Made by a program: the position numbers and the translations under genes. 32,000 nucleotides of DNA, taken from Methanothermobacter marburgensis str. Marburg. Lineage in GTDB: Archaea; Methanobacteriota; Methanobacteria; Methanobacteriales; Methanothermobacteraceae. Where the stretch lies: contig NC_014408.1 in NCBI RefSeq assembly GCF_000145295.1, positions 960,001 to 992,000 of the forward strand, in the 5' to 3' direction. Positions 1 to 32,000 of the stretch are shown one piece after another. The notes beneath the pieces are model-generated. The model did not search any database. It had not been told where the DNA came from and worked only from the letters and a program-made list of their open reading frames with translations. Numbering within the stretch: the first letter of the stretch is position 1; each line of letters opens with the position of its first letter.

Positions 1-1
1 G

Positions 2-139
2 GTGGACGAAAAACACCGAAAACCCCTTGCAGTGGGAATAAGCCTCATAAGCGGACCTGAAATGATAGAAAATGACTCTGGAAAGGCCATCAAAACCATA
101 CACCACATTGGAGATGCAATATGGAACCTAGAGGTGTGA
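2..139 (+). CDS. 3' end of an unidentified upstream CDS (partial, 45 codons in window)
   Basis: Frame 2 is open from the window edge to TGA at 137-139 (...[12 protein letters not shown]). Its last codons contain the GAGGTG Shine-Dalgarno of the next gene, and the stop lies 3 nt before that gene's GTG, which is operon-like packing. It is too short to assign a family. Confidence 0.3.
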
Positions 140-142
140 AGG

Positions 143-838
143 GTGGTTGAACTCAACCTTGATGCCGGTAACGTAATCTCAGGGGATGTTCACAGGGTGG
201 GTATACTCGCCCTGGGGTCACACCTTGAGAACCACGGCCCGGCCCTCCCAATCGACACCGATGCCAAGATAGCATCATATGTGGCCCTGGAGGCGTCCCT
301 CAGAACAGGGGCGAAGTTCCTGGGGGTAATCTACGGTGCAACCGAGTTTCCATACGTTAAGCACGGCATCCATATTGAAAGGGATGAACTTCTGGAAGGG
401 GACCTGAAACCAGTCCTGAGAAAGGCCAGGAAACGCCTGAACATCGACGCAGCTGTTATCGTAAATGGTCATGGCGGAAACCAGCTTGAGGACTGCGTTG
501 AGGATCTCATGGATGAACTTGACATGGAGATAATCTGGAATAACAGAATCGTTGAAATTGAGGGTCCCCACGCAGGAAGCGGTGAGGTGTCCGCTGGAAT
601 CATACTGGGCATAGCGGACCTCACGAGACTCGGGGAATGCAGACCAGAACTGTATCCCGAAATAGGAATGATAGGCCTCAGGGAGGCCAGAGAGGCCAAT
701 AAGGGGATTGATAGGGCCGCAAGAATCTGTGAAAAGGAGGGTATAAACCCTGACCCTGTTCTTGGCCAGAGAATACTTGATGATGCCATCGAGAGTGTCA
801 TATCCGATGTCAGGGAGCTCCTGGAGATGCTACCATAA
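143..838 (+). CDS. arfB: Creatininase-family amidohydrolase, probably ArfB (FAPy deformylase of archaeal riboflavin/F420 biosynthesis)
   Basis: 231-aa ORF with a GTG start 6 nt after GAGGTG. It carries the creatininase-family signature GSHLENHGPALPIDTD plus VNGHGGN. Length and N-terminus resemble what I remember of the MJ0116-type ArfB. The family call is solid; the exact enzyme is from memory only. Confidence 0.6.
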   Translation: MVELNLDAGNVISGDVHRVGILALGSHLENHGPALPIDTDAKIASYVALEASLRTGAKFLGVIYGATEFPYVKHGIHIERDELLEGDLKPVLRKARKRLNIDAAVIVNGHGGNQLEDCVEDLMDELDMEIIWNNRIVEIEGPHAGSGEVSAGIILGIADLTRLGECRPELYPEIGMIGLREAREANKGIDRAARICEKEGINPDPVLGQRILDDAIESVISDVRELLEMLP

Positions 839-858
839 ATGGCTTCATATAACTCTTA

Positions 859-1293
859 ATGATGATAAATTTAACAAAAACCGCCCTGAAGGTACTTGAG
901 GAGAGGTACCTCCTGAAGAACGAAAGGGGTGAGGTTGTAGAGACCCCTGAGGAGATGTTCAGGAGGGTTGCCCGTGCAGTTGCATCTGCAGATGAGATGT
1001 ATGGTTTCGACAGCTATGAGACAGAGGAACTCTTCTATTCGGTTATGCGGAATCTTGAGTTCCTCCCGAATTCACCCACCCTCATGAATGCAGGTACGCC
1101 CATAAACCAGCTCTCAGCATGTTTTGTCCTCCCTGTTGATGATTCAATTGAGAGCATATTCGAATCCCTCAGGAACATGGCAATAATCCACAAATCAGGG
1201 GGGGCGTTGGATTCTCATTTTCCAGACTCAGACCAAGGGGGGACACCGTTGCATCGACGATGGGCGTGGCCTCAGGTCCCGTGTCATTCATGA
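859..1293 (+). CDS. nrdJ: Class II (adenosylcobalamin-dependent) ribonucleotide reductase NrdJ, N-terminal fragment (frame lost at 1198-1204)
   Basis: Frame 1 gives NrdJ-type sequence (NSPTLMNAGT, LSACFVLPVDDSIESIF, IHKSGG) up to the G7 tract at 1198-1204. It then reads nonsense (ALDSHFPDSDQ...) to a stop at 1291-1293. The conserved continuation [33 protein letters not shown] lies in frame 3 from 1197. Confidence 0.85.
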   Translation: MMINLTKTALKVLEERYLLKNERGEVVETPEEMFRRVARAVASADEMYGFDSYETEELFYSVMRNLEFLPNSPTLMNAGTPINQLSACFVLPVDDSIESIFESLRNMAIIHKSGGALDSHFPDSDQGGTPLHRRWAWPQVPCHS

Positions 1294-2981
1294 GGGTATT
1301 CGACGTTGCAGTTGAGGTTATAAAGCAGGGTGGACGGAGACGTGGGGCCAATATGGGGGTGCTCCATGTCAGCCACCCCGACATATTCGGATTCATAGAG
1401 GCCAAGACATCAGAGGGGCCCCTCAGAAACTTCAACCTCTCTGTTTCGGTCCCTGACAGGTTCATGGAGGACAGGAAGATTGACCTCATAAACCCCAGGA
1501 CGGGTGAAACCGTTGACTCAGTACCATCCAGGGAGATATTCAAGAGGATTGTGAAGGCCGCCTGGAGGTCAGGGGACCCCGGAATGATATTCGAGGACAG
1601 GATAAACCGGCGCAACCCGACACCCTCCCTTGGAAGGATAGAGGCAACCAACCCATGCATATCCAGTGACACCCTGATAATGACCTCAGAGGGTCCCCTC
1701 CCGGTAAATGAACTTGAGGGCAGAGCATTCATGGCGGTTGTCAATGGCTCAGAGTATCCCTCCACTTCAGGGTTCTTTAAAACAGGTTACAGAGAGGTTT
1801 TTGAGCTTAAAACCAGGGAGGGTTACAGTTTAAAGTTGACCCATGATCACCCGGTGCTCGTAATGGAGGATAAACCAGTATGGAAGGCCGCCTGCGACCT
1901 TGAAAGGGGTGATATGCTTGTTATGGACTCGGGGAGCAGTTTTAACTCAGGGGAGAGGTTCTCCACATTTCTCTCCCTCAAAAGTAATGGTTATGAGGAT
2001 GTCTATGATGCCTGTGTTGCAGGTGCAAATGCCTTCAATGCCAACGGTTTCATTGTCCACAACTGCGGTGAGCAGCCCCTACTCCCCTATGAGTCATGTA
2101 ACCTCGGGTCAATCAACCTCTCATTAATGGTCTCAGCTTCAGGTGTGAACTGGGAAAGACTCAGAAGAACCGTCCATACAGCGGTGCACTTCCTTGACAA
2201 CGTCATAGACGTCAACAGCTACCCGCTCCCTGAGGTCAGGGAGATGACGCTGAAGACAAGGAAGATCGGCCTTGGTGTAATGGGATTCGCTGATATGCTC
2301 ATAAAGCTGGGTGTGCCCTACAATTCAGGGGAGGCTCTTGGGGTGGCTGAGCGGGTCATGTCCTTCATAGAGGGTGAAGCTAGGAGGGCCTCATCTGATC
2401 TTGCAGCTGAGAGGGGGTCGTTTCCGGAATTTTCAGGGAGCATGTGGGATAAAATGGGGTTCGAGGGGATGAGAAACGCCACACTGACAACCATTGCACC
2501 CACAGGTTCCCTCAGCATAATAGCAGGTACAAGCAGCGGGATCGAACCCCTCTTTGCGGTTTCATTCACAAGAAACATTCTGGGCAGAAAATTCACCGAA
2601 AACAATCCCCTATTTGAAAGAATCGCAAGGGGGCGGCTGAAAAGGGATACATTTGAAATGATAATATCAAAGGGCACTCTGCATGGGGTGTCAGGGGTTC
2701 CAGGAAAAATCAGGAGGCTCTTCGTAACAGCCCATGAAATCGACCCTGTCTTTCATGTTAAGATGCAGGCTGCCTTCCAGCGCCATGTGGATAACGCCGT
2801 CTCAAAAACCGTTAATCTGCCGCCTGATGCATCCATAAATGACGCTGAGAGGGTATTCGGGGCAGCATATGAACTTGGATGCAAGGGCATAACCATCTAC
2901 AGGTATGGAAGCAAAATGAATGAGGTCCTGAGGTTTCCTGAATATGCAGGGTCATGCCGGGATATGACCTGCCCCAATTGA
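1260..2981 (+). CDS. nrdJ: Class II ribonucleotide reductase NrdJ, main part including the intein (frame 3; this frame is open from 1197)
   Basis: Motifs seen: [27 protein letters not shown], an active-site TNPC...CGEQPL split by an intein, TIAPTGSLS, and a C-terminal Cys tail CRDMTCPN. The first ATG is at 1260, but the conserved sequence starts at 1197, directly after the G7 tract. Confidence 0.9.
   Translation: [573 protein letters not shown]
1656..2063 (+). mobile_element. Mini-intein (136 aa, Hint domain only, no homing endonuclease) in the NrdJ active site; homologue of the Mth RIR1 intein
   Basis: The insertion lies between IEATNP and CGEQPLLPY. Cys1 ([10 protein letters not shown]) is block A, [11 protein letters not shown] is the block B TxxH, the C-terminus is GFIVHN, and it is followed by the +1 Cys. 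It aligns by eye with the 134-aa M. thermautotrophicus RIR1 mini-intein that I remember. Confidence 0.9.
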
Positions 2982-3076
2982 TGAGGAGGATTTCAAGGTG
3001 ATAAAATGGACACTACAAACCCTAAATCCTCCCTATTTTGATCTAGTGGACAGTATATATAACCTTTCTCATTCAG

Positions 3077-4606
3077 CTAGACCACCCTGTAGACAACAAA
3101 GTCGCTGTTCTCATAAACCTTCTCAAGATAAGGGTATTTCAGGCTTGATACATCAACCTTTGATGGATTATAGAAGAGAAAACTGCTGGAAGCATCAAAA
3201 GTGAAATTTCCGTTCGCCCTAAGTCTTTTATCAAATACCAGAAAAACGATTCCATTTTTAGTCAGCTCATTCCTCTGAGGGATTTCAGGTTTCTCATATA
3301 ATAAAGGATTCACGGGTCTGTTTGTATAAGCCATTATGAACCCTGCTGCGAAATAATTTGACATTGAAATGGTGCCCCCTTTATCCTGCTGGCTGAACCA
3401 TTCTGCAAGTTCAACTTCTGAAGGTGTGGGAGGCGCGATCTTAATTCTTCCATGAGATGTCATAGCACCATAATCAACAACTTCTGTACTTGATAGGTTG
3501 CTGAACCCTTGGAAAACAGCAAATAAAAGTACAGCTGCCATTAAAATGCATGCAATATTTTTATTTTTAGTTTCAATGATTTCTGCAGTGTATCTTAACC
3601 CATGAGCCGCCAGAATGCTCATAGGAATCATTATGTAGATGAGTACCCTATAGGTTATGACATTAACCCCAAAGTAGTATGCCTTTGAGAGAAGGAACAT
3701 CGAAATAACCCATAAAAGTATAAAACGATCTCTTAAACCGAATCTTTTAATGGAGGGTGTGAGACCAACAAGAGATAGTACTATAACAAGGTAACCCAAG
3801 AGATCAGGATATTTCATTATACTGAGGTTTCTTGAAGTCTGTAGTGATGTGCTTACACCACCAGGTCCACCAGTACTTTTAAGGTAAAATGCCGGTGCCC
3901 ACCATACCGCTGCAATTAAGCCCGCAGTCATAATCAGGATCCCATAACCTTTCAAAGCCTTTTTTATGATACCGACATCTCTTTTAAAGTAGAGTTCAGT
4001 TATTATAATTCCGGCTGTGATGAAGGTAATTGCAAAGCCAAGGCAAAAGGTTGCAGCTGGGTGTATAAGTGCAACGATGCCCATTAAAACTCCTGATATG
4101 AATGAAGAGAGTAATTTATCCTCTTTAAAGAATTCATAGTAAAAGTAAATACTTAAAGGAAGGAATATAAGCGCCATATTCTCTGGCAATGGTGAAACAA
4201 GCCTCATTGCAATTGCTCCTGAGAAAAGTATTAAACCTGCAGCTAAACCCACGATTTTATCCTCATAGAACCTTGAGGCAACCAGAGTAACTGATAAAGC
4301 AACAAGACATGCCAAAAATGGCTGTATTATCCTTGCCACATCAAACATGTTCATTCTAAAGAGATATGCCAGTGCAAGAAGTGTCATGTGAAAAACTGGT
4401 GGGTAGTTAATAATAGCTCCCTCAGGTGCATTGTAAACAGGATCAAAAAATGTTAAACCATTTAACATGTAAACCTTTGCCAGATGAATATGGTAGAATA
4501 TATCCCACCCAACTGGCCATGGGTGCTTGAAAGTTACCATAAGAGCCATTAGGAATACTATGAATGACGGTACAAGGTATAGTACTCTCCGATTTGAATT
4601 TTCCAT
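3077..4606 (-). CDS. Polytopic membrane protein with C-terminal extracytoplasmic domain; possibly a GT-C type (PMT/ArnT-like) glycosyltransferase
   Basis: 509-aa ORF with more than 10 hydrophobic segments followed by a ~130-aa soluble tail. A D-x-x-Y-H motif (GWDIFYHIH) follows TM1, as in GT-C first loops. The ORF is confident; the function is only a weak guess. Confidence 0.6.
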   Translation of the reverse strand: MENSNRRVLYLVPSFIVFLMALMVTFKHPWPVGWDIFYHIHLAKVYMLNGLTFFDPVYNAPEGAIINYPPVFHMTLLALAYLFRMNMFDVARIIQPFLACLVALSVTLVASRFYEDKIVGLAAGLILFSGAIAMRLVSPLPENMALIFLPLSIYFYYEFFKEDKLLSSFISGVLMGIVALIHPAATFCLGFAITFITAGIIITELYFKRDVGIIKKALKGYGILIMTAGLIAAVWWAPAFYLKSTGGPGGVSTSLQTSRNLSIMKYPDLLGYLVIVLSLVGLTPSIKRFGLRDRFILLWVISMFLLSKAYYFGVNVITYRVLIYIMIPMSILAAHGLRYTAEIIETKNKNIACILMAAVLLFAVFQGFSNLSSTEVVDYGAMTSHGRIKIAPPTPSEVELAEWFSQQDKGGTISMSNYFAAGFIMAYTNRPVNPLLYEKPEIPQRNELTKNGIVFLVFDKRLRANGNFTFDASSSFLFYNPSKVDVSSLKYPYLEKVYENSDFVVYRVV

Positions 4607-4917
4607 TTAATAATCCTCCTTCATAAGGAAGTTGTGATCATGTTATATTTTAAATAAGGTCTATTACCGACGGCATTTAAGTTTTTCTTCTTCAATGTGG
4701 AATTTGTTGTGGTTGTGCAAGCAGTTAATCGCAGATCAAGAGAAGTATGGTATTAAATCTATATCAATATGAAAAGTTAATCCACATCATAAGTTAAATA
4801 ACTAGAAAGTTAATATTTACTCAAGTCTAAATGTCTTCAACTGTAGCTGCAGACTCTTAAATTTCTGCAATTTAGTGACAAGCAACTGCTAGAATACTGG
4901 AATGGGAGAGATAAAAA

Positions 4918-5679
4918 ATGAAAATCGGTAAATTAACCGTGATCGATGTCGCAATCATTTTATTCCTCGCTTCACTTGTTTTATACGGATTTCTTAAAAC
5001 CTCAGATATTGATTCAAACATACAGACATTCACATTCGATTCTTCAGAGATGACCAAAGTCCAGATAAAGTACAACGATCTCTACAGTAAGGGAAAAATC
5101 ATTAACAGTAAAATCAATGGTTATAACTCCTTAACACAGAAAAGAGGGGTAATATATGGTGAGGTTCTATGGGTGGGAACCATCAATGGGAGGGTAGAAG
5201 TTCTCATGAATGTCAGTGGAAAAAAAATACTTGCAGGGGAATACCAGGACAAATTCGCAGATTATTACATAGACTCAATAACACTGGAAGCTACGGGAAC
5301 CCAGAACGCCACTGATATTATCATAGAACCCATAAAAATCCAGAGAATGTCTGATCTGCTCCTTGATATTCCCTCAAGGTATGAAATGACAACAAACATA
5401 CCCATAAGCAATGTGGACGTATCAAGATTTCAGGAGCTTTCAAGAGAACTGTACAGCAGAGAAAAGCATGTATCAATAACCCTGGACATCCAAAATGGTA
5501 GAATAGAGATCCTCCAGGCAACTCCCGAGGCCATAAAAATATCTGATGAAGTTCTAGGAGATCTAGATGGCCAGACAGATTTCATAACAATAAGAGTATA
5601 CAATGCAGACAGTAATGTCCTAGAAAAAATAAAAAGCCGCTACAAGGTCATTAAGGTAATTAATCTTAGCACATTATAA
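4918..5679 (+). CDS. Membrane-anchored hypothetical protein (single N-terminal TM; DUF4330-like N-terminus)
   Basis: 253-aa ORF. GGGAGAG lies upstream of the ATG. The N-terminus KIGKLTVIDVAIILFLASLVLYGF is a signal-anchor, and the rest is hydrophilic and beta-rich. The DUF4330 resemblance is from memory only. Confidence 0.55.
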   Translation: MKIGKLTVIDVAIILFLASLVLYGFLKTSDIDSNIQTFTFDSSEMTKVQIKYNDLYSKGKIINSKINGYNSLTQKRGVIYGEVLWVGTINGRVEVLMNVSGKKILAGEYQDKFADYYIDSITLEATGTQNATDIIIEPIKIQRMSDLLLDIPSRYEMTTNIPISNVDVSRFQELSRELYSREKHVSITLDIQNGRIEILQATPEAIKISDEVLGDLDGQTDFITIRVYNADSNVLEKIKSRYKVIKVINLSTL

Positions 5680-5715
5680 ACTTTTAGCACAGTATAAACT
5701 TCGCAGGTATCTTTT

Positions 5716-6984
5716 ATGAGTCATCTTTACAATGCAGCAAGGAATCTATGCAGAAAGGTGGAATTTAACGTCAGGAAAGCATTGATATTCAAATTAATGC
5801 TGGGAGTCTTTCTAACTGTTGAAGAAATATGGTTAAAGAGCTTTTTCAGGAGGATATTCCCTTCAAGTAATTTTATGAATTTCCTCAAAAAGAGCAGAAT
5901 ACTTAGAAACCACATATTTTCACCTCCAGCTTTCATCGTGTTTTTCTCAGTATTCATGGGCCTCGCTGCCATTCCTGTCACAGGGCTCCTGCATGTTAAC
6001 ATAATAACTGGTTTTGTATGTTTCTTTGTTTTTTCAATGGTAATACCCGACAGAATTTTGAGGGGAAACAGATACTTGAAAGTTGACAGGGAAGATATAA
6101 GATCAATTGGCCTTACCCTCTTTCTTATTGGCTTCGCCTTTTTCGCCATAACCATCACATCCGTGAATGGCATTCCTCTCATGAAACCCGCCCTGAGATA
6201 TCTCCTCAACCCCAGATTAACTATTCCCTCTTTTTTAATGATTCCTGGAACAGCACTGCTATCATCTTACATAATAGATGAAATGCAGAAGAAGCGTATA
6301 GAGAGACCAGCTGCTAGGTTTAGAGTCATGATTCTGAACATAATCTGCATTTTTCTCCTGGCTTTACTTGGGTACAGAACACCCCTTGTTGCAGTTATTC
6401 TCATAACTGTCATAATGGGCTATTACACAGAGTTATTTGAAGTATGGGAAGTCCTGGGTTTCTTGATGGTGACTTTACTTGTAATCATGGGTATAGGTTA
6501 TTTCAGATCAGTCGAGGAGTATTCCTTAAGTAACTTGAGCGCTTTAACGTTTTTACAGATGCGGGCTGCCTTCACAATGGGTGTGCTCGACAGATTATCC
6601 ACCCTTTCAGGGATGACTGGCGTTATGCATGGTAAATTAACCTTGAGTATGGTTCCCGGCCTTGGCAGTGGACCAAGAACACTAATCGGGAAACTGATCT
6701 GCTGGAGGACAGGAGTTACAATCACGCCCACAATATTTGGACAGATGATCGTGGAATTCGGCACAGCTGGTGTGGCAGCTGGAATGAGTTTGCTTGGCTT
6801 AATTTTAGGGTTGGGCTACAGAATAATGCAAAAAACAAGGGATTCCTTTTATGTCATGCTCTACTCCCTTATTATGGCCTACTGTCTCATCTCAGTTGAA
6901 ACCGGAATCCTTGATCAGCTTGTGGTGATTTATATCCTATCTGCAGCTATCGTATACCTTTACAATATATATCTAAATTTATAA
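5716..6984 (+). CDS. Polytopic membrane protein, possibly an oligosaccharide repeat-unit (Wzy-like) polymerase
   Basis: 422-aa ORF with about 10 or more TM segments and one larger loop. Its context is next to other envelope membrane proteins. The start is uncertain: ATG 5716 or the internal ATG 5875, neither with a good SD. Confidence 0.5.
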   Translation: MSHLYNAARNLCRKVEFNVRKALIFKLMLGVFLTVEEIWLKSFFRRIFPSSNFMNFLKKSRILRNHIFSPPAFIVFFSVFMGLAAIPVTGLLHVNIITGFVCFFVFSMVIPDRILRGNRYLKVDREDIRSIGLTLFLIGFAFFAITITSVNGIPLMKPALRYLLNPRLTIPSFLMIPGTALLSSYIIDEMQKKRIERPAARFRVMILNIICIFLLALLGYRTPLVAVILITVIMGYYTELFEVWEVLGFLMVTLLVIMGIGYFRSVEEYSLSNLSALTFLQMRAAFTMGVLDRLSTLSGMTGVMHGKLTLSMVPGLGSGPRTLIGKLICWRTGVTITPTIFGQMIVEFGTAGVAAGMSLLGLILGLGYRIMQKTRDSFYVMLYSLIMAYCLISVETGILDQLVVIYILSAAIVYLYNIYLNL

Positions 6985-6988
6985 TGTT

Positions 6989-9499
6989 CTAAATACGTTT
7001 ACCCTTTTCGATGGCCCTCGCAATACCTGAACATTCCTTCAAAATAATTCTCTCTTTAAATGCAGAGGCAACCCTTCCAATGGACTCAACTGTTCTCACC
7101 ATTTTGTCAAGCCAGCTGAAAACATCTCCAGGATACGCCTGAATCTGATATCTTGAGAGAAGCCCCTTACTTATATCCCTGGGGTCCCTGCCACTCATTC
7201 TCTCCCAAAGTATATATTCCGATAATTTTCGCTGAATACACCCACAGAAGGGTCTGTCCATGCATTCACAGGAAAGAAAATCCATCTGTATTCCAAGAAC
7301 AGCCTCCTGTAGATTTTTATCAAGTTTTATGAGATTATCCCCATTGGATATTATATCAAGGGTTGAATCCGCTGTCAATCGGATTGAAACATTGGCGCCA
7401 ACTGCCCTCGTTAATCCTCTATGCATTCTTCCTGAGAGATACGCGCCCTCAAATGGTTCAAGTTCAACCGCAATATCAAGAGGCTTTTTACTGGATTTGA
7501 GGTTCCTCCTTATGTACTCCGCATCCTCCACATTTAGAAATGATCTGGAGACGGCCATCCCATAATCAGTTGCCCTGAGTTCTCCTTTCCTGCTTATAAG
7601 ATCAGATGACTCAAGGAAATCAAGCGCCATGTCTCCACCCATGGTCCATGGCACATCAGGGGTGATATCATGCTCTGATTCAATGGCCCCCGAGGTTATA
7701 TCCGCCAGAAGATTTTCAAGAATGTTTTCATCTGTATGTTGAACCTCAACAGGTTCAGGACCGCTTTCAAGGAGCTCAAGGGCCACAGACTCCTCGGAAT
7801 CACCATCAAATTCCATGCCAATTTCTGCAAGAACATAGACAACTCCCCGGTCATGGTAGGATGGTCTGCCTGCACGTCCAAGCATCTGTGAAAACTCATT
7901 GGGGGTGAGCCAGCGGTTACCCATGAGGAGAGTTTCAAATATAACCTGTGATGCCGGAAAGTCCACTCCCGCTGCAAGTGCCGCTGTGGTGACAACTGCG
8001 GCGAGTTTCTGGGATGCAAAGGCCTTCTCTATCCGCTGCCTTTCAGAGTAGGATAAACCTGCATGATATGCTGCTGCACTGACCCTGTTCCTTGTGAGGT
8101 ACTCTGCAATGATCCTGGTTTTCCTGCGGGAATTTGTGAATATTATTGTCTGTCCCTGGAACCCCTTCCTTGACTTCGAAGAGAACTCGCGTTCTGCAAG
8201 CCCCAGTATGATGTTCTTCTTTTCCTCACCGCTCCTTGAGAATATGAGGTGTCTTTCAAGTGGCACTGGCCTTTTATCATATTCAACCAGCTTCAGACCA
8301 AAATCTGATGCTATTTCCGCGGAGTTTTTGACTGTTGCAGAGAGTGCTATGATCTGGGCGTTCGGGAATAACCTTTTTATCCTCCATATCATGCCGTTAA
8401 GTCTTGCTCCCCTCTCCTCATCCTCAAGGGTATGTATCTCATCAACCACCACCACGCCCACATCGCCGAGGATACCTGCCTTCCCTGACCTCAGGATGTA
8501 GTCGATCCCCTCGTAGGTACCAACTATTATATCCGCATCGGCTATATCGGTATCGGGAATCCTCAGCTCACCCTTTGCCTTTATCCTGCTCATACCAACC
8601 TTTATGGCTGTTTTGAGTCCAAGTGAAGAGTATCTCTTCTTAAAGTCCCTGTACTTCTGGTTTGCAAGGGCAACGAGTGGTGTGAGGTAGATGAACCTTT
8701 CACCCCTCATCGCCCGGGGGATACCTGCAAGTTCCCCCACAAGGGTCTTTCCACTGGCTGTCGCAGATACAACCATAAGACTAGCGCCCTCAAGGAGACC
8801 AGCATCAACTGCAAGGACCTGCACTGGCCTCAGCACCCTGCTGCCCTCTCTTCTTAGAATCCGCTTAAATTTCTCAGGAAGCTCAAGCCTGTCAATGGGC
8901 ACCTTTGGTGTTCTGTCTGCTGTTGCCGTCACCATATCATAGAGTGTCAGTTCATGGTTCGCCAGCGGGTCGAAGCGGGGGGACATCATCTCAAGGACCC
9001 TCTCAAGGCTTACACCCCTCCTGATCAGCCTCCTGAAGTTTCTGAATGCCGATTTATCCATGCCCGCCAGTTTGAGCTCCCTTCTTATTACCTCATCAAC
9101 GCACCTTGAGCATATGATCTGGCCCTCATGCTTCGTTGATGCCTTTGAGCTCACAAGGGTCACATAGCCCTCATGGAGGCAGTGCTGGCATACCCTTGCA
9201 TACCTGTACCTGATACCGTGATTCTCAAGCAGTTCTTCAAGTTCCTCATCCCGCCCTGTTAGAAACACGGCCTGTTTCCTCAGGAGTTTTATGGCCTCTG
9301 AGGGTTTTCTAAGGGTTTCCCTTTCATCCTTCTCCACTGTGAACCTTGCTATTCTGGGGCCAGAGGAGGTTTTTTTGATTTTCAGCTTTCCCCAGTACCC
9401 TGGCTTTCTTCGGGTGTTAAGGGCACCCCTGGGACTTCCAGCAGGTATAAAATCAACTGATCTTTTCCTTCGATTCAGGACTATCATTATATCTCTCAA
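6989..9499 (-). CDS. Superfamily 2 Ski2-like helicase with N-terminal zinc ribbon (ASH-Ski2-type)
   Basis: 836-aa ORF. Helicase motifs: Walker A ATASGKT, VVVDEIH, LSAT and QMLGRAGRP. The N-terminus has CQHC-x24-CSRC, the arrangement described for the euryarchaeal ASH-Ski2 group. A further CxC-x6-CxC cluster sits near the C-terminus. Confidence 0.75.
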   Translation of the reverse strand: MRDIMIVLNRRKRSVDFIPAGSPRGALNTRRKPGYWGKLKIKKTSSGPRIARFTVEKDERETLRKPSEAIKLLRKQAVFLTGRDEELEELLENHGIRYRYARVCQHCLHEGYVTLVSSKASTKHEGQIICSRCVDEVIRRELKLAGMDKSAFRNFRRLIRRGVSLERVLEMMSPRFDPLANHELTLYDMVTATADRTPKVPIDRLELPEKFKRILRREGSRVLRPVQVLAVDAGLLEGASLMVVSATASGKTLVGELAGIPRAMRGERFIYLTPLVALANQKYRDFKKRYSSLGLKTAIKVGMSRIKAKGELRIPDTDIADADIIVGTYEGIDYILRSGKAGILGDVGVVVVDEIHTLEDEERGARLNGMIWRIKRLFPNAQIIALSATVKNSAEIASDFGLKLVEYDKRPVPLERHLIFSRSGEEKKNIILGLAEREFSSKSRKGFQGQTIIFTNSRRKTRIIAEYLTRNRVSAAAYHAGLSYSERQRIEKAFASQKLAAVVTTAALAAGVDFPASQVIFETLLMGNRWLTPNEFSQMLGRAGRPSYHDRGVVYVLAEIGMEFDGDSEESVALELLESGPEPVEVQHTDENILENLLADITSGAIESEHDITPDVPWTMGGDMALDFLESSDLISRKGELRATDYGMAVSRSFLNVEDAEYIRRNLKSSKKPLDIAVELEPFEGAYLSGRMHRGLTRAVGANVSIRLTADSTLDIISNGDNLIKLDKNLQEAVLGIQMDFLSCECMDRPFCGCIQRKLSEYILWERMSGRDPRDISKGLLSRYQIQAYPGDVFSWLDKMVRTVESIGRVASAFKERIILKECSGIARAIEKGKRI

Positions 9500-9510
9500 A
9501 AAATTAAGGG

Positions 9511-11160
9511 TCAGGAGCCTTCTTTCCTCTTCTTGAGGAGTTCAACTGCCAGCTCCCTAAGTTTGAACTTCTGGACCTTCCCGCTTGCTGTTAGTGGGAA
9601 CTCATCAACAAAGAAAACATGTTTCGGGACCTTGTACCTTGCTATCCTCTGGATTGCATAGTCCCTGACATCCTCCTCGAGTATATCTGCACCTTCCTCC
9701 CTGATCACAAAGGCACCGACTATTTCGCCGTACTTCTCATCGGGTATCCCCACAACCTGCACGTCCTTTATACCGGGCATTGTGTGGAGGAACTCCTCGA
9801 TCTCCCTCGGGTAGATGTTCTCGCCGCCCCGGATGATCATGTCCTTTATTCTCCCAACGATTGAGTAGTATCCGTCCTCATCCGTCACCGCAAGGTCGCC
9901 GCTGTGGAGCCACCCCTCCTCATCTATGGCCTCGGCTGTCATCTCAGGCATCTTGTAGTAGCCCTTCATGACGTTGTAGCCCCTGCAGCATATCTCGCCG
10001 GGTTCGCCGGGGCCCAGCTCCTCGCCGGTTTCAGGGTCCACTATCTTGACCTCAATGTGTGGCAGGGGAGTTCCAACGGTTTCGACACGCTTCTCGATGG
10101 GGTCATCCACACTTGTCTGTGTGAAGACCGGGGATGCCTCTGTGAGGCCGTAGGCTATTGTGACCTCCTTCATGTTCATGTCATTCATGACACGCTTCAT
10201 TGCCTCTATGGGGCAGGGTGACCCCGCCATGATCCCTGTTCTGAGGGATGAAAGGTCGAACATGTCAAACATCGGGTGTGTGAACTCTGCTATAAACATG
10301 GTTGGTACACCGTAGAGTGCGGTGCACCTCTCCTTTTCCACCGCTGCAAGTACCAGGAGGGGGTCAAAGAGTTCTATCATGACAAGTGTCCCCCCATGTG
10401 TAAGGATGGCCAGCACCCCCAGAACTATTCCAAAGCAGTGGAATAGTGGCACCGGTAGACACAGACGGTCCTCCTCGGTGAATTTCTGTCTCTCACCGAT
10501 GTAGTAGCCGTTGTTAAGTATGTTCCTGTGGGTGAGCATTACCCCCTTGGGGAAACCTGTGGTCCCCGAGGTGTACTGCATGTTTATGACATCGGTGTTC
10601 TTGAGGGTTGACATCACATTGCGGAGTTCACTGTCAGGGACGTGTTTACCCAGGAACATCAGTTCATTGGTGTTGTACATCCCCCTATGCTTCTGGGCCC
10701 CTATGTATATGACGCTTCGAAGTTCAGGGAACCTTTCACTCCTCAGGTGGCCCCTCTCCTGGGTTTTGAGTTCATGTGCCAGTTCATAGAGTGTCTGCAC
10801 GTAGTCAACGTCCCTGAAACCATCTATGATGGCTATTGCCTTCATGTCAGACTGTTTCATGATATATTCAAGTTCATGGCTCTTGTAGGCGGTGTTCACC
10901 GTTACAAGAACCGCCCCTATCTTTGCTGTTGCAAAGAGGAATGTCAGCCAGTCTGGTACGTTGGTGGCCCAGATACCCACGTGGTCACCCTTCTTTATCC
11001 CGATGGATAACAGGCCCTTTGCAAGGAGGTTGACCCTCTCATTGAACTCCCTGTAGGTGAACCTTAGATCCCTGTCAGGGTATACTATGAACTCCTTATC
11101 AGCGTACCTTTCAACCTGTTTCTCAAAGAATTCCCCTATTGTTTCCTCAGTGAAAACCAT
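9511..11160 (-). CDS. AMP-forming acyl-CoA synthetase (FadD-like, ANL superfamily)
   Basis: 549-aa ORF with the AMP-binding signature [16 protein letters not shown], plus [20 protein letters not shown] and the C-terminal SGKVQK lysine motif. Confidence 0.9.
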
Positions 11161-11178
11161 AAATCCACCCTTTCTATG

Positions 11179-11595
11179 TTAATCCTCTTTCACAAGGTGT
11201 TCTTCAAGCTGTGACCTTATATCAGGGGGTATTGGCTTTTTCCTCTGTTCAATGAAATCGTAGTGGACCAGGACAGCCTTACCCTTTGCCTTGAGTTCCC
11301 CGTCCTGCCATGCCTCGTGGCCTATGGTGAAGGATGAGTTTCCTATGTGTGTTATGTAGCTTCTTATCTCCACGTCACTCCCATAGTACATCTGTGCAAG
11401 GAAGTCGAATTCTGTCCTTACAAGGATTAGTTTCCACTTCTCATAGCTGAGGTCAAGGTCGGGTGTGAACATCCTGAAGATGGGGTTTCTGCCCTTCTCA
11501 AACCAGACCGCTAGGACAGTGTTGTTAACGTGTCTGAGACCATCTATATCCCCAAAACGTGGTGTCACCGTGATTTTGAACATCCTATCATCCAC
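11179..11595 (-). CDS. Acyl-CoA thioesterase, hotdog fold (4HBT/YbgC family)
   Basis: 138-aa ORF with the N-terminal motif VTPRFGDIDGLRHVNNTVLAVWFE, typical of 4HBT-type thioesterases. Its GTG start overlaps the upstream TAG by 1 nt. Confidence 0.8.
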   Translation of the reverse strand: MDDRMFKITVTPRFGDIDGLRHVNNTVLAVWFEKGRNPIFRMFTPDLDLSYEKWKLILVRTEFDFLAQMYYGSDVEIRSYITHIGNSSFTIGHEAWQDGELKAKGKAVLVHYDFIEQRKKPIPPDIRSQLEEHLVKED

Positions 11596-12167
11596 TAGAA
11601 TGGTGTGTAGACAACTGCCAGTATCCTTGCATCATTTTCCCCTGCTGCGTGGAGGTGGTGGGGTACAACAGAGTCATAGTATATGCTGTCCCCTTCACCG
11701 AGCCTGTACTTCTCCTGTCCATAGATGACCTCTATTTCACCCTCCAGGACGTATATGAACTCCTCCCCCTCATGGGATGATAGTTCAAAGTCGTCGCTGT
11801 GGAGTTCAACATCGATCAGGAATGGCTCCATGTGCCTGTCGCTTTTGCCGGCACCAAGGGAGTGGAAGTTGAGGTTGCTTGTATCCGCACTCTCCTCATA
11901 GCCTGAAAAGTGTATGACCCTCTGGGTTTTTCCTTTTCTGACTATAACAGGTTCATCCTGAACCCTGTCATCAAGGAGTGTGCCGAGCCTCACTCCAAGT
12001 GTCCTTGAGATCTTTATGAGGGGTGTGAGTGATGGTAGAATGTCTCCTTCCTCTATTTTCTTGATGAGTTCCCTATTAACTCCACTTCTTTCTGCAAGTT
12101 CCTCCAGTGTGATGTTCTGGTTATCCCTGAGCTGTTTTATTCTTTCTCCCACAGTGTTTGCTGGCAC
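11595..12167 (-). CDS. XRE-family HTH transcriptional regulator with C-terminal cupin domain
   Basis: 190 aa. The HTH is [32 protein letters not shown]. The cupin motifs are [14 protein letters not shown] ... [20 protein letters not shown] lies upstream of the GTG start. Confidence 0.85.
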
Positions 12168-12266
12168 GTGATCACCTTAAAATATGGTCATATGTATCTA
12201 TTTCTAAAATTTCAGTTTAAAAAAATTGCTGTTTAAAAATGTTCATGAACATAATCTGCCGGTGGA

Positions 12267-12599
12267 TTACTGATCCTGGTTCTGGTCCCTGCTGGCCGTT
12301 GCTGTTCTGTTTGTTCTGTTATCAGTATAGAATGTGACCTCTGTTTCATTGGTTGTGTTGTTGGTGATGTTCATTATGTGTTTCCTCAGGATTACCGGCT
12401 GGAAACCTGGGTTTCCCATGGGTTCTATCTTCTCATCGGAGGGAAGGATGTCTGTGGGAAATTCAACTGCAAAGGATGGTTTTATGAAGATACATACTGT
12501 GGATGAGAAGCCATATGCAACAAGAGCTATCATGAGCACTGCAAAGAGCCTTCCCTTTTTTGTTGAGTTCAATGAAACACCTCTTACTGTTTTTCTCAT
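12267..12599 (-). CDS. Small hypothetical membrane-anchored protein with an Asn/Thr-rich tail
   Basis: 110-aa ORF with one N-terminal TM (LFAVLMIALVAYGFSSTVCIFI) and several N-x-S/T sequons. No clear SD is present, and no family was recognised. Confidence 0.4.
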   Translation of the reverse strand: MRKTVRGVSLNSTKKGRLFAVLMIALVAYGFSSTVCIFIKPSFAVEFPTDILPSDEKIEPMGNPGFQPVILRKHIMNITNNTTNETEVTFYTDNRTNRTATASRDQNQDQ

Positions 12600-12630
12600 T
12601 TTTCTGATATTTTAATGTTGGCATGGTACT

Positions 12631-12646
12631 CGGAAAAAGGTTACCG
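12631..12646 (+). promoter_or_regulatory. Degenerate NrpR-type operator candidate upstream of amt-glnK operon 1
   Basis: CGGAAaaaggtTACCG has one mismatch to the CGGAA-N6-TTCCG palindrome found upstream of operon 2. It lies 7 nt upstream of a TTATATA box (12653-12659), not downstream of it, so its function is doubtful. Confidence 0.25.
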
Positions 12647-12703
12647 GCATCCTTATATAGTCTGGTTTATCATATGGATACCAAAAAAGGAGTGTGATAA
12701 GGA

Positions 12704-14328
<1,625 letters not shown>

Positions 14329-14349
14329 TGGATCAAAAATCATATAAAA

Positions 14350-14386
14350 CCCCTTTTTTAAGGATAATGACAGAAAAAAAGGGGGG
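14350..14386 (+). terminator. Putative terminator of amt1-glnK1 (hairpin including an oligo-T run)
   Basis: CCCCTTTTTT (14350-14359) can pair with AAAAAAGGGG (~14375-14384) across a ~15-nt loop. The T6 run sits 20 nt after the glnK stop. Archaeal termination is oligo-T driven. Confidence 0.45.
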
Positions 14387-14519
14387 AAAGGCTGTCCAGT
14401 GCCCAATTAATCCAGAACTCAGCCTCCCTGATCTCTATTTAACATTTTGCTGTAATTTACCTTTTAGCCCTGAACTTATTTTAGTTTAACCCACTTTACC
14501 TGAAATTTTAACCGAAATC

Positions 14520-14528
14520 TTTATATAT
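14520..14528 (+). promoter_or_regulatory. TATA box of the amt2-glnK2 promoter
   Basis: TTTATATAT is preceded by a purine-rich BRE-like CGAAA. It is positioned ~110 nt upstream of the ATG at 14638, and the operator follows 24 nt downstream. Confidence 0.55.
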
Positions 14529-14551
14529 GAGCATGATCTAAGTGATAGTGT

Positions 14552-14567
14552 CGGAAGTTGATTTCCG
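14552..14567 (+). promoter_or_regulatory. NrpR-type nitrogen operator (CGGAA-N6-TTCCG)
   Basis: cGGAAgttgatTTCCg is an exact match to the GGAA-N6-TTCC operator defined for NrpR at Methanococcus maripaludis nif/glnA promoters. It is located where the transcription start is expected, ~25-30 nt after the TATA box. Confidence 0.65.
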
Positions 14568-14637
14568 CCTTCCGGCATTGAAGTATAAGATTGTAAAAAA
14601 CAGAATAATAACAACAGGTATATGGAGGATGACTCTG

Positions 14638-16210
<1,573 letters not shown>

Positions 16211-16217
16211 CCCATAA

Positions 16218-16385
16218 ACTTTATTTTTTCAGACTAACATACAACCCCCACCGATTTTAATCCCATAATTAAAACTTTATTTTTTCAGACTAACATACAA
16301 CCCCCACCGATTTTAATCCCATAATTAAAACTTTATTTTTTCAGACTAACATACAACCCCCACCGATTTTAATCCCATAATTAAA
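16218..16385. repeat. Perfect tandem direct repeat, 3 x 56 bp
   Basis: The unit ACTTTATTTTTTCAGACTAACATACAACCCCCACCGATTTTAATCCCATAATTAAA occurs at 16218-16273, 16274-16329 and 16330-16385 with no mismatch. A partial CCCATAA (16211-16217) precedes copy 1. The array starts 8 nt after the glnK2 stop. Confidence 0.95.
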
Positions 16386-16436
16386 TAATCTAAGAAATTC
16401 CATACTTCGTATATAGAAAAAGGGGGCTGGGGGTTC

Positions 16437-16958
16437 TTGAAGGGTCAGATAATGCTCATTGCAGTTATCCTGTCAGTATTTTTCATGGGATGCACATCTG
16501 CAGAAGAAAATAACACCACAGCGAACATCACATCAGAAACCCAGCCATCAGTGGAACCACTTGCAACTGGCATTAATTTAAGCGTGGATCCCACAAGCCT
16601 CAACCTCGGAACTGTGGATCCGGATGGAATAGAAAGGGAATACTACACCGCAACAAATGTATCAATAATAACAAGGAGGGGGACCTTAGTGGTCTACCTG
16701 ATGGCCAGCGGTGACCTTATAAGCATAAACAACAGTTCAAACACCATACCCCTTTCAAATCTGAAATACAGCATAAAATATGAGAGTCCCTATGGGCCGA
16801 TCGAGGTCCCAAAAAGAAGTTTTACAACCAGTTACTATATGATATGGACCTACACAGGCCGTGTTAGTGTAGTGATCCCAGTTAATTACTACATAACTGT
16901 ACCCCTCTACACGGACCCCGGCACATACACAGTCACCATAACCTACGTGGCAGTTTAA
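16437..16958 (+). CDS. Secreted hypothetical protein (signal peptide with lipobox-like FFMGC)
   Basis: 173-aa ORF starting at TTG 16437 or ATG 16452. The N-terminus is IMLIAVILSVFFMGCTSAEENN, and the mature part is beta-rich with N-x-S/T sequons. No family was recognised. Confidence 0.6.
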   Translation: MKGQIMLIAVILSVFFMGCTSAEENNTTANITSETQPSVEPLATGINLSVDPTSLNLGTVDPDGIEREYYTATNVSIITRRGTLVVYLMASGDLISINNSSNTIPLSNLKYSIKYESPYGPIEVPKRSFTTSYYMIWTYTGRVSVVIPVNYYITVPLYTDPGTYTVTITYVAV

Positions 16959-16982
16959 ACTAAAAATTAATAATTGAGGGGG

Positions 16983-17864
16983 TCACCATCCCCTATCCTG
17001 CATTCTACCCTCTTCAGGGATCTCGCTGATTTCAAGGCCCCTCATGGCTGTGCCAAGGCCCCTTGAAACCTCCGCTATGACCTCAGGTTCGTCGTAGTGG
17101 GCTGTGGCCTCAACAATGGCCCTCGCATATCCCTCAGGGTTATCTGACTTGAATATTCCAGAACCCACAAAAACGCCATCGGCGCCAAGCTGCATCATGA
17201 GTGCTGCGTCTGCGGGTGTTGCAACCCCACCAGCTGCGAAGTTAACTACGGGGAGCTTTCCAAGGCGGGCTGTTTCCCTCACAAGTTCAAGGGGAGCCTC
17301 AATCTTCCTTGCGAATTCCCAGAGTTCCTCTTCCTCCTTGTTCTGGATCTCCCTGATCTCACCCATCATTATCCTCATGTGCCTAACGGCCTCAACGATG
17401 TTACCAGTTCCAGGTTCCCCCTTGGTCCTTATCATGGCTGCGCCCTCGTCTATCCTCCTGAGTGCCTCCCCAAGGTTTCTTGCACCGCACACAAATGGGA
17501 CAGTGAACTTCTTCTTGTCTATGTGGAAGCGCTCATCTGCAGGGGTTAGGACCTCGCTCTCATCTATCATGTCAACCCCAAGGGCCTCAAGGACCTGGGC
17601 CTCCACGAAGTGTCCTATCCTGACCTTGGCCATCACAGGTATGGACACTGCGTCCATTATCTCCTGAACCTTATTGGGATCGGCCATCCTTGCAACTCCT
17701 CCAGAGGCCCTTATATCCGCGGGTACCTTCTCAAGGGCCATTACAGCGACTGCCCCTGAGTCCTCTGCAATTGCAGCCTGTTCAGCGTTGACAACGTCCA
17801 TTATAACGCCGCCCTTGGTCATCTTTGCAAATCCCTTCTTGAGTACTTCTGTACCATGCAGCAT
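16983..17864 (-). CDS. pdxS: Pyridoxal 5'-phosphate synthase, lyase subunit PdxS
   Basis: PdxS/SNZ motifs: [33 protein letters not shown] and [10 protein letters not shown]. The start is set at ATG 17864 ([13 protein letters not shown]..., 293 aa, GGAGGAG 7 nt upstream) rather than the track start 17915. Confidence 0.93.
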
Positions 17865-18019
17865 GATCAATCTCCTCCTGTTAGAATAAACAGCACATTT
17901 ATATCTGAAAACCAACTGTTAAATATCTTGCCCGGGTTGCTGCTCCCGAAAATATTTAAGATGAGGAATCATAACATAAGCAGAGGATGATGAATCATAG
18001 CTAAACCAGCAGGTTTTCC

Positions 18020-18223
18020 GTGATAAAAATGGTGGCAGGAACATTCACAGGGTCTGTGATTTACTCACATGCTGTACCCGCAATTCTTGGATTTACAGGA
18101 CTGATACTCCTATGTAACGGTATGATGGATGATAAGAGGGACCAGGTGCTTGCAGGTCTCGGTTTATTCTTTGCAGCAGGGCTGCTTCCGTTCATCATAC
18201 TGCCCCTGATCCTTGGTATCTGA
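18020..18223 (+). CDS. Small hypothetical membrane protein (2 TM)
   Basis: 67-aa ORF (GTG 18020 or ATG 18029) with two hydrophobic helices. No SD is present and no family was recognised. An antisense ORF overlaps it. Confidence 0.35.
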   Translation: MIKMVAGTFTGSVIYSHAVPAILGFTGLILLCNGMMDDKRDQVLAGLGLFFAAGLLPFIILPLILGI

Positions 18224-18249
18224 AACCATTCCATTGGGAAGCGATTCAC

Positions 18250-19074
18250 TTAAATTTTTCCCTCAAGCTTTCTTGTTGCCATGAGTGATGCAAAGTTTCC
18301 GGCAGCCTCAGGGTCAGAGGTCCTCCTCATATGGACATAGGCAGCCATGTATGTATCCCCCAGCCCTGTTGGGTCAAGTTCCCTTTCTGCAGTAACAGCC
18401 ATTATCCTTATGAGGGACCCCTTATGGGATATCAGGGAGCCCCTGGGTCCACAGGTCACTATGACCTCACCGCAGTGTTCACTGAGTATCCCAATAGCCC
18501 CCATGATGTCACTGGAAACTGCTCGAAGTTCGTTGATATCAAGAAAAGCACCACTCCCCGCCTCCAGGACCCGAGGGATTTTCTTCCTGAATTTCAGTCT
18601 GACCATGTCTCCCGCAGGGTATCTCAGGTAGCCCTGAAGTCCTGTGTAGAGCCTGTGCCTTTTTCCCAGAAACTCCAGGGTCTCCAGGGGTATGTCTGAG
18701 GGCAGAAGAGGCCCTGCAAGGACGGCGGTCCACTCCTCCCTTGCAATTGTTTCAATATCCCCAATTTCAATTGGGTTACTGGCAAAATTGGACCTCTGGA
18801 TCCTCCTCGAGGTATCCCCGTTATCATAGATATTCTCAAACTCAACCGTTGAGTCCCTGTAAAGGGGTATTATGTTTGTATTGGACGGGAATTCACCGAG
18901 AAGGCGCCTGTCAGCCTCTGACAGGGTTACAACTGCCGTGTGGTCAACCCCAAGGTGTGAGAGTAGCCGGGAATAGTAGTAAACGGCGCCCCCCACCCTG
19001 GACTCTGTGGAGTTCCTCCTCACTATCCGGTCCATGCTAACAGGACCAATAAGGAGGTACCTTTCTTTGTTCAC
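18250..19074 (-). CDS. PfkB/ribokinase-family kinase
   Basis: 274 aa with a C-terminal PfkB-type anion-hole motif, DPTGLGDT, and an N-terminal GGAVYY. Its GTG start overlaps the upstream stop (GTGA), which suggests translational coupling with the HisA/HisF-like gene. Confidence 0.7.
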   Translation of the reverse strand: MNKERYLLIGPVSMDRIVRRNSTESRVGGAVYYYSRLLSHLGVDHTAVVTLSEADRRLLGEFPSNTNIIPLYRDSTVEFENIYDNGDTSRRIQRSNFASNPIEIGDIETIAREEWTAVLAGPLLPSDIPLETLEFLGKRHRLYTGLQGYLRYPAGDMVRLKFRKKIPRVLEAGSGAFLDINELRAVSSDIMGAIGILSEHCGEVIVTCGPRGSLISHKGSLIRIMAVTAERELDPTGLGDTYMAAYVHMRRTSDPEAAGNFASLMATRKLEGKI

Positions 19075-19754
19075 CCGGGCCTCACCATCCCCTCATGGAG
19101 AGCCCTTCCAACAAGAACCTTCCTCACACCCATGGCCTCAAATTCAGGTATCTCGTTGGGTAGAACACCGCCACCGGGTATCACCCTCCTGATGATTGGC
19201 CTGAAGAGTTCAAGGAGGTCCCTGTTGAACCCTGAGGATGTGCCAACTGCCCCCAGGTCAAGGAGTATAACGTCAGACTCATAGCCGAGGAGGAGGTCCC
19301 TGAATTCTTCAAGTTCAAGGTCAATGTTCTCTGAGTGGAGTTTCATGTCCTTAACATCCACGCTTACAACGGTCCTCTCTGGGGGATATGTTTTAAGGAT
19401 GTATTCAAGTTCCTCTGTACTCTCAAGGGTCTCTGTTGCGGCAACAACCCGTGATGCAAACTGGAGCATGAATCTGAATGTCTCCCTGTTTTTTACCCCT
19501 GCGTCGAGGGTTACCGGCAGCACATGGTTAACCCTTCCTACGCTATCAAGATTGGATCCTGTGCCCTCGATGGCGTCAAGGTCGGCTATGTAGATTGACC
19601 GTGCCCCGGCTGCCCTGAGGGAGAGTGCTATATTCACAGGGTCGGGGGCTGACGAGAACACAGTCTCGAGGGGTCTGTAATTTTCACGTTCACCTGATTT
19701 GCCGGCTACCGCTATACCTCCCCTCAGATCAATAACAGGTATGACTTCAATCAT
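19071..19754 (-). CDS. HisA/HisF-family (beta/alpha)8-barrel protein of unknown specificity
   Basis: MIEVIPVIDLRGGIAV, IYIADLDAIEG and VIPGGGV are typical of the HisA/HisF family. The start is set at ATG 19754 (GAGGT 7 nt upstream). The track start 19859 would translate a degenerate repeat copy. Confidence 0.7.
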   Translation of the reverse strand: MIEVIPVIDLRGGIAVAGKSGERENYRPLETVFSSAPDPVNIALSLRAAGARSIYIADLDAIEGTGSNLDSVGRVNHVLPVTLDAGVKNRETFRFMLQFASRVVAATETLESTEELEYILKTYPPERTVVSVDVKDMKLHSENIDLELEEFRDLLLGYESDVILLDLGAVGTSSGFNRDLLELFRPIIRRVIPGGGVLPNEIPEFEAMGVRKVLVGRALHEGMVRPG

Positions 19755-19810
19755 ATGGATACCTCTAAGAAGAAGTGAAATATCAGAACTCATTTTGGGT
19801 TTGGGATATT

Positions 19811-19981
19811 TAAAGTTTTCAGAGAAAATGGGAATGGTAAGCCACATGAACCATATCATCTGAAGTTTTCAGAAAAACTAAAAAATGGGAACGGGTAAAC
19901 TACCCCTGAACCATTACCATCAAACTTTCCAGAAAAAAACTAAAAATTAGAATGGTAAGCTACCCCTGAACCATTATAAGC
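19811..19981. repeat. Degenerate tandem triplication (~50/61/60 bp) of the 3' end and flank of the ExbD-like gene
   Basis: Copy C (19922-19981) contains the last codons and stop of the ExbD-like CDS (ctacccctgaaccattataagc). Copy B (19861-19921) repeats ctacccctgaaccattaccatc and the flank gttttcagaaaaactaaaaaatggga. Copy A (19811-19860) is more diverged. Confidence 0.8.
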
Positions 19982-20298
19982 TTACCTGTCTTGGGGTCCC
20001 TGTAAACTGTTCCCATCTCAACGTATCCCTGACCAGACCCCGAACTGGTCTCGGGAGTGTTGTTGAGCTCCTGGCCCTTCTGAACCTCAACTGCCTTCTT
20101 CATTGCCTCCATGGTTTCCTGACGCTCCTGTGGAGTCATGTCAGCGAATACGACATTCTGCATGTTCCAGGAGAGCACCAGGAATATGAGGAAGCCCACA
20201 GACAGGACCAGCATGGCATCAACCAGGTTTGCGCTTCCGGCCATCGGGTCCTCTTCATTTTGATCCGACAGGAGCCTTCGCCGGCGTCTGAGCGGCAT
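19960..20298 (-). CDS. ExbD/TolR-like single-pass membrane protein (DUF2149-like)
   Basis: 112 aa with an Arg-rich N-terminus (PLRRRRRL). The TM segment [19 protein letters not shown] resembles the ExbD/TolR LIDVMLVLLIFF helix, and a short soluble tail follows. The start overlaps the ExbB-like gene by 44 nt; ATG 20244 is the alternative. Confidence 0.7.
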
Positions 20299-20935
20299 TA
20301 TCCATCACCTCCAGCACTGCCTCGGCCATGGTCTCAAGGTTTGAGAGGTACTCCTCATACCATCTGCGCCTGACCTTTGAGATTACGTAGGCTATACCCC
20401 CTGATGCCAGGCCCACGACTGTTGTGTCAAAGGCTATGATGATGGCCTGGGCCAGTGTATTTATATCCCCTGCACCGAGGGCTGCCAGGCCGGGCCCCAT
20501 GGGTATGAGTGTCCCCATAAGACCAAGGGTTGGTCCGAGCCTTGTCACGATGTCCGTCTTCTCGAGGCTCTTTGCAGCCTTGAGCTCCTCGTTCTCTATG
20601 AGTTTCCTTGCAAGGGCCTCCCTTGATTTGGGTCCCAGTTCTGAAGTCTCCGCAATATTTGTAAGGACCTCCTTCTGGCTCTGTGGTATCTCCATTGAAT
20701 TTACAACCTCAATTATCCTCTCAGGGGTTCCTGGATTGGAAATTGATTTTATAGCGGATTCCAGTTCCCTGATGTCAGTCCTTATTCTTCCAGAGTACTC
20801 TGACATTAGCCCGCCAAGAGTTATTATTGCATAGACCATGAATAACAGGAGCCCTGCTATAACAGGTATGAGGAGACTCTGGGAGACAACGTGTAGTGCG
20901 CCGCTCAGTATTTCACTGCCGGGTACTGCAACCAT
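20255..20935 (-). CDS. MotA/TolQ/ExbB-family proton-channel protein
   Basis: 226 aa with three TM segments. [20 protein letters not shown] matches the MotA/TolQ/ExbB channel signature. GGTGAT lies 5 nt upstream of the ATG. Confidence 0.85.
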
Positions 20936-20951
20936 ATCCTATCACCTCTCC

Positions 20952-21662
20952 TTATTCTATGAAAGTGCTCTTTCTCTTGTTAAGGTAAATTCCAAGTCCC
21001 ATGAGCGCCAGTGTCCCCAGCACAACATATATTATGGTGTTTATGCCTGGAACCGTCAGTGGCGTCATTTTCATGCTCATGGCGCTGTTCACATTTGGAA
21101 GCACAATGGCAGCTGTCAGGAAGTAGAGACCGGCAAAAAGCATGAAGTTGCCCAGCAGAACAGGGTAGGGTTTATTGATTGCTGATGCGACTCCATTGGC
21201 AAATAAATAGAAGAACGCTATGAAGGCTGCCAGAATTATTCCGGAATATTTGCCGAGTGTGATTGCTGATACACCGAGTATGGGTGATACAAGTATTATG
21301 CTGACGATCACCGCCCCGAAACAGCAGGGGCAGGGCGCCACCATTGCAACGCACGCAGTCTTTGCTGTGTCCCTCCTGTGTTCCTTCCACTCACGGAGGG
21401 TGTGCACACCGGCAAATATCAGAATGGATGCCATTATGATTGTTATCAGTGAACTGTAGGTGTTGAAGAAGCCCTGAATCGAGTTCATGTAGGCATTTGC
21501 AAGGGCTGCAAGACCATATATGCCAAGACCGTAACCCGCCGTTATTAGGGCGGCCATCTTCCTTGATAGCCCCGCGAAACCCATTGCCAGTCCAATCTTC
21601 ACGCCGAATATCAGTAAAACCGATAGGATTCCCGCCTGCCAAAGTAGGTTTGCCATGTCCAT
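20952..21662 (-). CDS. Polytopic membrane protein with intramembrane CPCC motif (DUF2162-like predicted transporter)
   Basis: Hydrophobic throughout, with ACVAMVAPCPCCFGAV in a TM helix (Cys codons at 21321-21332). I prefer ATG 21662 (AGGTG 6 nt upstream) to the track GTG 21671. The gene ends 16 nt before the ExbB-like start. Confidence 0.75.
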   Translation of the reverse strand: MDMANLLWQAGILSVLLIFGVKIGLAMGFAGLSRKMAALITAGYGLGIYGLAALANAYMNSIQGFFNTYSSLITIIMASILIFAGVHTLREWKEHRRDTAKTACVAMVAPCPCCFGAVIVSIILVSPILGVSAITLGKYSGIILAAFIAFFYLFANGVASAINKPYPVLLGNFMLFAGLYFLTAAIVLPNVNSAMSMKMTPLTVPGINTIIYVVLGTLALMGLGIYLNKRKSTFIE

Positions 21663-21692
21663 GTTCCACACCTTCTCTTTTCAACTTTATAA

Positions 21693-21722
21693 TAATTACT
21701 ATATAAATTAAATTATTACTAT
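21693..21722 (-). promoter_or_regulatory. Putative promoter of the permease/ExbB/ExbD operon: TATA box bracketed by two motif copies
   Basis: The minus strand reads ATAGTAATAA-tttaa-TTTATATA-GTAATTA. The TATA box is at 21700-21707, and the motif copies are at 21713-21722 and 21693-21700, whose motif cores start 20 bp apart. Confidence 0.4.
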
Positions 21723-21865
21723 TTCGCAGGATTAAAGCAGTATTTTAATACCATATTTCTTATTACTATTAGGCCCTAATGAGTAATAACTCATTCAAAC
21801 AATTTTTATTAGAATTAAAGTAAATCTGATATTTAATGTTTTCTAAAAAATAAATTATGGTGGGC

Positions 21866-23680
21866 CTACCTCCTTCCAGGTCCAAGGAAGTATCCCACAC
21901 CCACAAGTACCAGTATGGCTGCTATACCTGCCACTCCATATAACGGGAACTCTGTTCTCTGATTGACCGCTGAATGAGTTTCTTTCACCTCATAGGATTT
22001 CTGCTGACCTGCCTCTTCACCGGCTGAATCCTGTGAAGAATCTGAAACAACTGCCTGTGAAGCCGCGGAGGTTCTTCCAGCAGAACCATCAGCGGAAGTT
22101 CTTCCAGAGGATCCGCCACCTGTGGCTGAAGGGCCTGTTGTGGGTCCTGTGGATGGATTCTCACCTGGATTCACATCACCGGATGGTTCAGGTGCAAACA
22201 CCGACGCCCCTGTTGCCGCATAGAGTGCTGCAGTGAATTTCTTCCTGAGATCAGAGGACATGTACTGGCTGATCCACTTCATCAGTTCCCTGTCACCGCA
22301 GACCGATCCTGAACATGAAACACCATTCTCGGCAACGTAATTTCCAAGGCACTCTGCAATGAATGCAAGCTGCTCACTCCTGGCATTCCACTGGCCCCTG
22401 TTTGCCATCTCGGCAAAATGTGCCAGTATGTCCATTGCGGCGTAGGGGTTCTTTGAATAGGCTGTCTTCAGTCCAAGATTGTATTTATCTGCAACCACAG
22501 CGTCATAGTACTCATCCCAGAAGCCACTGTCAAGGAGTTCAGGCACCGTGTATTCCCATCCCACCAAGTGGGATGTGTACTTGGCTATGGTCCTTGGCCC
22601 CTGATACCCCTCATTAATGATTGCCTTGATCCACTCGGGATTCAGGTACCTTGTTCTGTATTCAATGGCTATAAACTGCTTCAGTGACATGACCCGGGGA
22701 TTGCCTGGGTTTGCATATCTCAGTACGTAGAGTTCCGGGGCCCTTCCATTGTTCATCATCTCGATAGCCATTGAAAGGCCGCCGAAGTAGTCGAAGTAGT
22801 CGTCGTTATCAACAACCCCATACAGGTTGGTGTTTCTGCTGTGGTATGCCGTTTGAATACCCTTGAGGAGTTCCTTGAAGGTTTCGGGCATTGAAACGCC
22901 CCAGGAACGTTCACTGTATGCATGGCTCATCCTGTTGAAGTAGATGTCTGCAAGTTCGCTTCTGTCGTTCCAGGTCCATGACACCTCTGTACCCTTACTG
23001 ACACCGGCACCGTAATCACCAACAGGCGGTGCGAAGATCCTTGTGATGGCGATTTCACCTGCATCAGTGGCGTTAAGACCCGCCTGCATGTACCTCAGGG
23101 TATCATTGATCCAGTGGAGTGCAATGTAGTTGGTGCGCAGAGGCTCGCTTCCCCTGAAGTTTGTATACTTGGCATCAACAAGTGTCTGCAGCACATGGTC
23201 AAGTGATGTTTTAAGTGACGGATAGGCCGCGACTATCTCACTGTATGAAGCGGCAAGGGCAACCCTGTATGCCCTGTCCATGTTGATGAGGAGCCTCGGG
23301 AACAGGTCCCTGAAGAGTCCGCTTGTTGTTACGATTGGATCCACCCTGGGCCTTTCTGTGAAGTTTGAAAGTCCAGATGCGGACCTTACTGAATTGATAT
23401 CTGCGAGTAGCTGTGATAGTGGTGTTGCCTTTATGTTTCCAGCCGAACCCGTTGATGACCATGTTGGCTCCACACCCATGAGTCTGAGTACGAAGGATAC
23501 CATTGTACCGTCATCACGGACAGTTTCAACACACCATACAACGGCAGCCACCTTCTCAGGTATGACATCGAACTGTACAAGTGCCATGTCAGCCAGCCTC
23601 TTACCCAGGTTCCATGCCGTCCTTGTCGGCATGAGGTTCTCTGATACCGCATAGAAGTTACTGCCTGTTGGAAGTGCCAT
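21866..23680 (-). CDS. CobN/Mg-chelatase-H family protein, C-terminal fragment with Ser/Gly/Pro linker and C-terminal TM anchor
   Basis: It starts MALPTGSNFY (canonical CobN LPTGRNFY), and YGVVDNDDYFDYFGGL is the CobN-type DDYYQYLGG motif. The C-terminus is a low-complexity linker followed by FPLYGVAGIAAILVLVGVGYFLGPGRR. It continues the 23658-26207 ORF after a 1-nt frame change at 23681-23684. Confidence 0.85.
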   Translation of the reverse strand: MALPTGSNFYAVSENLMPTRTAWNLGKRLADMALVQFDVIPEKVAAVVWCVETVRDDGTMVSFVLRLMGVEPTWSSTGSAGNIKATPLSQLLADINSVRSASGLSNFTERPRVDPIVTTSGLFRDLFPRLLINMDRAYRVALAASYSEIVAAYPSLKTSLDHVLQTLVDAKYTNFRGSEPLRTNYIALHWINDTLRYMQAGLNATDAGEIAITRIFAPPVGDYGAGVSKGTEVSWTWNDRSELADIYFNRMSHAYSERSWGVSMPETFKELLKGIQTAYHSRNTNLYGVVDNDDYFDYFGGLSMAIEMMNNGRAPELYVLRYANPGNPRVMSLKQFIAIEYRTRYLNPEWIKAIINEGYQGPRTIAKYTSHLVGWEYTVPELLDSGFWDEYYDAVVADKYNLGLKTAYSKNPYAAMDILAHFAEMANRGQWNARSEQLAFIAECLGNYVAENGVSCSGSVCGDRELMKWISQYMSSDLRKKFTAALYAATGASVFAPEPSGDVNPGENPSTGPTTGPSATGGGSSGRTSADGSAGRTSAASQAVVSDSSQDSAGEEAGQQKSYEVKETHSAVNQRTEFPLYGVAGIAAILVLVGVGYFLGPGRR

Positions 23681-26207
23681 GGGGTTTCCTGATGGGGTCG
23701 TTACCTGAACGTGGTGTTATGAACCCTCCGTTAAGGGCATCGAGAAGCGAGTTCATCTCTGAACCGAAGCTCTGATTTATAAGGTAAGCGTATCCCTTTG
23801 CCCTGTTAAGGAGTTCTATTATCTGTGCATCGTCTGTTAGGGTCTCCGGTGCTCTTCCCCTTATTATCTGGAGTATCCAGTCCACTGTCCTGTTGTTAAC
23901 CTCTTCTGCCTGGATCGCCGTGAGTTTATCGAAGTCCATGCCCATGCTGGAGGCTATAAGCCTCTGTAGCGAAGGGCTGGATGGTCCTCCGTCTGCGGAT
24001 ACTATGGCTGCTGCAAGTAGAGCCACCTCTTCATCGGTCCAGGTAAGGCCGAATGTGTGGAGCCCGACAGGCATGAGGGTCTGCTGGAGCATCACAAGGT
24101 AGTCATCAACCTTTTCAACGTCGTCCTCTGTGAAGTTTTCAGGGTTTATGTTGATCTCCGGGGCGATGTTTAGCTTTATAACCATGTTCCTTATGGACTC
24201 AAGGTACTCAGCCTTAAGGGGGCTTGCATCCGGTGTTCTTGAGTAGGTGTCTATAAGTGCCCTGAGTTCGAGGAGGTCACCGTAGAGCTGGGTTGTCTTA
24301 AGTGGTGGTGTTAGATGGTCAACTATAACGGCGTATCCCCTTCTCTTGGACTGTATGCCCTCACCCACACCGTCCACGATGTATATGTATACTGAGGGCT
24401 TTGTACCGGCACATATCTGTGAGAAGTCAAAGTTGCTGAGTGCGACCTGCTTTCTTGGGAGCCACTCGTATGTTGCATGTCTGCCTATGTGGACCTGGGC
24501 ATCCGCATTGAACACCGTGTTAACCCATGCATACCATGCAAGGTACTGGTGTGGTGGTGCCACGACCGTGCTGTGGTAGAGTTTATCAACGTCTGCCTCC
24601 CATCCCCTCTGGGGTTCAGGGCCAATGAATACGTTGCCAAACATTATACCTGGTATGACGATGTACTTTCTGCCTTTTCTCTCCACTGTCATGACATTAC
24701 CTGGTGGGGCGCCCCATCCATTGAATCCAGGAACTGCAAGGGACTGGAATTCATTTTTGAAGTTATAGAACATGCTCCACGGTGCATCTGTGCTCTGACC
24801 TGTCCTTGCATTGTTGAGAACTGCTTTCAGTGCTTCTGTCATGTTTCTTATGAGAACTGATGCCTGCTGTGCCCTCTCAGGGTAGGTGTTTGCAAGTGAT
24901 ATCATCTCAGAGGACCACTTATCAAGGGTATTCAGGGCTGCGGTGTATGCAGTGTCACTGGAGACGTAGCTGAGCGCGAGCTTAACCATCTCCTCAATGT
25001 AACCCACAGGACCCTCCACGACCTGTTTTCTCGCAATCGGGTTCATGGTCTGGAACCATGCATAGTATTCCTCCGCATCCCAGAGGATGATGGAGGTTTT
25101 ATTTGCAAGTTTCTCGAGTTCCCCCGGTGCCCATGTTGCAACGTTTATTCCCCTCTCAGTGAGGAGCTTCACAAGGTCATCAGCCGTTGAAGGGAACCCT
25201 GAAACACTGTACCCTGCACTCTGCAATGCCTTAAGAATTTCAACTATAGTCTCCGGGACGTTGAGGTAGCTTGCACCTATGTTACCCTTTCCCGGTGGAT
25301 AGTTGTAGTATATGAGTGCTATCTTCTTCTCAGGGTTGGTGAGGTACTTCAGCCTGACCCAGTTACCGATCCTGTCTGCAAGGTAATCCATCTGCTCCTC
25401 TATCGGAGTGTATGCGACGATTTCAACCCCTGTTACCGGGTCAATGCTCTTTGCGGGTGCTGCGACGAAGATGGGTTCAATGATCCCCTGTGTCTCGGGT
25501 ATCGCTATCTGGTAGTAGGTGTCGCTCCAGAGCAGCCCGTCATCCGAGAGCAGCCATTCACCCTCCTCCCTCTTGGTTGATATCATGGCCCTGAAGACAG
25601 GCACATTCATCTTCTCAAGTAGAGCAGCGGTCTGATTGACGAATCCTGAGCCAAGGGTGAATGTTGTGAAGCTTACAAGGGCATCTATCCTGTACCTGTA
25701 GTAATCACGGTTTGCCTCGTATTCTGCTGCGGTGACAACCCTTGATGGGTCTGCCGGGTCGTAGGTGAAGAACTTGACCATGGCTGAGTAGATGTTGAGT
25801 GGCTGTGTCCCGTTAACACCTGAATAGGCACCCACCACGGGTATGACATTCATTCCACGTGCAGTGAGTTTTGCTATTATGCTGTCAAAGTGGGCCATGT
25901 CCCCTGAGAGGAGTACGCTGTCAAGTCCCGCGATTCCAATGGTGGGCCTTGATGGGTTAAGGGGGTATGCTGCAAGGTACTCTGCGAGGCTGGTGAAGAC
26001 CCTGCCGTCCCTGTAGAGCATCTCTGCAGGGAGAGTTACGGGTGCTGATGGTTCCCATGCTGAGGGCCAGGTCCCTCCATTCATCACCGTGAAGTTCTTG
26101 AGAAGGAGTTTGAACTGGTTTTCATAGTTGATGGTCCCCTTCTTTGCATAGTAGAGACCGTAGGCTACCCATGGGGCAAGCTGGGGGTATGTGTTCACGT
26201 ATGCCAT
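23658..26207 (-). CDS. CobN/Mg-chelatase-H family protein, central fragment
   Basis: 849-aa ORF. VHIGRHATYEWLPRKQV matches the CobN HxGxHGxxEWLPGK motif. It ends ...SGNDPIRKPHGTSNRQ*, whereas the canonical sequence continues DPIRxPxxLPTGxN, which is found in the next frame. Confidence 0.88.
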   Translation of the reverse strand: MAYVNTYPQLAPWVAYGLYYAKKGTINYENQFKLLLKNFTVMNGGTWPSAWEPSAPVTLPAEMLYRDGRVFTSLAEYLAAYPLNPSRPTIGIAGLDSVLLSGDMAHFDSIIAKLTARGMNVIPVVGAYSGVNGTQPLNIYSAMVKFFTYDPADPSRVVTAAEYEANRDYYRYRIDALVSFTTFTLGSGFVNQTAALLEKMNVPVFRAMISTKREEGEWLLSDDGLLWSDTYYQIAIPETQGIIEPIFVAAPAKSIDPVTGVEIVAYTPIEEQMDYLADRIGNWVRLKYLTNPEKKIALIYYNYPPGKGNIGASYLNVPETIVEILKALQSAGYSVSGFPSTADDLVKLLTERGINVATWAPGELEKLANKTSIILWDAEEYYAWFQTMNPIARKQVVEGPVGYIEEMVKLALSYVSSDTAYTAALNTLDKWSSEMISLANTYPERAQQASVLIRNMTEALKAVLNNARTGQSTDAPWSMFYNFKNEFQSLAVPGFNGWGAPPGNVMTVERKGRKYIVIPGIMFGNVFIGPEPQRGWEADVDKLYHSTVVAPPHQYLAWYAWVNTVFNADAQVHIGRHATYEWLPRKQVALSNFDFSQICAGTKPSVYIYIVDGVGEGIQSKRRGYAVIVDHLTPPLKTTQLYGDLLELRALIDTYSRTPDASPLKAEYLESIRNMVIKLNIAPEININPENFTEDDVEKVDDYLVMLQQTLMPVGLHTFGLTWTDEEVALLAAAIVSADGGPSSPSLQRLIASSMGMDFDKLTAIQAEEVNNRTVDWILQIIRGRAPETLTDDAQIIELLNRAKGYAYLINQSFGSEMNSLLDALNGGFITPRSGNDPIRKPHGTSNRQ

Positions 26208-26794
26208 TAGACGGGATTCATTGGAGTTTTTAAGGTCGTACAGGATTGTGTTTTCGTGTCGGTGTTTCCTATGACTGATGATGGAATACCGTCAAATATT
26301 CTGACTCCATTTATCTGTGACATGCTGGTAAGGTCAGGGTCGCTTTCAAGGACCATGAATATCTTGTTTGACCTGTTGGATGCTATTTCAGGGTAGGCAT
26401 TCATGACGTTCCTGAAGTTTCCTGAGTCAAAGAGCCACTCTGCAATCACTATATCTGCGGATTCTATAAGCGCCCTGAGTTCCTCGGGGTTCATGCTGGC
26501 TATCTGCGCTGTGGTCCTCACCTCAAAGCGTACCGTCCATGTAGATTTATTCTCTGGATCGTAACCCGGCTGTGATGGATTTATGAGGTCCATGACCTTC
26601 TTTGCAGCGTCATTGGTCATCTTGGAACTTGTAGATGAATGTATCACAAGCACCACAGGGTCTTTAATCTGATCCGTGCCATTTACTGTCAAAGGATCTG
26701 TATCAACCTGCGTAGTGTTGTCTGCTGCTGCCACGGTCTGGCAGAGCATTGCCATGAGAAGAACTGCTGTTACTGTCATCAGATGTTTTCTCAT
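26207..26794 (-). CDS. CobN-like protein, N-terminal fragment with Sec-type signal peptide
   Basis: The N-terminus MRKHLMTVTAVLLMAMLCQTVAAA is a signal peptide. The remainder (VVLVIHSST..., ADIVIAEWLF..., KIFMVLESDPDL) resembles the first CobN domain. GGAGGTGA lies 6 nt upstream of the ATG. The stop overlaps the next ATG (TAATG), and the downstream frame is open for 27 more codons upstream. Confidence 0.75.
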   Translation of the reverse strand: MRKHLMTVTAVLLMAMLCQTVAAADNTTQVDTDPLTVNGTDQIKDPVVLVIHSSTSSKMTNDAAKKVMDLINPSQPGYDPENKSTWTVRFEVRTTAQIASMNPEELRALIESADIVIAEWLFDSGNFRNVMNAYPEIASNRSNKIFMVLESDPDLTSMSQINGVRIFDGIPSSVIGNTDTKTQSCTTLKTPMNPV

Positions 26795-26904
26795 AACTTT
26801 TCACCTCCTTTCATTTTTTTATATGGTATTATGCTGTACTCATAGAAAAACATTTATTATTACTGAATCAGGGATGTATAAAAAATTAGTATTATTAGAT
26901 CCAT

Positions 26905-26946
26905 ATTATTACTTAATTTATATAATTCCCTGAGAAAAGTAATAAT
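26905..26946 (-). promoter_or_regulatory. Putative promoter of the CobN-like gene: TATA box flanked by an inverted 9-mer pair
   Basis: ATTATTACT (26905-26913) and its exact reverse complement AGTAATAAT (26938-26946) flank TTATATAA (26918-26925). A third ATTATTACT lies at 26856-26864. Confidence 0.4.
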
Positions 26947-26978
26947 CGGACTGAAACAAAAAAAATAAAGGGGAGGTT

Positions 26979-29873
26979 TTATTTTCCTGCTCCGCCTCTC
27001 AGGAATCCGAATGCCACGAGACCTGCTGCAACAAGAACCCCGACGATACCGTAGACGTACCATGCTGATGAACCGCTGCCGCTACCTGAGGAGGTTACGT
27101 TTTCAACCTCATAGGCCCTGGCAGGGGCTGGTTCCTCTGTGGATTCTGAAGCAGCGCCAACCTCCGCAGGTGATGCCACGCTTGCTGAAAGGCCAGGTGA
27201 AACACCGCCTGTCCTTCCTGTAGTTCCGGTTGACCCATGGACACCGCCGGTTGAACCACCTGGAAGGCCTCCTGGAACTCCGCCAGGAATTCCGCCCTGG
27301 TTGCCGCCATCCACAGGTACCTGAGGTAGAATGTCTGCAAGTGTCCTGTCTGCAGGTATGCCCTTAACAAAGGCAAGTGGACTGCCACCATCTGCACCTG
27401 AAAGTATCATCTGAAGTTCAGATTCGGTTATGTATCTCTCTGCCTCTATTTTCACGACTGGGGCTGCTGTCATGTAAGATGGTGTTTCACCCTTGTAGAG
27501 GCTTATGAAACCTGCTATCTGTTTTTCTCTTTTGGCCTCATCGGTTGTGCAGTCACTCACATCAAACTGCGGCCACTGGAAGCCGATGATAACAGCCCTT
27601 CCAACCTTTTTGACACTGTCCCAGATGATCAGGATACCTTCAATTGAACCTCCAAAGTCATCGTCATCGGACATGGTATCTGCGCTTGGAAGCCTGAGGT
27701 TGAAGTAGGTTCCCTGTCCAGGTGAGACTCCCAGCCTGTAGACTATTGCATCGTCCTTGCAGTAGATGGTGTTACCCAGGTAGATGTAGCTCTCGTTCTC
27801 ATTGAGGGGGTAGTTGTTGAATATGTGCTCGGTTATGATGTAACCCGGTGATACACCTGGACATGCATGGTCATGGAAGAGGAATGTGAGTATCTGGTCG
27901 TAGGGCGGGTCGTGTCTCCATGCGTTTGCTATAGTCTGGATATTGAACCATCCATCCATTGCAAAGACCTTTGAAACCTTGCCTGTAAGCGCTGTGCTGT
28001 TAAGGGTCCTTGGACCAATGTCGTTCACGTATTTGCCGTCTGATGCATTGCTTGCAACTAGCTGTCCTGTTGCAGGGTCATAGTAGATGTACACCGCATC
28101 CATTGTAACTCCATCATAGCCCCTGAGTACAAATGTGAACCAGAGTGGCTTCCAGAGCGGCCTGTGGATTGGTAGGAGCGTTGCCCTGCTGAGCCTTGAT
28201 CCGAGAACATCAAATATTCCATCCCATGCCGCGCTCGTATCCTGTCCGTTGAGCCTTGAATAACCTGCTGATGTGAGTACAACAAGGTCCCTGTCATCCT
28301 TCTCAAGGTTTATACCCTTTTCCTGAAGGAATAACTGCTTAGCAAGGTTTGCAGCATCAGCACCGATCTTCTTTATCTGCTCGTAGGTCAGGGTGCCCTG
28401 TGGCAGTGGATTGTTTTCACGTGTTGCATTTGGAAGTCCCAGGCTGTCAATGTATGCCATGTCAAGGCCATGGGCCCTCTGGGCGCTTATATTGTACACA
28501 TTTCCATTCGCATCCCTGACTGTTGTGTTGCTTGCTGAACCAAGGAGATAGTAGTAGTGGGTTACGTTGAGGTCGGTAAGTTCCCTTACTATGGTGACGA
28601 GGGATGTTGGGTCCTGTTTAAGTTTACTTATGAGCCATGCGTTGAATTCAAGCTCTGTCCTCTTACCTGTCTCCTGCTGGAACTGCTGCCTCAGTGCTTC
28701 CTTGTCGAACTTCATGATTATAAGGTCGCCCTTGAGGGTTTTTGGGTTCCATCTGATGAATCCAACAAGGTTTGTGTCCGCACCTGTGGCTGTTGTGTTG
28801 AAACCGCTGTATGATCCTCCCTTACCCGGTGTTGTGTCAAGGAACATGAGCAGGGAGTCATCGTCTGAGTCGCCCGGGACACCTATGGTGATGTAGTTTG
28901 TTATCTCACCTGGAGAGCCCGGTGATGTGATGTCCATGATCGGTGGGTAGTACTTGAGCAGTGTGAGGCTCATTGCGTAACCGCTTATGGTACCGAGGCA
29001 CATGTGCCCGTGGAAGGCCGCTGCCCTCAGGAGGTCTGCTGGAGCATCCTGCATCCATGCATTGGCAAGGCTTGCAACAGGGAATGCGTGTTCCCCGTAT
29101 TTACTTACCAGAAGGTTCCAGTTGGCCTCTGTCATGTTCTTTAAGAGGTCGATGGTGTATATCGGTTTCCCATTGACTGTTCTGATGACAACAGGTGTTG
29201 TGCTTGCATTCTTGAAGAACACTCCAGTTAACGTGTTCCCCTTCTGGAGGATGAAGAACGTGTCCAGGGGATCCACGGGAGTCTTCCTGATCATCAGGAG
29301 GTTGCCCTTACCGTAGGTGACAATTCCTCGTGCCTGGTTCAGTATGCCCTCAATCACATCCTCTGATGTGTCGCCCCTGTACTTGACAATGCCTGCGGTT
29401 GTGATTACAAGGACATTTCCACTTGAGAAGTTGAGGATCTCATCTGCCTTCTTTGTTATTTCCCTTCCGAGCCTGTAGGCGTCGGTTGCATTCATCTTGA
29501 ATGAGAGGTGTGCATAGTAGTTCGGATCAGAGTTATCGTAGGGGTTCCTGGATAGTGTGAAGTGGTGTAAAATGTCCTTGTAGCCGGGTGCTGTTATTTT
29601 TATTGTGAACCTGGTTGTTTCCGTAACCACAGGGGGCTGGAAGGTTATCTTTGTCAGGTTGCTTGCCGGGTCAAACCTCTTTGTGAAGTTAAGCTTTTCA
29701 CCGTTCTCATCACTGATGTAGTTTATGTCTGGATTGATGCGGGTGTTGTCATCTGCGAATTCATACGTGACATTCACCCCCACCTCACATTCTGGCGTTA
29801 CTGCTGAAGCAGAGCCCGTCAGTGCAAAAGCAAAGAGAAGAGCCATTAGAACCATGAAATACTGTCTTCTCAT
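26979..29873 (-). CDS. Secreted, C-terminally membrane-anchored protein with two FmdE-like domains
   Basis: 964 aa. The signal peptide is MRRQYFMVLMALLFAFALTGSASA, and N-x-S/T sequons are numerous. There are two copies of the FmdE-type motif: ANAWMQDAPADLLRAAAFHGHMCLGTISGY (about 28977-29081) and ANAWRHDPPYDQILTFLFHDHACPGVSPGY (about 27840-27941). A Gly/Pro/Ser linker and the TM helix WYVYGIVGVLVAAGLVAFGFL follow. GGAGGTGA lies upstream of the ATG. Confidence 0.8.
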   Translation of the reverse strand: MRRQYFMVLMALLFAFALTGSASAVTPECEVGVNVTYEFADDNTRINPDINYISDENGEKLNFTKRFDPASNLTKITFQPPVVTETTRFTIKITAPGYKDILHHFTLSRNPYDNSDPNYYAHLSFKMNATDAYRLGREITKKADEILNFSSGNVLVITTAGIVKYRGDTSEDVIEGILNQARGIVTYGKGNLLMIRKTPVDPLDTFFILQKGNTLTGVFFKNASTTPVVIRTVNGKPIYTIDLLKNMTEANWNLLVSKYGEHAFPVASLANAWMQDAPADLLRAAAFHGHMCLGTISGYAMSLTLLKYYPPIMDITSPGSPGEITNYITIGVPGDSDDDSLLMFLDTTPGKGGSYSGFNTTATGADTNLVGFIRWNPKTLKGDLIIMKFDKEALRQQFQQETGKRTELEFNAWLISKLKQDPTSLVTIVRELTDLNVTHYYYLLGSASNTTVRDANGNVYNISAQRAHGLDMAYIDSLGLPNATRENNPLPQGTLTYEQIKKIGADAANLAKQLFLQEKGINLEKDDRDLVVLTSAGYSRLNGQDTSAAWDGIFDVLGSRLSRATLLPIHRPLWKPLWFTFVLRGYDGVTMDAVYIYYDPATGQLVASNASDGKYVNDIGPRTLNSTALTGKVSKVFAMDGWFNIQTIANAWRHDPPYDQILTFLFHDHACPGVSPGYIITEHIFNNYPLNENESYIYLGNTIYCKDDAIVYRLGVSPGQGTYFNLRLPSADTMSDDDDFGGSIEGILIIWDSVKKVGRAVIIGFQWPQFDVSDCTTDEAKREKQIAGFISLYKGETPSYMTAAPVVKIEAERYITESELQMILSGADGGSPLAFVKGIPADRTLADILPQVPVDGGNQGGIPGGVPGGLPGGSTGGVHGSTGTTGRTGGVSPGLSASVASPAEVGAASESTEEPAPARAYEVENVTSSGSGSGSSAWYVYGIVGVLVAAGLVAFGFLRGGAGK

Positions 29874-29928
29874 ACCTTTTCACCTCCTTTTATCTTTAAT
29901 TATTAATAATGTACAGAACTATAATGGA

Positions 29929-29945
29929 AGTAATAACATATATAA
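29929..29945 (-). promoter_or_regulatory. Putative promoter of the double-FmdE gene: TATA box immediately followed by the TTATTACT motif
   Basis: The minus strand reads gaTTATATATgTTATTACTtcc. The TATA box is at 29938-29945 and the motif at 29929-29936, ~55-65 nt upstream of the start codon at 29873. Confidence 0.45.
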
Positions 29946-30007
29946 TCATTTTGTTAATACCTTTACCTGTCGTGAAGGGATAAAAGTAATACTCAATTTT
30001 ACTTGAT

Positions 30008-30038
30008 AAAAAAAGGATTCATGGGGAAACCCCATGAA
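30008..30038 (-). terminator. Hairpin plus T7 terminator downstream of the NAS-like gene
   Basis: The minus strand reads TTCATGGGG-ttt-CCCCATGAA-tcc-TTTTTTT. The stem is a perfect 9 bp (30018-30038), and the T-run corresponds to plus-strand A7 at 30008-30014. Confidence 0.6.
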
Positions 30039-30230
30039 CTGATTGATGGAGGGAAAAATTTAATATCCAACACCGTACTGGTGTTACACTTATATCTAAA
30101 ATATGATGAGTATTTAACACTTACTATTTCATTTGTATTAATAATTAATGGGTTCCTGAGGATTCCACAGTAATAATCAACTCATCTGAAGTTTAATTGA
30201 ACTCAGGAGAGCTTGATTGGATTGAAGGTC

Positions 30231-30596
30231 CTAATCAGGGGATTTGAATACAAGTACAGATGTATTGTTAACCTTACCCGATGGTAGAACAATGCCTGCC
30301 CTCCTGAAACCCCTTACATCCTCATCACCTACAGGTGAGTAGAGTATGGCCCTCATCCCGGTGTAGGTCCTGTAAATGACCCTTGTATCCCCATCAACAT
30401 AGCGGTGGATGTTCCTGAAAACCCTCTCCTTTGGCTCTGCAAGGGCCGCCACAAGCACTATGTCGAATTCAAGGTCCCTTATTGCTGTCTCATCACCGTT
30501 GATTACCCTAACATCCCCTTCAAGTCCAAGTTTCTCTATGACCCTTCCTGCAAGTTCCGCCAGTTCGGGTTCAACTTCAACAACCGACACCCCCAT
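30231..30596 (-). CDS. Nicotianamine synthase-like protein (MtNAS type), C-terminal fragment
   Basis: GVSVVEVEPELAELAGRVIEKLG, FDIVLVAALAEPKERVFRNIHRYV, IYRTYTGMRAILY and LPSGKVNNTSVLVFKSPD match my memory of the M. thermautotrophicus thermonicotianamine synthase. The frame is open upstream through LTGILLASVHG to the C/G runs at 30629-30637. Confidence 0.8.
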   Translation of the reverse strand: MGVSVVEVEPELAELAGRVIEKLGLEGDVRVINGDETAIRDLEFDIVLVAALAEPKERVFRNIHRYVDGDTRVIYRTYTGMRAILYSPVGDEDVRGFRRAGIVLPSGKVNNTSVLVFKSPD

Positions 30597-31033
30597 GCCA
30601 TGGACACTTGCCAGGAGAATCCCTGTGAGGGGAGGGGCCCTCCCCCAATAAAGACTATTCTTTCACCCTCCCTGTACCTGCCAAGGGTTGCCTCATTTTT
30701 AAGGAGCTCGATGTAGCGAGGGTAAAAGTAGAACGACCCTAGCGTCTTCCACGGGTCCTCTGAGGCAAGGACCTCCTCAGCCTTTTCAATTTCAAGTTTC
30801 ATCCCGAGGTTGACGTAGAATCTCCTTATTACCCTGAGGGCATGATTCATCCCGGGATCATCAAGGATGTGCTTTGCAGATTCAAAGTCAATGGACTCAT
30901 CATGGGCTATCTCCTCAATCTCATCAAGGAGGGGGATTACGGCTTCAACGTTCATCCCATGTATCCCATAATCCATACCCTCAAGTCTTGATGCTATCGA
31001 CCTGATCCTATCCCAGTAGATGTAACAGCTCAT
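30536..31033 (-). CDS. Nicotianamine synthase-like protein, N-terminal fragment (frame lost at 30629-30632)
   Basis: MSCYIYWDRIRSIASRLEG..., FYFYPRYIELLKNE and ERIVFIGGGPLP are followed by nonsense (SQGFSWQVSMAWGCRLL...). The expected continuation LTGILLAS is in the frame of the 30231-30596 ORF. Confidence 0.8.
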   Translation of the reverse strand: MSCYIYWDRIRSIASRLEGMDYGIHGMNVEAVIPLLDEIEEIAHDESIDFESAKHILDDPGMNHALRVIRRFYVNLGMKLEIEKAEEVLASEDPWKTLGSFYFYPRYIELLKNEATLGRYREGERIVFIGGGPLPSQGFSWQVSMAWGCRLLKLNPNWRNLQEGS

Positions 31034-31362
31034 GAATATACTTCCATGTAGTTTGTGGACGATGCTCCTTTAATTGGATTAATAAACGGATCCAAGGTTT
31101 ATGGATGATCCCCCATCCAGATCTGAATTAATAACAGACCCCCTATGTTATCATAAACAGGCATCCTTTATTCGCCGGCACATATTAGTTTTGCCATGGT
31201 ACTTATAGGAGATATGGATACATATTATACACAAGGAATGTAGTATTACATATAATCCTTAAAATCGTGATAAAGTATTACTTTGGGGTGGTGTTTATTA
31301 TCAGAGTAACGACACCGGGAGAAGAGTAGGATCCTAAATCAGTCAGGGCATTTCTCTTCAGG

Positions 31363-31875
31363 ATGATAAAGAGGGAGTTCGGTTTTGATTACATACCCGA
31401 GTACCACAGGGACATAGTCAACCTTGAAGAATACTACCTGGAACCTGAAAGGAACACCTTCCTCCTTGCCTGCATTGGTGACAGGCTGGTTGGAACCCTC
31501 GGCCTCCGCGCCTATGACCGTGAATTCAGGGGCCTCAATTACGACCCTGAAAGGACGGCCAGCCTCTGGAGGGTCTTTGTGCATGAGGACTGCAGGAAGA
31601 TGGGTGTTGCATCATACCTTGTGGAAATTGCAGAATCCTTTGCAGCAGAGAAGGGCTATACCCGTATCTACCTTCACACTCATAAACACGTTGAGGGTGC
31701 CCTTGAATTCTGGCTCTCAAAGGGTTACAGCATAGTTATTGACACTGACAATGAACTTGGAACCGTCCACATGGAAAAGTCCCTTAACAGGAGTTCAATG
31801 GGAAACCAGGATTTCAGTGGAACCTGTTCTACCATAAAAAGAGGAGGAACAGGGCATCAGATGACATTTTTTTGA
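31363..31875 (+). CDS. GNAT-family N-acetyltransferase (as called from ATG 31363; N-terminal strand lies upstream of an in-frame TAG)
   Basis: The GNAT core is FLLACIGDRLVGTLGLR, WRVFVHEDCRKMGVASYLV and YTRIYLHT. In the same frame, VVFIIRVTTPGEE-TAG-DPKSVRAFLFRM precedes the ATG. Confidence 0.75.
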   Translation: MIKREFGFDYIPEYHRDIVNLEEYYLEPERNTFLLACIGDRLVGTLGLRAYDREFRGLNYDPERTASLWRVFVHEDCRKMGVASYLVEIAESFAAEKGYTRIYLHTHKHVEGALEFWLSKGYSIVIDTDNELGTVHMEKSLNRSSMGNQDFSGTCSTIKRGGTGHQMTFF

Positions 31876-32000
31876 GCGAAAGGATTGCTTGATGCCCTGT
31901 TTGAGCTGGCTTCCGTTGATATCCTAGGAGGAATTCATGCTCAGAGATATACTTGGCAGAGGATATATAAATACTTTTTGAAAAAAAATTATTACTCATT

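Follow-up and report, generated by a model that had tools for sequence, protein, structure and literature searches.

HmuS of the Bacteroidota (hmuSTUV/BtuS) is a proven heme de-chelatase, and the HmuSTUV/BtuS system to which it belongs—part of the hmuYRSTUV heme-utilisation operon, with HmuS/BtuS as PDB 9D26—is the closest known system to the archaeal locus described here. A second relative, the B12-riboswitch-controlled and uncharacterised cluster on plasmid pGLOV01 of Trichlorobacter (Geobacter) lovleyi, runs TBDR–DUF2162–MotA/ExbB–DUF2149–CobN. A preliminary description of the archaeal locus knew of no experimental description of such a system; it missed these Bacteroidota homologues, as well as a 2025 proteome paper whose authors flagged MTBMA_c10530 as a candidate nickel transporter (Nomura et al. 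2025, PMC12350162). Here we examine the locus within its window, the whole 32,000-nt stretch of DNA that was analysed. Our reading, to which we give a probability of about 0.6, is that it is a Methanobacteriales nickel-starvation regulon for high-affinity surface acquisition of nickel, possibly also of cobalt—a candidate metal-uptake machine in an archaeon with a cell wall and no outer membrane.

The locus lies on the minus strand, and its proteins are exact matches to Methanothermobacter marburgensis MTBMA_c10520-c10580 (protein comparison). Three genes are packed as one operon with a 16-nt gap and a 44-nt overlap: those for a DUF2162 polytopic membrane protein (MTBMA_c10540, 20952-21662; Pfam DUF2162 7e-73), a MotA/TolQ/ExbB-family protein (MTBMA_c10530, 20255-20935; Pfam MotA_ExbB 4e-10; identical to D9PWP9), and a DUF2149 protein (MTBMA_c10520, 19960-20298; Pfam DUF2149 1e-24; exact match to ADL58646). 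Upstream are a CobN/ChlH/HmuS-superfamily ecto-protein gene (MTBMA_c10570/60/50, 21866-26794; Pfam CobN-Mg_chel), the gene for a 964-aa double-FmdE secreted protein (MTBMA_c10580, 26979-29873; Pfam FmdE 1e-22, two stretches; identical to D9PWQ4), and a nicotianamine-synthase (NAS)-like gene (30231-31033; Pfam NAS, both pieces). Pfam profile searches thus agree with every family named in the preliminary description, and its coordinates, spacing, motifs and topology also stand; what does not is its treatment of the CobN-like and NAS-like genes as single ORFs. Of the ribosome sites it reported, GGAGGTGA-type sequences do precede the DUF2149, ExbB-like, CobN-like and FmdE genes, but that of DUF2162 is weaker and the NAS-like gene is without one. 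A GNAT acetyltransferase gene on the plus strand (31363-31875; Pfam Acetyltransf_1 4e-17) is the divergent neighbour of the NAS-like gene and of uncertain membership; it is kept beside NAS in loci L001-L003 and L169.

The nickel response comes from published chemostat proteomes of one organism, M. marburgensis (Nomura et al. 2025, PMC12350162 supplements), in which nickel limitation specifically and very strongly induces the FmdE, ExbB-like and DUF2162 proteins. The double-FmdE protein rises about 336-fold, from a mean of 1.9e7 at 5 uM Ni to 6.4e9 at 250 nM, where it amounts to about 3.3% of summed intensity; the ExbB-like protein rises 29-39-fold, from 5.5e6 at 5 uM to 1.6-2.2e8 at 250-50 nM; and the DUF2162 protein, at 0 in 5 uM Ni versus about 1e6, is detected under nickel limitation only (PMC12350162). 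None of the three is induced by iron or H2/CO2 limitation—the level of the ExbB-like protein is unchanged under either, and the FmdE protein declines under iron limitation (PMC12350162). The response to metal supply anticipated in the preliminary description is real, and its metal is nickel. Since nickel starvation switches on the surface protein, the cysteine-motif protein and the ExbB-like protein, the locus is probably the nickel scavenging route of a wall-enclosed archaeon.

FmdE domains bind zinc or nickel through an HxHxC motif, with mixed Zn/Ni and His/His/Cys/Cys coordination, and most PF02663 genes adjoin metal transporters (PMC2954224). MTBMA_c10580 has HGHMCLG at residue 288 and HDHACPG at residue 667, together with an N-terminal signal-like segment (ASA/V) and a C-terminal transmembrane (TM) helix with a basic tail; signal-peptide and TM calls throughout are simple hydropathy heuristics. 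By this heuristic the large FmdE and CobN-like proteins are both extracytoplasmic and membrane-anchored, and we propose that MTBMA_c10580 is a surface nickel-capture protein.

Frameshifts disrupt two genes of this strain, the CobN-like and the NAS-like one. In place of a single ~1650-aa CobN-like ORF there are three, of 195, 849 and 604 aa (26207-26794, 23658-26207 and 21866-23680), with 1-nt indels near 26250 and 23680; Pfam profile positions continue across the break (706 to 709), and two 1-nt corrections give a 1642-aa protein with a signal-like segment (VAA/A) and, at the C terminus, a TM helix followed by a basic tail. The NAS-like gene does belong to the NAS family, but a 1-nt deletion near 30630 leaves two ORFs (30536-31033 and 30231-30596); one added C restores 267 aa, and of the two pieces the N-terminal one matches crystal structures of M. 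thermautotrophicus NAS (3FPE/3O31, E 4e-68). Identical split ORFs are seen in the two complete M. marburgensis genomes and again in three metagenome/SRA assemblies of independent origin, and the NAS-like deletion recurs in an independent assembly, so the frameshifts are real and not read errors. The CobN-like gene is intact in the sister strains KEPCO-1 and THM-2 (1642-1643 aa) and also broken in several M. wolfeii strains; the M. wolfeii NAS-like gene is broken at a different site. Hence neither gene is essential to a working machine in M. marburgensis, and the ecto-chelatase and metallophore synthase on which the preliminary description relied are best read as dispensable, decaying accessories, pseudogenes in this strain.

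These breaks also bear on an older idea. Nickel insertion into coenzyme F430 is now assigned to CfbA. The natural frameshifts, in a strain that makes F430 and corrinoids abundantly, effectively refute an F430 chelatase role for the CobN-like gene. In 2011, MTH673/MTBMA_c10550-70 had been guessed to encode a nickel chelatase acting in F430 synthesis in the cytoplasm, or alternatively a B12 CobN (PMC3087415), in keeping with CobN family membership; the signal peptide and C-terminal anchor of the restored protein, and its failure to reach any NCBIfam CobN/BchH equivalog cut-off, leave that proposal with almost no probability.

The three-gene operon remains intact. The DUF2149 protein has one TM helix (hydropathy heuristic) at whose start Pro18, Asn24 and Asp27 do not vary among 21 sequences, of which B. 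theta HmuV is one; a PDB sequence search with it gave no match even at E 10. These features point to a single-pass ExbD/TolR-like stator subunit, homologous to the Bacteroidota HmuV. The ExbB-like protein is 36% identical to B. theta HmuU over 199 aa (E 1e-40) and 34% identical to its G. lovleyi plasmid homologue, and is predicted to be a MotA/TolQ/ExbB-family proton-channel protein. The pair is not a TonB energiser, because pGLOV01 has a separate exbB-exbD-tonB set alongside; a Comamonadaceae plasmid with MotA/ExbB-DUF2149-CobN alone supports a non-TonB motor, and a gene-by-gene family search of the window likewise finds no TonB-like gene, as the preliminary description had said. The DUF2162 protein has about 6 TM segments (hydropathy heuristic), a CPCC motif (residue 111) missing from distant family members, and C104, C113 and C114 invariant in 17 homologues. 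Its family is small (198 clusters at 50% identity among 1.84 billion representatives), and its AF2 model is poor (pLDDT 62); topology and conserved cysteines make it a candidate metal permease.

A census of 80 Methanobacteriales loci separates the constant from the variable parts. After DUF2162 comes the ExbB-like gene in 78/80 loci and DUF2149 in 74/80, the misses being at contig ends. Among the 56 informative loci, the upstream partner of this triplet is CobN-like in 27, FmdE in 10 and of beta-helix/NosD type in about 11, and NAS is present at 4; many Methanobrevibacter triplets are without an adjacent ectoprotein gene (17 of the 56). CbiM occurs in 8 loci, FeoAB in 2-3 (adjacent in L003/L094/L098), and FeoB with a DtxR-like regulator in L114. 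Only the triplet is therefore invariant, and the five-gene block proposed earlier is not a conserved unit. Since triplets also stand without an ectoprotein, or have beta-helix adhesin-like or FeoB/DtxR-like neighbours, several different cargos or metals may depend on the module.

Regulation appears to be shared. The window contains 9 copies of the sequence AGTAATAA (0.9 expected), all within the intergenic regions of the locus, and in 33/80 loci (about 0.5 expected) a copy stands at -50 to -58 relative to the ATG of DUF2162. The putative promoter/operator of the DUF2162 operon (21663-21865, minus strand) has it at 21713-21720, 21760-21767 and 21782-21789, with a palindrome, TATTAC-N16-GTAATA, at 21761-21788; the proximal copy is directly upstream of a TTTATATA box, 58 nt ahead of the ATG. 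That of the CobN-like gene (26795-26978, minus) carries AGTAATAAT at 26856-26864 and 26905-26913 and an inverted copy at 26938-26946, giving ATTATTACT-N24-AGTAATAAT, equal to TATTAC-N26-GTAATA, at 26907-26944. The intergenic region 29874-30230 (minus) combines a terminator-like hairpin with a T-run, 3' of the NAS-like gene (30017-30039), with the FmdE gene promoter, which is A-T-rich and has an imperfect palindrome and motif sites at 29929-29936 and 30169-30177. TATTAC-N25-GTAATA occurs 30 times, other spacings and control half-sites at most 2 times each, and palindrome sites stand before DUF2162, CobN-like, FmdE, NAS and CbiM genes: a conserved palindromic putative operator common to these operons and to neighbouring CbiM (Ni/Co) genes.

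The variety of upstream partners would also suit a generic Tol- or Gld-like envelope motor that serves the secretion, anchoring or wall passage of large surface proteins and takes no direct part in metal transport: the partners are large secreted proteins of many kinds, among them beta-helix/NosD, DUF11, CARDB and PKD adhesin-like ones, genomes hold several paralogous triplets, and many triplets stand alone. We consider this very improbable, given that induction is nickel-specific, the putative operator is common to CbiM genes, metal-related neighbours recur (FmdE, CobN, NAS, FeoB, CbiM), the DUF2162 cysteines are conserved, and bacterial homologues lie under B12 riboswitches.

The locus is best read as a nickel-regulated, surface-protein-dependent uptake system for nickel (possibly cobalt), assisted by the proton motive force (PMF). 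The abundant double-FmdE protein would capture Ni2+ outside the membrane at His-His-Cys(-Cys) sites, and the DUF2162 protein, with its Cys-rich motif within a TM helix, would conduct the metal through the membrane. The ExbB-like/DUF2149 pair may form a MotA/ExbB-type proton-driven stator, with the invariant TM Asp on DUF2149, coupling the PMF to the ectoproteins: it could give mechanical energy outside the cell, where there is no ATP, and so free tightly bound metal from the surface proteins, probably via their conserved C-terminal 'YEV…TM…GYF+basic' anchors. Such a stator would stand in for TonB as well as for the AAA+ motor of class I chelatases. In strains with intact genes, nickel or cobalt might be stripped by the CobN-like ectoenzyme from chelates of the tetrapyrrole type or of other types, and a nicotianamine-type chelator might come from the NAS-like enzyme.

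Compared with HmuSTUV, the likeness is extensive. The gene order and families match hmuS-(T)-U-V: a CobN-superfamily protein outside the cytoplasm, a ~235-aa polytopic membrane protein, the MotA/ExbB-family protein and a DUF2149 protein. HmuS is the top PDB match of the CobN-like protein (9d26, 380 bits; CobN 9uk9, 364; ChlH 4zhj, 337), which keeps the catalytic His538, Glu577 and Asp1208; HmuS, too, is anchored by N- and C-terminal TM helices (PMC12583661), and metal starvation regulates both systems. Together with the Feo and DtxR-like neighbours noted above, this would favour conversion of heme, or its use as an iron source. However, the archaeal locus responds to nickel and not iron; it has no HmuY hemophore or HmuR TonB-dependent receptor, its middle membrane protein shows no homology to HmuT (hhalign probability 0.7%), and its CobN-like protein has neither the Met79/His254 heme ligands that define HmuS nor the Met-rich insertion, and carries Asp for His1209. 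With an FmdE-domain surface protein as the dominant induced product and a broken, dispensable CobN-like gene, a heme role is improbable.

The pGLOV01 cluster has all four families, including DUF2162 (27.5% identical), and its CobN-like protein combines a signal peptide with a 'FEMKET…TM' anchor and carries the DNDD motif; in contrast, its context is Gram-negative, with TonB-dependent receptors, a different gene order and no FmdE or NAS genes. This closest bacterial relative of the block is preceded by two cobalamin riboswitches (107 and 65 bits) within a cobalamin gene cluster, which points to a corrinoid/cobalt role, and suggests BtuS-type salvage in which the CobN-like ectoenzyme removes or exchanges the cobalt of external corrinoids and the triplet imports metal or corrinoid. 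The G. lovleyi CobN-like protein is closer than HmuS (31.6% identical over 998 aa, E 3e-145), the archaeal proteins share 'DNDDYFDYFGG' with CobN where HmuS and ChlH have His, CbiM adjoins the triplet in 8 loci, and BtuS has been proposed to salvage metalloporphyrins (Rodionov 2003, as cited in PMC6460266). We regard salvage as unlikely: the measured response is to nickel, and M. marburgensis and several M. wolfeii strains have a broken CobN-like gene, yet the rest of the locus is intact and strongly regulated. As the proteomes cover nickel, iron and H2/CO2 limitation, corrinoid salvage may overlap with nickel acquisition rather than compete with it.

Like ExbB–ExbD–TonB and TolQ–TolR–TolA, the stator-like pair joins a MotA/ExbB-family channel to a single-pass partner whose TM helix has an invariant Asp at its start, and the two genes overlap; unlike them, it has neither TonB/TolA nor an outer membrane, its DUF2149 partner has a ~65-aa ectodomain in place of the ExbD/TolR periplasmic domain, and the clients proposed for it are either surface proteins with C-terminal anchors or DUF2162. 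From the NikR-controlled Nik/CbiMNQO ECF-type and NikABCDE nickel importers the locus differs in having no ATPase—energy presumably comes from the PMF via the stator—and an FmdE-domain binding protein rather than NikA/NikK/NikN, and its operator spacing of N25 (three helical turns) departs from that of NikR systems. With these it nonetheless shares nickel-responsive expression, an operator of dyad symmetry whose half-sites are NikR-like (compare GTGTTAC-N13/14-GTAACAC), the same putative operator at CbiM genes in several loci, and the logic of an extracytoplasmic metal-binding component serving a membrane permease.

Methanogens have a high need for nickel, for F430, hydrogenases and CODH, and free nickel in their habitats is often nanomolar; to our knowledge, no nickel-scavenging route has been established in the Methanobacteriales. 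The protein families, the anchored topology (by a heuristic), an invariant gene triplet, nickel-specific induction and a shared putative operator together lead us to infer that the six minus-strand genes between 19960 and 31033 form a nickel-starvation uptake system, a reading to which we give a probability of roughly 60%. The locus joins an FmdE protein to an ExbB/ExbD-like motor, and the cell has neither an outer membrane nor TonB; as a candidate for high-affinity nickel uptake, it is concrete and open to genetic tests.

The genes encode a DUF2149 protein (19960-20298; Pfam 1e-24), an ExbB-like protein of the MotA_ExbB family (20255-20935; 4e-10), a DUF2162 protein (20952-21662; 7e-73), a CobN-like protein of the CobN-Mg_chel family (21866-26794), a 964-aa FmdE protein with two FmdE stretches (26979-29873; 1e-22) and a nicotianamine-synthase-like (NAS-like) protein (30231-31033)—the CobN-like and NAS-like genes being broken—with a GNAT acetyltransferase gene (31363-31875, plus strand) as the divergent neighbour of the last. 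By exact look-up, the locus products are identical to ADL58646-58652 (MTBMA_c10520 to c10580; UniProt D9PWP9 to D9PWQ4) and the N-terminal NAS fragment to ADL58655; CP069376.1 matches the window. Profile searches recovered all six families named in the preliminary description, and its finer details were borne out as well: the 16-nt gap and 44-nt overlap within the DUF2162–ExbB-like–DUF2149 triplet (MTBMA_c10540, c10530 and c10520), GGAGGTGA-type ribosome sites ahead of four genes, the motifs HGHMCLG, HDHACPG and CPCC, and, by a simple hydropathy heuristic, an N-terminal signal-like segment and a C-terminal TM anchor on both the CobN-like and the FmdE protein. These two proteins have a C-terminal module in common (window 21866-22100 and 26979-27150; also 13800-13979 of comparison locus L166), composed of a Ser/Gly/Thr/Pro-rich linker, 'YEV' and a TM helix that ends in GYF or GFL and is followed by basic residues; the module could be a docking or sorting signal. 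No riboswitch was found in the window or the archaeal loci, and a sigma-70 promoter scan was uninformative, its counts being equal to those of shuffles. On the minus strand at 30017-30039, 3' of the NAS-like gene, a G+C-rich hairpin of 10 bp, with a T-run after it, would separate this gene transcriptionally from the FmdE gene. Elsewhere, window positions 3000-7000 have a GC content of 0.36-0.41, against about 0.50 in the remainder, and encode O-antigen-polymerase-like and DUF6541-like membrane proteins; this stretch may be an acquired envelope-glycan island.

Within the triplet, the ExbB-like protein matches the MotA/TolQ/ExbB profile at 40.1 bits (cut-off 22.9) and has three TM segments, with LGLMGT and DTTVVGL corresponding to the sought GLxGT and TTxxGL motifs. 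The arrangement is not that of ExbB–ExbD–TonB: the partner protein matches DUF2149 alone and not ExbD (PF02472), NCBIfam ExbB and ExbD models gave no match, and the window holds no TonB gene. DUF2149 has the build of an ExbD/TolR/MotB-type partner, with one TM segment (25-43) and an Asp27 that is invariant among 21 sequences, including HmuV of the Bacteroidota heme-utilisation operon; we take this residue to be comparable to ExbD D25 and TolR D23. By sequence profile, DUF2149 matched no solved ExbD, TolR or MotB even at E 10. The DUF2162 protein matches PF09930 over its full length (245 bits, profile positions 1-223 of 223) and has invariant cysteines in a TM helix; its AF2 model is poor (pLDDT 62), and the family is small, with 198 clusters among 1.84 billion representatives.

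The CobN-like gene, taken beforehand to encode a single protein of ~1650 aa, is in fact three ORFs (195, 849 and 604 aa) split by two 1-nt frameshifts, and the NAS-like gene, likewise thought to be single, is two ORFs created by a 1-nt deletion. Pfam profile positions continue across one of the CobN-like breaks, from 706 to 709, and two single-base corrections restore a protein of 1642 aa; M. marburgensis itself has no intact CobN-like ORF. One added C restores 267 aa to the NAS-like protein. Assembly error was at first the favoured explanation for the frameshifts, as homopolymer runs lie at or close to every break and a split is also seen in the ribonucleotide reductase gene; it was dropped because both complete M. 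marburgensis genomes, and three independent metagenome/SRA assemblies besides, have the ORFs split identically. Given this recurrence, which includes the 604-aa ORF with an identical upstream overlap in all five sources, the frameshifts are real; the NAS-like deletion is also present in an independent assembly. The reductase gene, which contains an intein (plus strand, 859-2981), consists of overlapping ORFs at 859-1293 and 1260-2981, with a G6 run at about 1236-1241.

Sister strains vary in this respect. Strain KEPCO-1 has intact CobN-like (1643 aa) and NAS genes, and THM-2 an intact CobN-like gene (1642 aa) and a split NAS gene; several M. wolfeii genomes have the CobN-like gene in pieces of 586, 449, 204 and 192 aa, while other M. 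wolfeii and THM-1 genomes encode 1639 aa. The triplet genes and the FmdE gene remain intact in these strains. The lesions differ between strains, and lineages differ in which of two sites of the NAS gene is broken, so decay of the CobN-like and NAS-like genes is a repeated event; these recurrent natural knock-outs in cultured strains set the essential core apart from its accessories. We also observed a mosaic pattern on comparing window 23500-31900 with 9328-23500: nucleotide identity to an M. wolfeii locus (L001) is 98-100% over the N-terminal two-thirds of the CobN-like gene and the FmdE, NAS and GNAT genes, but drops to about 82% over 19900-23500 and is 67-84% in the flanking housekeeping region, which suggests that species recombined recently, with the breakpoint at about 23500, within the CobN-like gene.

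By family, the two large CobN-like ORFs belong to the class I chelatase large-subunit superfamily (PF02514; Pfam 8e-165 and 2e-100). The restored protein matches three solved members almost equally—HmuS at 380 bits, CobN at 364 and ChlH at 337—and falls well outside the CobN/BchH equivalogs, since the best NCBIfam model (NF004645) gave 337 + 390 bits where its cut-off requires 1619. Its signal peptide and C-terminal anchor set it apart from cytoplasmic CobN/ChlH, and the window has no AAA+ partner gene of the CobST/ChlID type. That the protein is a cytoplasmic chelatase for F430 or B12 (PMC3087415) is excluded, because the gene is naturally frameshifted in an organism that makes both cofactors; the same knock-outs end the old idea of the CobN homologue as the F430 nickel chelatase.

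The NAS-like protein matches the PF03059 profile and is similar to the solved thermonicotianamine synthase of M. thermautotrophicus. Its divergent GNAT neighbour is kept in comparison loci L001-L003 and L169, even where FeoAB replaces FmdE. The FmdE protein matches its family (PF02663) at 80.7 bits in two stretches, with the motifs FHGHMC and FHDHAC. In FmdE, FHGHxC coordinates metal together with a distal Cys, one crystal had mixed Zn/Ni occupancy, and genes of the family mostly adjoin metal transporter genes (PMC2954224); here we spotted the distal Cys by eye in the second domain only (…TIYCKDDA…). A phmmer search of the FmdE protein against the PDB returned no match. Residues 30-100 (window 29784-29574) match PF07550, a Shr-like hemoglobin-interacting domain, weakly (E 2.6e-4; 21.9 bits, just below the 22.3 cut-off).

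The response to nickel can be read from the chemostats of Nomura et al. (Nature 2025), in which M. marburgensis was grown at 5 µM, 250, 125, 50 and 10 nM Ni, and also under Fe and H2/CO2 limitation (PMC12350162). MTBMA_c10580, the FmdE protein, rises about 336-fold, from a mean of 1.9e7 at 5 µM Ni to 6.4e9 at 250 nM, where it makes up about 3.3% of summed intensity, and this level is held to 10 nM; under Fe limitation it falls (PMC12350162). The ExbB-like protein (c10530) goes from 5.5e6 at 5 µM Ni to 1.6-2.2e8, or 29-39-fold, and is flat under Fe limitation; H2/CO2 limitation leaves both proteins flat (PMC12350162). DUF2162 (c10540) is at 0 at 5 µM Ni and about 1e6 at low Ni, being seen under Ni limitation only and not detected under Fe limitation (PMC12350162). 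The CobN and NAS fragments and DUF2149 were not found in the whole-cell tables of the supplements, and the authors name c10530 alone, as a possible Ni transporter (PMC12350162). The FmdE protein, at about 3% of the proteome signal, is among the most strongly nickel-starvation-induced proteins of M. marburgensis, a model methanogen.

How far this arrangement is conserved was judged by scanning genomes, one for each species, with an alignment of DUF2162, which gave 80 loci, all in Methanobacteriales (Methanothermobacter, Methanobacterium, Methanobrevibacter, Methanosphaera and Methanoflexus). The ExbB-like gene follows DUF2162 in 78 of the 80 and DUF2149 in 74, the exceptions being contig ends, and some genomes have three separate triplets. 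Upstream partners, counted in the 56 loci that have 5 kb or more of upstream sequence, are varied: CobN-like in 27, an FmdE-domain gene in 10, NAS in 4, a ~566-aa secreted beta-helix/NosD + DUF11 protein in about 11, FeoB in 2-3, CbiM in 8, and none of these in 17. The conserved unit is therefore the triplet, its adjacent surface protein being interchangeable, and not the five-gene block put forward earlier. Such diversity of partners would suit a generic envelope motor serving surface proteins, an explanation with which metal regulation does not fit.

Several neighbourhoods in the census deserve description. Methanobacterium loci with the beta-helix/NosD + DUF11 protein before the triplet have a DUF169 (COG2043) gene directly after DUF2149 (L107, L110-L112, L116-L118, L120, L121 and L131). 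In a Methanobacteriaceae MAG (L114:1010-3880), the genes immediately upstream of the triplet encode FeoB and a DtxR-like repressor to which FeoA is fused, which hints at iron or manganese as the cargo of some triplets. In four other loci (L087:3916-5067; L136:8744-9854; L142; L152), CbiM, and after it a ~160-aa protein with a signal segment, a C-terminal anchor and no Pfam match, sit between an FmdE gene and the triplet, with no CbiQ/CbiO seen nearby.

The promoters point to shared control. In the three promoter regions of the locus, AGTAATAA(T) is present in nine (six) copies, where 0.9 (0.23) are expected for the whole window; elsewhere in the window there is a single copy, at the far end, where an exact AGTAATAAT at 31988-31996 lies past the GNAT gene, between genes that appear to be convergent. 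Among the 80 loci, 33 have the 8-mer AGTAATAA 50-58 nt upstream of the DUF2162 start, beside the TATA box, against about 0.5 expected from its overall frequency, the loci being related to one another. The 8-mer is the right half of a palindrome, TATTAC-N25-GTAATA, which occurs 30 times; spacings of N24 and N26 occur 4 and 6 times, any other spacing at most twice, and two control half-site pairs at most twice each. Sites lie ahead of DUF2162, CobN-like, FmdE, NAS and CbiM genes; the window's own sites are an N26 form (26907-26944) in the CobN-like promoter and, at 21761-21788, an N16 form in the DUF2162 promoter. Beside triplets of other Methanobacteriales, the palindrome precedes CbiM, the Ni/Co ECF S-component, and a NAS gene (L100:12731, L101:11837/11880, L103:11883, L129:14353 and L094:653), which points to a wider regulon. 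The half-sites resemble the published NikR signals, GTGTTAC-N13/14-GTAACAC (PMC545781), and M. marburgensis has three NikR homologues (PMC3087415), MTBMA_c07330, c09830 and c11340; we hypothesize that the palindrome is a NikR-bound operator.

In the nickel-uptake system that we propose, the abundant FmdE protein would capture Ni2+ at the cell surface and DUF2162, whose invariant cysteines lie in a TM helix, would move it through the membrane. The ExbB-like/DUF2149 pair, in which a TM Asp is invariant, would turn the PMF into work outside the cell, where ATP is absent; this work would free tightly bound metal, and the C-terminal anchors that the surface proteins conserve are the probable route of its transmission. 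In strains with an intact CobN-like gene, its extracellular product would take Ni or Co out of tetrapyrroles or other chelates; an intact NAS-like gene would contribute a nicotianamine-type ligand. The repeated loss of both genes fits an accessory role: if the strains grow with ample free nickel, as we assume, the accessories would be unneeded. That a proton-driven stator of the MotA/ExbB type powers a binding-protein-dependent metal importer in a monoderm archaeon, docking directly onto the conserved C-terminal TM anchors of FmdE-type and CobN-type surface proteins or onto DUF2162 and drawing on the PMF to pull nickel from very tight extracellular sites, is a tentative proposal that we rate somewhat short of even odds; direct motor-to-anchor coupling is, to the same degree, doubtful.

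Comparable machinery is known from the heme-utilisation operon of Bacteroidota, hmuYRSTUV, in which hmuS is CobN-like, hmuU belongs to MotA/TolQ/ExbB and hmuV to DUF2149 (PMC11681262, PMC10434189). HmuS has been proven by experiment to be a membrane-anchored heme de-chelatase; its authors noted many archaeal homologues, in species without complete hmu operons, and called their role unclear (PMC12583661). Taking the B. thetaiotaomicron locus as reference, the ExbB-like protein of the window shares 36% identity with HmuU over 199 aa (E 1e-40), and HmuV is a DUF2149 protein, as in the window. HmuT has the size and position of DUF2162, yet homology is undetectable; we rejected it as a distant DUF2162, with no BLAST similarity, no Pfam match, an hhalign probability of 0.7% and no HmuT-like sequence among 150 DUF2162 representatives. 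The restored CobN-like protein keeps His538, Glu577 and Asp1208 of HmuS, but His1209 is Asp, as in CobN and all archaeal homologues compared. The site-1 heme ligands Met-79 and His-254 align with Ile and Thr, and none of five archaeal homologues has both; the Met-rich insertion (~120 residues) is absent, the aligned segment being 44 aa with 2 Met, and at most 5 Met occur per 60 aa, compared with 12 in HmuS. For these reasons the protein is not HmuS in the strict sense, and neither hmuY nor hmuR was found in the window. Heme-iron de-chelation, as in Bacteroidota, is contradicted both by these missing HmuS-specific features and by the lack of an iron response.

A tblastn search of plasmids gave two informative bacterial contexts. 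On pGLOV01 of Trichlorobacter (Geobacter) lovleyi, two tandem cobalamin riboswitches precede TonB-dependent receptor–DUF2162–MotA/ExbB–DUF2149–CobN, with a separate exbB–exbD–tonB set immediately after, the whole being part of a cluster of cobalamin genes; a plasmid from Comamonadaceae carries MotA/ExbB–DUF2149–CobN alone. The window's set has its closest relatives in G. lovleyi (CobN-like, 31.6% identical over 998 aa), and the G. lovleyi CobN-like protein has a signal, anchor and DNDD motif of the same kind, with an echo of the C-terminal module ('GFEMKET…TM…GFGFRRNR'). Because a canonical exbB–exbD–tonB is encoded beside it, the ExbB-like/DUF2149 pair is not the TonB energiser; we conclude, too, that it travels across domains with CobN-like proteins. 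The Geobacter riboswitches, the DNDD motif and the CbiM neighbours speak for cobalt or corrinoid salvage, which may overlap with nickel uptake.

If nickel uptake by such a motor is true, HmuU/HmuV and the proteobacterial DUF2149 pairs would power a CobN-like de-chelatase and not TonB-dependent receptors, and the motor pair would stand in for the AAA+ motor of cytoplasmic class I chelatases. The archaeal and Geobacter contexts argue against HmuU/HmuV of gut and oral Bacteroidota being just the private ExbBD for HmuR drawn in current models; they would work with the CobN-like enzyme or the inner-membrane step. The preliminary interpretation is kept where it has an ExbB/ExbD-like motor serve Ni/Co acquisition without TonB, and given up in its conserved core and its claim to novelty; that nothing comparable was known is wrong, since HmuSTUV/BtuS is comparable. 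The locus differs from HmuSTUV/BtuS in its membrane partner, its dominant surface protein and its metal signal.

Follow-up and report, generated by a model that had tools for sequence, protein, structure and literature searches.

The intergenic regions of a 32,000-nt stretch of DNA (the window) contain a recurrent 8-mer, and each copy of the 8-mer is a half-site of a longer dyad, (G/T)TATTAC-N25(±1)-GTAWTA(A/C). The dyad has a fixed spacing, is conserved, and is restricted to a particular set of genes. We propose that the dyad is the operator of a nickel-starvation regulon of the Methanobacteriaceae, bound by a nickel-responsive repressor, probably NikR, and that this operator overlaps the BRE and the TATA box. 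The initial annotation of this DNA had suggested that several promoters share an operator; this idea held up, as the sites are kept in related species and are confined to metal-related genes.

Half-sites in the window

The window contains nine exact copies of the 8-mer (TTATTACT/AGTAATAA), each at the position reported in the initial annotation and every one intergenic. They lie in the regions 21672–21865, 26795–26978, 29874–30230, and 31876–32000; another region, 31034–31362, has 7-mer copies only. Scanning the whole window confirmed that coding DNA and the remaining ~2.1 kb of intergenic DNA have no exact copies. Dinucleotide shuffles of the whole window gave a mean of 0.9 copies, with a maximum of 4. 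First-order Markov models (2000 simulations, largest count 3) gave 0.33 expected copies if based on intergenic DNA only (34% GC) and 0.20 if based on the five motif regions themselves (31% GC). Three copies with one mismatch (21693–21700, 29985–29992, and 31275–31282) are also real. About 30 more one-mismatch 8-mers are found elsewhere, spread over coding DNA, in line with chance.

The functional unit had been thought to be an 8-mer beside a TATA box. We dropped this in favor of a dyad of 37 bp whose two 6-bp half-sites are separated by 25±1 nt; the position of this dyad relative to TATA differs among promoters. The fixed 25-nt spacing and the partner half-sites (such as TTAATA at 21745–21750 and GTATTA at 26889–26894) had been overlooked. 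The window has 4 strict dyads, versus 0.007 expected. The inverted pair at 26905–26946 is exact, and it is a 10-mer (26905–26914 and 26937–26946) rather than the 9-mer described originally. Copies do flank TATA boxes, as described, but "downstream" was the wrong direction at promoter A: the genes are on the minus strand, so what is downstream in plus-strand coordinates is the BRE (upstream) side.

Table 1. Dyads, promoter elements, and adjoining genes in the window, by position. A dot marks features given without a strand.
Feature	Position	Strand	Details
DUF2162, MotA/ExbB-like, DUF2149 operon	19960–21671	-	Pfam; predicted transporter; predicted to be regulated
Downstream element, promoter A	21688–21695	-	TTATTATA; between TATA box and predicted transcription start
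TATA box, promoter A	21700–21707	-	TTTATATA on - strand, 5 nt past GTAATAAT
Dyad A	21714–21750	-	TATTAC-N25-TTAATA on + strand; TATTAA-N25-GTAATAAT in gene orientation; includes copy 21713–21720
Upstream palindrome	21761–21788	.	TATTAC-N16-GTAATA; copies 21760–21767 and 21782–21789
CobN-like chelatase	21866–26794	-	Pfam; three ORFs here; predicted to be regulated
Dyad B2	26858–26894	-	TATTAC-N25-GTATTA; ~60 nt upstream of ATG at 26794; includes copy 26857–26864
Dyad B1	26907–26944	-	TATTAC-N26-GTAATA; TATA-like ATTATATAAAT inside spacer
FmdE-domain protein, 964 aa	26979–29873	-	Pfam; downstream of dyad C; predicted to be regulated
Third half-site and TATA, promoter C	29930–29945	-	TATTAC 29935–29930, 19 nt past dyad; TATA ATTATATAT 29938–29945
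Dyad C	29955–29991	-	TATTAC-N25-GTATTA on - strand; includes one-mismatch copy 29985–29992
Weak dyad	30139–30175	-	TAATAA-N25-GTAATA (+ strand), right after NAS stop codon; includes copy 30169–30176
Nicotianamine-synthase-like gene (-, two ORFs) and divergent GNAT acetyltransferase (+)	30231–31875	.	Pfam
Dyad D	31244–31280	.	TATTAC-N25-GTATTA; divergent NAS/GNAT intergenic region; includes copy 31275–31282
Dyad E, left half-site	31990–32000	.	Partner GTATTA 24 nt on, past window end; read from L066 10628–10663

Spacing and conservation of the dyad

For comparison, we used ~1.06 Mb from 60+ related Methanobacteriaceae loci (rather than complete genomes). A contig search with a single CobN-like ORF found no relative and was repeated with an alignment of DUF2162. 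In these sequences, exact half-sites are most often separated by N25 (56 cases), followed by N24 (8) and N26 (6), with other spacers at 5 or below. Generalised half-sites gave 76 cases at N25, 11 at N24, and 8 at N26; no further spacer of 0–40 nt rose above 8, and N49 had 19. All 70 exact dyads are intergenic. The operator spans 37–39 bp with the consensus a(G/T)TATTAC-N25-GTAATA(A/C)T, and a logo from 72 sites shows (G/T)TATTAC ... GTAATA(A/C). A third half-site, in the arrangement GTAATA-N19-TATTAC, recurs at 35 of 56 dyad sites.

Phylogenetic footprinting, which the initial annotation had named as a check, showed that the sites are conserved in related species. The dyad occurs in three lineages of Methanothermobacter and in many genomes of Methanobacterium. 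Between the Methanothermobacter lineages, the spacer sequence has been replaced while the half-sites and their spacing are retained. The spacer is AT-rich at positions 6–10, 16–20, and 26–30 and is GC-enriched in between. One would expect such a 10-bp period where the minor groove is turned towards a protein along one side. The half-site cores are 32 bp apart, centre to centre, which is three helical turns, and each 7-mer GTAWTAC is a pseudo-palindrome in its own right.

We also scanned metagenomes for the dyad pattern. Among the at least 120 loci listed, about three quarters matched AT-rich DNA by chance; two of these chance matches were contigs made of 8-nt tandem repeats. The matches listed include about 26 real dyad sites.

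Promoters in the window

At promoter A, which precedes the DUF2162 operon, the half-sites and 25-nt spacing of dyad A are kept in L002 and L066 despite an entirely different spacer sequence, and the same architecture is found in L004, L190, and L191. Its TATA box is probably functional, given the distance to the RBS and ATG, and the position of this box is conserved across 27 DUF2162 promoters. In the alignment of the window with L004, L002, and L066, the copy that is conserved downstream of this TATA box is TTATTATA (consensus kTATTATATA, logo positions 55–64) rather than the one-mismatch copy at 21693–21700. It may serve as a third half-site or, alternatively, as a proximal element of the promoter. 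The upstream N16 palindrome is a lineage-specific extra pair, with an N17 version in L004. We rejected it as the core site because it is missing from L002 and L066.

Dyad B1, in the promoter of the CobN-like chelatase genes, is conserved in L004 with an altered spacer. Dyad C has the same layout ("type 2") as promoters of CobN and of the large FmdE-domain protein in L005, L007, L010, and L053. The weak dyad is followed by a type-1-like promoter. Dyad D has counterparts between GNAT and NAS genes or between GNAT and radical-SAM genes in L016, L018, L020, L022, and L036; NAS, GNAT, and radical-SAM genes adjoin dyads in other genomes. Dyad E lies between convergent genes (GNAT and DUF3194), so it has no obvious target. 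A small transcript may arise at about 30005–30105. The dyads sit upstream of predicted transcription starts. Furthermore, a search of positions 21000–32000 against Rfam gave no match, so an RNA element is unsupported.

Genes downstream of the dyad

The dyad lies in promoters of genes for the uptake or utilisation of nickel. Exact dyads are upstream of DUF2162 (27), CobN-like genes (10 loci), and CbiM (9). The most symmetric dyads, GTATTAC-N25-GTAATAC, precede CbiM/NikM genes. Other genes preceded by dyads encode NAS/GNAT/radical-SAM proteins, FmdE-domain proteins, an ABC ATPase, MFS transporters, CODH, and DUF3344/PKD proteins. (The closest homologues of CobN, from Methanothermobacter sp. THM-2 and a JGI contig, belong to a paralogous locus, L001 and L003, where the dyad is also found.)

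The dyad has three layouts relative to the TATA box: the right half-site ends 5–7 nt before it, the dyad encloses it, or a third half-site lies past it. Transporter promoters have dyads that abut the BRE/TATA, while dyads enclose the TATA box at CbiM promoters and at promoter B of the window. The third half-site lies just past the TATA box at promoters of CobN and the FmdE protein and at promoter C of the window. The position varies, yet it always overlaps the core promoter, which is typical of repressors.

Nickel limitation induces the probable orthologues

The initial annotation had suggested a response to metal, and published proteomics of M. marburgensis points to nickel (PMC12350162). In its nickel-limitation data (supplements of PMC12350162), MTBMA_c10530 was ~35x up and MTBMA_c10580 (105 kDa) was ~300x up. 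We treated this proteome as that of a sister strain or species. Based on protein size and gene order, rather than sequence, c10530 is probably the orthologue of the transporter gene of the DUF2162 operon, and c10580 is probably the orthologue of the gene for the 964-aa FmdE-domain protein. These two proteins, CobN1, and NikR1 all rose strongly when nickel was limiting, and iron limitation induced none of the first three (PMC12350162). NikR1 rose ~30x and was abundant only under nickel limitation. The M. marburgensis stimulon for nickel limitation (Nature 2025, PMC12350162) includes the same genes: those for the c10530 transporter, c10580, and CobN-like proteins. The data of that study are protein levels alone; neither "promoter" nor "motif" appears as a word in its main text, and it links the stimulon to no cis-element or regulator site. 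The lack of induction of the probable orthologues by iron limitation (PMC12350162) also argues against Fur/DtxR iron boxes, and the architecture of the dyad is unlike the 19-bp Fur/DtxR palindrome GATAATGATnATCATTATC.

Candidate regulators

The regulator had been thought to be encoded outside the window, and tblastn of the window found no NikR-like gene. M. marburgensis has three NikR paralogues, and 99 of 102 genomes of Methanobacteriales have a NikR (PMC10617489). Among the loci that we fetched, only L047 and L048 have NikR-like ORFs, of the 127-aa NikR2-like type, and these adjoin a paralogous transporter cluster without dyads. Among the metagenome matches listed, only L122 encodes a bona fide NikR (Pfam NikR_C and RHH_1, 139 aa) within a dyad-regulated cluster. 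None of the three nikR genes that we inspected (L047, L048, and L122) has a dyad upstream, so autoregulation by NikR, which would tie it to the site, is unsupported. A protein search with the L047/L048 type of NikR returned only its close orthologues. All-against-all clustering identified no conserved transcription-factor gene in the clusters. We also considered the HTH-cupin gene at 11595–12167, which is not conserved near dyads.

Comparison to known operators

The dyad resembles the operators of bacterial NikR, such as GTATGA-N16-TCATAC from E. coli and TRTTA-N15-TAWTA from H. pylori. Footprints and ChIP identified the H. pylori half-sites as TRTTA/TAWTA, and the core of the dyad, TATTA/TAWTA, matches these pentamers (PMC5385501). 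The predicted NikR box of δ-proteobacteria, upstream of nikMNQO, is GTGTTAC-N13/14-GTAACAC, and the 7-mer GTATTAC is just one base off (PMC545781). Like NikR operators, the dyad pairs two short, inverted half-sites with the core T-R-W-Y-A (we also compared it with GTATGAT), and both half-sites are on the same face of the helix. The promoters are also similar, with nickel uptake genes (including NikM/CbiM) and a regulon that is on during nickel shortage. Citing work credits Rodionov et al. 2006 (J Bacteriol 188:317) with the prediction of NikR sites in the genomes of eight methanogens; beyond that paper, a literature search for NikR and TATTAC returned nothing relevant. In contrast to the dyad, with 32 bp between cores and 37–39 bp overall, NikR operators have cores 20–21 bp apart (two turns) and are 25–28 bp overall. 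We found no sites with N13/14; the nearest is the lineage-specific pair at 21761–21788, with 23 bp. The dyad also differs in having extra half-sites at +19 and −13 nt and an archaeal BRE/TATA promoter.

Archaeal repressors that occlude promoters include MDR1 of Archaeoglobus, NrpR of methanogens, and TrmB/Phr of Thermococcales. Similarly, the dyad overlaps or flanks the BRE/TATA or the predicted start, and its regulon responds to a nutrient signal. But these repressors bind compact palindromes, such as GGAA-N6-TTCC for NrpR, instead of half-sites with a 25-nt spacer. (The window has an NrpR-type GGAA-N6-TTCC site at 14553–14566, upstream of amtB.)

Proposed mechanism and alternatives

We propose that when nickel is sufficient, the dyad is occupied by a nickel sensor that is most probably a ribbon-helix-helix tetramer of the NikR family. 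The tetramer would contact both half-sites from the same side of the helix, at a distance of three turns, and the DNA would probably bend towards the protein. The dyad abuts the TATA box, surrounds it, or is accompanied by a third half-site just past it, so the bound protein would prevent TBP/TFB or RNA polymerase from reaching the promoter. Under nickel shortage, the regulator would leave, and genes for uptake, chelation, and metallophores would be expressed. Which regulator binds, that it represses instead of activating, and that the DNA bends are all inferences; for occlusion of TBP/TFB, it is the position of the dyads that is suggestive.

The spacing argues against NikR: every characterised or predicted NikR operator has 20–21 bp between cores instead of 32, and a tetramer of NikR with its usual size (139 aa in L122) should not span 32 bp of straight DNA. 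We also considered that another nickel-responsive regulator binds the same operator, either as a different oligomer or as two cooperating dimers, each on one GTAWTAC pseudo-palindrome, 31 bp apart. In its favor, the three-turn spacing matches no known NikR operator, and a single 7-mer is already pseudo-palindromic; also, nikR is away from most of the clusters, and the nikR promoters that we inspected lack the dyad. However, it seems unlikely given the agreement of the half-site with NikR half-sites from two independent sources, the classical NikR content of the regulon (NikM/CbiM), the lack of any other conserved regulator gene in the clusters, and the occurrence of NikR in 99/102 Methanobacteriales genomes (PMC10617489). 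Another concern is that at transporter promoters the dyad is upstream of the TATA box, where archaeal activators bind too. If the dyad is an upstream activating site, then a factor that acts during nickel limitation (such as apo-NikR1) would sit beside the BRE and recruit TFB/TBP. In 27 DUF2162 promoters, the whole dyad lies upstream of the TATA box, at a constant distance of 5–7 nt; the abundance of NikR1 is limited to nickel limitation; and H. pylori NikR is described as activating as well as repressing (PMC9860126). But at CbiM promoters and at promoter B of the window, the TATA box or the start site lies within the dyad, and the promoters of CobN and the FmdE protein have a further half-site past the TATA box. 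These arrangements should block rather than recruit, and we consider activation quite improbable.

Finally, the dyad might have no specific function: AT-rich DNA could yield the copies by chance, or they could be a general promoter element of this genus that flanks the BRE/TATA, or leftovers of duplicated promoter modules. The regions are just 22–31% GC, and several of the dyad promoters are orthologous and hence not independent. However, even at the composition of these regions, only 0.2–0.3 copies are expected, and the rest of the window's intergenic DNA (~2.1 kb) is free of copies. There is one sharp peak of spacer length, half-sites persist while spacers diverge, and the dyad precedes at least 8 unrelated gene families and is never within genes. 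The spacer peak, location, composition nulls, and footprinting have effectively refuted this scarcely credible explanation.

Returning to the proposed NikR operator, we speculate that a NikR-type sensor with an unprecedented geometry (half-sites three turns apart on DNA whose spacer composition hints at wrapping or bending) and a single operator define a complete nickel-starvation pathway. This broader scheme is possible but doubtful. Its parts would be a nicotianamine-type "nickelophore" (NAS-like, GNAT, and radical-SAM proteins), an MFS exporter or importer, an uptake machine of ExbB, DUF2162, and DUF2149, surface or soluble CobN-like chelatases, and NikMNQO. It might even reach to the nickel-dependent switch of hydrogenases (hmd, elp, frh) that is seen in the proteome.

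Implications

Nickel is the limiting cofactor of methanogenesis, in hydrogenases, in the F430 of methyl-coenzyme M reductase, and in CODH. A 2025 study found that nickel scarcity makes methanogens rewire core metabolism and gave no link from sensor to promoter (PMC12350162). A sharply defined, family-wide operator would be a direct handle for finding the regulator, with the three NikR paralogues as candidates, and the nickel regulon of any Methanobacteriaceae genome or MAG could then be predicted from its sequence. It would give a role in nickel acquisition to uncharacterised genes: DUF2162/DUF2149/ExbB-like, CobN-like, ~1000-aa FmdE-domain, and NAS-like. It would also supply a nickel-controlled promoter for the new genetic system of Methanothermobacter. 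And if NikR does bind the dyad, then a family whose structures are well studied would have a new way of recognising its operator, across three helical turns.

A 37-bp dyad in the promoters of metal-related genes

The initial annotation listed nine exact copies of the 8-mer TTATTACT/AGTAATAA near TATA boxes, and we found all nine where it placed them. They are confined to five intergenic regions, and neither the window's other intergenic DNA (~2.1 kb) nor its coding DNA has any. (The coding DNA is ~50% GC, and the intergenic DNA is AT-rich.) Just 0.9 copies are expected from whole-window shuffles, 0.33 from a Markov model of the intergenic DNA alone, and 0.20 from a Markov model of the five regions themselves (at most 3 in 2000 simulations). 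The one-mismatch copies are also real, and the inverted pair, described as 9-mers, is in fact a perfect 10-mer pair. Although the repeated site is genuine, its true unit is a 37-bp dyad, TATTAC-N25(±1)-GTAWTA, and the listed copies belong to the dyads in the table.

Metal-locus genes (Pfam assignments) and dyads in the window
Feature	Position	Strand	Remark
DUF2162 / MotA-ExbB-like / DUF2149 operon	19960-21671	-	Pfam
CobN-like chelatase, three ORFs	21866-26794	-	Pfam
FmdE-domain protein, 964 aa	26979-29873	-	Pfam
Nicotianamine-synthase-like (NAS-like) gene, two overlapping ORFs	30231-30596 + 30536-31033	-	Pfam
GNAT gene, divergent	31363-31875	+	Pfam
Dyad A	21714-21750		
Dyad B2	26858-26894		
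Dyad B1	26907-26944		N26 spacer
Dyad C	29955-29991		
Weak dyad	30139-30175		
Dyad D	31244-31280		
Dyad E	starts 31990		other half outside window; completion seen in related contig L066

We compared 62 loci with DUF2162 homologues from Methanobacteriaceae genomes and a few others (~1.06 Mb in total). The distance from TATTAC to GTAATA has one peak, with 56 pairs at N25, 8 at N24, 6 at N26, and 5 or fewer at any other spacing from 0 to 70. If the central base may be A or T (TAWTAC and GTAWTA), these become 76, 11, and 8. In 1.2 kb of the window, there are four strict dyads versus 0.007 expected. Upstream of DUF2162 genes, the conserved layout is agTATTACw, 25 nt, GTAATAATAC, 5–7 nt, TTTATATA or TTAAATAG, kTATTATATA, ~25 nt, RBS, and ATG. 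The spacer's composition alternates with a 10-bp period (AT-rich at positions 6–10, 16–20, and 26–30, and GC-enriched between). This phasing would put the minor groove toward the side of the half-sites' major grooves, as might be expected for one complex on one face of bent DNA.

Footprinting of the orthologous promoters, as proposed in the initial annotation, showed that the half-sites and their spacing are retained in relatives. Between the window and L004 on the one hand and the L002/L066 lineage on the other, promoter A (upstream of the DUF2162 operon) has diverged beyond recognition, and only the pair of half-sites, still 25 nt apart, and the TATA region have persisted. In L004, promoter B (upstream of the CobN-like chelatase) retains TATTAC-N26-GTAATA with a changed spacer. 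The canonical dyad is also present at the syntenic DUF2162 promoter of two more Methanothermobacter species (L190 and L191). The dyad is conserved across the whole family Methanobacteriaceae. An upstream palindrome in the promoter A region (21761-21788) is lineage-specific.

Genes downstream of the dyads

All 70 exact dyads in the fetched loci are intergenic, and the proposed listing of downstream genes yielded a small set of families: DUF2162 transporters (27), CobN-like chelatases (10), CbiM of Nik/CbiMNQO-type transporters (9, often behind two or three dyads in tandem), divergent GNAT/NAS-like or GNAT/radical-SAM pairs, ~1000-aa FmdE-domain proteins, one MFS transporter, one CODH, and DUF3344/PKD surface proteins. 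Across these loci, intergenic DNA holds the 7-mer at 5.5 times the density of coding DNA, and ~65% of the intergenic copies sit in N24–26 dyads. A metagenome scan with a three-half-site pattern gave mostly noise and at least ~26 credible sites, which are 5' of the same families. Two metagenome contigs (L078 and L110) are extended arrays of a tandemly repeated 8-nt unit (CAGTATTA / CAGTAATA), which match the pattern by construction; these arrays are satellite-like DNA unrelated to the dyad.

Nickel response and the candidate regulator

Judged by the order of the genes and the sizes of their products (66 kDa and 105 kDa), the window's metal-locus genes probably correspond to MTBMA_c10530-c10580 of M. 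marburgensis. A 2025 study of nickel limitation in M. marburgensis, which does not discuss promoters or motifs, reports in its supplementary tables that low nickel raised c10530 from ~5e6 to ~2e8, c10580 from ~2e7 to ~6e9, CobN1 by ~300-fold, and NikR1 by ~30-fold, while c10530, c10580, and CobN1 were not induced by iron limitation (PMC12350162). The proposal of a shared metal-responsive operator, with its regulator encoded elsewhere, was right in outline, and the low-nickel and low-iron proteomes refine the metal to nickel.

The dyad's closest relative is the box of NikR, the nickel-responsive regulator. Several features point to NikR. The pentamers TRTTA / TAWTA, derived for H. pylori NikR from footprints and ChIP (PMC5385501), accommodate the half-site core TATTA/TAATA, and the predicted δ-proteobacterial box GTGTTAC-N13/14-GTAACAC (PMC545781) is one base from the dyad's 7-mer GTATTAC. 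The most symmetric dyads, GTATTAC-N25-GTAATAC, precede CbiM/NikM genes, and the δ-proteobacterial box likewise lies 5' of nikMNQO. NikR homologues are near-universal in Methanobacteriales (PMC10617489), and a bona fide NikR is encoded within one dyad-regulated cluster (L122). Two features do not fit NikR. None of the three nikR genes we inspected has a dyad upstream. In all known NikR operators, the cores are 20–21 bp (two helical turns) apart, while the dyad's are 32 bp (three turns) apart. Because the half-site and regulon match but the spacing differs, we treat the dyad as a variant and not as a proven NikR operator. Related methanogen sites may already be among those in Rodionov et al. 2006.

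Other features of these loci

The split of the NAS-like gene recurs in near-identical contigs (L066-L069), whereas each homologue from elsewhere is one ~267-aa ORF. Either the frameshift is conserved or the gene has become a pseudogene in this lineage. The CobN-like chelatase is one 1706-aa ORF in L004 (331-5451). In the other Methanothermobacter species L190 (3475-9792) and L191 (2447-8824), the chelatase is joined to DUF3344/CARDB domains of surface type (2105–2125 aa), a hint that this chelatase-like protein may be extracellular. Identity between the window and L066 is a mosaic (99.6% at 27241-32000, 92% at 22185-27209, and 78% at 21265-22011), a pattern that points to recombination, or to fast turnover, near promoter A and at the start (5') of the transporter operon.

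After the NAS-like stop codon, the minus strand of 30005-30176 has the weak dyad, a stretch resembling the transporter promoters, and then ~95 nt with two hairpins. The second, ATGGGG-TTT-CCCCAT with a T-run, has a predicted energy of -24.8 kcal/mol (z = -3). The stretch has no match in Rfam. It could serve the gene as 3' UTR with terminator, or it could encode a small RNA under nickel control. Dyad E (31990-32000; 10600-10700 in L066) lies between convergent GNAT and DUF3194 genes, with a TATA-like element alongside, and neither gene is an obvious target. The dyad may be a relic, or it may drive a transcript that is antisense or non-coding.

Conserved small proteins (66–90 aa) recur in Methanobacterium nickel clusters (L055 4301-4522, L063 9567-9791, L122 2035-2307, L036 11794-12018, and others), with a dyad ~250 nt upstream and the motifs ...NIDGTLEIFIEK / FDENxIFVEKD. 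They are absent from the window, and the two members scanned had no match in Pfam. In Methanothermobacter sp. THM-2, a paralogous CobN-like locus carries, directly 5' of its dyad, a ~49-bp tandem duplication (L001 8745-8845) that includes the palindrome ACTGTAATACAGT. Finally, GGAAGTTGATTTCC at 14553-14566, upstream of the second amtB-glnK pair, fits GGAA-N6-TTCC, which we take to be the NrpR nitrogen-operator pattern (2 matches in the window versus 0.7 expected).

Proposed role of the dyad

The RBS visible in the transporter promoters lets the functional TATA box be assigned to the position just 3' of the right half-site, so that this half-site and the BRE overlap. In CbiM promoters and in promoter B, a TATA-like element lies inside the dyad, and CobN and FmdE-protein promoters, including promoter C (upstream of the 964-aa protein), have a third half-site 3' of the TATA box, at a fixed 19 nt from the dyad. 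It is possible that the dyad activates from the upstream position. But its placement varies and yet its overlap with the core promoter is constant, which favors repression. We propose that when nickel is sufficient, the bound dyad would exclude TBP/TFB or RNA polymerase.

Follow-up and report, generated by a model that had tools for sequence, protein, structure and literature searches.

A pseudogene of an exported CobN-like protein of the HmuS clade in a nickel-responsive cluster of Methanothermobacter marburgensis

MTBMA_c10550–c10570 is, judging by its sequence, the M. marburgensis copy of an exported, membrane-tethered homologue of class I chelatase large subunits, belonging to the HmuS clade. 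In this genome it is a recent pseudogene, carrying two single-base frameshifts. The initial annotation proposed an ATP-independent role outside the cell: this agrees with the family as a whole, given its place in the HmuS clade and its lack of AAA+ partners, but not with the broken gene found here. CobN-like proteins that lie outside the cytoplasm and lack an AAA+ partner are of the HmuS/BtuS kind, already characterised in 2018–2026, and not of a new one. On balance, we favour nickel (or cobalt) scavenging by a variant of the HmuSTUV module coupled to the proton-motive force and disabled in this strain.

Gene layout and frameshifts

The window, i.e. the whole stretch of 32,000 nucleotides that was analysed, contains at 21866–26794 (4.9 kb) three minus-strand ORFs instead of one, with two 1-nt frameshifts between them:

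26207–26794, minus strand: ORF1 (MTBMA_c10570; 195 aa, 21 kDa), Sec signal peptide and start of the chelatase head domain.
26246–26258 (about 26252), minus strand: frameshift 1, one base absent in or beside an A-run; GACACGAAAACACAA.
23658–26207, minus strand: ORF2 (MTBMA_c10560; 849 aa, 94 kDa), neck and domains III–IV.
23676–23694 (about 23681–23691), minus strand: frameshift 2, one surplus base; AGGAAACCCCATGGCA against AGAAACCCCTCAGCA (RNPSA) in orthologues.
21866–23680, minus strand: ORF3 (MTBMA_c10550; 604 aa, 66 kDa), domains V–VI.

ORF1 opens with a Sec-type signal peptide (aa 1–24, nt 26794–26723, MRKHLMTVTAVLLMAMLCQTVAAA|DN), aligns with residues 1–190 of intact orthologues, weakly matches Pfam DUF3479 (the ChlH N-terminal domain) and ends at a stop arising from frameshift 1. 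ORF2 matches Pfam PF02514 (CobN-Mg_chel, E=8e-165), and its parts were assigned through PDB alignments to HmuS, CobN and ChlH and through invariant residues. It carries HIGRH(773)ATYEW at 24491–24462 and the segment VDGVGEGIQSKRRGYA, which holds the Glu equivalent to ChlH E660. ORF3 (CobN-Mg_chel, E=2e-100) contains the CobN-type DNDDYFDYFGG at 22810–22778 and SCSGSVC, common to HmuS, at 22318–22298. At its C-terminus, an 82-aa Pro/Gly/Ser/Thr linker (22195–21950) is followed by a TM helix (FPLYGVAGIAAILVLVGVGYFLG, 21949–21881) and PGRR. With DPIRKP / ALPTGSNFY, placed on the minus strand at about 23700–23650, all the CobN motifs listed in the initial annotation are found on this strand.

Once both frameshifts are mended, a 1643-aa protein is obtained that aligns over its full length with orthologues encoded by one ORF, at 90% identity to one of 1645 aa and 84% to that of M. 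thermautotrophicus (1657 aa). ORF1, whose membership of the same protein had been in question, is therefore the start of the same ancestral gene. In close relatives the intact form is one gene for a protein of about 1650 aa (1645–1657 aa; e.g. MTH673 of M. thermautotrophicus), predicted to tether its chelatase body to the outer face of the cytoplasmic membrane by a flexible linker of ~80 aa and one C-terminal TM helix. The signal peptide and the linker with its TM helix, described at first as parts of one protein, are both present in M. marburgensis but sit on separate ORFs. As the two frameshifts are genuine, the tethered ectodomain cannot be a single polypeptide in this genome, although its topology is borne out for the family.

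The frameshifts are real, because the same sequence recurs in independent assemblies: an independently re-sequenced genome (CP069376.1), Illumina assemblies and a biogas metagenome from ENA (ERZ925061, MEGAHIT). Site 1 reads ACGAA-AACACA, the orthologues having ...ACAAAGAACACG... (TKNT), and is identical in CP069376.1 and Logan SRR22315766. Site 2, read more widely as AGGAAACCCCATGG against AGAAACCCCTCAG in orthologues, interrupts the DPIRNP-xA-LPTG motif; it is identical in CP069376.1, ERZ925061 and Logan SRR22315766, SRR21993108 and SRR21993103. Junction peptides across the two sites would be, for example, NTDTKNTILYDLK and DPIRNPMALPTGSNFY.

That the organism has an intact gene, and that both frameshifts entered the reference assembly as sequencing errors at homopolymers, is very improbable. 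There are four frameshifts in the window, all at short homopolymers, and one of them breaks a class II ribonucleotide reductase gene, at first taken as essential; furthermore, the remaining reading frame of the chelatase gene is clean, with a dN/dS of 0.09–0.105. Yet the frameshifts recur in CP069376.1, in four other runs as assembled in Logan and in the MEGAHIT metagenome assembly, and the reductase frameshift, itself present in six assemblies, is no marker of a bad one. The published quantitative proteome tables list no c10550–70 product, though flanking genes rank there among the most strongly induced proteins. Since the dN/dS resembles that of an intact–intact pair (0.079), the inactivation is recent.

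Hardly credible, too, is a working split or recoded gene, with the ORFs encoding three subunits or programmed frameshifting restoring one protein. ORF1 and ORF2 do overlap in TAATG, an arrangement common in translational coupling, tRNA-Pro could re-pair at +1 on the CCCC of site 2, and the frameshifts are stable between samples. However, the ribosome would have to shift one way at site 1 and the other way at site 2, and a canonical slippery context is missing at both; ORF2 and ORF3 would be left without an export signal, all relatives have one ORF, and the product goes undetected under inducing conditions.

The exported clade and its partner genes

In 55 of 55 long homologues, the protein carries a signal peptide at its N-terminus and a TM helix at its C-terminus, whereas 0 of 48 canonical CobN/ChlH proteins have either; exported topology is a fixed trait of the clade. 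In a neighbour-joining tree, the exported forms, Bacteroides HmuS included, are monophyletic against cytoplasmic CobN/BchH in 50/50 bootstraps, and the archaeal cytoplasmic CobN of locus L015 falls on the cytoplasmic side: secreted CobN-like paralogues are indeed distinct from cobN. The best solved relative is HmuS (PDB 9d26, E=4e-113), ahead of CobN (1.5e-107) and ChlH (2.7e-100); for the C-terminal region (ORF3), which has SCSGxVC in common with HmuS, the values are 2e-38 for 9d26 and ~1e-22 for CobN/ChlH.

Three membrane proteins are encoded directly downstream:

20952–21671, minus strand: DUF2162 polytopic membrane protein, MTBMA_c10540 (Pfam E=7e-73).
20255–20935, minus strand: MotA/TolQ/ExbB-family 'Predicted transporter protein' (Pfam), MTBMA_c10530, homologous to HmuU.
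19960–20298, minus strand: DUF2149 protein, MTBMA_c10520 (Pfam E=1e-24), homologous to HmuV.

The last two are the ExbB/ExbD-like pair that had been noticed nearby. The ExbB-like protein is 36% identical to HmuU of locus L085 (E=1e-40). DUF2149 matches HmuV (E=2e-8) and gives no match to Pfam ExbD; its layout is ExbD/TolR-like, with a basic N-terminal tail and one TM helix containing an Asp (ANLVD27, continued by 12 residues not shown). DUF2162 (~235 aa) takes the HmuT position in the gene order. It has an invariant C107 and an invariant P-C-P-C-C (CPCC) motif at the start of a TM helix, and is not detectably homologous to HmuT of the B. theta type (BLASTP E=0.7, hhalign probability 0.4%). Among the 64 loci with enough flank, the trio lies directly downstream of the exported gene in 57; it is directly upstream in 3 more loci. 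The exported gene followed by the trio is also found in an Actinomycetota MAG.

No ChlI/ChlD/CobS/CobT-like gene occurs in the window, as was first observed. Genetic linkage to an AAA+ gene is found in only 2 of 82 loci, where ChlI/ChlD shares an operon with a separate cytoplasmic CobN of 1200 aa; this paralogue is the expected partner of ChlI/ChlD and accounts for both cases.

We give next to no credence to a biosynthetic class I chelatase subunit, for a B12 cobaltochelatase or an F430 nickel chelatase, cytoplasmic and with its AAA+ partner elsewhere (MTH556/c09440). The gene is annotated as cobaltochelatase subunit CobN, its second active-site motif is of CobN type, and MTBMA_c10550–10570 and c09440 were put forward as possible Ni chelatases by Kaster et al. 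2011 (PMC3087415). Against it speak the clade-wide signal peptide and C-terminal TM anchor, missing from true CobN/ChlH; scores that fall far short of all NCBIfam equivalog cut-offs for CobN/BchH; no cob/cbi linkage, with membrane-protein partner genes in ~90% of loci; and the separation of the exported clade from cytoplasmic CobN, that of L015 included. Moreover, for cobalt methanogens are known to rely on the anaerobic route with CbiX, and for the nickel of F430 on CfbA.

Nickel response and proposed function

On its upstream side, the gene is flanked by a large surface protein and a nicotianamine-synthase (NAS)-like gene, and three promoter regions share the 8-mer AGTAATAA:

30231–31033, minus strand: NAS-like gene, orthologue of the NAS adjoining the cluster in M. 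thermautotrophicus.
29874–30230, minus strand: MTBMA_c10580 promoter region, two AGTAATAA (29929, 30169) on either side of the TATA box.
26979–29873, minus strand: MTBMA_c10580, 964-aa surface protein (105 kDa) with a signal peptide.
26795–26978, minus strand: promoter region of the CobN-like gene, three AGTAATAA (26857–26864, 26906–26913, 26938–26945).
21672–21865, minus strand: promoter region of DUF2162-ExbB-DUF2149, three AGTAATAA (21713, 21760, 21782).

c10580 has two FmdE-type domains (motifs FHGHMCLG / FHDHACPG), a Gly/Ser/Pro linker and a C-terminal anchor (AYEV plus TM) of the same type as that of the CobN-like protein. In M. thermautotrophicus its orthologue is directly upstream of the CobN-like gene, and a nicotianamine-synthase-family gene heads the cluster, with the same promoter motif. 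In M. marburgensis, one frameshift at about 30630 (C4, C5 being needed; the same 165 + 119 aa split in CP069376.1) has inactivated the NAS-like gene as well; the cluster is otherwise intact and induced by nickel starvation.

Eight of the nine window copies of AGTAATAA lie in the three promoters (0.9 expected), and ~1.9 kb of further AT-rich intergenic DNA contained none. The arrangement is conserved in three orthologous loci, L001, L002 and L083, where the motif precedes the CobN-like gene; in L001 it is also upstream of NAS. In the DUF2162 promoter, one copy adjoins the TATA box and one lies within the palindrome ATGAGTTATTACTCAT (21779–21794). The c10580 promoter region also holds a conserved inverted repeat, AACACC-N5-GGTGTT (30069–30085), and a hairpin (30018–30038) that resembles a terminator and belongs to the NAS gene upstream.

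Under Ni limitation, c10580 rises in the M. marburgensis proteome from ~2e7 to ~6.5e9 (about 300-fold) and c10530 from ~5e6 to ~2e8 (about 35-fold), and c10540 is detected in this condition only; Fe limitation induces none of them, c10530 staying flat and c10580 falling (PMC12350162 supplement). The CobN-like protein that actually goes up ~300-fold under Ni limitation is a paralogue, cobN1 (c06860; PMC12350162 supplement). The link to nickel comes from the neighbours and the shared promoter motif, and not from the CobN-like product, which was undetected.

In the scavenging module that we favour, the chelatase-like protein would work with the three downstream-encoded membrane proteins and not with AAA+ ATPases. 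As synteny suggests, the ExbB-like protein and the ExbD-like DUF2149 may couple it to the proton-motive force; their energised client could be either the chelatase-like protein or DUF2162. By analogy with HmuS, a divalent metal, most likely nickel with cobalt as the alternative, would be removed, or handed over, from an extracellular chelate, either a tetrapyrrole or a nicotianamine-type metallophore. The Cys-rich polytopic DUF2162 would then carry the released ion across the membrane. For the archaeal members, both the substrate and whether the metal is removed or inserted are inferred.

Rather unlikely, though deserving consideration, is a surface salvage of tetrapyrrole cofactors (corrinoids, F430 or metal-free forms), their metal being exchanged before or during uptake, after the SEED idea of 'BtuS, metalloporphyrin salvage'. 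Methanosarcina homologues are named 'CobN-like chelatase BtuS for metalloporphyrine salvage', and in the chelatase body the residues of the tetrapyrrole cavity show good conservation. The exported gene is followed in four Methanobacterium loci by one for an MtrA-like homologue of corrinoid proteins, and in two of these loci an operon for ChlI/D, an ECF transporter and cytoplasmic CobN comes next; such neighbours suggest that tetrapyrroles or corrinoids are handled, rather than free nickel captured. The regulatory signal in Methanothermobacter is nickel, however, and DUF2162, with its size and CPCC motif, resembles an ion permease, probably too small for a corrinoid route. Salvage and metal scavenging overlap if the attacked chelate is a Ni- or Co-tetrapyrrole.

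Comparison with known systems

CobN of CobNST (PDB 9uk9, 7c6o) shares with the window protein the PF02514 body, HxGxH, the EG...KRR segment and D(S/N)DDY(Y/F) of domain V. It is however cytoplasmic, of ~1100–1250 aa, without a signal peptide or TM helix, depends on AAA+ CobS, CobT and ATP, is linked to cob genes and falls in the other clade. ChlH/BchH (PDB 4zhj, 6ysg) has the same fold and the conserved His/Glu catalytic residues (E660 equivalent), but is cytoplasmic or plastidic, requires ChlI/ChlD and has His where the window clade has Asp.

The ExbB-ExbD-TonB and TolQ-TolR stators likewise pair a MotA/TolQ/ExbB-family protein with a small partner that has a basic N-terminus and a single TM helix with Asp; the archaeon differs from them in having no TonB, TolA, outer membrane or TonB-dependent receptor. 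Nicotianamine-like (opine) metallophore systems such as staphylopine Cnt offer an analogy to the NAS-headed cluster, which however has neither a CntA-type binding protein nor an ABC importer, and whose NAS-like gene is frameshifted here.

The nearest counterpart is the HmuS haem de-chelatase of B. thetaiotaomicron and P. gingivalis (hmuYRSTUV; PDB 9d26), named BtuS1/BtuS2 in B. fragilis; it was found by experiment to be membrane-anchored, to face the periplasm and not to need ATP (PMC12583661, PMC13227078). Identity to the window protein is only ~30%. The question whether metal- or porphyrin-binding residues are retained has a divided answer: the protein keeps the catalytic His that corresponds to His-538 of HmuS and the Glu that corresponds to E660 of ChlH, but the HmuS haem ligands Met-79 and His-254, plus Gln-299, are replaced by Leu, Thr and Tyr. 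In the second active-site motif, of CobN type (DNDDY), Asp stands at the positions of both His-1209, the bis-His partner, and Glu-1212. The Met-rich insertion region is missing (73 residues against 228 between aligned blocks), and an extra helical insertion of ~100 aa is present at residues 594–693.

All these losses speak against a functional HmuS orthologue, i.e. an anaerobic haem de-chelatase harvesting iron, which we hold to be improbable. Clade, topology, U/V partners and the C-terminal Cys motif are indeed common to HmuS, and one Actinomycetota locus encodes Fur, FeoA and FeoB at a distance of a few kb. The cluster nonetheless lacks the HmuY hemophore and the TonB-dependent HmuR, and its flanking genes answer nickel and not iron limitation, under which c10580 is even lower; hmu is regulated by iron/haem. 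Methanothermobacter is not known to make haem.

The window gene is a pseudogene, and the two modules are only partly equivalent, because the proteins in the T position, HmuT and the CPCC-bearing DUF2162, are not homologous. What HmuS shares with the window family is nevertheless extensive: a six-domain class I chelatase body, predicted to face outwards between an N-terminal export/anchor signal and a C-terminal TM helix; SCSGxVC near the C-terminus; independence from an AAA+ partner and, as predicted for the window family, from ATP; a common clade in the tree; and the identical order of genes that follow, for a polytopic membrane protein of ~235 aa, an ExbB-like protein and DUF2149.

Three reading frames of one chelatase-like gene

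The chelatase-like gene occupies 21866-26794 on the reverse strand and contains every element that the initial annotation had read from it: the CobN motifs, a Sec-type signal peptide, and a C-terminal linker followed by a transmembrane (TM) helix. These elements are distributed over three open reading frames.

Open reading frames of the chelatase-like gene
26794-26207, reverse strand: ORF1, 195 aa, Sec-type signal peptide at its start
26207-23658, reverse strand: ORF2, 849 aa, Pfam PF02514 (E = 8e-165)
23680-21866, reverse strand: ORF3, 604 aa, Pfam PF02514 (E = 2e-100)

ORF2 covers the PF02514 profile up to position 706 and ORF3 from 709 to 1090; as these stretches are consecutive, the two ORFs are therefore halves of one domain. 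ORF3 ends with a Pro/Gly/Ser-rich linker, a single hydrophobic helix and the residues PGRR. Alignment of the DNA with orthologues reveals exactly two frame-breaking indels: one base is missing at about 26252 and one is in surplus at about 23681-23691. Once repaired, the product of 1643 aa aligns over its full length (100%) with proteins encoded by single ORFs, of 1645 aa at 90% identity and of 1657 aa at 84% (M. thermautotrophicus), so that ORF1 does belong to the same ancestral protein, as had been proposed. By size, the ORFs correspond to MTBMA_c10570 (21 kDa), c10560 (94 kDa) and c10550 (66 kDa), all three named ‘cobaltochelatase subunit-like protein’; the locus tags of neighbouring genes agree gene by gene with the order in the window.

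Two further genes of the window are frameshifted, one nicotianamine-synthase-like (NAS-like) and the other encoding a class II ribonucleotide reductase (RNR). Sequencing errors were at first the favoured explanation, in view of the homopolymer sites and the hit in RNR. We dropped it because exact-sequence look-ups found the same frameshifts, including that of RNR, in independent assemblies. Exact protein matches occur in CP069376.1; the 604-aa ORF and the same overlapping upstream ORF recur there, in the Logan assemblies SRR22315766, SRR21993108 and SRR21993103, and in a biogas-fermenter metagenome assembly. SRR22315766 covers both frameshift sites, whose DNA is identical across CP069376.1, the Logan assemblies and the biogas-fermenter metagenome. 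The frameshifts in the chelatase-like gene are genuine, and the gene is a pseudogene. Its products, c10550 to c10570, are missing from the quantitative proteome tables of PMC12350162, where the neighbours c10530, c10540 and c10580 are listed.

The dN/dS ratio of the broken gene against intact orthologues (0.09-0.105) resembles that between intact ones (0.079); its inactivation is therefore recent. Between close strains, its dS reaches 0.54 (window 21866-26794 compared with 240-5177 of locus L002 and 309-5429 of locus L083), against 0.06-0.18 for DUF2162, ExbB, DUF2149, HisAF and PdxS. This high divergence suggests either allele replacement or diversifying pressure on a surface protein. The homologue P0033, considered as a paralogue, proved to be the orthologous locus in another Methanothermobacter, with only 47% identity.

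In the gene of the nicotianamine-synthase family (30231-31033, reverse strand), the frameshift lies at about 30625-30635, with C4 instead of C5; CP069376.1 carries the same split. With this gene and the chelatase-like gene both frameshifted, two genes of a putative metal-acquisition cluster are inactivated; the 964-aa surface protein encoded upstream and the three membrane proteins encoded downstream are intact. The third case is an intein-containing class II (B12-dependent) RNR gene (859-2981, forward strand), split into ORFs of 144 and 573 aa at about 1197-1203, where a G7 run stands in place of the 8 nt needed (KSGGGVGFSFSRLRPRGD). This frameshift was confirmed from the DNA, gene callers having picked other starts, and it is reproduced in six assemblies, among them CP069376.1, CP042937.1 (a 1.74-Mb strain) and three biogas metagenome assemblies; an intact version, GGTGGGGGC, is found on one metagenome contig. 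The G7 run marks either a real pseudogene, which would imply another RNR, or a site of -1 recoding. Neither Rfam nor tRNA scanning found anything in the window.

An exported clade of class I chelatase homologues

In a sequence search of solved structures, the top match is HmuS, the ATP-independent haem de-chelatase of Bacteroidota (PDB 9d26, E = 4e-113), followed by CobN (1.5e-107) and ChlH (2.7e-100). For the last 287 residues, the values are 2e-38 for HmuS and about 1e-22 for CobN and ChlH. A SCSGxVC motif common to the chelatase-like protein and HmuS is positioned beyond the ends of CobN and ChlH. No curated CobN/BchH equivalog cut-off is reached: the best, NF004645, scores 390 + 337 bits (ORF2 + ORF3) against a cut-off of 1619.

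Among 103 retrieved homologues, a hydrophobic N-terminus together with a C-terminal TM helix is present in all 55 long proteins (1300-2450 aa) and in none of the 48 canonical CobN, ChlH and BchH. The repaired window protein has both the signal and the anchor, though in this genome they are spread over separate ORFs. The chelatase body is thus predicted to lie outside the cytoplasm in the exported clade. A neighbour-joining tree (1097 trimmed columns; a distance method only) separates the exported forms, including B. theta-type HmuS, from the cytoplasmic ones in 50 of 50 bootstraps, the division that the initial annotation had proposed to check. Its exported CobN-like protein holds as a topology of the clade, but not for this genome, where two frameshifts break the gene. 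On sequence grounds, we assign the gene to the HmuS clade, as an exported class I chelatase homologue.

The absence of a genetically linked AAA+ partner is borne out, though one could be encoded elsewhere in the genome: no ChlI/ChlD/CobS/CobT-type gene lies within the window. All ORFs flanking the 82 related loci were screened for Walker-A motifs and then with Pfam; only 2 of these loci have a ChlI/ChlD-type AAA+-VWA gene, both in Methanobacterium MAGs (L015, 15463-24489; L017, 5765-14780). There, the exported chelatase-like gene precedes an MtrA-like corrinoid-protein homologue, a fused ChlI/ChlD AAA+-VWA gene, an ECF transporter (S component, CbiQ and double ATPase) and a separate 1200-aa CobN without export signals. 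This cytoplasmic CobN is the natural partner of the ChlI/D protein. Together, these genes would amount to a full class I chelatase with an importer.

HmuS itself is membrane-anchored at both ends with its body facing the periplasm, and its reaction requires a reductant but not ATP; the conversion of haem to protoporphyrin IX and Fe(II) is biochemistry known for Bacteroidota HmuS only (PMC12583661; PMC13227078). Given this published work and the exported HmuS-like clade, an extracytoplasmic CobN-like protein without AAA+ is therefore of a known kind. The earlier interpretation, an ATP-independent and possibly proton-motive-force-assisted role outside the cell, was broadly correct, and the HmuS literature has since moved past it.

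Large secreted DUF3344 repeat proteins usually come next after the module in Methanobrevibacter (53 loci: L054, at 19469-22359, and 52 others). Some homologous proteins (P0041, P0044) are fusions in which the chelatase-like body also carries DUF3344 and CARDB domains.

Membrane trio, promoter motif and nickel response

Three membrane-protein genes lie downstream and include the ExbB/ExbD-like pair already remarked upon, here a PF01618 gene with DUF2149.

Membrane trio (Pfam assignments)
20952-21671, reverse strand: DUF2162, a ‘predicted transporter’ family (c10540)
20255-20935, reverse strand: MotA/ExbB-family gene (c10530)
19960-20298, reverse strand: DUF2149 (c10520)

Out of the 82 related loci, 64 have enough flank for comparison: the trio is directly 3′ of the chelatase-like gene on the same strand in 57, and 5′ of it in 3 more. 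It was also found in an Actinomycetota MAG. In DUF2162, C107, C116 and C117 are invariant and C114 nearly so; its APCPCC motif, at a cytoplasmic TM-helix start, is a putative soft-metal site and is reminiscent of the CPx motifs in soft-metal P-type ATPases. Modelled with AlphaFold2 from an alignment of 29 sequences, DUF2162 reaches a mean pLDDT of only 56, too low for any conclusion on its structure.

In the proteome of the same strain, nickel limitation raises c10580, the 964-aa surface protein, about 300-fold and the ExbB-like c10530 about 35-fold, and DUF2162 (c10540) is seen solely in this condition. Iron limitation induces none of the three. A CobN paralogue encoded outside the window, cobN1 (MTBMA_c06860), is about 300-fold up under nickel limitation as well (PMC12350162 supplement); perhaps it is the functional counterpart of the chelatase-like pseudogene.

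The c10580 protein carries two FmdE-type domains with HxHxC motifs as well as a signal peptide, and its anchor is of the same AYEV-linker-TM type as that of the chelatase-like protein; a PDB sequence search with it returned a low-complexity match only. The C-terminal module common to both (21866-22195 and 26979-27200, reverse strand) comprises a low-complexity linker, (A/S)YE(V/I) and a TM helix with a conserved G-x-G-Y-F. Most family members, bacterial ones included, end with the (A/S)YE(V/I)-TM motif; a search of 303 other ORFs in the flanks of the loci found it in none. The motif might serve as a signal for sorting or docking.

The 8-mer AGTAATAA is present in nine copies in the window against 0.9 expected, a ten-fold excess.

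Sites of the 8-mer
21713-21789
26857-26945
29929-30176
31989

Eight of the nine copies are placed in the promoters of c10580, the chelatase-like gene and c10540; the 8-mer is missing from about 1.9 kb of other AT-rich intergenic DNA of the window. It adjoins TATA boxes, at positions conserved in three orthologous loci (L001, L002 and L083), and in M. thermautotrophicus it is also found upstream of the NAS-like gene. We consider it a candidate operator, at which a nickel-responsive repressor would act. With the motif in its promoter, the chelatase-like gene therefore belongs, judged by sequence, to the same regulon, even though this strain has lost the product. A perfect inverted repeat, AACACC-N5-GGTGTT (30069-30085, reverse strand), also stands upstream of the 964-aa gene and is kept in M. 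thermautotrophicus (GTAACACCAGAATGGTGTT); it may be a second regulatory site.

A possible nickel-uptake module and its known relatives

Methanogens have a large nickel demand, and their high-affinity acquisition of the metal is poorly understood: ‘little is known’ of it (PMC10617489), and for archaea only NikMNQO, NikABCDE and NiCoT are listed in PMC2667541. We infer that the ectodomain would strip an extracellular chelate of Ni(II), or possibly of Co(II), or hand the metal over, that DUF2162 would import the ion, and that the conformational work would be drawn from the proton-motive force via the ExbB/ExbD-like pair. Salvage of corrinoids or other tetrapyrroles by the family is a serious alternative to such handling of nickel.

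A bolder form of the nickel proposal, which we hold to be rather unlikely, is that throughout the HmuS clade an ExbB/ExbD-like proton-driven stator replaces the AAA+ motor outside the cell, as a second means of driving a class I chelatase, the Methanobacteriales version being a dedicated high-affinity harvester of nickel (or cobalt). The stator would exert force on the chelatase body through the conserved C-terminal TM helix and linker, in a TonB-like manner. Four components would work together in the harvester under one nickel-responsive operator: an abundant capture protein with FmdE domains, a metallophore of the thermonicotianamine type, the ecto-(de)chelatase and the CPCC permease. If so, methanogens would have a nickel-uptake route not recognised before; HmuU and HmuV of Bacteroidota would be reassigned, powering HmuS rather than HmuR.

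The nickel hypothesis is directly testable in M. thermautotrophicus, where the gene is intact and genetics is possible. M. marburgensis, the biochemical workhorse, carries dead copies of both the chelatase-like and the NAS-like genes, so negative results from this strain would mislead.

Canonical CobN and ChlH are cytoplasmic and soluble, whereas the window clade carries a conserved signal peptide and TM anchor. Retention of porphyrin- or metal-binding residues, which the initial annotation had left to be checked, is partial. The catalytic-cavity residues H773 (HxGxH), E812 (equivalent to ChlH E660) and D1329-D1332 (domain V) are invariant in 26 family members, and the universal His-538 of HmuS is retained in the window clade. 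On the other hand, the HmuS haem ligands Met-79 and His-254, together with Gln-299, align with Leu, Thr and Tyr, in a head and neck region where the alignment is weak; His-1209 and Glu-1212 (LSLDHxxEFMGG) become two Asp residues (VDNDDYFDYFGG). Unlike HmuS, the window protein has a CobN-type D-N-D-D-Y motif, and a different insertion of about 100 aa instead of the Met-rich one.

The hemophore HmuY and the TonB-dependent HmuR, present in the B. theta-type locus L085 and in L086, have no counterpart in the window or in Methanothermobacter loci. No gene for a TonB/TolA-type transducer or an outer-membrane client was found in the window or in the archaeal loci. With respect to the ExbB-ExbD and TolQ-TolR stators, the ExbB-like gene matches PF01618 (E = 4e-10), and DUF2149 has the ExbD/TolR layout (basic tail, TM helix with Asp), yet no Pfam ExbD match. 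Compared with the B. theta-type hmuYRSTUV locus, the ExbB-like protein is 36% identical to HmuU (E = 1e-40) and DUF2149 27% identical to HmuV (E = 2e-8). DUF2162 equals HmuT in size and position without detectable homology (BLASTP E = 0.7; hhalign probability 0.4%), and HmuT has no DUF2162 Pfam match; we rejected their identity on the BLASTP and hhalign results.

The 2025 HmuS paper mentions many archaeal homologues of unclear function, in species without complete hmu operons, and the 2025 nickel-limitation paper lists MTBMA_c10530 as a possible transporter, placed in no system. What is new here is a conserved archaeal S-(DUF2162)-U-V module, named after the hmuSTUV positions, whose chelatase-like protein has the topology of the HmuS clade and an active site of CobN type; the genes share a promoter motif, and the neighbours respond to nickel. 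This archaeal, nickel-linked and DUF2162-containing version is an uncharacterised variant of the HmuS-type module.

Follow-up and report, generated by a model that had tools for sequence, protein, structure and literature searches.

The nicotianamine synthase (NAS) gene of Methanothermobacter marburgensis str. Marburg is split by the loss of a single nucleotide, and we are confident that the split thermonicotianamine synthase gene is a true loss-of-function allele that has been inherited. The gene is located in the window, by which we mean the whole 32,000-nucleotide stretch of DNA analyzed here, and all coordinates refer to it. The neighboring genes encode metal-linked surface and membrane proteins, two of which are strongly induced under nickel limitation, and one of these neighboring genes is decaying as well.

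A NAS gene interrupted in its SAM-binding motif

The NAS gene is read from the minus strand and consists of two ORFs, which overlap in different frames:

30536..31033, minus strand: NAS 5' piece, 165 amino acids (identical product P0135)
30231..30632, minus strand: NAS 3' piece in the -1 frame, from Leu136 to the stop codon, with the rest of the Rossmann fold (identical product P0121)
30629..30637, minus strand: lesion site, coding strand CCCCTCCCC vs. intact CCCCTTCCCC; the remaining T corresponds to the plus-strand A at 30633

The 5' piece carries the native residues 1-135, which are followed by 30 out-of-frame residues and a stop codon. Its native part comprises the N-terminal helical domain, to which the invariant residues E81 and Y107 belong, and the beginning of SAM motif I. 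The listed 3' ORF is shorter than the 3' piece (30231..30596, minus strand, 121 amino acids) and starts with an internal ATG at 30596, but its reading frame stays open upstream as far as 30662.

It had originally been predicted that the two ORFs together read as one protein resembling the NAS of M. thermautotrophicus (MtNAS), and our data confirm this conclusion and the coordinates. When the ORFs were joined at the motif GGGCCCCTCCCCTCACAGGG (window 30621-30640), we obtained a repaired NAS of 267 amino acids. Its residues 1-267 aligned end to end with residues 1-266 of MtNAS (3FPE/3FPG/3O31) with an E-value of 4e-134 and an identity of about 75% over the whole length, and FIGGGPLPLTGILL is identical between the two proteins. 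In an alignment of 12 NAS proteins (50-76% identity), E81, Y107, and G130-T137 formed invariant columns, and all of these residues are present in the repaired NAS. For the conserved Glu and Tyr, a catalytic role in NAS has been described (PMC10248798). The Pfam family PF03059 (NAS) was found on both fragments (precomputed annotation of identical genes in other genomes) and on all homologues retrieved. MtNAS was reportedly crystallized in 2009 (PDB entries 3FPE, 3FPF, 3FPG, and 3O31). We take it to be MTH675 (Dreyfus et al., 2009), an assignment that is backed by the 266/266 identity observed in two M. thermautotrophicus-type loci (L028, L053). Taken together, the window gene is an MtNAS orthologue, and its only departure from a functional member of the family is the interrupted reading frame, a 1-nt deletion at 30633 splitting the gene.

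The intact alleles of close relatives (L004-L008, L025) differ from the window by one extra T. These alleles read GGGCCCCTTCCCCTCACAGGG (codons GGG CCC CTT CCC CTC ACA GGG), and the window allele reads GGG CCC CTC CCC TCA CAG GG. Thus, one T is missing from the Leu134 codon CTT in the window gene (plus-strand A at 30633). The lesion falls inside the invariant SAM-binding motif GGGPLPLTG (columns G130-T137), and the missing base is one of a TT pair outside any homopolymer. The original prediction placed the defect in the neighboring C run and suggested that a fifth C at 30629-30632 would repair the gene. Such an insertion does restore GGGPLPLTG, but this run is C4 in the window and in the intact alleles alike, so the lesion is the lost T and not a C5 to C4 contraction. 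The protein database contains an intact protein of 267 amino acids (P0123), which exactly matches the repaired NAS, and two further intact variants (P0131, P0133). The M. thermautotrophicus-type and the more distant NAS genes involve other codons at the lesion site and are in frame.

Because of the lost T, translation would end after 135 native and 30 foreign residues. The 5' piece would retain the catalytic helices but would lack the Rossmann fold past the first glycine loop, and the 3' piece would begin at an internal Met, ten residues past the break. Since the catalytic N-terminal domain is cut from most of the Rossmann fold, the gene sequence suggests that the window strain most likely makes no thermonicotianamine.

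Distribution of the alleles and other readings of the split gene

The truncated NAS products are widely distributed. The 165-amino acid product P0135 was found in identical form on 108 contigs (150 index blocks) and the 121-amino acid product P0121 on 111 contigs, in both cases from NCBI, ENA, JGI, and Logan; these counts pool two broken alleles. The complete genomes CP069376, CP044013, and CP043480 as well as many metagenomes carry these products. The second broken allele (CCCCTTCCC), the lesion of which is one base away, was found in L018 (CP043480) and L026 and codes for the same truncated protein. It might either have lost a C from the C run or have been formed from the first broken allele by a C>T change. 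Whether the frameshift is real had been left conditional in the original prediction. Its occurrence on more than 100 contigs from four sources, three complete genomes among them, indicates that it is real and inherited.

The sequence surrounding the broken gene is mosaic. Locus L017 (CP069376.1), the proteins of which are labeled M. marburgensis at NCBI, differed from the window by 1 mismatch in 11,465 bases. Upstream of the GNAT gene lie 6 kb of housekeeping genes, and here L017 diverges by about 10.6% from each of the M. wolfeii-type loci when aligned columns are counted, or shows about 84% identity in a sliding profile. Between the window positions of about 27240 and 32000, a stretch reaching from about 2.7 kb ahead of NAS across NAS and the FmdE-like gene, L017 is 99.6-100% identical to the M. 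wolfeii-type loci. Beyond this block, stretches of about 100% identity alternate with stretches of 75-85%, and the pattern varies with the partner compared. This difference between the NAS region and the upstream genes indicates that the broken NAS sits in a block that was recently exchanged between lineages. The minus-T, the minus-C, and the intact alleles were each found on more than one SNP background, which could be due to recombination or recurrent mutation. With 0-2 differences from intact alleles, the minus-T allele must be very young. Recombination is evident at this locus, and the two broken alleles may have arisen once or several times. A NAS variant with a 65-nt insertion was seen in five Logan contigs, but its 30-nt duplication equals the assembler k-1 and the variant may be an artefact.

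The motif was found intact, without the T, or without the C, and these three states are seen both on near-identical and on differing SNP backgrounds. In addition, the minus-T allele makes a perfect (CCCCT)2 repeat. Both observations would be in line with a contingency switch, in which frequent mutation of the 10-nt motif CCCCTTCCCC would reversibly toggle metallophore production within populations. However, the tracts involve 2 and 4 bases, far below the known lengths of phase-variable repeats, and a single C>T change would suffice to turn the minus-T state into the minus-C state. Moreover, the locus is visibly mosaic and recombination can account for the shuffling of backgrounds. We consider such a switch improbable.

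Even less probable is recoding, by which a full-length active NAS would be made from the split gene. After CTC CCC, a -1 slip of tRNA-Pro on C_CCC would re-pair with CCC and read CTC ACA GGG, which gives exactly GPLPLTG; transcriptional slippage might have the same effect. Even low-level slippage at this site would rebuild the exact native protein, with IVFIGGGPLPLTGILLASVHGMGVSVVEVEPELAELAGR as trans-frame junction peptide. On the other hand, the codon that follows, TCA, is used more often for Ser than any other in the window genes and is no pausing codon, the second broken allele CCCCTTCCC would not permit the same re-pairing, and the published proteome tables do not contain any NAS product. 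A programmed -1 frameshift site found no support since there is no X_XXY_YYZ heptamer, since the downstream fold is no better than that of shuffled sequences (z = -0.67), and since the shift is not conserved, with plain in-frame NAS genes in close relatives.

The lesion site lies between two short C runs, another gene of the same genome (ribonucleotide reductase) is split at a G7 run, and some metagenome assemblies contain an intact NAS. These findings might suggest a sequencing or assembly error and an intact gene in the living strain. We regard this as very unlikely since the missing T belongs to a TT pair and not to a homopolymer, since the identical truncated products came from independent projects and assemblers, and since the locus tags of the 2010 Marburg genome leave space for a split gene. 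Finally, the two pieces might assemble to an active two-part enzyme, and both ORFs are indeed kept without further lesions in many genomes, but this scenario is the least credible one: the break lies inside the glycine-rich SAM loop, the strand after this loop is lost because the internal Met that opens the second ORF lies 10 residues downstream, and at the young age of the allele the missing further decay carries little weight.

Neighboring genes, their decay and their response to nickel

The genes surrounding the inherited loss-of-function allele, and one further element, are as follows:

31363..31875, plus strand: GNAT N-acetyltransferase (Pfam; MTBMA_c10620, 20 kDa), divergent from NAS with a 329-nt spacer
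26979..29873, minus strand: FmdE-like protein, intact, 964 amino acids, predicted surface protein with two FmdE domains, signal peptide, and C-terminal membrane anchor (MTBMA_c10580)
26207..26794, minus strand: CobN-like piece 1, 195 amino acids, signal peptide; ended by the loss of an A (A5 to A4 at 26251-26254)
23658..26207, minus strand: CobN-like piece 2, 849 amino acids, CobN-Mg_chel
21866..23680, minus strand: CobN-like piece 3, 604 amino acids, C-terminal membrane anchor; split from piece 2 by an inserted G (GG at 23688-23689)
21760..21789, no strand: perfect palindrome TTATTAC-N16-GTAATAA upstream of the DUF2162 gene, candidate operator
20952..21671, minus strand: DUF2162 predicted membrane transporter, intact (Pfam)
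20255..20935, minus strand: MotA/TolQ/ExbB-family proton channel protein, intact (Pfam)
19960..20298, minus strand: DUF2149 protein, intact, same family as HmuV of the Bacteroidota hmu operon

The FmdE-like and the CobN-like proteins are predicted to be surface proteins because of their signal peptides and C-terminal membrane anchors. A sequence search of the PDB with the FmdE-like protein yielded no relative; its database cluster includes an entry annotated via the Marburg protein ADL58652. The palindrome is a single perfect site, the half-sites of which are kept in M. thermautotrophicus-type loci. They are missing from M. wolfeii-type loci, which makes its function as operator of a nickel regulator doubtful.

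In relatives, the CobN-like gene is one ORF of 1624-1646 amino acids. Compared with these intact alleles, the window gene has lost an A from the A5 run and gained a G. An identical G insertion was found in the M. wolfeii-type loci L009, L011, L013, and L014, some of which add further frameshifts and up to four in-frame stop codons. Thus, the CobN-like gene is a decaying pseudogene in several lineages. Among the loci compared, the genomes of which are not independent samples, CobN-like lesions were found only together with the minus-T NAS allele, and the CobN-like gene was intact in all loci with intact or minus-C NAS. Independent sequencing gave the same picture: MTBMA_c10550-10570 are listed as three CDS opposite the single MTH673 (Kaster et al., 2011, PMC3087415), and this indicates that the three-piece gene was already present in the 2010 Marburg genome. 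In the window, NAS and the CobN-like gene are pseudogenes, and the genes of the FmdE-like protein and of the membrane proteins are intact. The original prediction assumed that a strain unable to make the compound could still take it up. With two frameshifts in the CobN-like gene of the same block, this ability is doubtful.

The response of these proteins to nickel can be followed in the supplementary data of a Nature paper from 2025, in which M. marburgensis was studied under nickel limitation (PMC12350162). There, masses of 66, 94, 21, and 105 kDa are given for c10550, c10560, c10570, and c10580, and these values fit our proteins of 604, 849, 195, and 964 amino acids. In the DIA table, the FmdE-like protein (c10580) rises from 1.3-2.6e7 at 5 µM nickel to 5.5-7.3e9 at 250 to 10 nM (PMC12350162). 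This rise is about 300-fold, and at nickel concentrations of 250 nM or below the protein accounts for about 3% of the total intensity (PMC12350162). The "predicted transporter" c10530 increases about 40-fold, from 4-6e6 at 5 µM to about 2e8 at 250 to 10 nM (PMC12350162). Iron limitation raised neither c10580 nor c10530, and H2/CO2 limitation did not raise c10530 (PMC12350162). These published data bear out the suggestion that the block is metal-linked. The CobN-like pieces and the tags c10590-10610, which correspond to the NAS pieces by position only, are missing from the quantitative proteome tables (PMC12350162). This absence would be compatible with two pseudogenes that do not yield stable products.

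Next to the metal response, the predicted synteny of NAS with this putative uptake block was inspected in other genomes, and it held in part. In the M. thermautotrophicus-type contigs L028 and L053, a NAS with 266/266 identity to the crystallized MtNAS is followed by FmdE-like, CobN-like, DUF2162, and ExbB genes. These M. thermautotrophicus-type loci came from a metagenome scan; the contigs of P0002 and P0003 were too short for downstream synteny. Neighbors were counted in 35 NAS loci that span 12 kb or more and are 49-76% identical to the query. GNAT was the most constant neighbor (28 of the 35 loci), followed by CobN-like and FmdE-like genes (7/35 each) and by DUF2162 and ExbB (5/35 each). 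Outside Methanothermobacter, any component of the block was found in just about one-third of the NAS loci. Other contexts involved a second NAS paralogue beside an ABC ATPase gene, in L024 together with a radical-SAM gene, and NAS near CbiM or CbiMNQ nickel/cobalt transporter genes with an MFS gene. When genome contigs were scanned, one Methanobacterium NAS locus was among the matches listed. Taken together, NAS is firmly linked with the whole block in Methanothermobacter, and outside this genus the link recurs without being general.

Comparison with known systems and biological meaning

The closest counterpart is the MtNAS locus of M. thermautotrophicus, which shares with the window E81, Y107, the SAM motif, and the flanking genes (GNAT upstream, FmdE-like, CobN-like, DUF2162, and ExbB downstream). 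In contrast, the SAM motif of the window copy is interrupted by a 1-nt deletion, which predicts an inactive enzyme, and the CobN-like neighbor of this copy is broken, too.

In the cnt operon (staphylopine and the related pseudopaline and yersinopine), the gene of a NAS-like aminobutyrate transferase (CntL) is also located beside metal-acquisition genes. The sequence of CntL matches the window NAS weakly over the Rossmann part (E 3.6e-4). However, NAS is accompanied in the window by FmdE-like and CobN-like proteins of the cell surface and by a module of the ExbB type, and Pfam scans of all large window ORFs did not detect an opine dehydrogenase (CntM), a racemase (CntK), an ABC importer, or an MFS exporter. 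An opine metallophore operon of the cnt type was ruled out on this basis. In some distant NAS loci, an ABC ATPase or MFS gene is located nearby.

The hmuS-T-U-V genes for heme uptake in Bacteroidota show the same order as the window: CobN family, membrane protein, MotA/TolQ/ExbB, and DUF2149, with the window CobN-like gene being frameshifted. By gene order, the window DUF2162 protein may correspond to HmuT, of which the published descriptions disagree. The HmuY hemophore and a TonB-dependent receptor were absent from the window in Pfam scans; the lack of the receptor would be expected for a cell without outer membrane. HmuS strips iron from heme outside the cytoplasm (PMC12583661), and the archaeal CobN-like protein is predicted to be extracytoplasmic as well. 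The function of the archaeal CobN/HmuS homologues was called unclear in the same 2025 EMBO J paper (PMC12583661).

The coexistence of intact and broken biosynthetic alleles resembles a situation found in bacteria. Bacterial populations contain siderophore non-producers ("cheaters"), such as pyoverdine-negative Pseudomonas. As in these cheaters, loss-of-function alleles of a biosynthetic gene occur beside intact ones in one species and part of the acquisition machinery is kept. Unlike there, the putative receptor side (the CobN-like gene) decays too in several Methanothermobacter lineages, and secretion and sharing of the NAS product are putative here.

We interpret the locus consisting of GNAT, NAS, the FmdE-like protein, the surface CobN-like protein, DUF2162, the ExbB-like protein, and DUF2149 as a nickel-starvation locus, which is partly decayed in the window strain. 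From the gene context and the nickel-specific induction of the neighbors, it is quite possible that the NAS product functions in nickel acquisition and is handled by the surface and membrane proteins. The block may thus constitute an uptake system for this compound. A more far-reaching scenario, which we regard as rather unlikely in its entirety, would be that thermonicotianamine is a nickel-scavenging metallophore of methanogens, the production of which is a polymorphic shared good. Producer and non-producer alleles would exist side by side and be passed from one Methanothermobacter lineage to another through recombination. The FmdE-like and CobN-like proteins, the proton-driven ExbB/DUF2149 module, and the DUF2162 permease would capture the complex and strip the metal from it, by analogy with HmuS and heme. 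Speculatively, the proton-driven module may replace the ATPase partners used by cytoplasmic CobN-type chelatases.

In our literature search, we found no paper discussing this NAS pseudogene, which is visible in the public annotation as two entries. Three aspects seem to be new. These are the exact lesion, the finding that two broken alleles exist beside intact ones across the species boundary, and the joint decay of NAS with the CobN-like gene beside one of the most nickel-induced proteins of the cell. The database lists the NAS halves as separate "nicotianamine synthase family protein" entries, and by this annotation the capacity of the organism is overstated. To our knowledge, no physiological role has been established for the archaeal NAS product since the crystallization in 2009. 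The locus described here unites a NAS gene, a surface protein that under nickel scarcity reaches about 3% of the measured proteome, and a CobN/ExbB module resembling heme-iron extraction. Intact and broken NAS genes occur in almost identical backgrounds, and the locus of M. thermautotrophicus, which is intact throughout, can be set against marburgensis-type loci with broken NAS and CobN-like genes, so the question of what the NAS product does is testable with existing strains.

Split genes in the window and candidate regulatory sites

The following features of the window are considered here:
859-2981 (+), intein-containing class II ribonucleotide reductase, split gene
21760-21789, TTATTAC-N16-GTAATAA, a perfect palindrome that precedes the DUF2162 gene by about 90 nt
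21866-26794 (-), CobN-like gene, three ORFs, adjoining the FmdE-like gene
31363-31875 (+), GNAT acetyltransferase gene, divergent from the nicotianamine synthase gene (NAS)

The class II ribonucleotide reductase gene is broken at a G7 run (1198-1204) into ORFs of 144 aa and 573 aa, and a G8 run, as found in relatives of 706-707 aa, would be required for an intact enzyme. We found the identical 144-aa piece on 8 contigs, including that of strain KEPCO-1. Such a split is odd for a gene that is presumably important. Either the break is genuine, or recoding bridges it, or the same homopolymer error has recurred. Two ammonium transporter genes, each paired with a P-II (GlnB-like) gene, follow in succession at 12704-16210 (+) and look ordinary.

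The CobN-like gene carries two breaks. At one of them an A5 run has lost one A (26251-26254), and at the other there is an extra G (23688-23689), which the window has in common with several M. wolfeii-type genomes. Some M. wolfeii-type genomes with the same G insertion contain additional stops in this gene.

When the palindrome half-sites were counted, 8 of the 12 in the window fell into the three intergenic regions of the NAS locus. Loci of the M. thermautotrophicus type retain them, though with another spacer, and those of the M. wolfeii type lack them. The palindrome may be an operator for a metal regulator.

NAS variants and gene neighbourhoods in other genomes

Additional disrupted NAS variants (loci L107-L111 and L003) keep the CCCCTTCCCC motif intact. 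One NAS variant, present in five Logan contigs, has 65 additional bases following codon 38 (35 foreign bases and a 30-nt duplication) and is possibly an assembly artefact. Another, seen in one contig, combines loss of a G at codon 23 with Gly138Trp.

The best-conserved NAS neighbour is the GNAT gene, which was found at 28 of 35 loci (Methanobacteriales-type contigs). On more distant methanogen contigs (L024, 10908-13560; L001, 7990-9598), NAS has another NAS paralogue next to it, along with the gene for an ABC ATPase, and L024 has a radical-SAM gene there too. On a further contig of this more distant group, L022, NAS is accompanied by genes for the nickel-cobalt transporters CbiM/CbiMNQ and by one for an MFS protein.

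The FmdE-like surface protein gene (26979-29873 in the window) is a presence/absence polymorphism. It is wholly missing from some M. wolfeii-type genomes (L004, L012, L016), in which the CobN-like gene directly follows NAS. It is split in L006 and encodes 951 aa instead of 964 aa in other genomes.

Mosaic structure around the GNAT-NAS-FmdE-like block

The GNAT-NAS-FmdE-like block (about 27240-32000 in the window; 7.3-14 kb in L017, from a genome labelled M. marburgensis) shares 99.6-100% identity with M. wolfeii-type genomes, whereas the housekeeping genes directly upstream of it in L017 are only about 84% identical to them. The remainder of the locus is a patchwork of identity. This difference between the block and its upstream genes suggests that lineages recently exchanged the block by recombination or transfer, and that the NAS pseudogene was brought along.
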